Source of the DNA: Diplonema japonicum
Taxonomy: Eukaryota; Protista; Euglenozoa: Diplonemea
Length of the DNA stretch: 64,000 nt
Direction of reading: 5' to 3'
NCBI GenBank assembly: GCA_964019335.1
Contig: OZ025669.1
Span: 124,001 to 188,000, forward strand
Shown: positions 1-64,000 of the stretch, piece by piece
Layout of the letters: the number at the start of each line of letters is the position of its first letter
Position numbering within the stretch: position 1 is the first letter of the stretch
Notes under the pieces: model-generated
What the model saw: the letters and a program-made list of their open reading frames with translations, nothing else
Databases searched by the model: none
Told to the model about the DNA's origin: nothing
Program-made: the position numbers and the translations under genes

Positions 1-1868
1 TCCATCACATGTGCATTCAGATAAGCAACCTGGTGCTCAGCTTGGGCAGCTTTAGCGGCAGCATCATCATGGTCCAACAAGTTTGCCGAGTGCCTTGCTT
101 GTAGCTCCTTGACGTGTGCTTCGTGACGCTGTCTGTCTGCTACTCTCCTCTTTGCAGCATCTTCTTTTTCGTGCTCAAGCTCCGCAGTTGCCTGCTCGAC
201 CTTGGTACGCGCCACCAGCAGCTCCCCCCCCAGTTCCTCAATGCGTACATTGGCCCTTTCTAACTTCAGCCTATACTCCACAGACTTGTCGTTCAAGGCT
301 AACCTATGCATCTCTCGCTCCTGCTCCAGCTGCGTAACTGCACGCGTTGACTGGCTGCTCAGATCCCCCCATGTAGACTCAGCCTCGATCAGCTTTGCTG
401 TGACATCGCTGAGCTCCCTCCTGAGGACGGACTTTTCAATCTCTACTTGCTGCAGAGCGGACTTTTTGTCATTCGCTGCCTCATCAAGGCTGCGCTTGAA
501 GTTGACACGCTCTGCCTCGAGTAGCGAATGAAGCGACTGGTCCTTTGCTCTGAGGGCCTTTGCATCGTCCTTCATTGAATTCTCAGCCGCTTTCAATCTG
601 CTAGCTTCCGACTCAAGTGCCACTTTCTCGGTCTCTAGTCGCGTCACACGTTCGAGAGCAGTTCTGAGACGTTCGTGCAGCTGTGAGGCCTCGTCATCAC
701 GTACAGCACGCTCCTCGCTTGCTTTCATGCGCACCACATTCAAGCTGTTGTCCTTCTCAGAGGCTTCTTCGTCCTGAAGCATCATCTTGAGCCTCATACC
801 CTCCAGCTCGTCTACCAGTGTCTTGATACGTACCTCTAACTCTGCTACTTTGTTCCTCCCAAGCGTTGTGAGCTCTCGCTCTTCGCCGAGCTTCTTTTCT
901 AGCTTCGCCTCGCGCTCCTTCCCCTTCTCAACGTTGCGCTGGTGCTCTGCAGCCTTCACGTCATACATGGCACTTGACATTGAGAGCTCTTCGTTCCTGG
1001 TCTTCAGCTGCTGATTCAGCTCGGTGCTTCGCACCAACTCCTGCTCTAGCTCTTTCTGCGAGTCAATTTCACTACGCAGCGAAAGCAAGACAGACTCAAG
1101 GTCGCGCATCCTCTTCTCTGCACAAGCCTGCTTCAGTCCCTCAGACAGAGACTTCTCTTCAAGGAGGCGGGCCGCTTCTTGTGCCGTTGCGAGTCTTTCT
1201 TCAAGTATCCTGTTATCGTGTTCCAGCTTGCTTGTCCGCATGGTGGTTTCTTTGTCTCTGCTTTCTATTTCGATGTTAGAAAGCGTAGACTGCTCAAGCA
1301 GTCTGTTGTGCGACGCCTGCTGCTGCGATAGTTGCTGCTGCAGCTCGTAGATCTCGGCGTTCCGTGACTCCGCGGCCACCACCCTTGCCTCTGCTTCTGT
1401 TAGCTTGATACTCGCGTGCTGTAAATCCTCGTTCCGCTCCCTGTTCATTTCTGCCAGTCTTATATTGTCGGCCTTAAGCGAAGCTATTATGTCTTCACTC
1501 CTCTTGAAATCTGCCTCTTTCTGCGCTACCTGCAATTGCATTGCATCTATCTCCGTGTCGAAGGCTGCCCGTGTAGCATTGCTCTTCTCCTTCAGCTCTT
1601 CATGTAGCCTCTTGAGCAGGTCATCCTTAACACGCAGCTTTAGTGACCAATCCTTCTCCATCTGCTGAAGCTCGCGTACCCTTTCGTTGGACCGCGTGAG
1701 GTCCCGTCGCAATGACGTCATCTCTGCTGCGTCCATTCGTGCTCTGAGGGGAGAAGCGCCCTGCGACTGTGTGGGGAACCTGACTGGGGAATCGATGGAC
1801 CTGCTGCTAAGCATGCCAGGGGAAAGGCTCACCTCTGAGTACCTGTTGACGGGAGTGCCTCGTACCAT
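1..1868 (-). CDS. Long coiled-coil protein (partial, runs off the window's left edge)
   Basis: ATG at 1868 (MVRGTPVNRY...MDAAEMTSLRRDL). The same frame is open at position 89 (1868-89 is divisible by 3). E/K/Q/L-rich heptad composition. Absent from the ORF track, consistent with no stop inside the window. Confidence 0.8.
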   Translation of the reverse strand, partial: MVRGTPVNRYSEVSLSPGMLSSRSIDSPVRFPTQSQGASPLRARMDAAEMTSLRRDLTRSNERVRELQQMEKDWSLKLRVKDDLLKRLHEELKEKSNATRAAFDTEIDAMQLQVAQKEADFKRSEDIIASLKADNIRLAEMNRERNEDLQHASIKLTEAEARVVAAESRNAEIYELQQQLSQQQASHNRLLEQSTLSNIEIESRDKETTMRTSKLEHDNRILEERLATAQEAARLLEEKSLSEGLKQACAEKRMRDLESVLLSLRSEIDSQKELEQELVRSTELNQQLKTRNEELSMSSAMYDVKAAEHQRNVEKGKEREAKLEKKLGEERELTTLGRNKVAELEVRIKTLVDELEGMRLKMMLQDEEASEKDNSLNVVRMKASEERAVRDDEASQLHERLRTALERVTRLETEKVALESEASRLKAAENSMKDDAKALRAKDQSLHSLLEAERVNFKRSLDEAANDKKSALQQVEIEKSVLRRELSDVTAKLIEAESTWGDLSSQSTRAVTQLEQEREMHRLALNDKSVEYRLKLERANVRIEELGGELLVARTKVEQATAELEHEKEDAAKRRVADRQRHEAHVKELQARHSANLLDHDDAAAKAAQAEHQVAYLNAHVM

Positions 1869-1966
1869 GGTGTCCTGTGTGGGTGTTGTGGTGCTGCATG
1901 GAACTTCCAGGATCTGTAAATGACAACTGTATTAACTCTGATGGTAAAAAGGTTAGAAGATGAGTA

Positions 1967-4453
1967 CTAGTCTCTGTCACCGCGTGTTCCAACAGCGTCT
2001 TCAAGCTTCGCGTGTTCGATGACAAGATGCCTTCCGTAAAGATGGGTGTTTGATAGTTTGTTGCGGGCAGTGACGGCTTCTTGAGGAGATGTGAATTCGA
2101 CGAAAGCGAAACCTCTGTGGGGTCTCTTTGCAGCACCTGCGCCGCTTGCGCCGTGTGCTTTCCGAGGTAAGCGGACTGATTTGACCTGACTGAAGGCAGC
2201 GAAGAGCTTCGCGATATCCTGCCTTGTTGCCTCGAAGGGAACGTTCTTCACTGTTAGCTTGAGAGGATCGCAGCCGCTGGGGCAGTCGGTGGTGCTGGTA
2301 ACAGCCTTATCCTGCTTTGCGAACTCTACGTTCACCTCTCGCTGCATCAGTGTCTTGCCCTGTGTATTATGTTGGGTTGTGCTGAGCAGGACATACCTTT
2401 AGGGAAGCGAGCACACGCTTTGCCGCCGCATTGCTCTTGAACTGCACGAACCCATACCCCTTCGTCACCGTGCCGTTCATCGCCAGCTTCATTGTCACAA
2501 TGCTCTGGGCGTCAGCGTCAGCAACGTTCTTGATGAACCTCTCGAAGTCGTTCTGCGTAATACTGAATGCGATGTTCGTGAGGTACAACGTCTTGTCGCC
2601 TTCATCGAATATGTCCTCCTCTGCTGTGGTCTTTACAACAGGCTGCACAACCTTCTCCTGTTCCTTCTGAACCACCCCAGGCTTTTCTGGCTTATCGTCT
2701 CGCATTTCGCCGTCCCTCAGTGCACCCACAGGTGCCCATTCCAGGAACAGCGGCTCTCTGTTAAACATGCGGAACGCCAATTTTCTGAACGCGACTTTTG
2801 CCTGTTATTGTGTTTATTCGAGATCGGACGCATACCTCTTGTGCCGTGACGTAACGAATGAGAGCTATGGTGGCCTCTCTAGGTGCCACGACCTTCTCAA
2901 GTGCACCAAACTGATCGAATAAGGCAGTCAAGTCGGAGATCTGATTGTATGAGTTTCATGTAGGATGCACACCTTGACGTCTTTCTCGAGGTTCTTCACC
3001 AAGATGTCCCTGTCACTCCTCTTCCTTGTCCTATTCTCATCAGTCAAGACGGCCATGTCGAGTCCCTCATCGCTGAACATTTCACGCACCTCTGTCGTGA
3101 GGTGTGCCTCGCCCATTGCTAAGCGCGTGGCAATATCTTTCGTGTCCTTGTCGACCAGCCTAAGAAATGTTTGTATTGTGATATTTGCAGCACATACTCC
3201 CCTTTCTCAGTGTTCAGCCTTTTCGCGATCGCTGTTGCCACAGTGTTCCCGCTCATGAACAACGTGTTCCACTTGTTTGGGTTTGCCTGTTCCGCGCGCT
3301 CTTTCAGTTCTTTTTGCTTCTTGTAAGAAGACTTCGCAAGACTCTCGTCCTCCTTGTCGTATGGGTTTGGCTTCCCAGACTTCACGTTGAGGAGCCTCCC
3401 TTGGAAAATGCTTCCTTTGAGAGTGCCGTAGGCATCCACAGCTTGCTCTGGGATAGCGTACTGCACGAAGGCAACACCCTTGCTTTGTTTGCTGTCTTTC
3501 GTGAGCGGGACGTGTGTCTCGGCGACGGTGCCATGTCCGTTGCACAGCTCTGCGATCTCCTCTTCGGTGGCGGCGAATGGCAGGTTAGTGAGGTACAGCC
3601 TGCCTGATTCGAGGATTTCATCCACAGTGATCGCCTCTTGCTCTTCCTCAGTCGGGGGAGGGGGTGCGTCATCAATCTCATAGCAGTTGGCACGTACTGT
3701 TTTTGACTTCTTCTTCTTTTCCACTTTTTCTTGTTTCCCCGATTCACTTGTCTTTGTCGTTTGCTCAGACCCTCCCGTCATCTTGCTCTTCAAGAAGTCC
3801 ATGTCTGACATTGCAGCCACCTTCTGTTGGCGTTCCTCCTCTTCCTGCGAGTCCACTGAGCCTACGCTCCCTGCCTCGCTCTCTACATCACTCCCCTCTA
3901 TTTCTTTAATGGCATTTGCATCTTCCAAGTCGTTGTCCCAGATCTTTCGGCTCGCCGTCCCCTTGCTTGCTTCTAAGAAATTCTTCAGTCCACGATCTTT
4001 GACCTCGTCTTTCTTGCGCTTCTTCGCTTCTTCCACAGCAGCTATCGCCGCCTGTTTTCGCGCTTCCTCTGCTTCCACCTTCCTCCTTTTCACATCTTCT
4101 TTTTCTTGCTTCTCCTCCAACCTTTTCTTTGTGTGTTTACTCCATGCCTTGTTCTCTACGCTACTGTCGCCGTACTGCCGTGCGAATTCAACAGTGAGCT
4201 TCGCAGTGCCTAAGAAAGTGTTGTTCATCTTCTTCACAGCACCCTCAGCAGCGTCTGCGGTCTTGAAACCCAAGAAGGCCATACGCGGTCTGTTGTTGTC
4301 CTTGTTTCTGATCACTGCACAGTCGGTGACCTGTCCGCAAGGTGCAAAGAATGTCTTCAGCCTCTTCTGGTCTGCGTCCCTCGGCAGGCCTGTCACGCGC
4401 ACTCGCGAGGACGGCTCATTGTCCCCGTGGTCTTCTCTTGTGTGTTTATGCAT
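1967..4453 (-). CDS. MRD1: Multiple-RRM ribosome biogenesis protein RBM19/Mrd1, about 781 aa; exons 4453-3198, 3159-2973, 2940-2836, 2801-2397, 2359-1967
   Basis: Five RRMs (e.g. SKGVAFVQY, TKGYGFVQF, HRGFAFVEF). Family motifs WNTLFM, RLAMGEAH, PLFLEWAP and THLYGRHLVIEHA. Introns 3160-3197, 2941-2972, 2802-2835 and 2360-2396 restore one frame. Confidence 0.93.
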
Positions 4454-4631
4454 GATTCCTGTGATGAGTTAGAATTGTCGTAGGCAAGAAAACCATTCAG
4501 GCCAGTGGCCGGTCTAGACGACGTGTGAGGGAAGGAGGAAATCAATCGGCATGCCATGTGTGGCACACGCACAAATATTCTGTTCGGACTGCGCAGCACG
4601 CGCCTTTATACCACATTCGCTTCTATTACTT

Positions 4632-5511
4632 CTATCTCTTTACCTGTTGGAAGGCCCTCATCACAACTTCGTGCAGTTGCTCTTTAACCAGGTACAGGAG
4701 CGCAGATGAAAGCACACCCCGCACCGCCTCAGGTGCGAACCCGTTATAAAGAGCAAGGGGGTTGCGCTGGATGGTCTGTGAGGTGTTTTTGTAACGCGGT
4801 TATGCAACATACTGTAAGAAGACTGGCTGAATTGTCGGACTGCTCGGCGGCCTGCACCACTGTTTTGAGTTTCATGAAAGGGTAGACGAAGGTGAGAGCA
4901 ATGAGCCTAGCGAGGGCACCCAAAAGGAGAGCTTCCCTAGGCGACAGAGCGGTCCTGCCCTTGATGATGACGGAGCGGATCTGGTCGAAGATAGTCTGCT
5001 GTATGGCTGACAGCATTGACACCACAAGCTGCCACCTCAGACCGGAGTAGAACCCCACCACACCTTTCGTGGCGTGTATCTTCTGGAGGGTATCTCGCAA
5101 AGTTATCTTGTCGCCGTTCTTTTGCTTCGCCGCTTTTTGTGTCGCTGTTACGACGCACTCAATGGGAAGGGCCACGGGGACGACAGCTATGTCACCGAGG
5201 TACCCTGCAAGGAGGTTCTCAGAGGTAGTGAAGGCTCTGCTATACAGGTTCTTATGTCTGTTCTGCATGGTGGTGTACGTGTAGAAATAGATGAACTTCG
5301 CAACTACGACCTGCGAGCATTTATACTGCACGCCCTTGTAAAGCCCCTGCACCCCACCAACCTCTTCAAGTGCTTGTTGCACTGTCTTCCCATCACCCAT
5401 CGACATTAGCGCTTTCAGCATCTCCAAAGGGTACAACATCAGGCAGCTGAGCAACCCACCGCTCGCCGCAGATGTCGCGCTCGCCAACGAAATGAGAGAA
5501 CCCTCAGACAT
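4632..5511 (-). CDS. Mitochondrial-carrier family protein, peroxisomal ANT1/PMP34-like, about 280 aa; intron 4776-4812
   Basis: Three carrier repeats (YPLEMLK, LPIECVV, YPFMKLK; GLYKG, GFYSG, ALYNG). The third repeat is completed only after removing a 37-nt GTATG...CAG intron. Confidence 0.85.
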
Positions 5512-5824
5512 GGTTGTGCGTTTTCCTGATAAACACAAAAAAAAAATTTGTGAACCTGACAAAGAATGGAAGGAACAAAGAAAGGGAAGAAACAAACAAA
5601 GCAAGTGATGAAAAAAGAGCATTTTACAGGGAAATCATCCTTCCTTCTCGTATGGGTTAGGTAATGGAAGGAAGGAGGTCTTCGGAGGCCCTGCTTCACT
5701 CACCTACTTAACCACCTTTTTAGGTGGCTGCTTGCGCGCATGATACGCGCCGCCTGTTGGATTCAGACTACTGAAAATTTCCAAAAAAAATAAGTTACTG
5801 ACTAAATCCTTTTTTCGTCCATGA

Positions 5825-7048
5825 CTAGTAGAGACCTACAACAGGGAGAATGGGGTAACAGTTGACATCCTTCGGAGCAAAGGCTTCAAGGAAGTCATCC
5901 AGCTGCTTACCGAAGTAGGTCATAAGAGAGTCAGGTACTGAAGGGAACACGTCCATGATGGGGATGAAGTACACCCACCTGTTGACCCCGTAAACCACAA
6001 AGTCGTCCCAGCACTCCTCGAAGGTGTAGTCCCCAAGATCAGCACCGCAGTCCTTCAGTGTATTGTAGTAGAGCTTTATGAGGTCCGGGAATTCCTTCGC
6101 GTGCTGGGGTATCTTCACGTCGGACACTACGAACTGCCCGAGGTCCCTCAGTGGGTTCCAAACACCTACATCACACCAATCGCACAACAAGATGCTGCCG
6201 TCCTTGTAGAACATGTTCGCTGCATGCCAGTCACCATGGCACAGTGTGAGGGGTCCCTTTTGCAGCGTCTGCACCATGTTCTCAAACGTCGATGCTGCAA
6301 GGGACTCCTCCATCACCTTCAGCACCCTGTCGGAGTACTGCACGCTCTTCCTTCGGTTCTTCCAAGCGCCCTGTACCATCGCCACAGACATGTCCCACCA
6401 CATCTTCCCCTTGCCCTGCAACACATCGACACCTTTCAGAAACTTGCAGTCAAATAAAGTCTTGTCACCCCAATGCTCTGCATGGAACTTCCCTGCTGTT
6501 AAAAAGATGGTCTTCAACACCTGACCTTCATCAGGGTGAGCGGACCTGTCGAACCCTTCAGGCAACCCCCAGATCTGGTTCCCGAGGAGGAGGTTCACCC
6601 CAACATGATCCTTCGACATGTCGCGCATCAGGATGCTGTACTTCCCGGTGAGGCTGTTGGAATAGGCATGGAAGCTTGGGAGGGCGTAGTCCTTGCAGGT
6701 GGTCTTCGCAAAGGTGTTGTAGAAGGACCCCTCGCGGTATCCACCGATGCCGATAGAGAAGGCCTTTCCCTTGGCGTCCCCCGAGGTCTTCAGCACCAAG
6801 ACCTTCTCCAGACCTGCCCTGTCCGTGTTGTAGGTCAAGTTCAGCTTGTGCATGGTGCCCACAAAGCCCCTTCCTCCGAAGGCGGACATCTCAAGCCCCG
6901 TCACCTCTTCCTCAGGTAGGAGTGCACCAGCCTCGCGAAGCATCGAAGTCAGCTTCTCAAGAGTGTAGTCGGCCTCCGCCGTGCTGGACAGCATGTGTCC
7001 TATCCACCCCGCTACTGTGTTGCAAGTGTTTACGAGCTTCGCTGACAT
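5825..7048 (-). CDS. APH/ecdysteroid-kinase-like (EcKL/choline kinase-like) phosphotransferase, 407 aa
   Basis: Motifs LVLKT, REGSFY, LCHGDWHAANM (Brenner motif), LLCDW and PLRDL. Confidence 0.85.
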   Translation of the reverse strand: MSAKLVNTCNTVAGWIGHMLSSTAEADYTLEKLTSMLREAGALLPEEEVTGLEMSAFGGRGFVGTMHKLNLTYNTDRAGLEKVLVLKTSGDAKGKAFSIGIGGYREGSFYNTFAKTTCKDYALPSFHAYSNSLTGKYSILMRDMSKDHVGVNLLLGNQIWGLPEGFDRSAHPDEGQVLKTIFLTAGKFHAEHWGDKTLFDCKFLKGVDVLQGKGKMWWDMSVAMVQGAWKNRRKSVQYSDRVLKVMEESLAASTFENMVQTLQKGPLTLCHGDWHAANMFYKDGSILLCDWCDVGVWNPLRDLGQFVVSDVKIPQHAKEFPDLIKLYYNTLKDCGADLGDYTFEECWDDFVVYGVNRWVYFIPIMDVFPSVPDSLMTYFGKQLDDFLEAFAPKDVNCYPILPVVGLY

Positions 7049-8040
7049 TCTTTTTTTTTGCTTTTCCCTTTTTTTTTCTTTTGCTTCAAACTGAACCTGT
7101 TCGAACTAATAGAGCGGCAACAGAGAGGGAAAATGTAATACAAAAAAAAAAGCAAATGAACCGAGGGAAAAGGAAGTGGGGGTACTTACGTTATAAAATA
7201 AAAAAAGGGGACGGGAAGAAATACCAAACAGAAGGGAACGAGACAGGGGGGGGGGGGGGGGGGGAAGAGAGAATTACGTGCAGAGAGGTCGAAGCGCTCC
7301 ACCTAACTATAAAAAAACACCCCTTTTTTCTCTAGTCCTCCTTACAGCAGATACAAAACTAGAGACACTGTCAAGGGACACGTGAGGCTCTTGCGACACC
7401 CTCTTGCACCTTCTCTGTAAAAATATAAAATCCATTTCTTTTTCCGCTAAATTATTTACGCGGTTTGTAAAGCGTCTGTTATTATTCGTTCACGACCCTC
7501 CCCTCATTTACACCGGCATTCTAAGTTCAAAAACAGTTGGGGAAGTTGCAACGACTCACATTAAAAAAAGGGGGAAAGGGATACATCATTGTGCAGCAAA
7601 TGTACAACGGAAAGGCGTCAAGGGGCTTTTCCAAGGGCGCTTGCCAAAAATGAGATCCTGGGCTCAGGAAACCGAGCCACCCTGCCTCCTCTACCAAACT
7701 TGTTGGTCTGCACGGGTTCCTTTTGAGTTGACCAAAGGAGGGAATAAGCTGCAGTGATTGGTATAGATCTCTACCTTTTTTTTCTTTTTTGAGGTACGGG
7801 CAAAAAAAAAAAAGCTTTTTTTTTCTTTTTCCCCCAACCACCAAGAGAATAAAAAAGTTTCGTCAATCGTCGCTTTCTCCTGACGGGATACTTTCCGTTT
7901 TTTACAGCAAAGTTAAAAAGAAAAGAAAAAAAAAATTAAGAAAATCAATAAAGCGCGGGCACTGGTGATACATATTTAAAAAATAAAAATAAAAAATAAA
8001 GAACAATAATAACAACAAAGAAAAAAAAACCCCCCTTTTT

Positions 8041-11000
8041 TCAATTGATTTTGGCTGCTGCACCCCATGCTTTGGCAGTGGTTCGGAGGTGTTTAATCGC
8101 CTGTTTGCTATCGTTTAACGCGTTTGCTGCGGCGTTGAGAGAGTTCCCATGGTCGAACCTGGCCCACTTCGAGACCTGTACCCGCCATTCCTTGTGGTGC
8201 AGAAGCAACTCGTACCACGCACGTGACACGTCGATCAGCATGGCCCTCGATGGGATCTGAACCAAAAAAAGCTCGAGGAGCGGACGGCGGCCGTCTTCAA
8301 CCTCTTCGTCGATAAAATCCCGCACAGAAAGCGGGCCCAGCTCCTCGCTTGCTCTGTTAGCCCGTTCCAAGGAAGAAGTCCCGAGAGACAGCTCCATCCA
8401 CTTCATGTGTAAATAACTCCTGAAAACATCCCCTAGTGACATCGAGTCCAGATCTTCTAACATCTCCTTGTACTTCGGCCAGAAGATCCTCGGGTTCCTG
8501 TTCACGTACGCCGTCTTGCCGTCTCGGAGCACGCAATGCTTCACCTTCTTCCAGTAAAATGTGATCTCCTTGAACCACGACAAGCTTGACAACGACGCAC
8601 GCATGCCAACAGGTGTGGACCATGCTGTGGTCTCGGGATCGTGTGCAATGCGCATGCTGAAGGTCAGCCTGTCCAGTGACTCACCGTGGACCTCTTCGAA
8701 CTTTGTGGTCATCACACCGATCAACAGGTTGAACAGCACCGCAATGATCACAACGTAGAACATGATGAAGAAGATCAGCGCGAACACCGGACGGACCGAC
8801 CGCATCGCCTCGAAGTCAAACTCACCCATTACCATGAACAGCAGCGCTTGGAACGCTTCGCTTGAGCTCTGCAAGGAATTGATGAGTTAAGAGAAACGGT
8901 CATACCCTGTACTTCTCAAGCACCATGCCGAAGACCACCCACGCGGACATCACAAAGCCGACCATGATCAGCAGGAACACGACAAGCAGGTTGAAGATCA
9001 GAGACGACGCCCTCCTCACCGTCTTGATGATGACGTTCATGTCGTGGTTCACCTCTAGGTAGAACATGACACGCAGGAAGATGAGGAGGATGTTGATCCC
9101 GTCGATTTGCTGCACCAGCACGCTCAGATCGCCCGCCTGTAGGTTTTTTCTTTTGCGTTTCGTTTCCACTTTCTATCATACCCTTTCAAAGTCCTGCGGG
9201 TACACGTCGGTGCAGAGAGGGTTGGACGCAGTGTTCCCCAACCAGATAAACCAGAACCTGAACACCCATGTCGCCACGATCATGAGGTACATGCAGGTGT
9301 CGATGAAGAACCACAGGTCCTGAAAGTACGTCTCCATCAAAGGGATCACAAGCTTCAGTCCTTTGCTTGAAAAGCACTTGCCTTTCTCGTTCCAGCTCGC
9401 GCAGGGGATAAAGTGTCCATGGAACCAGCTCGCTTCCCACCTCAATTGAGATTTCCTTGCCTGCCAAGCCCTATTGAACCTCTTCCATGAATTGCTAACT
9501 AGGTAAAAAAAAAACACCCAGATGAAGACGATCCCCAGCACGAATACAAATCCGCTCGCCTGCGTCTCCCACTGGAACAGACGGAAGGAGTTCAGCCTCT
9601 TGGATGCTACAAATGCGCCAGTGCTAGCGATTTCCACCATGAACTGCACTTTTGTCATGTGGCGACTGCTCTGGCTGTGCACGAAGAACTCTACAAGCAC
9701 AGCACGCGTCGCGATATCGATCCACTGATTGGCCTGCAGCATGTTGAGATGCTCTGTCGCCTCGCCCTCGGTCATGCTCACCGGCAGGAACGTCCCGTAC
9801 CCGTCGCAGCCGTAGTACAGCTTCCCGAAGGTTGTCGCTATGTTCCCTCTGTACCTCACAAGGAGCGACTCACCGTGCAGATCGCCGCAAGACCTGTACA
9901 CCCATGCCTGTGCTTCTTTCCAAAGCCCAAATGCAGTCAAGTTGCCTCCTTCCGCTTCTTGTATCCATTGTTCAAACTGCTCTCTTGAGGGGACCGTGAA
10001 AGCAGGCTCACTGGTCTTTCCCCCTGAACTGTCAACCTTGTAGATGACCTTCGCCGTGTCATCAGACTCAAGGGCACCAGCAGGCAGCGCGCTGTTCGGC
10101 TCCAAGTAGTACGCGTGGTTGCTGAAGGAGTCCTTGTCGTTCGACTCATCCCACGTGTTAAAGCACTGTGAGTGGTACTCGTCCTGCCGCACCTTCGTAT
10201 CGGTGCTCACTGCCTCTCGGATCCATGCCCCCCATCTATACTTGTTGGCTGTGACCCAGTCGCAAGCCACAGCAGAAGCATCACTAGTTTGCATTGCAGT
10301 GCTGAAGCTGGTGAGGTCACTTTGTGTGAATTCCATCCTGTACAGTAGTTCTTGGATGTCTTTGTCGAAGTCAGCGCCAGGAGGGTCCTTGAACACCTTG
10401 ATGAATGTCTGCGCCTGGTACTCGAAGGCGTTCAGGCTTATCCTAACCGGCTCGAGGCCGATAACGAGCGGCGATGACGAATAAGAGTAGAACAGTGCCG
10501 CCTTCCCATCGTTGTCCAGCTGACGCATCACTGCGTCGTAGCCTGTGCTGTTGTACAGGTCTAAAGCGTAGCTTCCCGCGACCAGCACACCAGCGGCGGT
10601 AAGCTTTGCCCCGAAATCAGTTCCCTGAACACCATAGATAACATTGCTGAAGGCACTGCTGACACCTGGTGCTTTGAGCGCCTCATGTCCAAGACGGGCG
10701 CATAACGGGCAAGACTCCACACCCGCCTTTGTCATGTACAGGCCTTCAGTAACATCGGGCAACAGCTTCGTGTTTATCGCTACATCGGCAGACTCAGACT
10801 TCCACTGCCCCACGGTCACCTCAGGTAGGTTGGGCTCATTTGAAATTGCAACGTTGAGCTCCTCAGTCGCTAAGATACGGAAGATCTCTGTCACAACAGC
10901 CGATGGCTCCCTTATTATAGGAGAAAGCCTGACGCCCCTGTCCGTTGTCTTGTTGCCGCTCTTGCATGCCCACACGATGGTTACGTTAGCAGGCAGTCTG

Positions 11001-12859
11001 CTCACTTCATTCGGGTTAGTAGGCACCCAGTCTGTGCTTGCTCGAGTGTCCCCATAAGCTCGACAAGTCTTCCCATCTTCGTTGGTCAACAGGTCATCGA
11101 GTTCCTTGCAGCTTCCAGACTTGGCTCTAAACTGCCGCACCTTGAAGCCACCAACTATCCGATTGAGATGATTCTGCACTACAGTGAAACCAGGGCTGCC
11201 GTCATCAGGGTACACATAGCCTAGCATGGGTCCCTTTATCCACTTCCAAAACTCTTCTTCGTTTGCTATCTCGTAAAACTTCCATGGGAAAAATTCGGTG
11301 GTTGCATCACCAACCTCCTCTTTCCCTATAGCCTCGTCTATGCTGAGGCCCAGGTAGAACCCTTTGTTGATATCAAGGTCATTGTGAAGATAGAAAGTGT
11401 ACACGAGCACCCACAAGATATACCAGAAGAAGTGGCGTTGCCTGCGGCCTGACTCGATCTTGTCCTCCACGTAGCTAATAGGGTACGACAGCCCCTCCAC
11501 GGGTTCCGACTGGCCCTTCATGCACGACTTGAAAAAAAGGCCCTTTTCGACAAGACCGTTAAACTTCTGGTTCAGGTTGGCCCACAGAGGGAAAAACGGC
11601 TCTTTCTTTACTTTGTTTCTAATCTCAACACCTGTGGCCGCCTTGTACGCTTCGCAGAATTCTGTCTCTGTGATGGCCCGTCTCTTCACAATGTTCATGA
11701 ACTTCTCTGTCAGGTCACCGCTGCAGTAAAGCTTCTTCAGTCTGTCTTCATATGCGTTCATTGCTGCGTCGCTCACGATGCTGGAGGCCACGTTGTTGGT
11801 GTCACTCCACACCTGGTCGAAGCTTACCCGCCTCTTTGGGTCGGAGCTCCACAGGTCGTCCATTGCCTGCCGCACTTTTTCGCTGATGCCGAACTCCAAG
11901 TACGGCAAGTTGTCTGTCTGGATGTACGTCCGCAGCATCTGCGTCTCTTTCGTCGGGTCCGATGTTGCACTTGACAGCCGCATCTTCAGTTTCTGCCCCA
12001 CGCGGGCAGAGTCAATGACCTTGCCTGTTTCGTCGCTGACAACAGACAAATCAGACAGGATGAATTCAACTGTAGACTCACCCACGAAGTGGCTGAGCAA
12101 TTCCGTCAGTTGGTTGGATTGAAGATCTACACTGCAACAGCGAGCCTGGTGCGCGTGGAGCTCGTCACGCATGGATATCTTCATTTCTTTCAGAAACGCC
12201 ACCCGCTTTTTCATGTTCACCTGCTTCCTCGTATCCCATGTATCCTCTGATTCCTGAACATCGTCTGCCTGTTCTACGTAGGTCAAGAAGGACTTCCACT
12301 CCGTCGCTGACACATTGCCGTCATTGTCTGTGTTCAATAGATTGAACACGTCACCCATCATGTTACTAATAATCTTCCGTCCCACCGAGTTCACGGCATC
12401 TTGTGTCTCTTGCTTCTGGATGACCACAAGCTCGTCATTGTCACACCACGTCGTATGCCTCGTCCTGCTCGTGGTGTCCTGTTGCTCGCCGTTGTTCATC
12501 TTATCTTGCTCGATAGCCCTCCAAGCTGCCATCCACTGACTCCTTGTGATGCCATCACCCTCCGACAATTTCAGCTTCTCCTCTAGTTCATTATGGTGCA
12601 CCTTCACGTAAGCCAGCACCCTTCTGAATGTGTGGTGCTCCAGGGGCGCGTTGTGACCGTACTTGTCAGGCAGCGGCTTGGTACGGTCCGCAATTGCCTT
12701 CAAACCTTGGTAAGCAATGTCTGTGCGGTACTCTTCATCCTCGTTCTCCTGCCCGACGTCTGTTGTCTTGTTTGAAAAGGGTCGGAACTTGGAGCTCCAC
12801 CACTCGGCCTCGGTGCCCTTGTCGTCGGGGGTGGGTGACTCGATGGTCACGGCCGGCAT
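8041..12859 (-). CDS. Polycystin-2 (TRPP)-like cation channel, about 1578 aa, with N-terminal EF-hand(s) and an inserted solute-binding domain; introns 9137-9181 and 8869-8905
   Basis: TOP-domain motifs NRIVGGFKVRQFR..GSC, CDGYG and NQWIDIATRAVLVEF. S5-pore-S6 region LLFMVMGEFDF...VLFNLLIGVM. EF-hand NTDNDGNVSATE. Confidence 0.9.
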
Positions 12860-12936
12860 GTTGACACCCTACCTGTGTGTGTTGGGCTGATGAATTAAAA
12901 GTAGTTCTGACTATACTGGATCCCATGAGGGGGTCC

Positions 12937-13449
12937 TTAGACGCCGAAGGCTTTGTAGGCATGGGACAAAGCTTGGTGGTCACCGCTGGGGTGGACTGCA
13001 TTGTAGTGGTGTTGGGTAGGGTGAATGGCGGCGTTGTAGGTGTCAGTGCTGGTTGTGAAGCATGGCGGGATTGCAAAGCAGCTCACAGGGTGCCGGTTCC
13101 AGATCTTTTGATGGCGGGCCGCACGGGAGCTCTTGTGCGCGTCCACAGTGAGGGAAGACTCGCACGTTGTGCACGTGAAAGTGAGCCCTCGAGACTCTAC
13201 GACACGGAAGGCCTCCAGCGATGTCATCTCCTTGCACACAGGACACTGCACCTCCCTCACCTCACCTTCTTCCACCTCTACATGTCCATCTCTCTTTCCT
13301 TTCTTCATCTCTTCATCAGTATTACACCACTCCCACGGTACATCTTCCTTGTACCCATTACATTGACATTTCCCGCTGGGTCTGTTCGGATACACATTCC
13401 GAAACGTCCTCTTGCACGCCAAACACCTCACATCCTGTTTCTCCTGCAT
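12937..13449 (-). CDS. Small Cys-rich putative zinc-ribbon protein, about 170 aa
   Basis: ATG at 13449. Cys clusters CLAC, CQC, CPVC and CTTC. Co-oriented with the cluster. Confidence 0.6.
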   Translation of the reverse strand: MQEKQDVRCLACKRTFRNVYPNRPSGKCQCNGYKEDVPWEWCNTDEEMKKGKRDGHVEVEEGEVREVQCPVCKEMTSLEAFRVVESRGLTFTCTTCESSLTVDAHKSSRAARHQKIWNRHPVSCFAIPPCFTTSTDTYNAAIHPTQHHYNAVHPSGDHQALSHAYKAFGV

Positions 13450-13607
13450 CCCTGTGGTTGTGGCTCCGACGACAAGCAAGAAGAGGCGGTAAGCAGTAAA
13501 AATCAAACGAATAAAAGAGGCAGGGGTCTAAGGGGTGCGTATGTACGTCGTTATAAACATTTAAAAAAAGGGGGGACTAGAGGGTGATGTATGTACAAGC
13601 CTGTGCT

Positions 13608-15438
13608 TCAAACTGTAATAGGCTTCTTAGAAACATGATCAAAGATCATAGAAGGGGGTGGGCGGGCATGCTGCTTTGGGGTCTTCTTGCGAGGTGGGCT
13701 TATATCAGTTGGGGAGGACGTAAGGGCAGGCAGTGGGTGTTGCACAGCCTTCAGGGCGCATCGGCAGTAGGTGCCCACAGCGTGGAGCCATCGGCAGACC
13801 TGTCCAGCATCGACAGAGACTGTTGTAATGTTTGCGGGCTGGCACTTTGTATCGTTGAGGTACACCTCCATCTTGTTGAGGTACCCTCGGAGGTCTTCGT
13901 CAAGTGTGCTAATCGTGACGTTCGCAAGCCTCCCCATCATCTCCCCACTGCCCATCTTGTCGCGCGCTACAGACCATTTCAGGCTCGTATACCCCAGAAC
14001 CCTCATCAGGCACAGCACAGTCTGCGGTTTGTATTCACTTTATTTACATGATAATGCATACCCTTTCCACTAAACGCGGTGGCGACACCAATGCCCGTAG
14101 ATTCTGGAGGGCCTGCTGCCTGATTACTTCTAGTCCCACTGTGGGAGTCGGTGGGTCGAGGCATGGTGTCAATTCGCTATCTTCGTCCGCTAGAACCTGC
14201 GGAATCTGGGAAGACTTCTTACTCTGTGTTGACAAGATGGTGTCGATCTCTCGCTGCATCTGCTTGCTGCGGTGGAGGAGAGATGTGGTGTGTTCATCTG
14301 TGGCGGGCAGTGGTGCCGCTTCAGTATGCTGCTTTTTCATGGGGCTTGGCGTTGCCTGCACATTTGAACCCCTCCACATCCTGACAGGTGATGCACTCTC
14401 CTTCCGTCGTGTGAGCCGGTTTTCCATCGCCACCAAGTACTGTTGCTGCGGGCCGATCACACTCCCCGGTCTGGCTATCCGCATCCATGCTATTGCGGCC
14501 GCCGCGCTGAACCCATAATGCTTCATAAGGTAGCACCCTATCAGGGAACCTGTCCTCCCAAGACCTGCTTTGCAGTGTATCGCTACACCGCCTGGATTTC
14601 CTTCCACAAAGTCAAGAAACTTCGTCACAATGCTGTCAGTCGGGATGCTTCCATCCTTGTAGATGAGGTCGATGTGTTTAAAGCCTACTTCTGTGAACCC
14701 TCGCTTGTCGTATGTCTTTCGGCACAGCCTTACAATACCTGTTACCCCGCGCTCTCTGAATACTTTTGTGTAGTCCTCGGGCGACCAATATCGGAAGCCA
14801 TTAGCTGCCTCGGAGGAAGCTGCGTGCGGAGCACAGAATGCGATAAGCTTTCCGCATGCCTTGGCTGTCGGCGGCACTATCCAGTTCCAGTCCCCGTTGG
14901 CGGGCTGCTCAAAGTGCTCGTACTCCTCGCAGTCGAAGTTCCGCCAGTCTAGCCACCCCAGCGACACAGCATTGTGCAGCCCTTGCAGGCAGTGCATAAT
15001 TGTGCAATTGTAGGAAGACACCCCGCATGACACATCTCTGTATGGGAGGAACGGCGGGTAGCTGCTCGCGATGATCTCCAATGCTTCATGTGGGGTCTTC
15101 TCCAAGCACAATACAGCAAACGCTGCGATTAGGTACCCGGCGTTGGCCCTCTTGTGCCCGTCGTGCGATGAATAGAAGTACAGTTTCACACCGCTCAGCT
15201 GAGGAGCATGGAGGTACCTGTACGTTACCCTGCAGAACTTTACTAACATCGACAAGTTAAGCGGACCGAAGTCTGCCTCAAAGGGCTCGTACACCAGATC
15301 ATGATCCGCTGTCCAGAAGAAGTACTCATCGCTGCTTTTCGGGTGGCCTCGGAGCGACAAGAAGTACAACCTATCGGGAATTACAACACTGGCACGACCA
15401 AGAACAGAGGCGGGGACGATCTCACCAACCTCACCCAT
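13608..15438 (-). CDS. CDC14: Cdc14 dual-specificity phosphatase with C-terminal dynein MTBD-like domain, about 596 aa; intron 14022-14061
   Basis: Motifs YEPFEADFGPLN, KRANA, PYRD, NGDWNWIVP, intact HCKAGLGRTG and RPGSVIGPQQ. A 40-nt intron joins it in frame to ORF 13608-14018. Confidence 0.92.
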
Positions 15439-15530
15439 TACCTCCTGCAGTGCTGTTAAGATTGCGAAAGGTGTTTATATATAATAGGAGACTTATCTTG
15501 TAAAAAAAGGCATGTAAATGCCTTGTTATG

Positions 15531-17729
15531 TTATGTTAAAGACTTCTTCGACCCTCGCGACTTGGGGCGGTCTGGAAGCGGTGTGAGCTTCTTCGGGCTT
15601 GGGACTGCGGAATTCTCCTCCGAGCTCTTTCTTTGTTGCCATCGTTGCTTCAAGACCTTCTGTCTGTTCTCGATTCCTACCACACCTGAGAAGCTCGCCA
15701 TGGAGCGCTTCCGTAGCACGGGAAGTGAGGAATTGTGAGCAGTGCTCTCCTTCTTGGCTTTCTTCGGCTTTGTTTCGCCCCCAAAGCACTGCAGCACTCG
15801 CAGCATGTAACCCATTGCAGACGTAGCAATGGAGTTTGAGTCCTCTGCGTGCGTATTGACGAGTATGCGCGAGGTGTAGAAAGCAAGGTCTGTGTCGCCT
15901 GACCGCGTCGGCTCGTTCTGTATCTTCGTCAGCATCTTAGCAAAAAGAGCTGCTGAAGTCACTCCTTCTTGTACCTTGCTCAGCATCGTCTGTAGAGCTT
16001 CGTGCACTTGCGTAATTGGGTGTTCGGGTCTTGGGGCACTAAACCTCCGATGTAGTTTCTGAATGCCGACACGGAACGAGCCTAACTTGCTTAACGCGGA
16101 CGGCTGAGAGCTGCGAGACGAGTGGTTTGACTGTACCTCTTGCTCCTGTAGATTTATGGAAGGTGCGTACACAGTCGAGCCCTGTGGGTCATGACTCTGC
16201 ATCAATTGCGTTTCAAGTGCCTGTAATGCGAGTGAGACGTTGCTCAGCGTCTCGTCTGTTTTCGTCATGTGCTTCAACATGTTCGCCTGCAGTGCTTCGT
16301 ACATATCCTTCTCGTCGCAAGTCATAGTCTGCTGCCACGCACTTTTCTCAGCATCCTCGTCTGGCTTCCCGTCTTCGTCAGATGACTCTTCTTCATCGAG
16401 CATCGTGCACCAGAAGCCCTTCCCCGCAAACCTCCCCCGTGGGCTAATCAAAGGTCCATCCTGTCTGTTCTTTAGGCACCCAACGTGCACGTTCCATGTT
16501 TCTCCAATTTTGATGGGTCTCAGAGGCTTCTCTACAGCTTCGAACTCAAGCGTTCGGTGATAGTTGCTTGCCTCTTCGTTCCACTTGTGTGTGGAAGCAT
16601 CGTAAGCAAGTTTAGTGCGGGTTGTGATCGCCACCTCGCCCCCTCTGGTACTTGATATCACTCTGTAACACCTCTGCATGACAGCACCGTACTGGCTTGG
16701 TTCTCCAGTGGCTTCGGAAAACTTCCCCATATGCACAGCGCACCTCATTCGTAAACCGCACCACAACAAGTTATCCCCTTCGTGTATAGGCTTACAAGCT
16801 GCATAGAGCAGGAGTTGAGGGGGCCACTGTAGTTTCAACAGCTGGGTTTGCAACGAGGTACTGTACCATATGGCCTGCTGGGCTGTGGGAAACACGTGTG
16901 TGTAGCCATCGGGTGCTGATTCGCTTGCTTCCACAAAATTAAGCCTTGTGCCCTGGTACTCCTCTGCCAAATCTCTCACCGTTTCTTCAACTAAGTTGGC
17001 AGCGATGCAGTACTGCTCGGTGCACACCTTTCGCAAAAACTTAGAATCTTGCACCTGAGTCATAACAACGTACTGGTCCAGGTCCTGCGGGGTGACTTCC
17101 GTCTCGTGCTGTGTCTCCGCTGCTTGCGACGTGAGCTTCTTGTTCAATGCAGCAATTTCATGCATGTGCTTGGAGTTGAGGGTCTCGAGGTCTTCGATCT
17201 GCCACCGGACCTGGTCCACGCGTTCTAGGCACGTTGAGGAGATGGTAAGACAGCTTTTGAGGCCTCGGATGATGTTCTTAAAAGTGGTATGGAGGGCAAT
17301 GGCGCGAGTATCAAGAGGCATATCGGTGACGATGCTGTGTGCGTTGTTGTAAAGGTCGGTGTAGATCACTTTGAGGACGTCGAAGGCACGCTCGATGATG
17401 AGGAGTGACTGTTCGGAGAAGGCAAGGCTGTCCAGCTCCTCCATCGCCTCGTTGAGAACAGGCAGGGAGGCTGAAATCTTTTCAAGCTCCCGTACCCTTT
17501 CGCTGCGCGTCCCGATCAGCTTTGGTCCCAGCTTCCCTAGCTCCTCCAATGTCTCCGTGATATCCGAACCGGCCAGTAGTTGCTCTGCTTTCTTCTTCGC
17601 TTTCACATACTCATCCTTCGCCTCCGCCTCGTCATACATCCCTAGCGTGTCATTCACCCTGTCCAGTTCCATCAGCACCTTGTTGTGGTACTGCACCCCG
17701 GTAGTCTCCTCATCTGCCACCATTGCCAT
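15531..17729 (-). CDS. Coiled-coil protein with degenerate class III adenylate-cyclase-like domain, about 732 aa
   Basis: LQTQLLKLQWP..LL, WCGLRMRCAVHMG and YGAVMQRCYRVISSTRGGEVAIT follow the trypanosome/fungal cyclase pattern, but catalytic residues are substituted. Start placed at MAMVADEE. Confidence 0.72.
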   Translation of the reverse strand: MAMVADEETTGVQYHNKVLMELDRVNDTLGMYDEAEAKDEYVKAKKKAEQLLAGSDITETLEELGKLGPKLIGTRSERVRELEKISASLPVLNEAMEELDSLAFSEQSLLIIERAFDVLKVIYTDLYNNAHSIVTDMPLDTRAIALHTTFKNIIRGLKSCLTISSTCLERVDQVRWQIEDLETLNSKHMHEIAALNKKLTSQAAETQHETEVTPQDLDQYVVMTQVQDSKFLRKVCTEQYCIAANLVEETVRDLAEEYQGTRLNFVEASESAPDGYTHVFPTAQQAIWYSTSLQTQLLKLQWPPQLLLYAACKPIHEGDNLLWCGLRMRCAVHMGKFSEATGEPSQYGAVMQRCYRVISSTRGGEVAITTRTKLAYDASTHKWNEEASNYHRTLEFEAVEKPLRPIKIGETWNVHVGCLKNRQDGPLISPRGRFAGKGFWCTMLDEEESSDEDGKPDEDAEKSAWQQTMTCDEKDMYEALQANMLKHMTKTDETLSNVSLALQALETQLMQSHDPQGSTVYAPSINLQEQEVQSNHSSRSSQPSALSKLGSFRVGIQKLHRRFSAPRPEHPITQVHEALQTMLSKVQEGVTSAALFAKMLTKIQNEPTRSGDTDLAFYTSRILVNTHAEDSNSIATSAMGYMLRVLQCFGGETKPKKAKKESTAHNSSLPVLRKRSMASFSGVVGIENRQKVLKQRWQQRKSSEENSAVPSPKKLTPLPDRPKSRGSKKSLT

Positions 17730-17860
17730 TCCAGTAGATGTTATCTGCGTGATACATAAAACACGTAGTACGAGATGGGGAAAGAAAAACTTAGCACAAC
17801 AAAATAAGGAAAATAACTTTCGTTCAAAACATAGTATTCGTATGAAAGGATTCACTCAGC

Positions 17861-20800
17861 TCAATGAGCAGCAGGCGGGGTGAAAACAGAGTGCAGGGGG
17901 TTGCTAGGGGGGGTTCCTGATTCATTGAGCTCTGGTTCAGGTTCTGGGCTGTGAAGCTCCGCGGGCCTCTGATCGGGGGGCGGTGTGAATGCCTTATAAG
18001 CTGCGAGCAAGAGGGCAGCAAGCAGGAGCAAACCTGCGAGAACCAGGGTGATGATTAACCACGGAGGGAGAGAGCTGTCAGACGGGGATGGGGGGAGAGT
18101 GATGGGCACGAAAGTAACTGGCAAAGGCCCATCTGGAACTCGTGTTGGGGCAGGTAAGGGCGACGACACAACATGTACATCAGCAACACCCAAACCCCGC
18201 ACGCGTGACATGGGGTCTTGGAAGGCCTCAAGCATAGTCTGGTCACCCCCATTGAGTGTGATGTGAACCCTTCGCCATGTAGAACCTGCCACTGCTTCAT
18301 TTTTCACTACCTCCATCCCACCCCACTCGGCCCCTAAGTCCTCTTTCAGTGCTTCTTCAAGCTGCGCAACACTTACGCCATCTGGCAACAGCACTTCGTA
18401 CACAGTTACGGTGTACCCCACCACCAGCTTCGTTACCGCACTGCTGCCTTCGCCTCGAGGGTCTTTGATACGTATCGTCAAGTTCACCACTGTGCCAGCG
18501 GACCAGGTATTAAGAAGGGTAGCTCTTAGAATGCCATCTGTAACAGAAAGGATGGGCGGTGATTGGAAGGGTGTCATCGGGGCAACGCTGAACTCCGACG
18601 GTTGGAGGGCACTGATATTACTTGCTACGAGTACGGCGAAAGTGCGGGACGGGACCGTTACCTCCGCAACACCCACAAAAGAGGGCAACCCCACAGGGGG
18701 GTCAATCGCTAGCTGCAGCTTGAAAGGCAACGATGTGTCAGCTCCACCGTTGGCTCTCCCACCATTATCTACCAGAACCACTGTGTAGGTCTCCGTTACT
18801 GAACGAGGCGAATCACCTACTACAACCTTCAGCACTCCATCTTTGTTAATCACAGGGGGCACTTTGAGGACACTAACCTGCCCGGCGAGACCTTCGACCA
18901 CGAACTGCATCTCCTGATCGGCCTCACGTCCCCCACCACCTGAAGTGATGTCACTTGCCCACTGCACTTCTATATCAGAGACAACGCGCACTTCTGAAGA
19001 CGCCTTGAAGCTGGGCGGGTCGTTCACAGAGAGTACCTCGACCGTGAAGGTGTACGGCTTTACACCAGGGAGCGTGACTGTGAGCTGCGAGGTGCCAAAG
19101 GCGTCCGACACAGGACGGAAGTGAAGGTGGCCCTCTTTGGTAATGGTAGGTTGTACTTCATAGAGCTGCATGTTTGTGACTGTCAGGGAAGGGACCTCCG
19201 TGGTCGGCAACCTCAGCCACCCTTGTAGAGTGACGTCACCTGTGTCCTCTACAACAACGACATCGCCTTCACCCTCAATGGTTGCTGTCTGTACCTTGTA
19301 AACCTCTACAACAACCTCCTGCACACTGGAAACACCCTCCGTGCTGTTGAGCACACAGCCTACTGTTGCGTTGCCAACCTTCTCCGCTATCGTTTCGATC
19401 ACTACAGTACCGTCGCTCTCAATGGCAAAGCTCCTGAGAAGTCCAGTCCCGCCCTCACATGTGTAGCCCCTGCCCTCACCGCTAAGCATCGTTACCATCA
19501 CTTGCCCAGGCAGCCTGACTACCCCAGCTGTGTCCTGTTGCCTTATAACACCACTATTGAACGTAAATGCAGGAGGTGAGAAAACAGGCTGGAAGCTAAT
19601 CATCAGCTTCGAGACATTCGACGTACCCAAAAAGCTAGTGTCAGAAGGCCTGCGCAGCGACACGTCGAACCACGCTTCCCCATGAGCACCGGGGGCCTGC
19701 TTGAACTGCAGCACCCCTTCCTTCGTGATTGATGGCTGTGCGCTGAACAGTGCGTTGCTGCCTGCTGTCCAGACGACACTGAACGACAGCTCCGTGCTTG
19801 TGTCACCAGGCGGCAGGCCTGAGTCGATGTTGGTGGCCCATCCCATAGAGTAAGGTGGAGAATCCTGCACTCGTGTGATCTTATCCCCAGGACTAAACGA
19901 AGGCTGGATAAAGGCGGGGAGAACAGTGATGGTGAACCACTCCTCGTAGCTGCCGCCAGCAGAGTCTTCAGCATTCACCTTTACGTTGGCAACTCCGTGG
20001 CGTGCCCTTGACACCGCAAACATCAGATCACCATTTCCCACGTTCACAGTCGGCTGCTCTGTGAACAGACCAGGGACTGGAGGCTCTACCGTCAGCTGCA
20101 CTGACGTGATAGTCTTCGTTGACTCATCAGTAGGCCTAAGGGACACGGACACCCACCCTTGCACAAGAACCTCTCCCGCAGTTTGCAGGACAGTCATGTT
20201 GGATCCCTTCAGCAAAGCGAGAGCATCATTCACTGCAACCACTGTTATCCTGAATACTGTACATGTTCTATCAATACCGTTGTGTGCTACACCCCCATCG
20301 TCGGTGAGGCACAGGCTTACCTGGCTGACACCATGCTTGTTGGGAGCTAACGCGAATGACAGGTTTCCGTCTTTAAGGGTCACCGACGGGAGTGCATCAA
20401 ACAATTCGCTGTTTGTCACAGTTGCGGGCTCCCACATGAGTGCTTGGCCTGCTTCCTCTTGCGGCCCAGGAGAGATGCCTCTTGCCCACAGCGGGAACAC
20501 AACGATCCCTTCGTCCTCGTAAGTGTACACATCTCCTTGCGTGGAGAACACAGGGGCGTCGTTCACCGACAGCACGTCAATTGTCAGCACCACTGCCGGG
20601 CTGCGGTTAACATTCGGCAGGCTGCCATCCCCACTGTCCATGAGGTAGACGTCGTACTGTAGTCTTCCTGATTTCTCAGGCGCAACCGTGAACACGAGAT
20701 CTCCTGTGCTGAAGTCCTGTACAACAGGGGTCCCCTCTAGGATGCTCGGATTGCCACTGCGCAGGGTGATGACGTATGACAACTGCTGTGTCACGTCAGG

Positions 20801-23800
20801 CTCGCCATCTGTAGCGCCGCTCACCCAGCGAGGGATCTCGACACGCCCTGCGTCTTCCAAGACTGTGATGGTGTCCTGACCGCCGACCACAAAGCTCGGG
20901 GCGTTGTTTCTCCTCTTGACAACAATAGTGAAGGGCACCCAATCGCCTAGATTAACACCGCCATGGAGCACACCTCCGTCGTCCTTCACTCGCGTGCGCA
21001 CGTTGGCAGTACCATAAACGCCCGACGCGACCTCAAACGTAAGGATGCCTGTTTCGTCTACTGCAGGTGGGTACACGAACAACTCTGCTCCTGAGACTAC
21101 CTCAGTCCCAAAAACATAGCTTTGCGTACCCTCATTAGGACCAGGGTCAACTCCAGTGACCCATTGCTCACTGAAGGCACCGCTGTCCTGCCACACCGTG
21201 ACGCTGCCATTGGGAGTAAAGGTGGGCTTATCGTTGACGGGCAATACTGTGACAGGGAAGGACTGCTGGAAGCAGCAGTTCACAGGGCTGCTGTCATCTA
21301 CGGTGCAGTGTGCCGTGGTCGTCCCGAACAGGTCCGGCAGTGGTGTGACGGACAGGTCACCTGTTGTGGTGTCGAGACTGATGCTTGCAATGAGGGCATC
21401 AGCTGTACACGTGGCCGTAAGTTGCGTGTAATCTTCGCCTTCCCCGGCTGAGAACACGGAAGCCCACTGCCGGAAGACCTGCTTGTTGCTGTCCTCGAGC
21501 ACACTTACGTCGCCACCTACAACGAATGATGGTGCATTGTTCTGTGTAGCCACCACCACAGGCATGTCCCTCGTGAAGGTGTCATCCCCACCAGCGTCAT
21601 CAATCAAGCTCAGAGTGAACGGAAGAATACCGTCCACCTTCGCACCCCGAAGCATCACAACCTGTAACGTACCACTTGCATCAACATAAGGCTGCTGTCT
21701 TGTGGGAAACAACTGCCTTGCATTCAGGGGTACATTTACTACAAATCTGAGCCCTTGCATCACCTCGTCAGCAGGTCCGGGTGATATATTTGTGGCAATA
21801 GGGAGGGATACCCTGCAGGTCCCGCTTGGGTCTTTGCACTCCGGGAGACCCAGTGGCATTGCCACAGTAAAGTCGTAGTAAGGAGGATCGTTCACGCTGT
21901 TCACGGTGACCTTGAAGGTGAGATCAACTGACGCACCGAGGCTGTCTGTAACTGTGCATGTCACGTCACTTACACCATTCGCATCAGGTGCTGAGGTGAA
22001 CTGCAGAGCGCCTGCCACACTGAGCTGTGGTACGGAGGCGAAGAGCGAAGCGGATGAGGCGACGCAGACGGGCGCCAAAAGGGTCTGTCCGCTTGTTGCC
22101 TCGCCGCCACCTGGGTTCATGACTGCCCACGCCGGCTTTGTGAACGGACCTGAGTCCTCATCGACAACGACGTCCGGCCCCGCTATGGCGACTGGTAGAT
22201 CGTTCTCAGGCAGAATTGTTATTACGAAGGTGACCTCAGTGGTGTCGCCGCCGCCGTTTAATGTGCCGCCGTTGTCCTTTACCACTACACGAACAGTGGT
22301 AGTGCCGTGTGCATCGACGGCGGGGGTGAAGGTTAGGCCCCCGTTGGCAGTGATTTGCGGCTGTCCGTCAGGACGGAACAAGCTGGCATCATCGGGGATA
22401 ACGCTCACCACTGCAACAGACTGGTCCTCATTCGCAGGGCCTGGAGACAGCGTGGCCCATGGCTCGGAGTGGTACCTCCCATTGCTGCAGGGTGACGGTT
22501 GGTTGCACTCTTCCACTACTACCACGTTGCTGGGTATGGTCACAACAGGAGGATCGTTAACAGCAAGTACAGTCAGCACAAATGTCTTTGGCGGCGAGCA
22601 TTCCTCCGGTGTGCCATTGTCACAAAGCGTCACATCCACGGAAGCAGTCCCGCTCTCGTCAGCAGCTGGCGTGAAGGTCAGCGTGCCTGTTGGAGATATG
22701 GCGGGCTGGACAAGGAAGAGGCCTGGTTTTGTGCTAGTGAGGGTAAATGTAGGTGTTTGCATCCCTGCAGCAGGCGCTCTTTCATTGAAGTCCGCACACA
22801 GAGGTCCTGCTGCATCCCCAAGGCAGATGTCTGTCGCAAAGGACGTCGCAGTGTGAGGTCCAGAGTCTTCCTTTACAACCACGGCAGGGGGGATGCTGAA
22901 CGTTGGTACATCGTTCACGGGAGCAATGGTGAGGGCTACTGCGACTGCAGTTGATGTGTCGACACCGCCGTTTGCGGTGCCGCCGGAGTCGCGCAGCACG
23001 ACTGTCAACGGGATAGGCCCCCGCCCCTGTGTGTTGTAGTGCGGTGCCAGACCGAAACACAGCCTTCCGTTGTCGTCGACTGTCGGCAGTGACGTGAAGT
23101 AAACCTCGTCGGCGGGCGGCACGCTCACTATGAAGTCATAAGTGTCGAGCTCGTTGCCAGGGCCTACTCTGATGTCCGTCGCCCAGTTATCCTCGCACCA
23201 CTGTCCGTTGTGGCACGTCGCAAGGTTGTCACCTGTGGTGCGGCAAGGGTCCTCGTCAACCCGGATGTTCGTTCTAGTTGTGGAAAAACTCGGCTGGTCG
23301 TTCACACACTGCACGACAATCTCAAAGGTGACAGGTGGCGACTTGTCACAGCCATCGTCGTTCTCGCCGCCGTCGTCGTGTAGCGTGCACGTCACAGTCG
23401 AAGAGCCGCATTGGTCTGGTGCTAAGGTGTACATCAAACGGCGCGACTGGCAGTAATCCTGCCTGCACGTGCGCACGCAGGTGTCGTTTGTGAGCTTGGC
23501 CACGCCATCGACCCTAGGCAAGTACCCCGCCTCAAAGAGCAGCGTGTTATCAGCCACGCAGTCAAACCACGTATTCTGGTAGGGCCACTCAAACCACCCC
23601 CCGGCACCGATCCCTGTCGCCCAGTTGTTGTGGCACACGCCATACTGCCGCCTGTCCCCCGCGTCCCCTTTGGGCGGGGATGGCTGCCTCGACGACATGC
23701 AGGCTGTGCCCGTCGAGTCCTCTGCCACAGTAACATCCCCGACAGAGTCCCACACAGGGCAGTCGTTGACTGGCAGGATGGTCAGCTTGCAGACCTTGCA

Positions 23801-24676
23801 CGTGCGCTCAGGGGGGTTCACGTTGCAGGCAGCGGGGATCCCGTTGATGTCGACAGCATTGTTGCAACCGCCCGCACACGGCATGGGGGTGCCGCACATC
23901 CCGTTGCACACGGGGAACGAGATGCCGTCGTCGGAGAGCGCCACCGCGTAGTACAGCGTACCCCACCTGTCGGGGGCTGTCGTGAACTGGATGGTGCCGG
24001 TGCCGCCGTTGCCGGGGTTGCCGCCGTAAGCGCAGACAGGCGGCCCGTCCAAGGGGGGGTTGCAGCGGTCGTTCTGGCGGAAAAAAGCGGTGGGCCCTTG
24101 ATCCCAGAAATCGGAAGAGGACCAGGTAGGGCAGTTGCAAGCACTGCGGATGCATGGGTCGGTGTAGTCGTGAGGTTCGTGCTCTGTCGGGCAAGGGTTG
24201 TTCTCACCGGGGTGGCATCGGTGGTCGTAGTGGGGATGCTCAACACCGACAAGGCCGAACCCCCAGGAGAGGGCCTGCGTGGCGTAGCCGAGGTCGTCAG
24301 CGTTGCAGTCGGACACCTCGCATGCCCAGCGCTGGCCGTGGGGGGCTAGGTCACCGCTGTCTTCAGTTACCGTGACATGGCACTCGTTAGGCTGGCACCC
24401 TCCACTGCCCCAGCCCCTGCAGTAGTCAGGTGGGTTTGGGTTTAAACACTCATCTGGGAACAACTGGCTGTTCTTCTCACCATCAGACGGCCCGCCACTG
24501 CCCCACCCCCCTGGAGGGCCGTCCTTGCGGCAGCTCTCTTCGTTGTTCGGGGTCCACACTGGAGGGTGGTTCCCGACTATCTCGATGCCCCCTATCACTT
24601 GCGAGTGGGTGAGGACACTACCCTTTCGATTGCTGCCAGAGCCTAGGGCATACACTAGCAATGCTAGCGAAAGCAT
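17861..24676 (-). CDS. Giant type-I membrane surface protein, 2271 aa: signal peptide, Cys-rich head, about 15 cadherin/Ig-like repeats, Pro-rich stalk and TM helix
   Basis: N-terminal MLSLALLVYALG. Recurrent VND(A/P/K/Q)P(S/T)F...V.ED and DDGG..NGG.D motifs at roughly 110-130 aa spacing. TM segment WLIITLVLAGLLLLAALLLAAY. Single ORF. Confidence 0.88.
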   Translation of the reverse strand: MLSLALLVYALGSGSNRKGSVLTHSQVIGGIEIVGNHPPVWTPNNEESCRKDGPPGGWGSGGPSDGEKNSQLFPDECLNPNPPDYCRGWGSGGCQPNECHVTVTEDSGDLAPHGQRWACEVSDCNADDLGYATQALSWGFGLVGVEHPHYDHRCHPGENNPCPTEHEPHDYTDPCIRSACNCPTWSSSDFWDQGPTAFFRQNDRCNPPLDGPPVCAYGGNPGNGGTGTIQFTTAPDRWGTLYYAVALSDDGISFPVCNGMCGTPMPCAGGCNNAVDINGIPAACNVNPPERTCKVCKLTILPVNDCPVWDSVGDVTVAEDSTGTACMSSRQPSPPKGDAGDRRQYGVCHNNWATGIGAGGWFEWPYQNTWFDCVADNTLLFEAGYLPRVDGVAKLTNDTCVRTCRQDYCQSRRLMYTLAPDQCGSSTVTCTLHDDGGENDDGCDKSPPVTFEIVVQCVNDQPSFSTTRTNIRVDEDPCRTTGDNLATCHNGQWCEDNWATDIRVGPGNELDTYDFIVSVPPADEVYFTSLPTVDDNGRLCFGLAPHYNTQGRGPIPLTVVLRDSGGTANGGVDTSTAVAVALTIAPVNDVPTFSIPPAVVVKEDSGPHTATSFATDICLGDAAGPLCADFNERAPAAGMQTPTFTLTSTKPGLFLVQPAISPTGTLTFTPAADESGTASVDVTLCDNGTPEECSPPKTFVLTVLAVNDPPVVTIPSNVVVVEECNQPSPCSNGRYHSEPWATLSPGPANEDQSVAVVSVIPDDASLFRPDGQPQITANGGLTFTPAVDAHGTTTVRVVVKDNGGTLNGGGDTTEVTFVITILPENDLPVAIAGPDVVVDEDSGPFTKPAWAVMNPGGGEATSGQTLLAPVCVASSASLFASVPQLSVAGALQFTSAPDANGVSDVTCTVTDSLGASVDLTFKVTVNSVNDPPYYDFTVAMPLGLPECKDPSGTCRVSLPIATNISPGPADEVMQGLRFVVNVPLNARQLFPTRQQPYVDASGTLQVVMLRGAKVDGILPFTLSLIDDAGGDDTFTRDMPVVVATQNNAPSFVVGGDVSVLEDSNKQVFRQWASVFSAGEGEDYTQLTATCTADALIASISLDTTTGDLSVTPLPDLFGTTTAHCTVDDSSPVNCCFQQSFPVTVLPVNDKPTFTPNGSVTVWQDSGAFSEQWVTGVDPGPNEGTQSYVFGTEVVSGAELFVYPPAVDETGILTFEVASGVYGTANVRTRVKDDGGVLHGGVNLGDWVPFTIVVKRRNNAPSFVVGGQDTITVLEDAGRVEIPRWVSGATDGEPDVTQQLSYVITLRSGNPSILEGTPVVQDFSTGDLVFTVAPEKSGRLQYDVYLMDSGDGSLPNVNRSPAVVLTIDVLSVNDAPVFSTQGDVYTYEDEGIVVFPLWARGISPGPQEEAGQALMWEPATVTNSELFDALPSVTLKDGNLSFALAPNKHGVSQVSLCLTDDGGVAHNGIDRTCTVFRITVVAVNDALALLKGSNMTVLQTAGEVLVQGWVSVSLRPTDESTKTITSVQLTVEPPVPGLFTEQPTVNVGNGDLMFAVSRARHGVANVKVNAEDSAGGSYEEWFTITVLPAFIQPSFSPGDKITRVQDSPPYSMGWATNIDSGLPPGDTSTELSFSVVWTAGSNALFSAQPSITKEGVLQFKQAPGAHGEAWFDVSLRRPSDTSFLGTSNVSKLMISFQPVFSPPAFTFNSGVIRQQDTAGVVRLPGQVMVTMLSGEGRGYTCEGGTGLLRSFAIESDGTVVIETIAEKVGNATVGCVLNSTEGVSSVQEVVVEVYKVQTATIEGEGDVVVVEDTGDVTLQGWLRLPTTEVPSLTVTNMQLYEVQPTITKEGHLHFRPVSDAFGTSQLTVTLPGVKPYTFTVEVLSVNDPPSFKASSEVRVVSDIEVQWASDITSGGGGREADQEMQFVVEGLAGQVSVLKVPPVINKDGVLKVVVGDSPRSVTETYTVVLVDNGGRANGGADTSLPFKLQLAIDPPVGLPSFVGVAEVTVPSRTFAVLVASNISALQPSEFSVAPMTPFQSPPILSVTDGILRATLLNTWSAGTVVNLTIRIKDPRGEGSSAVTKLVVGYTVTVYEVLLPDGVSVAQLEEALKEDLGAEWGGMEVVKNEAVAGSTWRRVHITLNGGDQTMLEAFQDPMSRVRGLGVADVHVVSSPLPAPTRVPDGPLPVTFVPITLPPSPSDSSLPPWLIITLVLAGLLLLAALLLAAYKAFTPPPDQRPAELHSPEPEPELNESGTPPSNPLHSVFTPPAAH

Positions 24677-24699
24677 TGGGCTCTCCTCCTATGTGTGGG

Positions 24700-25436
24700 T
24701 GCGGTTTCTTTTTTTTCTTTTTAATGGAACGAAAAGCAAAAGGACTTTCGTGTAAGGGAGGTAGCAGAGAGGGGGAGATGAAAGGAAAAAAAAAAGGAAA
24801 AGAGAAAGAAAAAAAGAGAATGGAAGGGTGATAGTATAAAAAAAAAAAAAAAAAAAAGACGTGTAAGGCGTCTACAACTGGAGGAAGGGAAATCAGGGAT
24901 TTTCGTATTTGAGTTTTTTTTTTTTTTTTTTTTTTTTCTTACAAAAAAAGTATCTTTGAAAAAGAGAAGAGAAAAAAAAAAAGATACATTTTAAATATCC
25001 CCCCGTATGGTTCAGAAGTAGAGTAGAGGAGAGAAAAAGAAATAGAAATAATAATTAAAAAAAAAAAAGTTATTGGGGAGAGAACAGGGAATAAAAAACA
25101 AGGGGAACACGGGCAGGCACTCAAAGATCACTCAAAAAAAAAGGGGGGGCGAGGCGATAAAACACATAACAAATACCATCGTGTGTACTGACTGGGGAAA
25201 AAAAAATAAAAATAAAATTTCGCTTCATTGAACTTGCTAAGGCAGACTTAATCTTTTTTTTTTTTCTTCTTTCCCCCCCCTCATTCAGTTCCCTTTTGAA
25301 AAAAAGGGGACAACTGTGTTTCGTAAAGAGAAAAAAAAAAAAAAGAGAGAGAGAGACTAGTTGGCAGTTGGGCTACCTAACTTCTTTAAGGAACTACCAG
25401 ATTTTTGCACAGAAAACAAACGGGCAGACCACCAAG

Positions 25437-25470
<34 letters not shown>

Positions 25471-28400
25471 AAGGCTTGCGTACTGAGCGACTCCTGCAAA
25501 CGTAGCAAGGCAAGTCATCAAAAAAAAGGGGGGGAACACCTTTACAGGTACCTGAGGGGCTTGCAGATGCAGTATATACACACATAAAAAGAAAAAGCAA
25601 CTAATGTCAGAGATACCAAAAGGGAGAGAAAAAAAATATATATATATGTAGACCAACAAAAATATTTTGATTGTTTTTTTTAACGTCAAGGTTGCCAAGT
25701 TGACTGCGCTCAGCACGAATCATCAAACAACAAAAAAAAAAGGGGGGAGTAAATAAAATAAAATAAAATAAAAAAAAGTCAGTACTTAGCATTTGTTTGT
25801 GCACACAAAGGGGGGGGAAAAAAATAGGAAGTGGGGGGAGGAAAAGCGGACGTGGCTTACAACAAAGAAACATCCCGATAACGGGAGGGGAGTAGAAGAA
25901 GCTAATCACACACATGGGGGTGGCTTGAGCCCACATTATAAAAAGAAATTAAAAAAAAAAAAACCGCAAAACACACGATACGTATTTTCTTTTTTTTTGG
26001 GGGGGTTCTTTGTATTTGTAAAAAAAAAAAAAAAATCCCTTTTTTTTTTTCCTTTCACCGTTTTACGGAAAAGGGTGCGCTAGGTTACACGGACGTACAA
26101 GGGCCACCCCCCCCCAAAAAAAAGGGAGGGGGGAGGGAGGGAAAAAAAAAAAAAAAAAAAAAAAAAAATAAAAAAAAAAACGCCAAGTCATGAAAATGCA
26201 ACAATGAATTTCTTTTCTGAGCCTTTTTTTTTCCCGAAGAAAAATCCTTTTTTTTTTTGTTGAAAAAAAAAAAAAAAAAAAAAAAACCAGAGACCCTCCT
26301 TTCCCCCCTCAACTTAAACAATAAAAAAATACCAGTTTGTAATTAGGGGACACATCAGTGCAAGCTGATGACTTGCGCCTACTAGCCATTCCTCATTCAA
26401 GGAGAATAATCAGCATCACCTCCAAAGACGGTGTTTGTTGGAAGGCGAATTACTGAGAAAGATTTACCTTTTAAATTACCGGTGATATTAATTCTTTTTC
26501 TTCTTCTTCTTTTCTTTTTTTCGAGTTAAAAAAAAAAAAAAAAAAACTCATTTTTTTTTTATAGCAAAAGCACCTTCCGCCGATTCCTTATCAGAGCATC
26601 TCCCCCCTTTTTTTTTCTCTTTTTTTCTTTTTTCTGTTCCCCTCCCCCGCTCCTTTTCAAACAATTTCGTACCGATTTTCTCCGACAAATCAGGTGATTA
26701 TAATACTGTCTGGTGCGAACAGCATAAAGGGGAATGTTGTTGTGTAGTTGGGGAAAAAATTAGGGTGTACAGGGAAATTAAAAAAAAAAAAAAAAAACTG
26801 CTTCAAACACTCGGATTTTTCTTTTTTTGGCTTGGAAGGGTAATGGGGGTGAAAGGGAAAAGATAGCAAAAAGGTGGAGGTTTAAAAAAAAAAAATTAAA
26901 AAAGGGGGCCTTTTGGTCATTTTCTGTTTTTTTTTATTGTTTTTTTTTTTTAGATATTCATTTACCATTCCAAGAGGGGAAAATAATAGGTAAGTGATGG
27001 GAAAGGAAGTGGGGGAGCAAAGAAAAAAAAGAGGAAAATGGGGGTGGGGGGGGGAAATTATGAAAAAAAAACCTGGATTTGAACAAATTTCATGAGTTTT
27101 TTTTTTCCCTTCTTTTTTTGACATAAAAACTCCCTTTAACTATTAGGTTTCTTCGTGCAACGTTCAGCTGGAACTGATACGTTTCACCCCTCCGTTTTTT
27201 TTTCTTTAAAGTTCTTTTAAAGATTTTACCCCCCCCCCAACCCTTCTTTCTCGCCCGAGTAACTACTTTTGTTTTATTTACAAACAAAATCGGAAGAGAA
27301 GAGATAGAGGGGGGAAAAAAAGGGGGGGGGGGAGGGTGAGTACTGTAGAAATAAGTTAGTTTCTTCTTCTTCTTTTTCCCCCCCCCCCTTCTTGAAACTT
27401 GTAATATAACTGCTATAACTTTTGTATTTCTTTTTTCTTAAAAAAAAATAAAGAAAGAATCGTCTGACCATCGAGCTTTGGAGAAAAAAGAGAGAGGGAC
27501 ACAGTAGTGGAAAAATATTGATTGTGGAGAATAAGGATTCACCAAACAAAAAGATTAAGTGTCGAATTAAACTACACAAGAATCTTCATTGTTGATATCT
27601 ACGGCAGAAGATGGAGGACCTTTTTGTTTCTTTTTTAAAAAAACTAGTGTCCTGATTCCTTCTTCCCCCCCCCCCCCCCCCCCCTCTTTCCTCTCCCCTT
27701 TGCCATTCTTTTTACCTGGGTTTTTTTTTCAGGAAAAAAAAAAAAAAACACCAGTGTATTCACACCATTGGATGCAATTCTTTCTTCTTTTTTTTTGTAT
27801 ACTTTTCTTTTTTTTTTATGGTTTCTCTCTCTTTGGGTTCTCCCTCCTTTTTTTTTTTTTTTCCCTCTCCAGGTCTACAGGTTTACCCCTTCTTTTTTTT
27901 TTATTTGCCAGAGGGAGAGAAAGAGAATAAAAAGAAAACTTCTTTTTTTTTGGTTGGATGTGTACGGTGTCCCAGAAAGGTTTCTCTACTTTCTTTCCCA
28001 TGGTCATGCTCGTATTCGTATTCTTTTATTGTTTTTTTTTTTTTTTTTTTTTTCTTTTTATGCAGCCTTCTTTTTTATTCTTTTTTTTATATTCTTTTGC
28101 GATCAGAAGAGGGGAAAAGATAAATAATGAAAGGATGTAAAAAGAGAGATCAAAGTAACAATGTGTTAATAATTCGCAAGAATAAAAAAAAAAAAAGAAA
28201 AAAAAAAAAAAAAAAAAAAAAAAACCTCGATAAAACTTCAGTGTGCAGTGGGCTGCTCACAGCTTTAGAAGAATTTCACACCAGGTCACCTTTCTGGGAT
28301 TGCTGTCCGGTGCCTGCGGTGGCGTGCTAGGTAGAGGGCTTGGCTCGAGGAGAAACAAAAAAAAAATCATGAGGGGGAGGAAGGATGTTAAAAAAAAAAA

Positions 28401-29176
28401 AAAATGCAACCAAGAATTCCACCCCAGCACCAACAAATGTACAAATGTTGCTGCTGGTAGTGCGACCTCAGGCTGAACGTTAGGGGAGGAGGCAAAAAAA
28501 AAAAAGGGAGGGAAATAAAAAACTTCTTTTTTTGTTTATCCCGAAAACCTTTCTTTTTTTTTCACCCCCCCTCTTCTCTGTGCAGAGAGAGGGGGTGTGC
28601 TATTTAATAAAAAAAAGAGAGAGAGAGAACTAAAATAAAAAAATATAAAAGATACCAGTCTCACATTATTTTCTGTTTTTTTTTTTTTTTTTTTTTTTTC
28701 GTGTGAGAAATAAAAATTTTGGTTGGAGGTATGAATACCTCCATTGTTCTTTTTTTTTTTGTTGTGGAAAAGGGGTGTGTTGTTTCATGGGGAATAAAAT
28801 AAAATAAAAATCAAATAAAAAGAAAAGAACTTTTTTTTTTTTTCTGAAAAGAAATCATGGAAGAAAAAAAAAAAATACCAAACAAGGATTACAGCCACAT
28901 AAGTGAAAAAAAATATAATAAAGGCGTGCGTGCGTGGAGGAACAACTAAGAAAAAAGCTCGAAGATGTGGGCAGTAAATGTTCTTAGACTGTCCACCCCT
29001 CCAAAAAAATTAAAGAAGAAAAAAAAAAAAAAAAAAAAACTGTCTGAGCAACACTCAGTAGGCAGTCTCCCGGTGCTATCGAGAGGGCGAACGATGGCTT
29101 AGGAAAAAAAAAAAAAAAAAAAAAATTTTCGTCGTTTTTTTTTTTTTTTTTTTTTTTTTTTTGAAATAGAAACGTT

Positions 29177-29212
<36 letters not shown>

Positions 29213-29414
29213 AGGGGGACTGACCGCTGTGTGTGCACGGGCCAAGGGTGGAAATCTGGAGAAGAGAGTACATAGCCCGTAACACATTGCAATCGTTCCC
29301 TTTTAGTTAGACAAGTCAAAGCATCATTCTTGCAAGAAAAAAAAATGGCCACAGAAGAGGGATAAGAGGGCCAAAGTGAAGACAAAACGGGGGAATCCGA
29401 AATATGACAAAAGT

Positions 29415-29476
<62 letters not shown>

Positions 29477-30746
29477 CCACCTCCTCTTGGTCTAGCCAGA
29501 CCGACTCCACCCAGCTAGGCTGAGTGGAGCCTTCGTGCCCTTGGAAGTGTGTTGAGACGTTCGTGCTTTCGTGTCGGCCTCTTTTAAGTGAGTCTTTCTT
29601 CTCGTTCTTCTTTTCTCCCCCACATCCCCGCTTTCTTTTTTTTTTTTTTTTTTTTGGTAATTATAAAACAAGCCTGCAAGAGAATGATGTCATGATACCT
29701 TGATCCTTTTTTTTTTTTTTCTCCCTTCTTTTTTTAAAATATTTTCTCAAACCCAGCACACCAAAAGGGTGGGAAAAAAAAAAAACAAAAAAAAAAAAGA
29801 GAAAAAAAAAAAGAGAAAATCGTTGAATTATATAGAACAAGGCCTATAAACAAAATACACCTTAATTTCTTTTTTTTTTTAAATTTCTTCGTTCTTTTTT
29901 TTTTTTGTGTGTGATTAAAATCATGAAGTCGTGGGGCGGCACAACACAAGGCTTAAAGTGAAAAAAAACCTTTTTTTTCCCAACCCCTTTCCCACCCATT
30001 CCCCCCTTTTTTTTGCTTCAGTTCTTTTTCCAATAAGAAGAAGAGAGAAACAAAAAAAAAAGGGGGGAAAGAGGTAGAAAATCTGTTTTTCTTTTTGACA
30101 ACAAACAAAAACAAAAATAACAGGTTTCTATCAACTTTAGTCAGAGACCCTTTGCTTGTTGTCTTCTTTTTTTTTTCACCTTTTTTTATTATCGGGGGAA
30201 AAAAAAAAAAATATGGGGAAAGAAAAAAAAAGGGGGGGAAGGAGGTCGGATCACAATAGGCAAGCTATCACGTCTATCCCAAAATGTGACCATCCCCCCC
30301 CTCCCCCTCCCCTTTCTTTTTTTATTTTTTGAAAATATTTTTTTTTTTCTTCTTCTTTTTTCTTCGTTAGTTGTTGTTGATGTTCATTTTGGTGGATTTC
30401 ACGAAATTAGAGAGAAAGAGGGAGTTAATATTTATTTCGTTCTAAGGGGGAAAAGCGTAAAAGCCGAAATGCAAAAAGAGGAACCCCTCTTTCAACTTTA
30501 TTTTATTTCAGATGACCTACTACATAGTGTGCCACAACAGTAGGAAAACACAAAACATGGTTATATAAGTAACAAGTAACGCTGGGGAATAAAAAGGCAA
30601 AAAAAAAAAAAAAAAAAAAAAAGGATAACGCTGGCAATAGGACTAAAAAAAAAAAAAAAAAAAAATCGTAGGAGAAGAAAAAAGAAGAACTTCTTTGAAA
30701 ACTCTTCCCTTTCCTCCCCTCCCCTGAGAATTTGCGCGTTTTCTCT

Positions 30747-30777
<31 letters not shown>

Positions 30778-30914
30778 AAACAAAAAATATTTCTTTTTTT
30801 TTCTTTCTTTCCTTCTCTTTTTATGTTTCTCTTTCTTCGTGTGAATTGTCTGGGAAGGGGGTGGGAGGGGGGGGGGGGGGGGGGGGTTCAACTTTTTTTT
30901 TAAAAAAAAGCTTG

Positions 30915-30949
<35 letters not shown>

Positions 30950-31030
30950 TCGTTCAGTATAAGAGGGGTGTGAGTGTGATGAAATAGAAAAAAAAAAAAA
31001 AGAAACATCTTTTTTTTTTTTTTTTTTTCC
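24700..31030. repeat. 6.3-kb non-coding spacer (possible long 3' UTR) saturated with A/T/G/C homopolymer runs
   Basis: Dozens of runs, up to T55 at 29418-29472. ORFs here are poly-K/F artefacts. Confidence 0.85.
29411..29593 (-). mobile_element. Short poly(A)-tailed retroposon insertion (SINE or 5'-truncated LINE) with 8-bp target-site duplication
   Basis: AAGTGAGT at 29411-29418 and 29586-29593 flanks a ~110-nt body plus an A55 tail on the minus strand. Two adjacent hairpins (29503-29531, 29489-29502) lie just before the tail. Confidence 0.65.
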
Positions 31031-31031
31031 C

Positions 31032-32580
31032 CTAAAAAACACTGAGATCATTCGCAATAGCCTCATCGATGCACCTCAGGAGGTCTTCCGTAAGCTCACT
31101 GCAATTTTCTTTTTCTTTTTATATCAGCATACCCATTGGAAGGCTCAAGGACCTCAAAGTCAGGAACCACTGCAGGCTCGGGGACAATGTCCAAGAGCGA
31201 AGCAGGGGAGTCAGAGAGCCCAGGGGTGAGAGTCCCTGAAGAGCTGGTGTTGAGGTTTAGCTGGAATGTATCGACAATGGACTGTACCTCCTCTGAAGAG
31301 AAGGACAGCGACTGGGTTCTCTTCTGGTGTGTCTCGGGGCTCAGGTGCACGTTGATGTCGTCAACAGAAGGGGTGCTGCTGCTGTCCTGCAGCACCTCGC
31401 TCCTCTCCCACAGCTGCTGGTGGCTGATGACACCTGAGAGCGGGGTCCTCCCACGGTAGTACTTCTTGTCGTGCACCTCATCCCACTTCAGAAGCGCGTT
31501 GTGGCAGTGCGCCAGCTGCGACTTGATCCTGAACATCCTCGTGCAGTCCCCAGCAAGGTTGCTCGCATGGTCGCAGGGGTCCATCACACACAGCGCGTCC
31601 GCCGTGTTCTTCTTCGGCACCACCCTAGCGTGCGCTACCTCAATCGCGTACCGCTGGCTGTCGAACTGCATCCCAAAGTAGTGGCAGAACGCCACAAGGA
31701 GCTCCCCACCACTGTAGTGCAGCGTGTTCTTCGCGACGAAGCCAAGCATGGCAAGCAGGGCGTAGGCAGACAGTCCACCCTTCGACACCTCAAGGTTCCC
31801 TGTTTGAGTCATAATCTGCCTGAGGATGGAGTACACCTCACGCATGTAAGGCGCAAGGGAGAGCCATTTCTTGCAGCAAGCCACGGAGGCCTTAGCGGTC
31901 TGGGACCCCTTGCCCTTGTGGAGGGAGATGTTGGCGAGGACACCGTCGGCGGACTCGATCTGCGTGAAGGCAGAGCTGCCGACGCACATGAGGGACCTGA
32001 TGGAGCCCACTGCCTGGAAGGCCTCCTTGACCTGCTTGGAGGTAAGGTCCCCGCAGTTGTCAATCATAATGTCGACTGCAGAGGTGGAGGCACTGGTGCC
32101 GATGGCGAAGGAGCCGTACACCATGCACTGCGCGTTGGCCCAGCGTAAAGTGGCCAGAAGATCGACAGCCTCACACAGGGTGTGCCTCTTCTTGATCTCG
32201 TCATCAGTGAGGGAGATGAAGGCATGGAAGGCAGCAGCCTCGTCGCACAGCCTCACGACGCTCTTGTCGATGCCCTTGGCGTACCACGGAGTCGACACGA
32301 TCACCTTCTCTGCCGAGGCAGGAAGGTCATTAGCCTTCACACACGTCGCAGGCTTCGTCCTCTGCATCGACTCCTTCTTCACGTACCTGCTTAGCGGGGT
32401 GTTCGCCGTCGGCGGCGGCATCGCCATCTTCTGCTTCGGCCCCACTGCACCAAATGGCGCAGCATTCGGGTTCAGCTTCTGCTTCCTCGCCTCATCAATG
32501 AGGTTGTCAACATCGCTCCCGAAACAGCCCATGTTGGGCTTGAACTCCTCGGCCTTGGGGTTGAGACGTGCGTTCTGCAT
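31032..32580 (-). CDS. Trf4/TENT4-like non-canonical poly(A) polymerase fold with two PAM2 motifs and substituted catalytic Asp residues, about 504 aa; intron 31099-31132
   Basis: YGSFAIG..STSAVDI, GGLSAYAL and LCVMDPCDHASNLA (PAP-associated motif). PAM2-like LNPKAEEFKP and LNPNAAPF. Confidence 0.85.
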
Positions 32581-32695
32581 GTTGTGTAAAGGGGAAAGTA
32601 AGCGGGTAGTTACCTGTTATGATTGTGAAAGGGTGTAAACGTAAACGAAATGGGTGAAGAACCGTTAGGCACGAAGGGTCGGAAGACCTTTCTAT

Positions 32696-35269
32696 TTACA
32701 CGTCCAGCTCGTCGTCAGCAAGTATGGGAGAGAGGTGCAGGGACGTGAGGGCAGTGCGCAGGGCAGCCGAGAGCTCATCGAGGGAAGAGTACTCCGGGAG
32801 GGAGAGCTGGTAGAAACAGGTATGGGAGTAGAAGCGGTTTGGTGATCTGAAGACTGATATCTTATTCGGTATGCCGCCATATGGTATGGTGCTGGTTCCT
32901 GTGCAGAGGCGCAGGAAGTCACGAAGGTCAGAAAAGGGCAGCTCCCTCAGAAGCGTGCAGAGGTAGTACGGTGTCGAATCGCCTTTCTCCCAGTTCCTGA
33001 ACTCTATGTTGGCCACCACCGCCTCCCCGCTCACAACCTCCTCCCCGCACACCAATGTCATGACCTCGCAAGCCCCCAGCATCCCGATCAACGTGCCCAT
33101 CGTCACCTCTTCTACACTGAAGCCCTTCTTCACCTCCTCCAGCTGCTCCTTAATGTCACCCACAAGTTTCTTCTTGCACGTCATCCTAACGTACTCTCCT
33201 GCCTTCTCGCAAGTGTCCACGGGGCTCCCGTCAGGGAAACACAAACACAGAGACTCCAGGTACTCTCGGCTCTTGCTCTTGTTCACCATCTCCTTCAAAG
33301 AGTTATAAAGGACGCCGTCGTAGTGCCGCATCTCTCGCAGCCAGTCGAGGGGCGATGTGGGGTACGAATGGTCGGGGATGAGGTATTTGAAGAAGATGGG
33401 TGGGAAGGAGAAATGCAGACAGCGGCCGTCGATGAGGCACTTGAGGACAAGGCGGCCAAGGGCGTGCATGTCCTTCGCGCTGTTGGAAGGTGAGGGAAGG
33501 TAGCACTGCGTGGCTTCCGCAGACGTGGAACTACTGCAAGAAGGGAGCAAGGACTTAAGGTATTCCGTGCACAGTTCATTGGCCACCCCGCCCAAGTCCA
33601 CTGCAGGCTCGCCTGCAAACGTTACGTTCATGGGGCTCACGAGGTCGCTGCCACACAAGCTGTTAAACATCTCCGCACACGCCTCTCGTACGTCGTGCCT
33701 CTCTATCACCACGAAGTACTCTACCCTGTCGCGTGTTAACTCCTTCAAGTAACCCCGCAACAAAGCTATTTTGTTGTTCTTATTTACGATCATGTTCCGC
33801 TCCCTGAGCCAGTTCCCTAAGTCCCGCCACACCTCGCTTTTTCCCAACACATCAAGTGCCCTGGGCGCCTCAGGCTCACCATGCTTGATTTCATTTATAA
33901 TTGGCAGCAGCAAGTACCGCGAGGCGGCGGCCTGCTCCTCATCGTTGGGCACCTTCCGCAGGATAAACCGCGCTACATCACCAACAACACTTACATCTTC
34001 ATGCTTAGGCCGCTTGCCGGTGTTGTCCCAAGCCTCAGGTGACCCGATCACCACTTTGCCAGAAGACACGAACAGATTTTCAGGTCGCAGAGCATTGCCA
34101 AAGGTTAGGCCCTCACCGGCTGCCTCGATTGAATGAAGCAGCCGCCTCACCATGCCCACCACCACCCGCGGGTCGATAAAACCCTTTTCCACCTCTTGCA
34201 GAAGCGTCCCGTTGTGATGTTCGTAGCAGAAGTACACATCGCAGTCCTGCACTATTGCTACTCTTTTCAATTTCATGACTGAAGGCATGTTCAGGGATGC
34301 TGCCTGCAGTACTTTCTTAACAAGATCGGCGGTGGCTGCGTCATGTTTCTGGTATTTCTTCACTAAGTACATGCACCCTTTCGTGCCCCACCTCGCGCTG
34401 AAATAGCCGTCACCCACCTCACCATGGGGGACTAAAGGCGACACGCTGCACACCGTGGTTGGCACGTTGTGCAAAGACAGCTCCCTGCACCACATGGGGG
34501 TCACCACGTGACTCATGGACGACTTGAGCTGAAAGCCTGCTGTCCTGGGCCGTGCAAGAGGTGCTGGTGCCATGCTTGCCGGTGGGTGTACAGGGTGAAT
34601 GGATGGCGCTGCACAGGTTGAAGAGTTTGTTGCATTTTCCACGTGAGGGACAACAGGCCCAGGCGGTATTTCATATGAAGCCTTGAGCCCACCACTCAGA
34701 GGGGGCCGAATGGCAGTCCTGGGCCGCAGGCTTGTCGAGTGGGCGGACCCGTACCTGGATTGTGCTGTTGAGAAGGTGAAAAGGCTGTCGAGTAGGGTAT
34801 TTGTAGGCACTGTTGAGGGCGACAGGGTGCCTTCTTCAATACTCTTTCTGAGAGAGGCCGAGAAGGGGAACGTAACCTGTTTCTGCCGCAGCCACATTAG
34901 AGCTTCCTCCATGTTACCGTTCATCACAAGAGCGACGGCTATGTTGTGCATGAGGTGCCCCTTCACGGTGTCGTCCTCGTCGGTGCTTCGGAGCGCTTTG
35001 GCGTATATTTTCGATGCTTTCAAATACTGTGAGTCGCACACTAAAAGGTTCCCACAACTACCATGTATCACCAGCTTAAGCCTGCCCCCTTCGCTGTCAC
35101 GTCCCTCGCAAGCATCGACCAGTGATAGGAATGCCTTCAGAGCATCAGCAGGCCTGCCCTCTGCTAGCGACTGCTGTGCCATCTTCACACCGCCCCATAG
35201 CGAAACTGATCTATTTCGCACCCGCTGCTCGTACATCCTGAAGGCACTCGATCTTCTGGCATCATGCAT
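32696..35269 (-). CDS. HECT E3 ubiquitin ligase with N-terminal TPR-like helices and a central pseudokinase, about 857 aa
   Basis: HECT motifs FAGEPAVDLGGVANE, FLRLCTG and SHTCFYQLSLPEY (catalytic Cys present). Kinase-like YLVKK, YEHHNGTL and LRPENL lack HRD and DFG. Confidence 0.85.
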   Translation of the reverse strand: MHDARRSSAFRMYEQRVRNRSVSLWGGVKMAQQSLAEGRPADALKAFLSLVDACEGRDSEGGRLKLVIHGSCGNLLVCDSQYLKASKIYAKALRSTDEDDTVKGHLMHNIAVALVMNGNMEEALMWLRQKQVTFPFSASLRKSIEEGTLSPSTVPTNTLLDSLFTFSTAQSRYGSAHSTSLRPRTAIRPPLSGGLKASYEIPPGPVVPHVENATNSSTCAAPSIHPVHPPASMAPAPLARPRTAGFQLKSSMSHVVTPMWCRELSLHNVPTTVCSVSPLVPHGEVGDGYFSARWGTKGCMYLVKKYQKHDAATADLVKKVLQAASLNMPSVMKLKRVAIVQDCDVYFCYEHHNGTLLQEVEKGFIDPRVVVGMVRRLLHSIEAAGEGLTFGNALRPENLFVSSGKVVIGSPEAWDNTGKRPKHEDVSVVGDVARFILRKVPNDEEQAAASRYLLLPIINEIKHGEPEAPRALDVLGKSEVWRDLGNWLRERNMIVNKNNKIALLRGYLKELTRDRVEYFVVIERHDVREACAEMFNSLCGSDLVSPMNVTFAGEPAVDLGGVANELCTEYLKSLLPSCSSSTSAEATQCYLPSPSNSAKDMHALGRLVLKCLIDGRCLHFSFPPIFFKYLIPDHSYPTSPLDWLREMRHYDGVLYNSLKEMVNKSKSREYLESLCLCFPDGSPVDTCEKAGEYVRMTCKKKLVGDIKEQLEEVKKGFSVEEVTMGTLIGMLGACEVMTLVCGEEVVSGEAVVANIEFRNWEKGDSTPYYLCTLLRELPFSDLRDFLRLCTGTSTIPYGGIPNKISVFRSPNRFYSHTCFYQLSLPEYSSLDELSAALRTALTSLHLSPILADDELDV

Positions 35270-35346
35270 CCGACCAACCTGTCGTGTAGTAACATGCGCA
35301 CAGTGTGTAATAACAAGAATATACAACTAAGGAAAGTACACAAAAT

Positions 35347-38157
35347 CTAAAGTAGTTCCGCTTCGGTAGCCTCTTCTTGGAGCTGCTCCTGGTGGCGTAA
35401 TTCGTTGTATTGCTTCATGAGTTCTTGTTTCTCTGTGTGAGCTTGCACCAGCAGTGTGTTGGCATACCGGACAGCTGTATTGTCTCCTCCTCACGGATAG
35501 CCTCGCGCCGCTGCTGCGTTTTTCTTAGGAAGCCGTTCATGTTGTCCTCCAGGCTTTGGATGTTGCCGTTGATGCGCAGCGTCTCCGTCTGTATTGTGTT
35601 GATGTTTCTTTCGGTGTTTTCATACCCTGATGACCTCTGGTAGCATGGTGCTCTGGGCCACTGTTTGTTCCTGCTGTGTCAATAATGTCCAGGCTGCGTC
35701 CCTCTTCGCACGCATCTGCGCCTCTTTATTATCGATCTGCAGCACTTCGTCCTGCAGCGACATCATGTAAGCATCTATTTCTTGCATCCTCTCATCGATA
35801 GCGGCCCTTTTATTCGCCAGTTCAGTGTCCGGCTGAAACGGAGTGTTCGGCATGACGCCAGCTTGGTTCATCAACAGCTGCTGTTCGTAAGCCCATCTTT
35901 TCTTGTTCTCCTCTTCTGCAGCCTTTGCCCGTATCTGCTCCACCTCATGCCTGTACCCTCGAACGCTGGCGTCTCTCTCCGTGCGGAGCATCTCCAGCTC
36001 AGCAGCAAATGCATCACAACCCTCTTTAGTCTCGCGTTCTATCCTAAAGCAGGATGCCTGCAGCCCTCTTAGCTTTTCTTCTTTCTTGTTGAGTACATTC
36101 AAGGCGCTTGCCAGCTTTTGATCATATATCCTCCGGAGCTCCTTCATGCTGAAGATGGACTTCCGCACCACGTCCACCATGTCGTCGACCTCCTCGCTCT
36201 TCCTCTCCAAGTGCCACCGCAGTGTCCCACTGGTGCATGCTTCGTTCTCGAGCTCATCCATCTTCGCAATCGCAACGTGCAGTTGGTCACATGTTTCCGT
36301 CAGTTCGTTAGCGGTGCTCACTGCCGCCTCGTCTCCCTCGTTCCCAGTAGCACAACTAGACGATTCCAGCACCTGCTCGTTGGCCTTGATGTGTGACGCT
36401 AACGCATTGCTGTGTTTTTGCGCCAGCGTCTCTTGCAGCTCTGCAAGGTCGCTGCACTCAGCCTCAATGGCCTCCAGCTCAAGCATCAGCAGTTTGCTAT
36501 CGTCTTTCTTGGTTTCTTGCTTCGACTCGATCATGGCCTCCAGAGACTGAGCCTCCATTTCCAAAGCGGCTATCTCCTTCTGCGTGTTCGCAACATACGC
36601 ACGCTCCACCTTAGTGTACTGTGCCTTTTCTGTTCCCAATTGCGTCACACGGTCCTCCTTCATCTTAGCCGCATTGTGAGCTCGGGTAACAAGTTCTTGC
36701 ATGTTGGCAGTGATGGTTTTGACCTGTTCCTTCGAGTCTTGCTGCACGGTACGCGATGCTGCAATCTGCTGCTTCAAAGAAGATTCTTTCTGCAAGGCCT
36801 CATCAAGCTCGACCTGCAGCTCCTCCAGATCCTTCTCAGCCTGGCACACACCTTCCTCCGCTTCGTCCGCTTCCTTCATCAAGTCGACTAGTGCCTGGTG
36901 CGCGACATTAGCCAGTTGCGGTGCCCTGTCTCCTGTGTTGTCATCGTCAATGTCGAACAGCCTGCAGATGGCCCGTCTGTCCTCAATGTAGGCTTCTGTA
37001 ATTTCTTTGTATGAATTCAGCTTCGCTTGATTCTCGTCTATCTCCCTGTTCAGTTTCTGGATGTTGTAGCCGAGCTGTGATATCTCCTCCACCAGGTCAT
37101 GAGCATCCTCTTTCACGTGTCGCGTGGGACGCAGTGAAGATGCCACAGGGCTGATCCCGCTCTCGGATTGTTTATGTGCAGGACTCGATGGTGACCTTGG
37201 TGTCGACACCCCGTATTGGGTGCCACCCTGTGTGCTCACCAGAATGTCGATCTCCTCTGGATATGACGAGCCAGAATGAGAACACGAGCGCTCCCTCATG
37301 GAGTTCCTCCGCACTGAGCCCGTGGTGATGAACATCGACGTTGTGACCCATGAGCCCATGCGGTTGAACTGCCAGCCACCATGCTCGTTCATGCTCGTGG
37401 GCAGCAACACGCCGTTGTGACTGCAAGCACTCTTCATGACCGCTCTGTGAAAGGTAACCGGAGCGCTGCTGATCACCCAGTGGTTGTTCAGAGAACAGAT
37501 GGTGTATCCCGAGCTAGACGTCCACTGCGGCATGCCCTCCGTGTAGCTAGGCAGAAGTGTGTAGCTACCATGCAGGTGATCGACACCTGCTTTTACGAAA
37601 AGCTCTGTAGGGGCGGCTATCGGTCTTGATGCTCTGGGGTCCTTAGACACATAGTTGAGGGGGATAACCCGGATCTGAGCTGGGCTACCTACATTGCTCA
37701 GGTTTAGAGACGATCTTATGCTCCGGCTGCTAGTGACGTTGAGCTCAGAGGAGGTGATACCCTTGTAGAGGCGCTGGAGGATGGTGATGAGGTGAGCTTG
37801 ATCAGCAGGCTTGATGAGCATGTCCGTCGTACGTGTGGACTGGTCGACCTTGATTCCAACCCACCCATCGCTAGTTGTGACTAAACCTGTCAGGTTGCAC
37901 ACAAGCACTACTTTGTCGAAGGTGGATCTCGGGTCGCACAGGTAGATCACCGTTGTGCCAACGATGAGCACCTTCTTGGAGACGAAGACCATTTGAGCTT
38001 GCTGCACAAACTCAAAAAAATGGATCGCAGCATACTTGTCCCCCTGCACAAACATCTCCCCAAAGGGCTCAACCATCTTTTTGTCCAGCGTCGTGTAGTC
38101 GATGTACTCCACCCCATTCACGGGGTCCACCCCTGTCAGTCCCGTTTCTGTGTTCAT
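35347..38157 (-). CDS. Myosin-TH1/PH-like domain plus aromatic beta-domain plus long coiled coil, about 912 aa; introns 35589-35625 and 35433-35467
   Basis: KKVLIVGTTVIYLCDP...GWVGIKV...DMLIKP. Two GTATG...CAG introns extend the C-terminal coiled coil to TAG at 35347. Confidence 0.75.
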
Positions 38158-38434
38158 TTCAATGCCTTTTAGAGCACTCCCACTCGTTCATGGCTGGGGC
38201 TTGTCCTGTGATGATGCATGTGTCCAAAAGCAGGCCGTTGAAAAGAAGAAAACTAGCTAAACATGGTTACAAGGATATAAAGGAAAGCAGGAAAATGAAA
38301 AAAGACGTATCGCAACACTTGGCACGCACTTGTAACGAGCCTGCACTTGGCAAGGCCATGTCAATGGCACCCAGTGCGGGTACACAACTGCAAGACGTTA
38401 ACACATCTTGCGAGATACAGGACTACGTGATGAG

Positions 38435-40120
38435 TTAGCGAAGCGAATCAGGATCCCGATCGGGGACATGGTGCCATGTCCCTGCCATGGGCGTGGTGGG
38501 GAGGAAGACGGTTTCCGTAAAAGCAGGGCGCTGAAAAGGGTAGCAGGCAGGCATCGTGCTGCCCACCATTCGTGTCGACGGCACATGCGGGGCTTCAACA
38601 AGCTCAGAACAAATCCGCACAAGATACTGCTCAGCTGGCACCTCAGCTGCTGTTTCGCTTGCCTGATCCTTCCGGCCGACAGCCTCCTCGTAAGCTGTTT
38701 GCACTGCCGCCTCGACCGTTCCCGTGCACAGCGTAGCTACACTCTTAACCGCGATGCTGCTTGTTTCTAGTATATGTTCCGGCAACGAACTTTTCTCGGG
38801 CTTGGACTCGGGTTTGGGCTCGGACTCGGACTCGGACTCAGCTTGCGGCACCGCCCCAGTGTGTACGTGTACTTCTTCTCCCTCTCCGCTCGATGTGTCC
38901 CCCAAGCCCATGCCCCTGCGGAAGAGCTGCACCATTCTAGGTGATGGCGAGACACGTAAGATGGGTGCAAGGGTAGAAGACGCTGCTGGCAGAGGCAGTG
39001 ACTGCGGTATGTGGTGCGTAGGAGGCGTAGGTATGAACTCTTCACCCCCATCCACGGCTGCAACCTCCGCGCTGCTAGCTCCGTCCGTCATCTCGTCCAC
39101 CTCGCTCTCTTCTTCAAAGACTTCGTGTGCTAGGTAGTCGTACGTTGCGCTCCCCGACACATGGTGCCGCGTCGCCCTGTCCTCCCCGAACATGCGGAGG
39201 TAGTCGTTCCCCTCCTGCACACGCTGTGCGAGGAGCGCAAGCTGTTCGTCTTTTCCACACGACACATCAGATGCAGTAGAGATGGACATGCCGACAGTGC
39301 TGGACACTGACGACACATCAGTCATCTCCTCCTCCTCCTCCTCTTCTTCCTCCTCCTTTGCAGAGGTCCCTTCCGATGAAAACTCTGAGAACAACAGTGT
39401 ATCCTCCTCCTCCTCCTCGCTGTCCGGAATATTGCACAACATCATGCCCCACATACCAGGGGTGCTGACAAGGAGCAGGAAGGTGGTGTACCCAAGCCAA
39501 GCAGTGGTGTGGTCCGGAGAAGGGGCGTAGATATAAGGAACGGATGGAGTGAGCGGCGGGCTGTCAGGCTCGGGATTCTTATCTTCTTCCTCCTCCTCCT
39601 CTTCTTCTTCTTCCTCTTCCCCATCGTCAAAGCATGCTGAGGCATCTTTTGAAGCATCGAGGGTTAAATCGCTTCTGATGTTGCTGTCTGTGCCTGCCTT
39701 GAGGACGTTGCTCGTGATGTGTGAGTAGATGGAGGTGATGATGGTGACGAGCTCGACGACGTCAGGCGGCTTGACAAGGATGTCAGGGGGCTTTGCTATC
39801 TTGATTCCCACCCACCCACCGTTGGCCTTGCTCAGCCCCACCTTCACCACATCTGTTATTTTGACGACACGTGTCAGCGTGGCGTCTGGGTTGGCCACAC
39901 ACAGTGAGGTGGGGCCTATCAAGATCACTTTTCTCTTCGGGAAGAAGGCATTTGCCCTTCTCTCCTGCACATTTTTAAGGTAGTACAATGCCGGCTTCCC
40001 AGCCTTTCCATGAAAATACCGTTTCTCAAAAGGACCATACAACTCTTTATCCAAATGCTTCTCGTTAATAAATGGAGGCAGCCCGAGACCAGACTCCTCT
40101 TTGGGCCTTTGTCTCAGCAT
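38435..40120 (-). CDS. TH1/PH-like domain protein with acidic low-complexity tail, 561 aa
   Basis: RKVILIGPTSLCVANP...GWVGIKI...DILVKP is paralogous to the neighbouring gene. Poly-Glu tracts follow. Confidence 0.7.
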   Translation of the reverse strand: MLRQRPKEESGLGLPPFINEKHLDKELYGPFEKRYFHGKAGKPALYYLKNVQERRANAFFPKRKVILIGPTSLCVANPDATLTRVVKITDVVKVGLSKANGGWVGIKIAKPPDILVKPPDVVELVTIITSIYSHITSNVLKAGTDSNIRSDLTLDASKDASACFDDGEEEEEEEEEEEEDKNPEPDSPPLTPSVPYIYAPSPDHTTAWLGYTTFLLLVSTPGMWGMMLCNIPDSEEEEEDTLLFSEFSSEGTSAKEEEEEEEEEEMTDVSSVSSTVGMSISTASDVSCGKDEQLALLAQRVQEGNDYLRMFGEDRATRHHVSGSATYDYLAHEVFEEESEVDEMTDGASSAEVAAVDGGEEFIPTPPTHHIPQSLPLPAASSTLAPILRVSPSPRMVQLFRRGMGLGDTSSGEGEEVHVHTGAVPQAESESESEPKPESKPEKSSLPEHILETSSIAVKSVATLCTGTVEAAVQTAYEEAVGRKDQASETAAEVPAEQYLVRICSELVEAPHVPSTRMVGSTMPACYPFQRPAFTETVFLPTTPMAGTWHHVPDRDPDSLR

Positions 40121-42010
40121 CTGTCATTTTTTTCTTTTCCTGCACTGGTAGGGCGGGCCATATTAAGAACAACAATGAAGAAGAAAAAAAAAAACTTTAA
40201 AAGGAAAAAAAAAAAAGGGTGAGCAGGGTGGGTGGTAACTAATTTTCTTTTTTTTTTCTCGTTGATCTTCCGTTTCCTCTCAGTCCCCCCCCTTGTTTTC
40301 CCTGCAGTGGTGTTAACCGCTGGGCGATGGCGGGGGCGATAAGTCAGAAAGACGCCTTTTTCTTTTCTTTTTTTTAAAAGTATTTTCTATTTCTTTCTTC
40401 TTCTTCTTCTTTTTTGTTTCCCTGGCTCGTGCTTCTTTAATAAATGACTGCGATTTATAATCGCGAAAAAAAAAAAGGGGGAAAAAAAAAGAAGAAGAAA
40501 CAGGCCAGGGGTCTTCATTTCCATTCCCTCTCTCACCCTTACTATGCTTCTGTTGATTACTCTTTCTTTTTTTTTCTCTCTCTCTCCTTAAAAATCATAT
40601 TGAAACATAATCCTTTGTATTCTGTTTCTTTTTTTTTCCCTAGTGGGTCAAAAAAAAGTGACCTGTGGGCCAGTGGCGGCATAAGGGTATGGGGAGAAGA
40701 ATAGTTAAAAAAAGAAAGTATGGGGGGGGGGGGGGGGTACAGGGGGGGTAAGGTGGTGCTTTTCTTTTCTCTACTCGGCATTATACTCTCTTTCAAAAGC
40801 ACGTTGCAATTCTCCGCTTTTTTTTTTTTTGCGAATTTCAGCAGGGAAAAAAAATGCTAATATTTTTATTTAGATTTCATTCATTTTCTTTTTTTTTTTG
40901 TTCCCCCTTTTTCTTTTAGGAAGGTGGGGGGGGGGGGGGGTGGCTGGAGTCTACTTTTTCTTCTTTTTTTCCCATCCCCCCAAAAAAAAAAGAAAAAAAA
41001 AAACGGAATACACAGAAAGGCCATACCATAAATATTTATAAAAATACAAAACAAAGAGGAAGAGGGAAAAAAAAAAAGTGATAAATTCAATAAAATCTGA
41101 GTTCGCTGTGGGAGGGGGTCTAGATTAAAAGGAAAAAGAAAAAGCAGTGCGTAGTGGGCGACAGGAAAACGACACCTCTCCACATGTGTGTAAAAAGGGG
41201 AACTGGCTGTTTTCCCCTTTTGTTCAGACGAGTCGATAACTCAGTCTTGCAAGAAGAAAAAAAAAAAAGAAAAAAAAAAGATGGACGGCAACCTTTGTTA
41301 AGCTACAACCAACCCAACCTTGAAGAAAATAGAAAAAAAAAACACAGAAGAATGAACGGAAAAAAAAGTAGCCGTTCTTCTCCCCTCCCCCGCACCTTTA
41401 GATGTTGACGGGAGCATTTGAAGAATTTAACCCCATAAAAGATCGCTTTTTTATTTTCCCCTTTTAAAAAAACACCCTAGAGCGTGTGAACGTGACGAAA
41501 AAAAAAAAAAAAAAAAAAGTCAATTAAAAAAATCTCTTGATAAAGTTAAAAGATACAGGCGCGCCTTTTGTCTCCTTCATTTCTCTTTCTCTTCTTTTTC
41601 TTGTCTCTTCTGTCGCCCTCGAAGCAGCCCGCACGTTTCCGTTCACCAAAAAGAAAAGGGGGGTGGGAGGGCTGCAGAGGGGGAAGGGGGGGATCCTGCT
41701 CATATCGAGCATGAGCAGTTCCTTCTTTTAGCCTCAAAAAAAAAAGATTTATATAAATATATACTAGTTAATCGCTTTCATTTTCTTTTTTGTTTGTGCA
41801 CAAAAAGCGGTATTTTACCTAATAAAATAGCTCATTACGCTGCCATCAACTAGTTTTTTTTTCTTTTTATTAAAGTCTCGACAACAATATATTAAAACAA
41901 AAAATGGGGGGGGGGGAAACAGAAGTGAAAAGCAAAGCCGAGAATATAACAGAAATAACAGAGAAGAATGAGGGAAAGGGGCAATGGAAGAAAGAAAGAA
42001 AGAAAAAAAA

Positions 42011-43219
42011 TATATGAGTTAAAGGAAGTCTTTGTGAGACGCCCCCTTGTTCTCATCTTCTACCTGCACCTATCCCCTTTCAGCAGCGGGTTCTCCTCCT
42101 TTGGTGGTCTTGCCGGCCTTCTCCCCAGCCTGGCCGCTCTTTCTCTTCGTTCTCTCGCCCATTGTCCTTTCAATGCCTCTAGGTCATGCTTGGTCTTCGG
42201 TGATGCAAAAAAAGAAGAAGAAAAAATCCCGCTGAGATTTCTTTTTTTTTCTCTCTTTTGAGTACCAAGGACGACGACGCATATAGGTAATAAACCGTCA
42301 ACGCGCAACTGTTCAGCATCAGCTACTTATTCACCGCCATTCCTTTTTTTTTTTCCGAAAGGAAAAAGGGGGCACATTCCATTCTTACTTTTAAAAAAAT
42401 CCATTTAAAAAAAAAAAAAAAAGACATTTAAAAAAGTCATTCAGAAAAAGCCAGCCTCCGAACTTCCATTCACCCCAAACATGTCTTGGCATGGACGAGC
42501 TCATTTAAGATACTGAAACAAAATTCGGAAAAAAAAAGGGGGGGGGGAAACCTAAATATTTAAGGTTGCGGATTCACGATTACCAACTTGTCCTGGGCCT
42601 CGGCCCGTCCTGTCGGGGACTTGTGAGTGCCTGCTGCGTCAGTGGAGGAAAACAACAACAACATAAAAAAAAAATAATAATAATAAAATATATATATATG
42701 AGTTAAAGGAGGCCGGTGTTGGCGGCGCCCTGCACAAGAACTGTCTACTTGATTACAGGGGGCGCGCCGCGGCCGGAGTTGTAGCTTCTTCTGCGTTGAA
42801 AGAAGAGATGAGATAAAGGAGGTTCCTGTTTTGGAACGTCCCCCTTGTCTCTACTTATCTACCCCTTTCTCCCTTCTGGGGCCTCGGCCTTTCTTTCTTT
42901 TTTGGCTGTGTTGCCTTTCTCAAAGTATCCTCTCTTTCTTCTTGCCACTTTCTGCCCAGTTTCTTAAGGTCCTTCTGTTCCATCCCAGACTCTTCTTCGC
43001 ACCTATGGTTCTAAGCGCGTGGTTCTTCTGGCTCTCCGCTGGGAAGATCCGCTTGCCTCTGACCTTCTTCTGTATGCGTGCTGTGTCCCACCCTTCTTGG
43101 ATTCTTTCCAGGAGGCCGTGGAAACTCCGCGCTTTCTTCTGTATCATGTCTAGATCACCCTTCTTCCCCGTGATCGGCTCGACGCCCAGCGTGTTCTCGA
43201 AGTCTAGTACGAGTTCCAT
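42011..43219 (-). mobile_element. Cluster of degenerate 3'-end fragments of a putative non-LTR retrotransposon (three related 3' ends)
   Basis: Shared terminus TCCTTTA(A/T)CTCAT (minus) at 42011-42026, 42695-42710 and 42808-42820. Two copies end in similar peptides, DL..L...W..ER.....KG[DE]R.R*. The ORF remnant 42920-43219 is frame-disrupted. Confidence 0.5.
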
Positions 43220-43430
43220 TGTGGAAAAAAAAAAAAAGTCAGTTGATACAGAAAAAAAAAAAATCTTTTTTTAAGAAAAGAAATTATGAAAAAAAAACTT
43301 TTTTTTTTAGTTGCACCTTCCTCTCTTTTTTTTTTCTCTTTTTTTTTTCCTCCCAACTTTTTTCCTTTTTATTTCATGGTGACAATTAAGAAATCTTCTC
43401 TGTCATCTTTTGCCTCCCCCCTCCTTTTTT

Positions 43431-44669
43431 TTAAAGAATCACAATATTCTGCTCCTTTCCGCTGATGGACAAAGACCATTCACGAAGTGAACAGGCAACG
43501 AGGGGGTCTTCAAGACTTGACGAAGGCGGGGGAGAATCAACAGGCGAAAGGCAACACTCCCCTCGAGTCCAGGGGTGGAGAGAGATCTCAAGCAGTGTCG
43601 CCCTCCGAGAAGCATCAGGCTCGATCAGCATCTGAAGCACCTCTGCAGGAAGAGGCCTGATAATACTGGGAATCCGGAAGGACCCCTCCTTAACCGCCCT
43701 CAAGACACCATGCAAATTCTCGCCAGAAAACGGAAGCGTAGAAGTTAGCATTACATACAACACAACGCCCAATGACCACATGTCTGACTGAAACCCATTG
43801 TACCCACCTCCTTTCTTTGGGAATACTATATCAGGTGCTACATAATTCGGTGTCCCACACCTGCTTGTCAGTTCCACTATTTTCCCGTCGCTTGTGTGCT
43901 CTTGGAAGCAGCTTAACCCGAAGTCTGCCACCTTCACGACCCCTTCATTGTCAATCATTATGTTCTCCGGCTTCAAATCCCTGTGAACCACCCCCATGCT
44001 GTGCACGTAATGCAGGCCTTTGCATATTTGTACAAAGTAACCCCTTGCGAGATCCTCCGGCATGCCTGCGTTGTAGTGTTTCAAGACCTTTTTAAGATCC
44101 TGTCCGTCTATAAATTCCATGACCATCCATATTCTATACGCTGATCTGTCGAGCTCTAGTTGGTAGAATCTGATAACGTTCTTGTGGTCCATGCGGGACA
44201 TTAAGGCGACCTCCTTGCTGAGCTTGTCCTGTCCCATGCGTTCTAGGCTTGCAGAGCAGAGCTTCTTAACGGCTACGACACGATCGTTTTCTCTGTCGGA
44301 TGCCTTGAAGACGATGCCGTACTGCCCACGGCCTATTTCTTTTATTAGCTTGTATCTTGAAGGGCTCAGCATGCGGAGCTTCGGGGGCAGCACCATGTCG
44401 TCGATGTCGGTTGAGCGTGTAATGGTGTCGTTGTGGGTCTTGTGGGTCAGGGAGTGGATCCACGCTGAATCGCTCATCTCGTTGCCGTCTGCCTGTCCAG
44501 TAGGGTTCGGTACTTCGTTGTCCACCTCGCTCTTCACGTTCCCAGCTGACATCCTGCTGCTCACCGTCTTCCCGCATTCCGTGCTTTCTTCAACTTCTTT
44601 TTTCACCTGCGAATTCTGGGGCCTTGCCCCCTGCGGTATCGATCCCTTCTTGCTTCCACAGCATCCCAT
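43431..44669 (-). CDS. CAMK-group (SNF1/CIPK-like) Ser/Thr kinase with predicted N-terminal myristoylation/palmitoylation, about 412 aa
   Basis: MGCCGSKK start. Motifs IGRGQYG, VAVKK, HRDLKPEN, DFG, CGTPNYVAPD and SDMWSLGV. Confidence 0.92.
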   Translation of the reverse strand: MGCCGSKKGSIPQGARPQNSQVKKEVEESTECGKTVSSRMSAGNVKSEVDNEVPNPTGQADGNEMSDSAWIHSLTHKTHNDTITRSTDIDDMVLPPKLRMLSPSRYKLIKEIGRGQYGIVFKASDRENDRVVAVKKLCSASLERMGQDKLSKEVALMSRMDHKNVIRFYQLELDRSAYRIWMVMEFIDGQDLKKVLKHYNAGMPEDLARGYFVQICKGLHYVHSMGVVHRDLKPENIMIDNEGVVKVADFGLSCFQEHTSDGKIVELTSRCGTPNYVAPDIVFPKKGGGYNGFQSDMWSLGVVLYVMLTSTLPFSGENLHGVLRAVKEGSFRIPSIIRPLPAEVLQMLIEPDASRRATLLEISLHPWTRGECCLSPVDSPPPSSSLEDPLVACSLREWSLSISGKEQNIVIL

Positions 44670-44777
44670 GGTGCCCTGTGTTCTTTTATGTTGATGTTTG
44701 ATGGAGAAGAAAAAAGAGGAATATAAAAGAAAAAAAAAAGGAAACTCCAACCCCCCGCCCTTACACCGGTGTAATGC

Positions 44778-45086
44778 TCAGCACACGGAGCACCCTGTGC
44801 CGTGCTTCGCGTGGTGTTTCTCTGGTTTTAAGTAGTCCAGGAAGTCCTGGCCTTGCTTGCCGTCTGCTCCCTTCACGTTGACGTGCCCTGCGTGTACGTG
44901 CTTTTGTTTCGATGCCGACATGTGCCCCACGCCCACCCATCCCTTATCTTTGCCGGCTTTGCTTGCTACCTTCCGTGCTTGGCCGTTGTTACGTGGGTGT
45001 GGTTTGTGCCCGCTTATCTCATCCGCCTTCAGCTCTGTTTGTATATCGATGTCGCCTCCAGGGCCATTGAGGGAGGGCTGAGGCAT
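44778..45086 (-). CDS. Small basic His/Gly/Lys-rich protein ending in CaaX-like CSVC, 102 aa
   Basis: ATG-initiated and co-oriented, downstream of a pyrimidine tract and CAG. Confidence 0.55.
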   Translation of the reverse strand: MPQPSLNGPGGDIDIQTELKADEISGHKPHPRNNGQARKVASKAGKDKGWVGVGHMSASKQKHVHAGHVNVKGADGKQGQDFLDYLKPEKHHAKHGTGCSVC

Positions 45087-45163
45087 ACCTCCAACCCCTT
45101 ACTGCGTGGTGTTTTGAAAAGAAAGGTTCCTAAATAAATATAAAGAAAACAAAAAGAAGATTT

Positions 45164-46018
45164 CTAAATCAAAGGAGCGGTAAAGACGGGGCGGGGGGCG
45201 TTGCATCTCATGCAGTTCTTCGGATGCTTTGATCCCCAGTTCAGGATCTTGCAGGAGGAACAGTGCCAGTCGCCTGTTTGACCAGATTTCCATGTTTTTC
45301 TGTAGTCTTTCGTAAGATCGAAGATGTCCCATTGTGCGGCTGGGGGGACGTCCTTATTCTTAGAGTACCACTTCCCATCGACGATGGCTGTGGTCTTCCG
45401 CCGCCCGCCTTCATCGACGACATTGTGAAACTCTGTGAGCTTCCCAGTACGGCCTTGGGCACCTGCGGCAAGGATGTCATAGAAGGTCATGGTGTGGGGG
45501 AGGATGAGGTCCTCCTTTACGAAGATAGCGTCGACTACCTTGCTGAGCTCCTTGTTCTCATCTGTTGACCTTTGTACGAACTTGCCGATGCTGTCGCCCT
45601 TGTTCACCACTGTAGTGTACTTCTTCCTTTCTGGGAAGAAGTTGTAGGCCACCTCGATCGGCTCCATCATTGTCCTTCGCTTCTTCTCTTCATATTCCAT
45701 CTCAAGCGCTTTCCTTTCCTCTTCCTCCTTCGCTGCTCTCTCTTTCGACTCCGCGCCGTACGTCTTCTTCTCCTCTACAGCCTCCCCTCCATCTTCGCCT
45801 TCGTCATCGAATGATAGCGTCTGCTTGTCTTCTTTCTTTCGTTTAGCCTTCGACCTCTTTTTGCTCGCTTTTTCCACAGCCTCTTTTTTCTCCAGCTCTT
45901 TGCGTTTCTTCGTAAACTCCTCTTTTGACACCAACCCTATCGTCGCCTGTACTAATTTATTCTCTGCTTCCGACTTTGCTGCCGCAAACTTGCTGTCCAA
46001 CCCCTCCTTCGGACCCAT
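45164..46018 (-). CDS. XAP5: XAP5/FAM50 family protein with C-terminal RanBP2-type zinc finger, about 284 aa
   Basis: ATIGLVSKEEF, LSFDDE, FVKEDLILPHTMTFYD and WYSKNKDVPPAAQW, followed by GDWHCSSCKILNW...CMRCNAPRP. Confidence 0.85.
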   Translation of the reverse strand: MGPKEGLDSKFAAAKSEAENKLVQATIGLVSKEEFTKKRKELEKKEAVEKASKKRSKAKRKKEDKQTLSFDDEGEDGGEAVEEKKTYGAESKERAAKEEEERKALEMEYEEKKRRTMMEPIEVAYNFFPERKKYTTVVNKGDSIGKFVQRSTDENKELSKVVDAIFVKEDLILPHTMTFYDILAAGAQGRTGKLTEFHNVVDEGGRRKTTAIVDGKWYSKNKDVPPAAQWDIFDLTKDYRKTWKSGQTGDWHCSSCKILNWGSKHPKNCMRCNAPRPVFTAPLI

Positions 46019-46406
46019 TTTACCTAAAGGTGGCCTATGGTTGTTTTCAAAAGGCAACTGAAGGGACGAGGGGGAATCGGCGGTAAGATACAAAAAAGGG
46101 TCTCGGGGCATTTCTTTCTTCTTTTCCTGCACAATATTGCGGTGCAGGAAAAAGAAAAGGGAGGGGGGGGGGGGGGGGGAGGGAAACCAAATCGCTGCGG
46201 GTTTCTATTTAGCACGCTTGCTGCGCTTTGAGATGCGGCATCCCCTTCCCCTTGCTGCCCGATTCTGTTACAAGCACTGATTTGTGAGCACATGGGTCTA
46301 AAGGAGCACAGAAGTGGTCAAAGACGCCAGGCTGCCGAGTTTTTAATTTTCTTCTTCTTGACAAAAAAAATAACACACCACTGTGGGAGGGCGAGCGGGC
46401 TTCGTA

Positions 46407-47177
46407 TTACTTGGTGGTTTGTTGCTGTATCTGCCGTGACTGCGGTGTTTTTGTGTTACGAGTTTCTATTTCTTTCACATACGGTGTGGCTTCAACTTGG
46501 TTCCACAGCTTGACGTCGAGAGTAGTTCGGAAGCTAGGTCTGGCGTTGAAAGTATTAAGTGCAGAGGTGGCACGGTGGGTAGGGTCGTTGAGGGCCCCAT
46601 TGAAGGAGACCTTCTTCTTGCAGGAGTCACGGAGCTGGAGGGGGTCGTAGTCCGACTCGACGATTATGTCACGAAAAACACCCATCTTCGTGTTGCTCTC
46701 GTTGAGGAACGCTTGGAACTGGTCCCTTCTTCTTTTCTCCACAGTGCTTGACTTCTCAGACTCGACCTGCTCCGTGATGGCGTCCTGGATAGGGTAGAAC
46801 ACCTTTGACGACCACTCGTGGTGTAGCATATCGCGCTTCCTCGCCTCTCGTACCTCTGTGTTCGACATATAGGTGGCTGTGGACTCCATGATGTCCTCGT
46901 TCTCCTTGAATAAGTTTTCCAACCGTCTCTGGAAATCCAGTTCTTTCTGCTCTCTTTCTTCCTTCACCTTCTTTTCTATGTCCTTGCGTATCGCCTCCGT
47001 CTGTGCCAGTATCGCCGCCTCTCTGATTTGCTTCTTCACGGCAGCGTTCTCGGCAGCCATCTTTTTGATGTCCTGTCGACCCACTTCTTCCTTTCGTACT
47101 CTCTTCTTCTCCACCACCTCCCCTGCTTGAGCTACTTCCACGTACATGTCTACATCGTGGACCTTTATCCTGCCCAT
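46407..47177 (-). CDS. FAM228-like coiled-coil protein, about 256 aa
   Basis: LHHEWSSKVFYPIQ...FQAFLNESNTK.GVFRD.....YDPL resembles FAM228 from memory. The longer listed ORF overlaps the PIG-N 3' end. Confidence 0.6.
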   Translation of the reverse strand: MGRIKVHDVDMYVEVAQAGEVVEKKRVRKEEVGRQDIKKMAAENAAVKKQIREAAILAQTEAIRKDIEKKVKEEREQKELDFQRRLENLFKENEDIMESTATYMSNTEVREARKRDMLHHEWSSKVFYPIQDAITEQVESEKSSTVEKRRRDQFQAFLNESNTKMGVFRDIIVESDYDPLQLRDSCKKKVSFNGALNDPTHRATSALNTFNARPSFRTTLDVKLWNQVEATPYVKEIETRNTKTPQSRQIQQQTTK

Positions 47178-47299
47178 CCCTGAGGTGCTTTTAAAGAATG
47201 ACAGGGCAACAGTTTGAAAGAAGGTTTTTGTTATATAACCCATCGAAACAAAAAAAGAAGAAGAAAATGTCTCAAATTCGAAAAGAAAAAACGGGGTAT

Positions 47300-49978
47300 C
47301 TATTCTGTCTTTGGCGTCTCTCTGTGCCCGAGGTACACCTTTGCCAACCCCCAAAGGAGTGTCAGGATGATAGTCAGCAGATTCGTGATCACGAAGCAAC
47401 TGATGGAATGCCCTATTTGCTTCCACGAACCCGTGTTGCGCAGGGTCGTGAAGAAGAAGAAGGTGACCGTGTCTGAGAGAGCGACCGAAAGGGAGAAAAC
47501 GGAGAAGAACCCTCGAGAGGAGGTGGACATGGTGAGCACCGTGCACAGGATGGCAATAAGGGGAAGCCAGAGTTTGAAGATCAACAGTGCACCCATGATG
47601 GCCTTGTCGAAGTGGGTCTGCAACCTGTACACGGAAGGCAGATCGAAGGACGAGATGCTTGCTATGTTTCCTGTTGCGAAGAACCCGAAGTACACAAGGA
47701 ACATCAAAAACACACTGCACGATGCCATGTCTACACCATCGGAGGATCGTGTGTTGCTCTCTACTGTGACAAGCAGGCCCGCCAAGCACATGAAGAATAG
47801 CGGCTCGTACCCTACTGACAGCAGCACCATCGGAGGCTGCAGGCAGAGCAATCCAAACAGCAACCTATCCTTTCCGTTGTACGTCTGTGGCAAGTACAGC
47901 GACACCAACAACACGCACCATGCAGACAGCTGGTTCACCAAAGGCAAGCCATCGTTGCTTGTGTGCCTTATGTAGTCGCTGTACGCCACAATGCACGACG
48001 CAAGTAGGATCAGCACAATTGGTGCCACCAAAGACTGCCTCTCCTTGTACTTACAATACATCAGACCACAGATCCCCTGCAGGATGCCCGTGGGTGCTAC
48101 GATGAATAGGAAGTCTGATCCCACACATGGGAGGAGCGTGAAGATCCCGCAGCATAGTGACAAGACACCTACAAGGTACCGCTTCTGGAGTAGCATGTAC
48201 ATGCCTACTACCGCAAGCGGCATGGTGAATGCCTCTCTGTGGTGGAAGCCCAGAGCCACGGCAGCGACACATAGCAGTGCGCAGCAGAACCCCATCAACG
48301 ACCCTCCCTGCAGCACCTTACGGACGGAAGACCAGTTCTGTACAATGCATGGCATCAGATGGAAGGGTGCCAGCAAGTAGAAGGAGTCACGCACAGTCAT
48401 GCCCTGGGCATAGACGGCAGGGACCACCACCGCATAGCTGGCAACAAGGAGCGTTATTGCCCTTGCATTCAACACGACCTCATTGCCTGATACCATCGTC
48501 ATGCTGTACAGCCCCCACGTGATGTACGCAAAGCCCACAGCTGAGATCATGAGCATGTGGTCGTATGTGCGATAGTACGAGGAGCCCTCATGGAAGCGTC
48601 TGATCAGAGTCTCGCCATGCGTCATGACATGTTCGTAGTTGTTCTCAGACAACGCACTTTCCATTTCCCGCAATGCGGCATCGGCCGACTGCTGTCCAGG
48701 CCACGGAGAGAAAAAATACGACCTTCCTTCACGCAGGACCGCCGCACCCCTGACCCTCTCGGCAGCCTGCTGCACGTTGGTATACCAGGCATGGGCCCGC
48801 ACCACAGGGTCGTTGTCAAGGTACTCCACAGGAGTCACGCCTTCACTGTGCACGGGGAGGGGCGACGACATGAGGGATGCCAGCAGCATGGCCACGTCTG
48901 CGGGCTCCACGTCAAGCCTTGTGCGCGGGTCCCTTTGCCACTCTTCCTCAGTATACCGGTATTCCTCTTCCACAGTAGAAAAGGCCTCTTGCCAATATTT
49001 CACCGGCTCAAAGGACGGGTCTTGATTGGGCATTTTGCACTGCTTGTTCACTCCAGCGCCGTAAATAACGAGCGGCACACGTGTCTCTTCGGGCGAGCCG
49101 TCGCCATGCGAGCCCCTCTTCGTCATCCCGTGGTCTGCAGTTACAACGAACACAGTTCTGTCGTCGCCATAGAAGGCGGACACGGTGTCGGTGATGGTCT
49201 TGACGCACTGGTCGGCGTGGATGAGGGTTTCGAGGTATCCCTCGCCTTCTGTTCCGTAGCGGTGTCCTGCGGAGTCCATGCCGAGGAGGTGGAAGAAGAG
49301 GACAACACGGTTGGAGTTGAGTTGTGCGAGGCGCGTGGCGTTGGACACGGCAGTGCTGAAGAAATTACTCATATTAGCTGTGACCCATGAGTCAAGGTTT
49401 GCGGGCAGCTGCGAGAAATCGTTTATTTCCGACGGCGAGGCACGTGTCTCGACATGCGGGGAGTCTGCGAAGATGTTGACGATCTCAGGCGCACCCCACT
49501 GCCAGACGTAGGAAGCCTCCTTCCAAACAGTGTCGAAAGACATGTTAGGATTAGTTTGCCAGCCTGTGGTGACGGCACTGGGGTCTTCATAAAGACCTGC
49601 GATCAACGCCACGTGGCCAGGCCGGGACTCCGTCGGCACATGTGTATGCGTGACGCCCCAACAGCTGTCGCCCCTCTCCATGACCTGCCCCATGAACTCC
49701 ATTGTGTTCCCCTTGCTTCCACCCCCGTCCCTCTCTGCCACCATATCCCGCACCATACCCTTGAACACGGCATCTGCTGGTGCACCATCCAGCGTGATGA
49801 AGACCAACCGTTTTGCCAAAGGTGCCGCTTTGCTGTTGAACGGCCTCAACCCCCCTACATCTTGAATAGGGCTTCTGAAGTAAACGTCGAGCGCGCACAA
49901 CGTGTACAGCAGGTGATACACTACAGACACAATGAGGTAGCCAGTTGGCTTGTCCAGCAGTCCTCCAAAGTATCTCAT
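47300..49978 (-). CDS. PIGN: GPI ethanolamine-phosphate transferase 1 (PIG-N/Mcd4), about 892 aa
   Basis: DVYFRSPI, VPTESRPGHVALIAGLYEDPSA, HLLGMDSAGH, TADHGM..GSHGDG, TGNIASISSF and NTGSWKQIGHSIS. Confidence 0.96.
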   Translation of the reverse strand: MRYFGGLLDKPTGYLIVSVVYHLLYTLCALDVYFRSPIQDVGGLRPFNSKAAPLAKRLVFITLDGAPADAVFKGMVRDMVAERDGGGSKGNTMEFMGQVMERGDSCWGVTHTHVPTESRPGHVALIAGLYEDPSAVTTGWQTNPNMSFDTVWKEASYVWQWGAPEIVNIFADSPHVETRASPSEINDFSQLPANLDSWVTANMSNFFSTAVSNATRLAQLNSNRVVLFFHLLGMDSAGHRYGTEGEGYLETLIHADQCVKTITDTVSAFYGDDRTVFVVTADHGMTKRGSHGDGSPEETRVPLVIYGAGVNKQCKMPNQDPSFEPVKYWQEAFSTVEEEYRYTEEEWQRDPRTRLDVEPADVAMLLASLMSSPLPVHSEGVTPVEYLDNDPVVRAHAWYTNVQQAAERVRGAAVLREGRSYFFSPWPGQQSADAALREMESALSENNYEHVMTHGETLIRRFHEGSSYYRTYDHMLMISAVGFAYITWGLYSMTMVSGNEVVLNARAITLLVASYAVVVPAVYAQGMTVRDSFYLLAPFHLMPCIVQNWSSVRKVLQGGSLMGFCCALLCVAAVALGFHHREAFTMPLAVVGMYMLLQKRYLVGVLSLCCGIFTLLPCVGSDFLFIVAPTGILQGICGLMYCKYKERQSLVAPIVLILLASCIVAYSDYIRHTSNDGLPLVNQLSAWCVLLVSLYLPQTYNGKDRLLFGLLCLQPPMVLLSVGYEPLFFMCLAGLLVTVESNTRSSDGVDMASCSVFLMFLVYFGFFATGNIASISSFDLPSVYRLQTHFDKAIMGALLIFKLWLPLIAILCTVLTMSTSSRGFFSVFSLSVALSDTVTFFFFTTLRNTGSWKQIGHSISCFVITNLLTIILTLLWGLAKVYLGHRETPKTE

Positions 49979-50889
49979 TTTTCGTTTTTTTTTTTTTTTT
50001 TTTTTTTTTTCTGGGGATGAAGAAGAAAGGCCTGCTTTGCGTTTTTTGAGGGGGGAGAGGAAGATGCAAGGTAGCAATATCTAAAGAGCGTAGTTCGAGT
50101 ATTTAACAGGAGCAAAGAAACAAAGAAAGAAACGAGAGGTGGTGGTGGACAGCTTCGCAAAGTAAAAAAAAAAGACAAATGGGGAGGTGTCATGATTGTG
50201 GCTTGAGGGAAAATAACAACTTCAAAAAAAAAGGAGGCTTGTTGGCCTTGTCTGTGCATATATTTGCAGAGGAAAAGAAAAGTAAAGGAGCATAAGAAAA
50301 AAAGGGGGGGGTACTTGTAATTCGTGTGTAGCGTGTAGTACTAGAGGAAGAAAAACAAAAAAGAGAGAACTAAAAAATCAAGACCTTCTGGTCAACAGGG
50401 TGAAGCAGCTTGTTGGCCTTCGGTAAAAAAAAAGGGCGAGTTCCTGCTTTTATCTTTTAAATTTGTTTTTTTTTTTTTAAAATCTTTTTCTTTTCCGGAG
50501 TGCTTCCGAAAAGGCTCCCAAGAAAGGAGAGGGGGATAAACATCTTTCAAAACGAATAGATCTCAAAGAAAAAAAAAGGGGAGGGGGGAAAGGAAGAAAC
50601 CAGACCGAAAAGAAAGAAAAGAAAAGAAAAAAAAAACACGCATCCTTCCTTCGTGTAAAAATATTTAAATAAAAAGCCTTATTGTGTAAAGAAAGACTTC
50701 GAAAAGCTACTAATCGTGGCAGCGATGGTGGAGGCAACGGAAGTGGGCACGTCATGCCTCTGGAGTGTCCAGCTCTCCGGATGCTCAGCCACGTGCTCGA
50801 GCCATGATATCCAGTTCAGAACACTATAGACGGAGTGGTGCGTCTGAGGGGGTTTATTATGGTTTTTTTAAAGATATTTCTTCATTTTT

Positions 50890-53800
50890 TTAGCACACCT
50901 CCTGGATACCTGCGTCCCGTCTAAAGTGCAAGCAGGATTCCATATATGCCTTCGCGGCGCTCATGTCCTTTCTGTTGTAGCAATTTATCCCCAGGTTCTG
51001 GAACGCTTGCGCAACCTCCTCCCTCGTGCTGTAGGCCGACCTCTGCTTGCACTTCAGTGCCCTCTCGAAGTACTCTGTAGCCTCTTGGAAGCACCCCCTC
51101 CTTTCCAAGGTCGTGCCAAGGGCTGTTAGTATGTTCGGCTTTGCAGTGTGCCGGTCGCTCATCACAAGCTCGGAGATTTCAAGGCAGGTCTTGAAGATCC
51201 GCTCCGCCTTTGCCCACCGCATGCTGCTGAAGTGGATGTTCCCAACATGGACCAAGCCAAGAACGTACGGCACACTCTGCGTGGTGTGCACCATCTTCAG
51301 CACCTCCAGAGACTCGTCGTGGTAGTGCAAGCTTTCCTCCTCTTGCCCTAGCGAATAGCATGCATCGCCCAAACATTTCAGCGACACAGCCACACACGGG
51401 TGCACGGGGGTCACCATACCTTTCACCACTACGAACGGGTAGCTCACTCCCATCTGTGTCACCTGCGCCGCTCCCTGCTCGCCTGTGGACGTCGATGACA
51501 CCGAAGATATATCACTTCCACTGGCCTCCGCTTTCACCTTCGACCGGTGGCACTTGTTCACTCTGACCATGTAGCACCTTGCCAACTCCAATGCTTCCCT
51601 GTGGCTTTCGCATGCTGCTTCGTACTTCTTCTGCGCAGCGTAGCATTTCCCAAGCCTGTCCAGCAACGGGCTCACGTTGATATGCCTGTGCCCATACAAC
51701 ACTCTTGCTACGCGTATCGCAGACGCCAAGTGCTCGATGGCCTCACGGTCCGTCTCAGACACGGCGGCAAGCTGCTTGAGGATGGCAGGCGTTGCTGGGT
51801 GCACAGGGGTGTCGTGCATGGTGTACATTGCCACTTTCGCAAGAATGTCACTTGCACTCTTCGTCAGCTTGTAACTACCGCTAGTATCGCCCATAACACT
51901 CCTGATGCTGCCCAGCACCCTTAGCGCCTCATACACCAAAGTGTGACTGTAAGAGGTGTGTTGCACAGCTGCACTACCTTCGTCATCCCACCACTGAATC
52001 CAGCCTTCAGCAGCCTCGTACCCTACGGGATCTTGGATTGTGTCACCTAAACCCTGCCACTCTGTCGCACCAAGAGCAACGTACAGGACCTTCCTCGCCA
52101 CCACTTCTGCATGTGTCGTGTCGTGTACAGCTAGCAAGTGCTCTGCTATCTTCAACCGTATCATAAAAGCTACCTCATCCACATTCCCATAGCATTGGGC
52201 TGTCACTCGCTCGGCTTCTTCGTACAACTTCAGCGCACCCAGGTTCTGGTCAGCAGCAGACATGGCGTGTGCGTGTGCACTGCATAACAAAACCTGCACG
52301 TACAGTGGGTGCTGCTCTGACATGCATTCTGCAACAAGGACCCGTATCCTGCTGCATATAGCCACTGCTTGGTTGTGTTGTTCAAGTGAGCTAAGCAGTC
52401 CGGCGACTCTAGCAAGCACTTCGCACATCAAAGCCAAGACTTCCTTTGTCCCGCTATCCAGAAGTGATAAGTAGCCCTCTACGTCGCTGGGTGTGAGTAC
52501 ACCCACAGGGTTCTCCTTCTTCTTCCCTGTCATTAATCGTAGGCATTTTGTCAGAGATCTGTCTGCGTCAATGAACCTGCCCTGCTCAAGGTTTACGTCC
52601 ACAACAGCCAGAAGGCACAGCACCATGGCCCTGGTAGACAGTGGCTGCAGCTGCCTGCATATCGACAGTGCCTGCGTGGCATCGTCCAGCGATTCCCTGT
52701 AGTTAACGCCCTTGAGGCGTATCCGTGATGTGCTGTGCAACACGTATCGCTTGAGACTGTTGTTCACCTTCAAGCACTCTGCAGTGTCGAGCTCTGCAAG
52801 GGTCTGCTCCACTTCGGGGAAGGCTTCCATCTGTGACAAACATTCAGCCTGTAAAAGGAGATTCCGCACCTTGTTGATCTCTATATGTTTAGCACGTTCC
52901 AGCCGCCAAGCATTAAAGCGCAAGGGGTATGTGCACAATCTGTCAGACATCTGCCCTATGAAGGGATCGTCGGACACAGGGAGAGACGTCGCACTGCAGA
53001 AGGCGTTGATGTCGACTATGCTGCTGTCGCTGAGGGTGCCGTGCACCTGGCTAGCAAGCCTAGCTGCTCCAAGGGCGATCTTGTGCAACCACTTAGAACG
53101 AGTCTTGCTTAGCAGGTGCCCGATGACATCATAAGCCAAGGTGTAAAGGTATGCACGCTCGGAGACGCTGCACTCCACCTCCATGGCGTCCAACGCGGTG
53201 GCAGCGTCGGTCCAGTACTGGTCGAGACTTTCGCTGCACCGATCTTGAATCACCTTGCATGCATCGTGCAGGGCCTTGTTCACAGTCTCCTCTGACTCTT
53301 GCACGTAGGGCTTGGGAAGCTTGGAGCATGCCTTGGGAGTCGAGGGTGGCGACACTAAAGGCACGTCTACTAGATCGTTGTCACTGTCGGAGAGGTGTGT
53401 CGCGCTCCCATCATGGTACACAGTACGGTCTGTGTCTTGGCTGCGATGTTCCACAGTCGCCAGAGATGCTATCTTCAAGGCTATCCGGATGATCGAGGGC
53501 ATCGACGCACACATGAATTCAGCTTCGAGCCACCCGCAGTGCAGCATGAGAGAGAGGGAGAGGTGCAGGATCGCAGGATCCTTGGTGCGCAGACCGGCTT
53601 GGGTGGCACGCTGTGTATTGTGCAAAGTGCTTATATAATTCTGAATGCCCTTCGCCGTACTGCCAAGATCACACTCCTGACGACACTTCCACACTACCCA
53701 CGACTGGTAGATCACCTGCCGCGACACAAGCTTGTTCTTCATCGCGTCCTCGATCCCGAGCGTCGTTTTAATAAACTGCACAGCACAGCCATGCAGTCTG

Positions 53801-63634: not shown

Positions 63635-64000
63635 TTTTCTTTTTCCCCCTCCGAACTTGTGCTCATGAAAAAAATAGTTTTCTTATCCATAAAAAAAAAA
63701 AAAAAAAAAAAAGGCAATGACAGTACCGGAAGTGGCTGGGAGGGGTGGGGATAGGGGAAGAACAGAAGAAAAAAAAAGAATGTGTGAAAGACGGTGGTGA
63801 GTGATTCATGTGGAAAGAAGGGAAAAGGTGTGACCGACACCCCTTCACTATAGCCAAGGGAAAGAACTTAAAAACAAAAAAAAAACGAAAAGCAAACTAA
63901 AATTAAAGACACCCCCCCTCCCCCCGCATCATTCCGCGGGGAAAAAAACAAAACTCCCTGGCAGAAGTTATCTTTATTACATGGCACAATACTGTAAAAC

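Follow-up and report, generated by a model that had tools for sequence, protein, structure and literature searches.

An OpuAC-type solute-binding domain within the TOP domain of a polycystin-2-like channel from Diplonema japonicum

Gene organization and channel core

The window, a 64,000-nucleotide stretch of Diplonema japonicum contig OZ025669.1, encodes at positions 8041–12859 of the minus strand a protein of ~1578 residues in three exons of 1226, 77 and 275 codons. The gene, for a polycystin-2-like (TRPP) channel into which a solute-binding domain is inserted, was delineated from its open reading frames, Pfam matches and splice sites that were read and checked; all features given below lie on the same strand. 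Exon 1 (9182–12859; residues 1–1226) encodes the cytosolic N-terminal region, S1, the TOP domain with its insert, S2 and S3. It is followed by a 45-nt intron (9137–9181, GTATGA...CAG) and by exon 2 (8906–9136; 77 residues), which carries S4 and S5 as assigned from a Pfam PKD_channel match, an alignment with TRPML1 and hydropathy. The second intron (8869–8905, 37 nt, GTATGA...CAG) precedes exon 3 (8041–8868; 275 residues and the stop codon), where Pfam and hydropathy place the pore helix and filter region (LLFMVMGEFDFEAM), S6 and the cytosolic C-terminal tail. The exon order and junctions agree with the D. ambulator transcript P0001/P0002; the two junctions correspond to '...YPQDYER/AADLS' and '...ERYR/SSSES' in P0001. 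The neighboring genes encode a kinase-like protein, a mitochondrial carrier, an RRM protein and a Cdc14-like phosphatase, and no components of an ABC importer are found among them.

The exons were searched one by one, as separate sequences. Exon 2 matches PKD_channel (PF08016) with 29.5 bits against a cut-off of 22.4. Exon 3 matches Ion_trans (PF00520) with 27 bits (cut-off 25) and the last 57 profile positions of PKD_channel with 21.3 bits; in the spliced D. ambulator orthologue the PKD_channel score reaches 53.8 bits. The hydrophobic helices S2–S6 are all found by hydropathy, among them S2 (residues 1103–1121; 9497–9553), into which the alignment with human PKD2 extends, and S3 (residues 1182–1207; 9239–9316). 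A candidate S1 helix (residues 477–493; 11381–11431) is assigned by position only, as a hydrophobic stretch just 5' of the Polycystin domain. The latter domain (Polycystin_dom, PF20519) is matched in two stretches with 70.7 bits against a cut-off of 23.6 (E 1.6e-19), and a HMMER search of the Protein Data Bank (PDB) retrieves PKD2 chains at E 1.2e-13. The gene product is thus a diplonemid polycystin-2-like (TRPP) channel subunit.

The initial annotation, made from the DNA alone, had also proposed cytosolic EF-hand control of the channel. An EF-hand-like loop (NTDNDGNVSATE; residues 169–193; 12281–12355) does occur in the N-terminal region, and similar matches recur at the equivalent position of P0002 and P0004; like theirs, its match to Pfam EF-hand_6 is sub-threshold (18 bits versus a cut-off of 25, E 0.0022). 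No C-terminal EF-hand of the PKD2 type is detected by Pfam in exon 3.

Point of insertion, fold and distribution of the inserted domain

A complete, bilobed solute-binding domain breaks into the extracellular TOP domain, which separates S1 from S2, either at the cysteine hairpin of finger 1 or immediately after it. The first half of the TOP domain (11063–11371), defined by the PKD2 alignment and the first PF20519 stretch, ends at the putative finger-1 cysteine pair C584 and C599; the segment SGSC...KTC aligns with NGSC...KEC of PKD2, such that C584 and C599 correspond to C331 and C344. An alternative partner is C899 in a 'CFNTW...DSF' motif, as was proposed initially, where the model is of low confidence. 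A linker (residues 600–637; 10949–11062), recognized by its conservation in the family and modeled with low confidence, leads from finger 1 to the binding domain and contains C632 and a conserved CRAxGDTRxxTxW motif. The binding domain itself comprises residues 638–883 (10211–10948). It is followed by an element of residues 884–980 (9920–10210) with a long helix, the C899 motif (CFNTWDESNDKDSF), which resembles 'CYDVY...' of PKD2, and a β-hairpin plus two helices that are kept across the family. The second TOP half (residues 981–1100; 9560–9919) contains the best PF20519 stretch, residues 982–1094, and is covered by the PKD2 alignment at E 1.2e-13.

At the corresponding place the short C331...C344 loop is all that human PKD2 has, and in the HMMER search of the PDB similarity to PKD2 restarts at residue 981, so that the extra material counted from PKD2 is about 380 residues (~600–980). 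The flanks of the structural model match the TOP domains of PKD2 and of PKD1L3 (chain A of the PKD1L3/PKD2L1 complex) with Z scores of 8.1–8.2. The ectodomain contains four N-x-S/T sequons and nine cysteines, which together argue for its extracellular exposure. As placed by alignment, the insert appears to adjoin the very hairpin that is critical for gating in human PKD2: the gating of PKD2 and PKD2L1 requires finger 1 and its disulfide, and human PKD2 is closed when that disulfide is broken (PMC7229662).

All six peptides quoted in the initial annotation are present in the 1227-codon minus-strand open reading frame at 9176–12859: RQFRAKSGSC (residues 575–584), SAVVTEIFRILATEEL (653–668), AALFYSYSSSPLV (787–799), LLYRMEFTQSDL (838–849), AVACDWVTANKYRWGAWI (863–880) and QCFNTWDESNDKDSF (898–912). 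The 'about 320' additional residues that it counted between the first and the last of these are exactly 313 (residues 585–897), and the boundaries it gave, 10215–10945, correspond to residues 639–882 and agree with the structural core at residues 638–883. The proposal of a ProX/OpuAC-like domain within the TOP domain of a polycystin-2-like channel is borne out by orthologue Pfam scores, a family profile and the structural model, as follows.

Searched by itself, in single-sequence scans, the window insert has no match in Pfam (even at E ≤ 10), NCBIfam or the PDB, and a six-frame Pfam scan of its own genome yields no OpuAC (PF04069) match; it is a strongly diverged copy. Four orthologous inserts (P0004, P0005, P0007 and P0009) match OpuAC between the TOP halves with 26.5–54.1 bits, above the gathering cut-off of 21.2 that the window insert does not reach, and OpuAC is detected at E ≤ 1 in seven of the eight aligned inserts. 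The family profile retrieves from the PDB DmpX (7yle, E 5.3e-11), ChoX (2reg, E 2.1e-9) and TmoX (4xz6, E 3.8e-7), and also matches OpuA and OpuAC.

The AlphaFold model of the window insert has pLDDT values of 70–93 over its core, residues 58–303 of the model or 638–883 of the protein, and exhibits a bilobed class-II fold with two hinge crossings. Based on the DmpX hinges, transferred via alignment, lobe I spans about residues 638–700 and 820–883 and lobe II about residues 703–815. Comparison of the model with DmpX (7yle) using VIA-align resulted in a Z score of 19.5 and a RMSD of 2.9 Å over 232 residues. OpuAC-type entries fill ranks 1–46 of this search before any other class appears; they are matched with Z scores of 17–19.5, whereas amino-acid binding proteins and ionotropic glutamate receptor (iGluR) ligand-binding domains reach only ~8.4. 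The best Foldseek matches are likewise all of the OpuAC type (E 4.7e-7), and a second model with a wide, Foldseek-independent search repeated the class match with a Z score of 15.6. The model of the TOP domain together with the insert is poor (pLDDT 59.9). The insert is a complete bilobed domain of the OpuAC/ProX/ChoX/TmoX/DmpX class, in keeping with the bilobed, periplasmic-binding-protein-like fold that had been anticipated, and we are close to certain that the architecture, an OpuAC-type domain inside a polycystin TOP domain, is real.

An exhaustive phmmer search of 1.8 billion proteins yielded seven true matches to the insert, all of them long polycystins: five named diplonemid transcripts and two environmental (ENA) proteins (P0007 and P0008). 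The insert is thus found, in this search, only in polycystins of D. ambulator, a second D. japonicum paralog, Sulcionema, Namystynia and the two environmental sequences. P0006, from the same search, is a leucine-rich-repeat protein and was rejected as a false match. The window insert matches P0004 at E 7.5e-16 and P0005 at E 1.4e-12. It lies in one uninterrupted reading frame and is 53% identical in the D. ambulator transcript, which rules out a chance feature. Transcripts from four other species, among them D. ambulator, Sulcionema specki and Namystynia karyoxenos, keep the insert, as does that of the second D. japonicum paralog, to which the paralog's genomic reading frame is identical at 1215 of 1216 positions. 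Since the transcripts of relatives keep the insert, a spliced-out intron, the refutation that the initial annotation had itself named, is ruled out. The fusion is old: it occurs in Diplonemidae and in the hemistasiid Namystynia, has been duplicated and is kept in mRNAs. Word-index searches with the insert and with the family alignment found no stand-alone relatives of 172–548 residues, and a metagenome scan with a pattern from the window and D. ambulator proteins gave 45 pattern sites, none of which was confirmed. In the literature we found no description of a polycystin with an OpuAC-type or periplasmic binding domain; searches combining polycystin and diplonemids returned only papers on radiolarian 'Polycystinea', and the D. 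papillatum genome paper makes no mention of polycystins or betaine.

Candidate ligand pocket and possible modes of action

Pocket residues were mapped by sequence alignment to the DmpX pocket, not from superposed coordinates. Three DmpX residues are identical in the window protein, Trp84, Glu113 and Tyr200. The putative equivalent of the cage residue Trp84 is W686 (10802–10804), a tryptophan in six of the seven family members that have this column, although it falls in a low-confidence part of the AlphaFold model. E705 (10745–10747) aligns with Glu113, which makes a water-mediated contact to DMSP in DmpX, and is retained in no family member other than the window protein and that of D. ambulator. 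Y791-S-Y793 (10481–10489), on the pocket strand of lobe II, aligns with Tyr200 and Trp202; the corresponding profile positions, 233 and 235, are aromatic in eight and five of eight members, respectively. Trp202 is thereby changed to Tyr and, elsewhere, Thr64 to Asn. Two cage tryptophans are replaced, Trp35 by R650 (10910–10912) and Trp152 by V744. About 11–17 residues of lobe I are missing just before the cage Trp relative to the Sulcionema, Namystynia and environmental copies. The W686 equivalent is absent from the second D. japonicum paralog, and pocket positions vary among paralogs. A CPLC motif (C717–C720; 10700–10711) has both cysteines invariant in 8/8 family members and is absent from bacterial DmpX.

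Taken together, the binding pocket appears partly conserved (W686, E705, Y791 and Y793). Three or four aromatic residues suffice for onium-binding boxes (DmpX paper), and on present sequence comparisons the case for retained small-ligand binding is evenly poised. The domain may still bind a small methylated onium compound, a quaternary ammonium or tertiary sulfonium such as glycine betaine, choline, TMAO, DMSP or similar, through a reduced aromatic box (W686, Y791 and Y793) and the polar residues E705 and N677, with R650 in place of one cage Trp. Closing of lobe II onto lobe I would then alter the seating of the four-fold TOP ring and of finger 1 on the channel, and this could shift the gating of the cation pore, which is probably Ca2+-permeant. 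Since the binding domain begins and ends in lobe I, the coupling would run via contacts that the mobile lobe II makes with neighboring TOP or binding domains, with no direct linker pull as in iGluRs. A plausible role would be in chemosensing, with the marine, heterotrophic flagellate detecting osmolytes that algae or prey release. On balance we lean slightly toward the view that the fusion is real and serves the channel as an extracellular sensor of ligands; that ligand binding modulates gating is put forward more tentatively, as somewhat short of an even chance. The fullest version, a first natural ligand-gated polycystin in which DMSP-, betaine-, TMAO- or choline-type compounds from algae or prey open a flagellar or surface Ca2+-permeant TRPP channel via finger 1, is doubtful.

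The strongest competitor to a ligand sensor is a domain that has become a relic, devoid of small-ligand binding, and that now extends the TOP lid structurally: as a spacer, as a module for assembly or trafficking, or as a surface to which another protein or prey surfaces dock, on a channel gated otherwise, for example by voltage, Ca2+ or mechanics. Loss of binding would be consistent with the lobe-I deletion, with the replacement of cage Trp35 in five of eight members and the lack of any aromatic residue at the Trp152 position (0 members), with the differences in pocket residues between paralogs, and with the failure of either D. japonicum copy to give a single-sequence Pfam match. Nor does the pocket stand out in conservation, as window and D. 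ambulator agree at 8/10 pocket positions against a background of 53%, which is not significant (binomial estimate, p about 0.08). Nonetheless, the bilobed fold is fully kept in every paralog over a long evolutionary span, there is next to no variation in the Trp at profile position 120 or in the aromatic residues of positions 144 and 233, and known family members work with three-residue aromatic boxes. We regard a relic as unlikely, at roughly one third the weight of the whole.

A domain that binds its ligand and leaves the pore ungated is less probable still. It would capture or concentrate osmolytes on the surface of the cell or flagellum, or signal to a partner, possibly a polycystin-1-like receptor. 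The location of both termini in lobe I fits this reading, since closure of the clamshell would exert no direct pull on the TOP domain; the insertion, however, falls at finger 1, which is critical for gating, nothing points to a partner, and no ABC importer components are linked to the gene. An artefact, in which an intron went unrecognized or an assembly chimera or contaminating bacterial sequence was joined in silico to a polycystin gene, is effectively refuted. The window gene's own transcript was not recovered in protein collections, but its insert lies in a single stop-free frame of 1227 codons and has a GC content like its surroundings. This architecture is shared, moreover, by transcriptome-derived proteins from D. 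ambulator, Sulcionema specki and Namystynia karyoxenos and by that of the D. japonicum paralog, the last agreeing with its genomic reading frame as described above.

How polycystin channels open, and what part the TOP domain plays in gating, is a long-standing question with medical weight. More than 80% of the PKD2 missense variants that cause ADPKD fall in the TOP domain (PMC7229662). Should the module prove functional, it would provide a polycystin with a testable chemical agonist, and hence a defined agonist system for studying TOP-domain gating; a second binding-protein-gated cation channel besides iGluRs would have been invented independently. Diplonemids are among the ocean's most abundant heterotrophic flagellates, and they would gain a direct ionotropic chemoreceptor for algal or prey cues. 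In this genome the domain would escape automated annotation, since both D. japonicum copies stay below the Pfam threshold for OpuAC.

Comparison with known channels and binding proteins

The Diplonema protein shares with human PKD2 (TRPP2) and PKD2L1 the TOP domain between S1 and S2, a putative finger-1 Cys-x(13-15)-Cys hairpin and the six-transmembrane PKD_channel pore, in which the filter Gly is followed by an acidic residue (MGE here). The TOP domains are only about 24–28% identical. Unlike PKD2 and PKD2L1, the Diplonema channel carries a binding domain of ~300–380 residues plus a family-specific element, inserted at finger 1. Its cytosolic N-terminal region of ~476 residues includes one EF-hand-like loop, whereas the EF-hand of PKD2 is C-terminal.

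RnDmpX (7yle, DMSP), TmoX (4xz6, TMAO), ChoX (2reg, choline) and ProX (1r9l, 3tmg) are OpuAC-type periplasmic proteins of ABC importers. The Diplonema domain has in common with them the bilobed fold (Z scores of 17–19.5) and a C-terminal 'A-x-x-W-L/V-x-x-N-x-x-x-W-x-x-W' helix, along with apparent equivalents of the cage residues Trp84 and Tyr200 and of Glu113. It differs in being embedded in the ectodomain of a eukaryotic channel, neither free in a periplasm nor part of an ABC transporter, in the W35 → R and W152 → V replacements, in the deleted lobe-I segment and in an added CPxC pair with further cysteines; the sequence identity is only 11–15%. Lactococcus lactis OpuA (7ahc/7ahd) offers a partial analogy, as an OpuAC-type domain tethered to a transmembrane protein to which a ligand-dependent signal is delivered; it is among the matches of the family profile, Foldseek and VIA-align. 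The OpuA domain is attached end-on to an ABC permease and passes its substrate on, whereas the Diplonema domain lies within a loop of a channel ectodomain and no transport is implied.

With iGluRs, GluR0 and plant GLRs the channel would share, by analogy, the concept of a periplasmic-binding-protein clamshell on a tetrameric cation channel. They belong to another channel superfamily, the Diplonema pore being of the PKD_channel type, and use another class of binding protein; iGluR ligand-binding domains match the insert model with a Z score of about 8.4 in one search and 6.3–6.6 in another. The parallel with iGluRs that was drawn initially is accordingly a loose one. The iGluR clamshell is split by pore segments and its closure pulls the gate, whereas the Diplonema clamshell is contiguous (residues 638–883) with both of its ends in lobe I.

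The polycystin gene and its channel regions

The minus-strand ORF that contains the insert (9176–12859, 1227 codons) is continued as the same polycystin protein by two short ORFs on that strand, 9169–8900 and 8874–8041. Two GT-AG introns, 9181–9137 (45 nt) and 8905–8869 (37 nt), both starting with GTATGA in the DNA reading, yield the predicted splice junctions '...YPQDFER|AGDLSVLVQQ' and '...LEKYR|SSSEAFQ'. Both junctions match the transcriptome-derived protein P0001/P0002 of Diplonema ambulator (EukProt EP01059), which is the nearest relative of the window protein and shares 59% identity with exon 1 across residues 533–1226. The intron reading and the D. ambulator junctions thus define a gene of three exons comprising 1226, 77 and 275 codons. 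The large ORFs of the window are all on a single strand, a layout that fits the polycistronic gene clusters of diplonemids (PMC10161547). The next gene downstream (5825–7048, minus strand) encodes a kinase-like protein of the EcKL/APH small-molecule type (Pfam EcKL, E 5.5e-10), and the upstream neighbour (14044–15438, minus strand) encodes a dual-specificity phosphatase resembling Cdc14 (DSPn, E 1.9e-45, and DSPc). The tracts 24001–31000 and 40001–42000, with a GC content of 0.33–0.45 versus ~0.52–0.55 in the rest of the window, may be repeat-rich or AT-rich spacers separating gene clusters.

The exons were searched one by one, not as the spliced protein. The Pfam Polycystin_dom (TOP) family matches in two separate stretches (E 1.6e-19), and PKD_channel and Ion_trans are located in exons 2 and 3. 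Residues 501–1227 match by sequence only the PKD2, PKD2L1 and PKD1L3 structures in the PDB (best E 1.2e-13), and the S4–S5 region of TRPML1 aligns with exon 2. Hydropathy reveals S2, S3, S4, S5 and S6, and a candidate S1 lies immediately upstream of the TOP domain. Because the insert is placed within the TOP domain, after the candidate S1 and before S2, it is predicted to be extracellular like the remainder of that domain, a location that fits the four N-x-S/T sequons and nine cysteines of the ectodomain. The cytosolic N-terminal region of ~476 residues (1–476; 11432–12859, minus strand) contains no Pfam domain beyond a single EF-hand-like loop (residues 169–193, NTDNDGNVSATE), whose score of 18 bits falls below the cut-off of 25; the region shows conservation in both D. 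ambulator and Sulcionema. Sub-threshold EF-hand matches occur at the equivalent place in D. ambulator and Sulcionema, and the EF-hand proposed in the initial annotation is a plausible but weak candidate at this N-terminal position; Pfam identified none in exon 3.

The domain inserted in the TOP domain

All peptides quoted in the initial annotation were found in the window protein, and the 'about 320' additional residues that it placed between RQFRAKSGSC and QCFNTWDESNDKDSF number exactly 313 (585–897). HMMER aligned 'SGSC-KELDDLLTNEDGKT-C' (C584, C599) with 'NGSC-SIPQDLRDEIKE-C' of PKD2 (C331, C344), the latter cysteines delimiting the finger 1 hairpin of the TOP domain, and similarity to PKD2 resumes only from residue 981. 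The additional material may be counted as 313 residues within the hairpin, with C899 pairing with C584 as originally read, or as ~380 residues directly after it. The predicted models have low confidence at both joints of the insert; under both counts, the alignment locates the insertion at finger 1. Between the inserted domain and the second half of the TOP domain is a family-conserved element (residues 884–980; 9920–10210, minus strand) consisting of a long helix, a β-hairpin and two helices ('PKxIYxxDxSG...APTREExxxW...AExGNL'), which has no counterpart in PKD2.

Even at E ≤ 10, the insert alone matched neither a Pfam nor an NCBIfam family; searches with it also returned no PDB chain and, using a word index, no match among proteins of 172–548 residues. 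An exhaustive phmmer search of 1.84 billion representative proteins yielded eight matches. Seven are true, all of them long polycystins: D. ambulator (5e-94), a D. japonicum paralog (9e-24), two Sulcionema specki proteins (7.5e-16 and 1.4e-12), two environmental proteins and Namystynia karyoxenos. The eighth, a leucine-rich-repeat protein, was rejected as a false positive. The OpuAC family (PF04069) exceeds the Pfam curated cut-off of 21.2 in four of the seven relatives (37.7, 26.5, 40.1 and 54.1 bits), positioned between both Polycystin halves and upstream of PKD_channel, and it is detected at E ≤ 1 in every one of the eight aligned inserts except that of the window protein. A profile of the eight inserts matched RnDmpX (PDB accession number 7yle, 5.3e-11), ChoX (2reg, 2.1e-9) and TmoX (4xz6, 3.8e-7) and, more weakly, OpuA and OpuAC. 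The C-terminal helix recognized in the initial annotation (AVACDWVTANKYRWGAWI) aligned with the 'aaxWLxxNxxxWxxWl' helix of the family.

An AlphaFold2 model of residues 581–915 was computed from the eight-sequence alignment (mean pLDDT 68, core 70–93). The best 13 Foldseek matches are all OpuAC-type proteins (DmpX, ProX, OpuAC, TmoX, ChoX and OpuA). Superposition using VIA-align resulted in a Z score of 19.5 to DmpX with DMSP (RMSD of 2.9 Å over 232 residues) and 17–19 to other OpuAC-type proteins, which occupy all of the first 46 entries, whereas amino-acid-binding proteins and one iGluR ligand-binding domain reach only ~8.4. A second, lower-confidence model of the whole ectodomain (residues 497–1105), likewise based on eight sequences, was compared with 48,161 chains without Foldseek. 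Its middle (639–887) again aligns with ProX and DmpX (Z score of 15.6), and its combined flanks align with the TOP domains of PKD2 and PKD1L3 (chain A of the PKD1L3/PKD2L1 complex, 7d7f) with Z scores of 8.1–8.2 and 24–28% identity. Sequence homology through the relatives and predicted structure thus support the proposed architecture, in which an OpuAC-type domain interrupts the TOP domain. The parts are known; their combination appears to be undescribed, and a full-text literature search found no paper linking polycystins to binding domains of the OpuAC or periplasmic type.

Distribution and origin

The fusion occurs in Diplonema, Sulcionema and the hemistasiid Namystynia, and the tree separates at least two paralog lineages. 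The exhaustive phmmer search and word-index searches with the insert and the family alignment identified no stand-alone relative and none beyond diplonemid-type polycystins, and a search of JGI metagenomes returned none. The best bacterial matches are alphaproteobacterial marine-type proteins (DmpX, TmoX and ChoX), a sequence affinity that hints at a bacterial origin of the insert. Elsewhere, the assembly that contains the window encodes a second polycystin with this domain (G000:C13:643987-644988, minus strand), whose ORF is identical to the EukProt D. japonicum transcript P0003 at 1215 of 1216 positions, a match that identifies the genome as D. japonicum or an extremely close relative. This paralog exhibits ~26–31% identity to the window insert and has no intron at the position of intron 1 of the window gene.

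Candidate binding pocket and proposed gating

The DmpX pocket comprises Trp35, Thr64 and Trp84 of lobe I and Glu113, Trp152, Ala153, Tyr200 and Trp202 of lobe II, with hinges at 106–111 and 244–247 (PMC10030565). These positions, in chain numbering that agrees with that report, were mapped by sequence alignment through the family profile. The putative equivalents are R650 (Trp35), N677 (Thr64), W686 (Trp84), E705 (Glu113), V744 with Y742 close by (Trp152), Q745 (Ala153), Y791 (Tyr200) and Y793 (Trp202). Six of seven family members have Trp at the Trp84 position, and the Tyr200 position is aromatic in all eight inserts, as is an additional position, Y708; the Trp35 position is aromatic in only three family members and the Trp152 position in none. 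In the second paralog the first cage Trp is present and the second missing, the reverse of the window copy. A stretch of approximately 11–17 lobe-I residues directly before the cage Trp is missing in D. ambulator as well as in the window protein and the second paralog of D. japonicum, and the tree, with moderate support, suggests independent loss in the two D. japonicum paralogs. The full fold, the replaced pocket residues and the lobe-I loss therefore indicate a domain that is complete in fold and reduced in its aromatic box. Small-ligand binding is still plausible because three or four aromatic residues form such boxes (PMC10030565).

A CPxC motif (CPLC, residues 717–720; 10700–10711, minus strand) lies where a lobe-II helix begins, shortly after the invariably aromatic Y708. 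Both cysteines are present in all eight inserts and the proline in six; in bacterial DmpX the corresponding columns lack cysteine. The motif might form a structural disulfide, act as a redox switch or provide a metal site.

In human PKD2/PKD2L1, finger 1 forms an inter-subunit contact within the TOP ring, and breaking the C331–C344 disulfide by mutation or external reductants shifts the voltage dependence by >87 mV and renders the channel silent (PMC7229662). A clamshell domain at finger 1 would be well placed to affect gating. OpuAC-type proteins have both termini in lobe I, according to the lobes and hinges given in PMC10030565, so that domain closure in the window channel would not tug on the linkers, as clamshell closure does in glutamate receptors. 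Any coupling would therefore have to proceed via the mobile lobe II, through contacts with adjacent TOP or binding domains.
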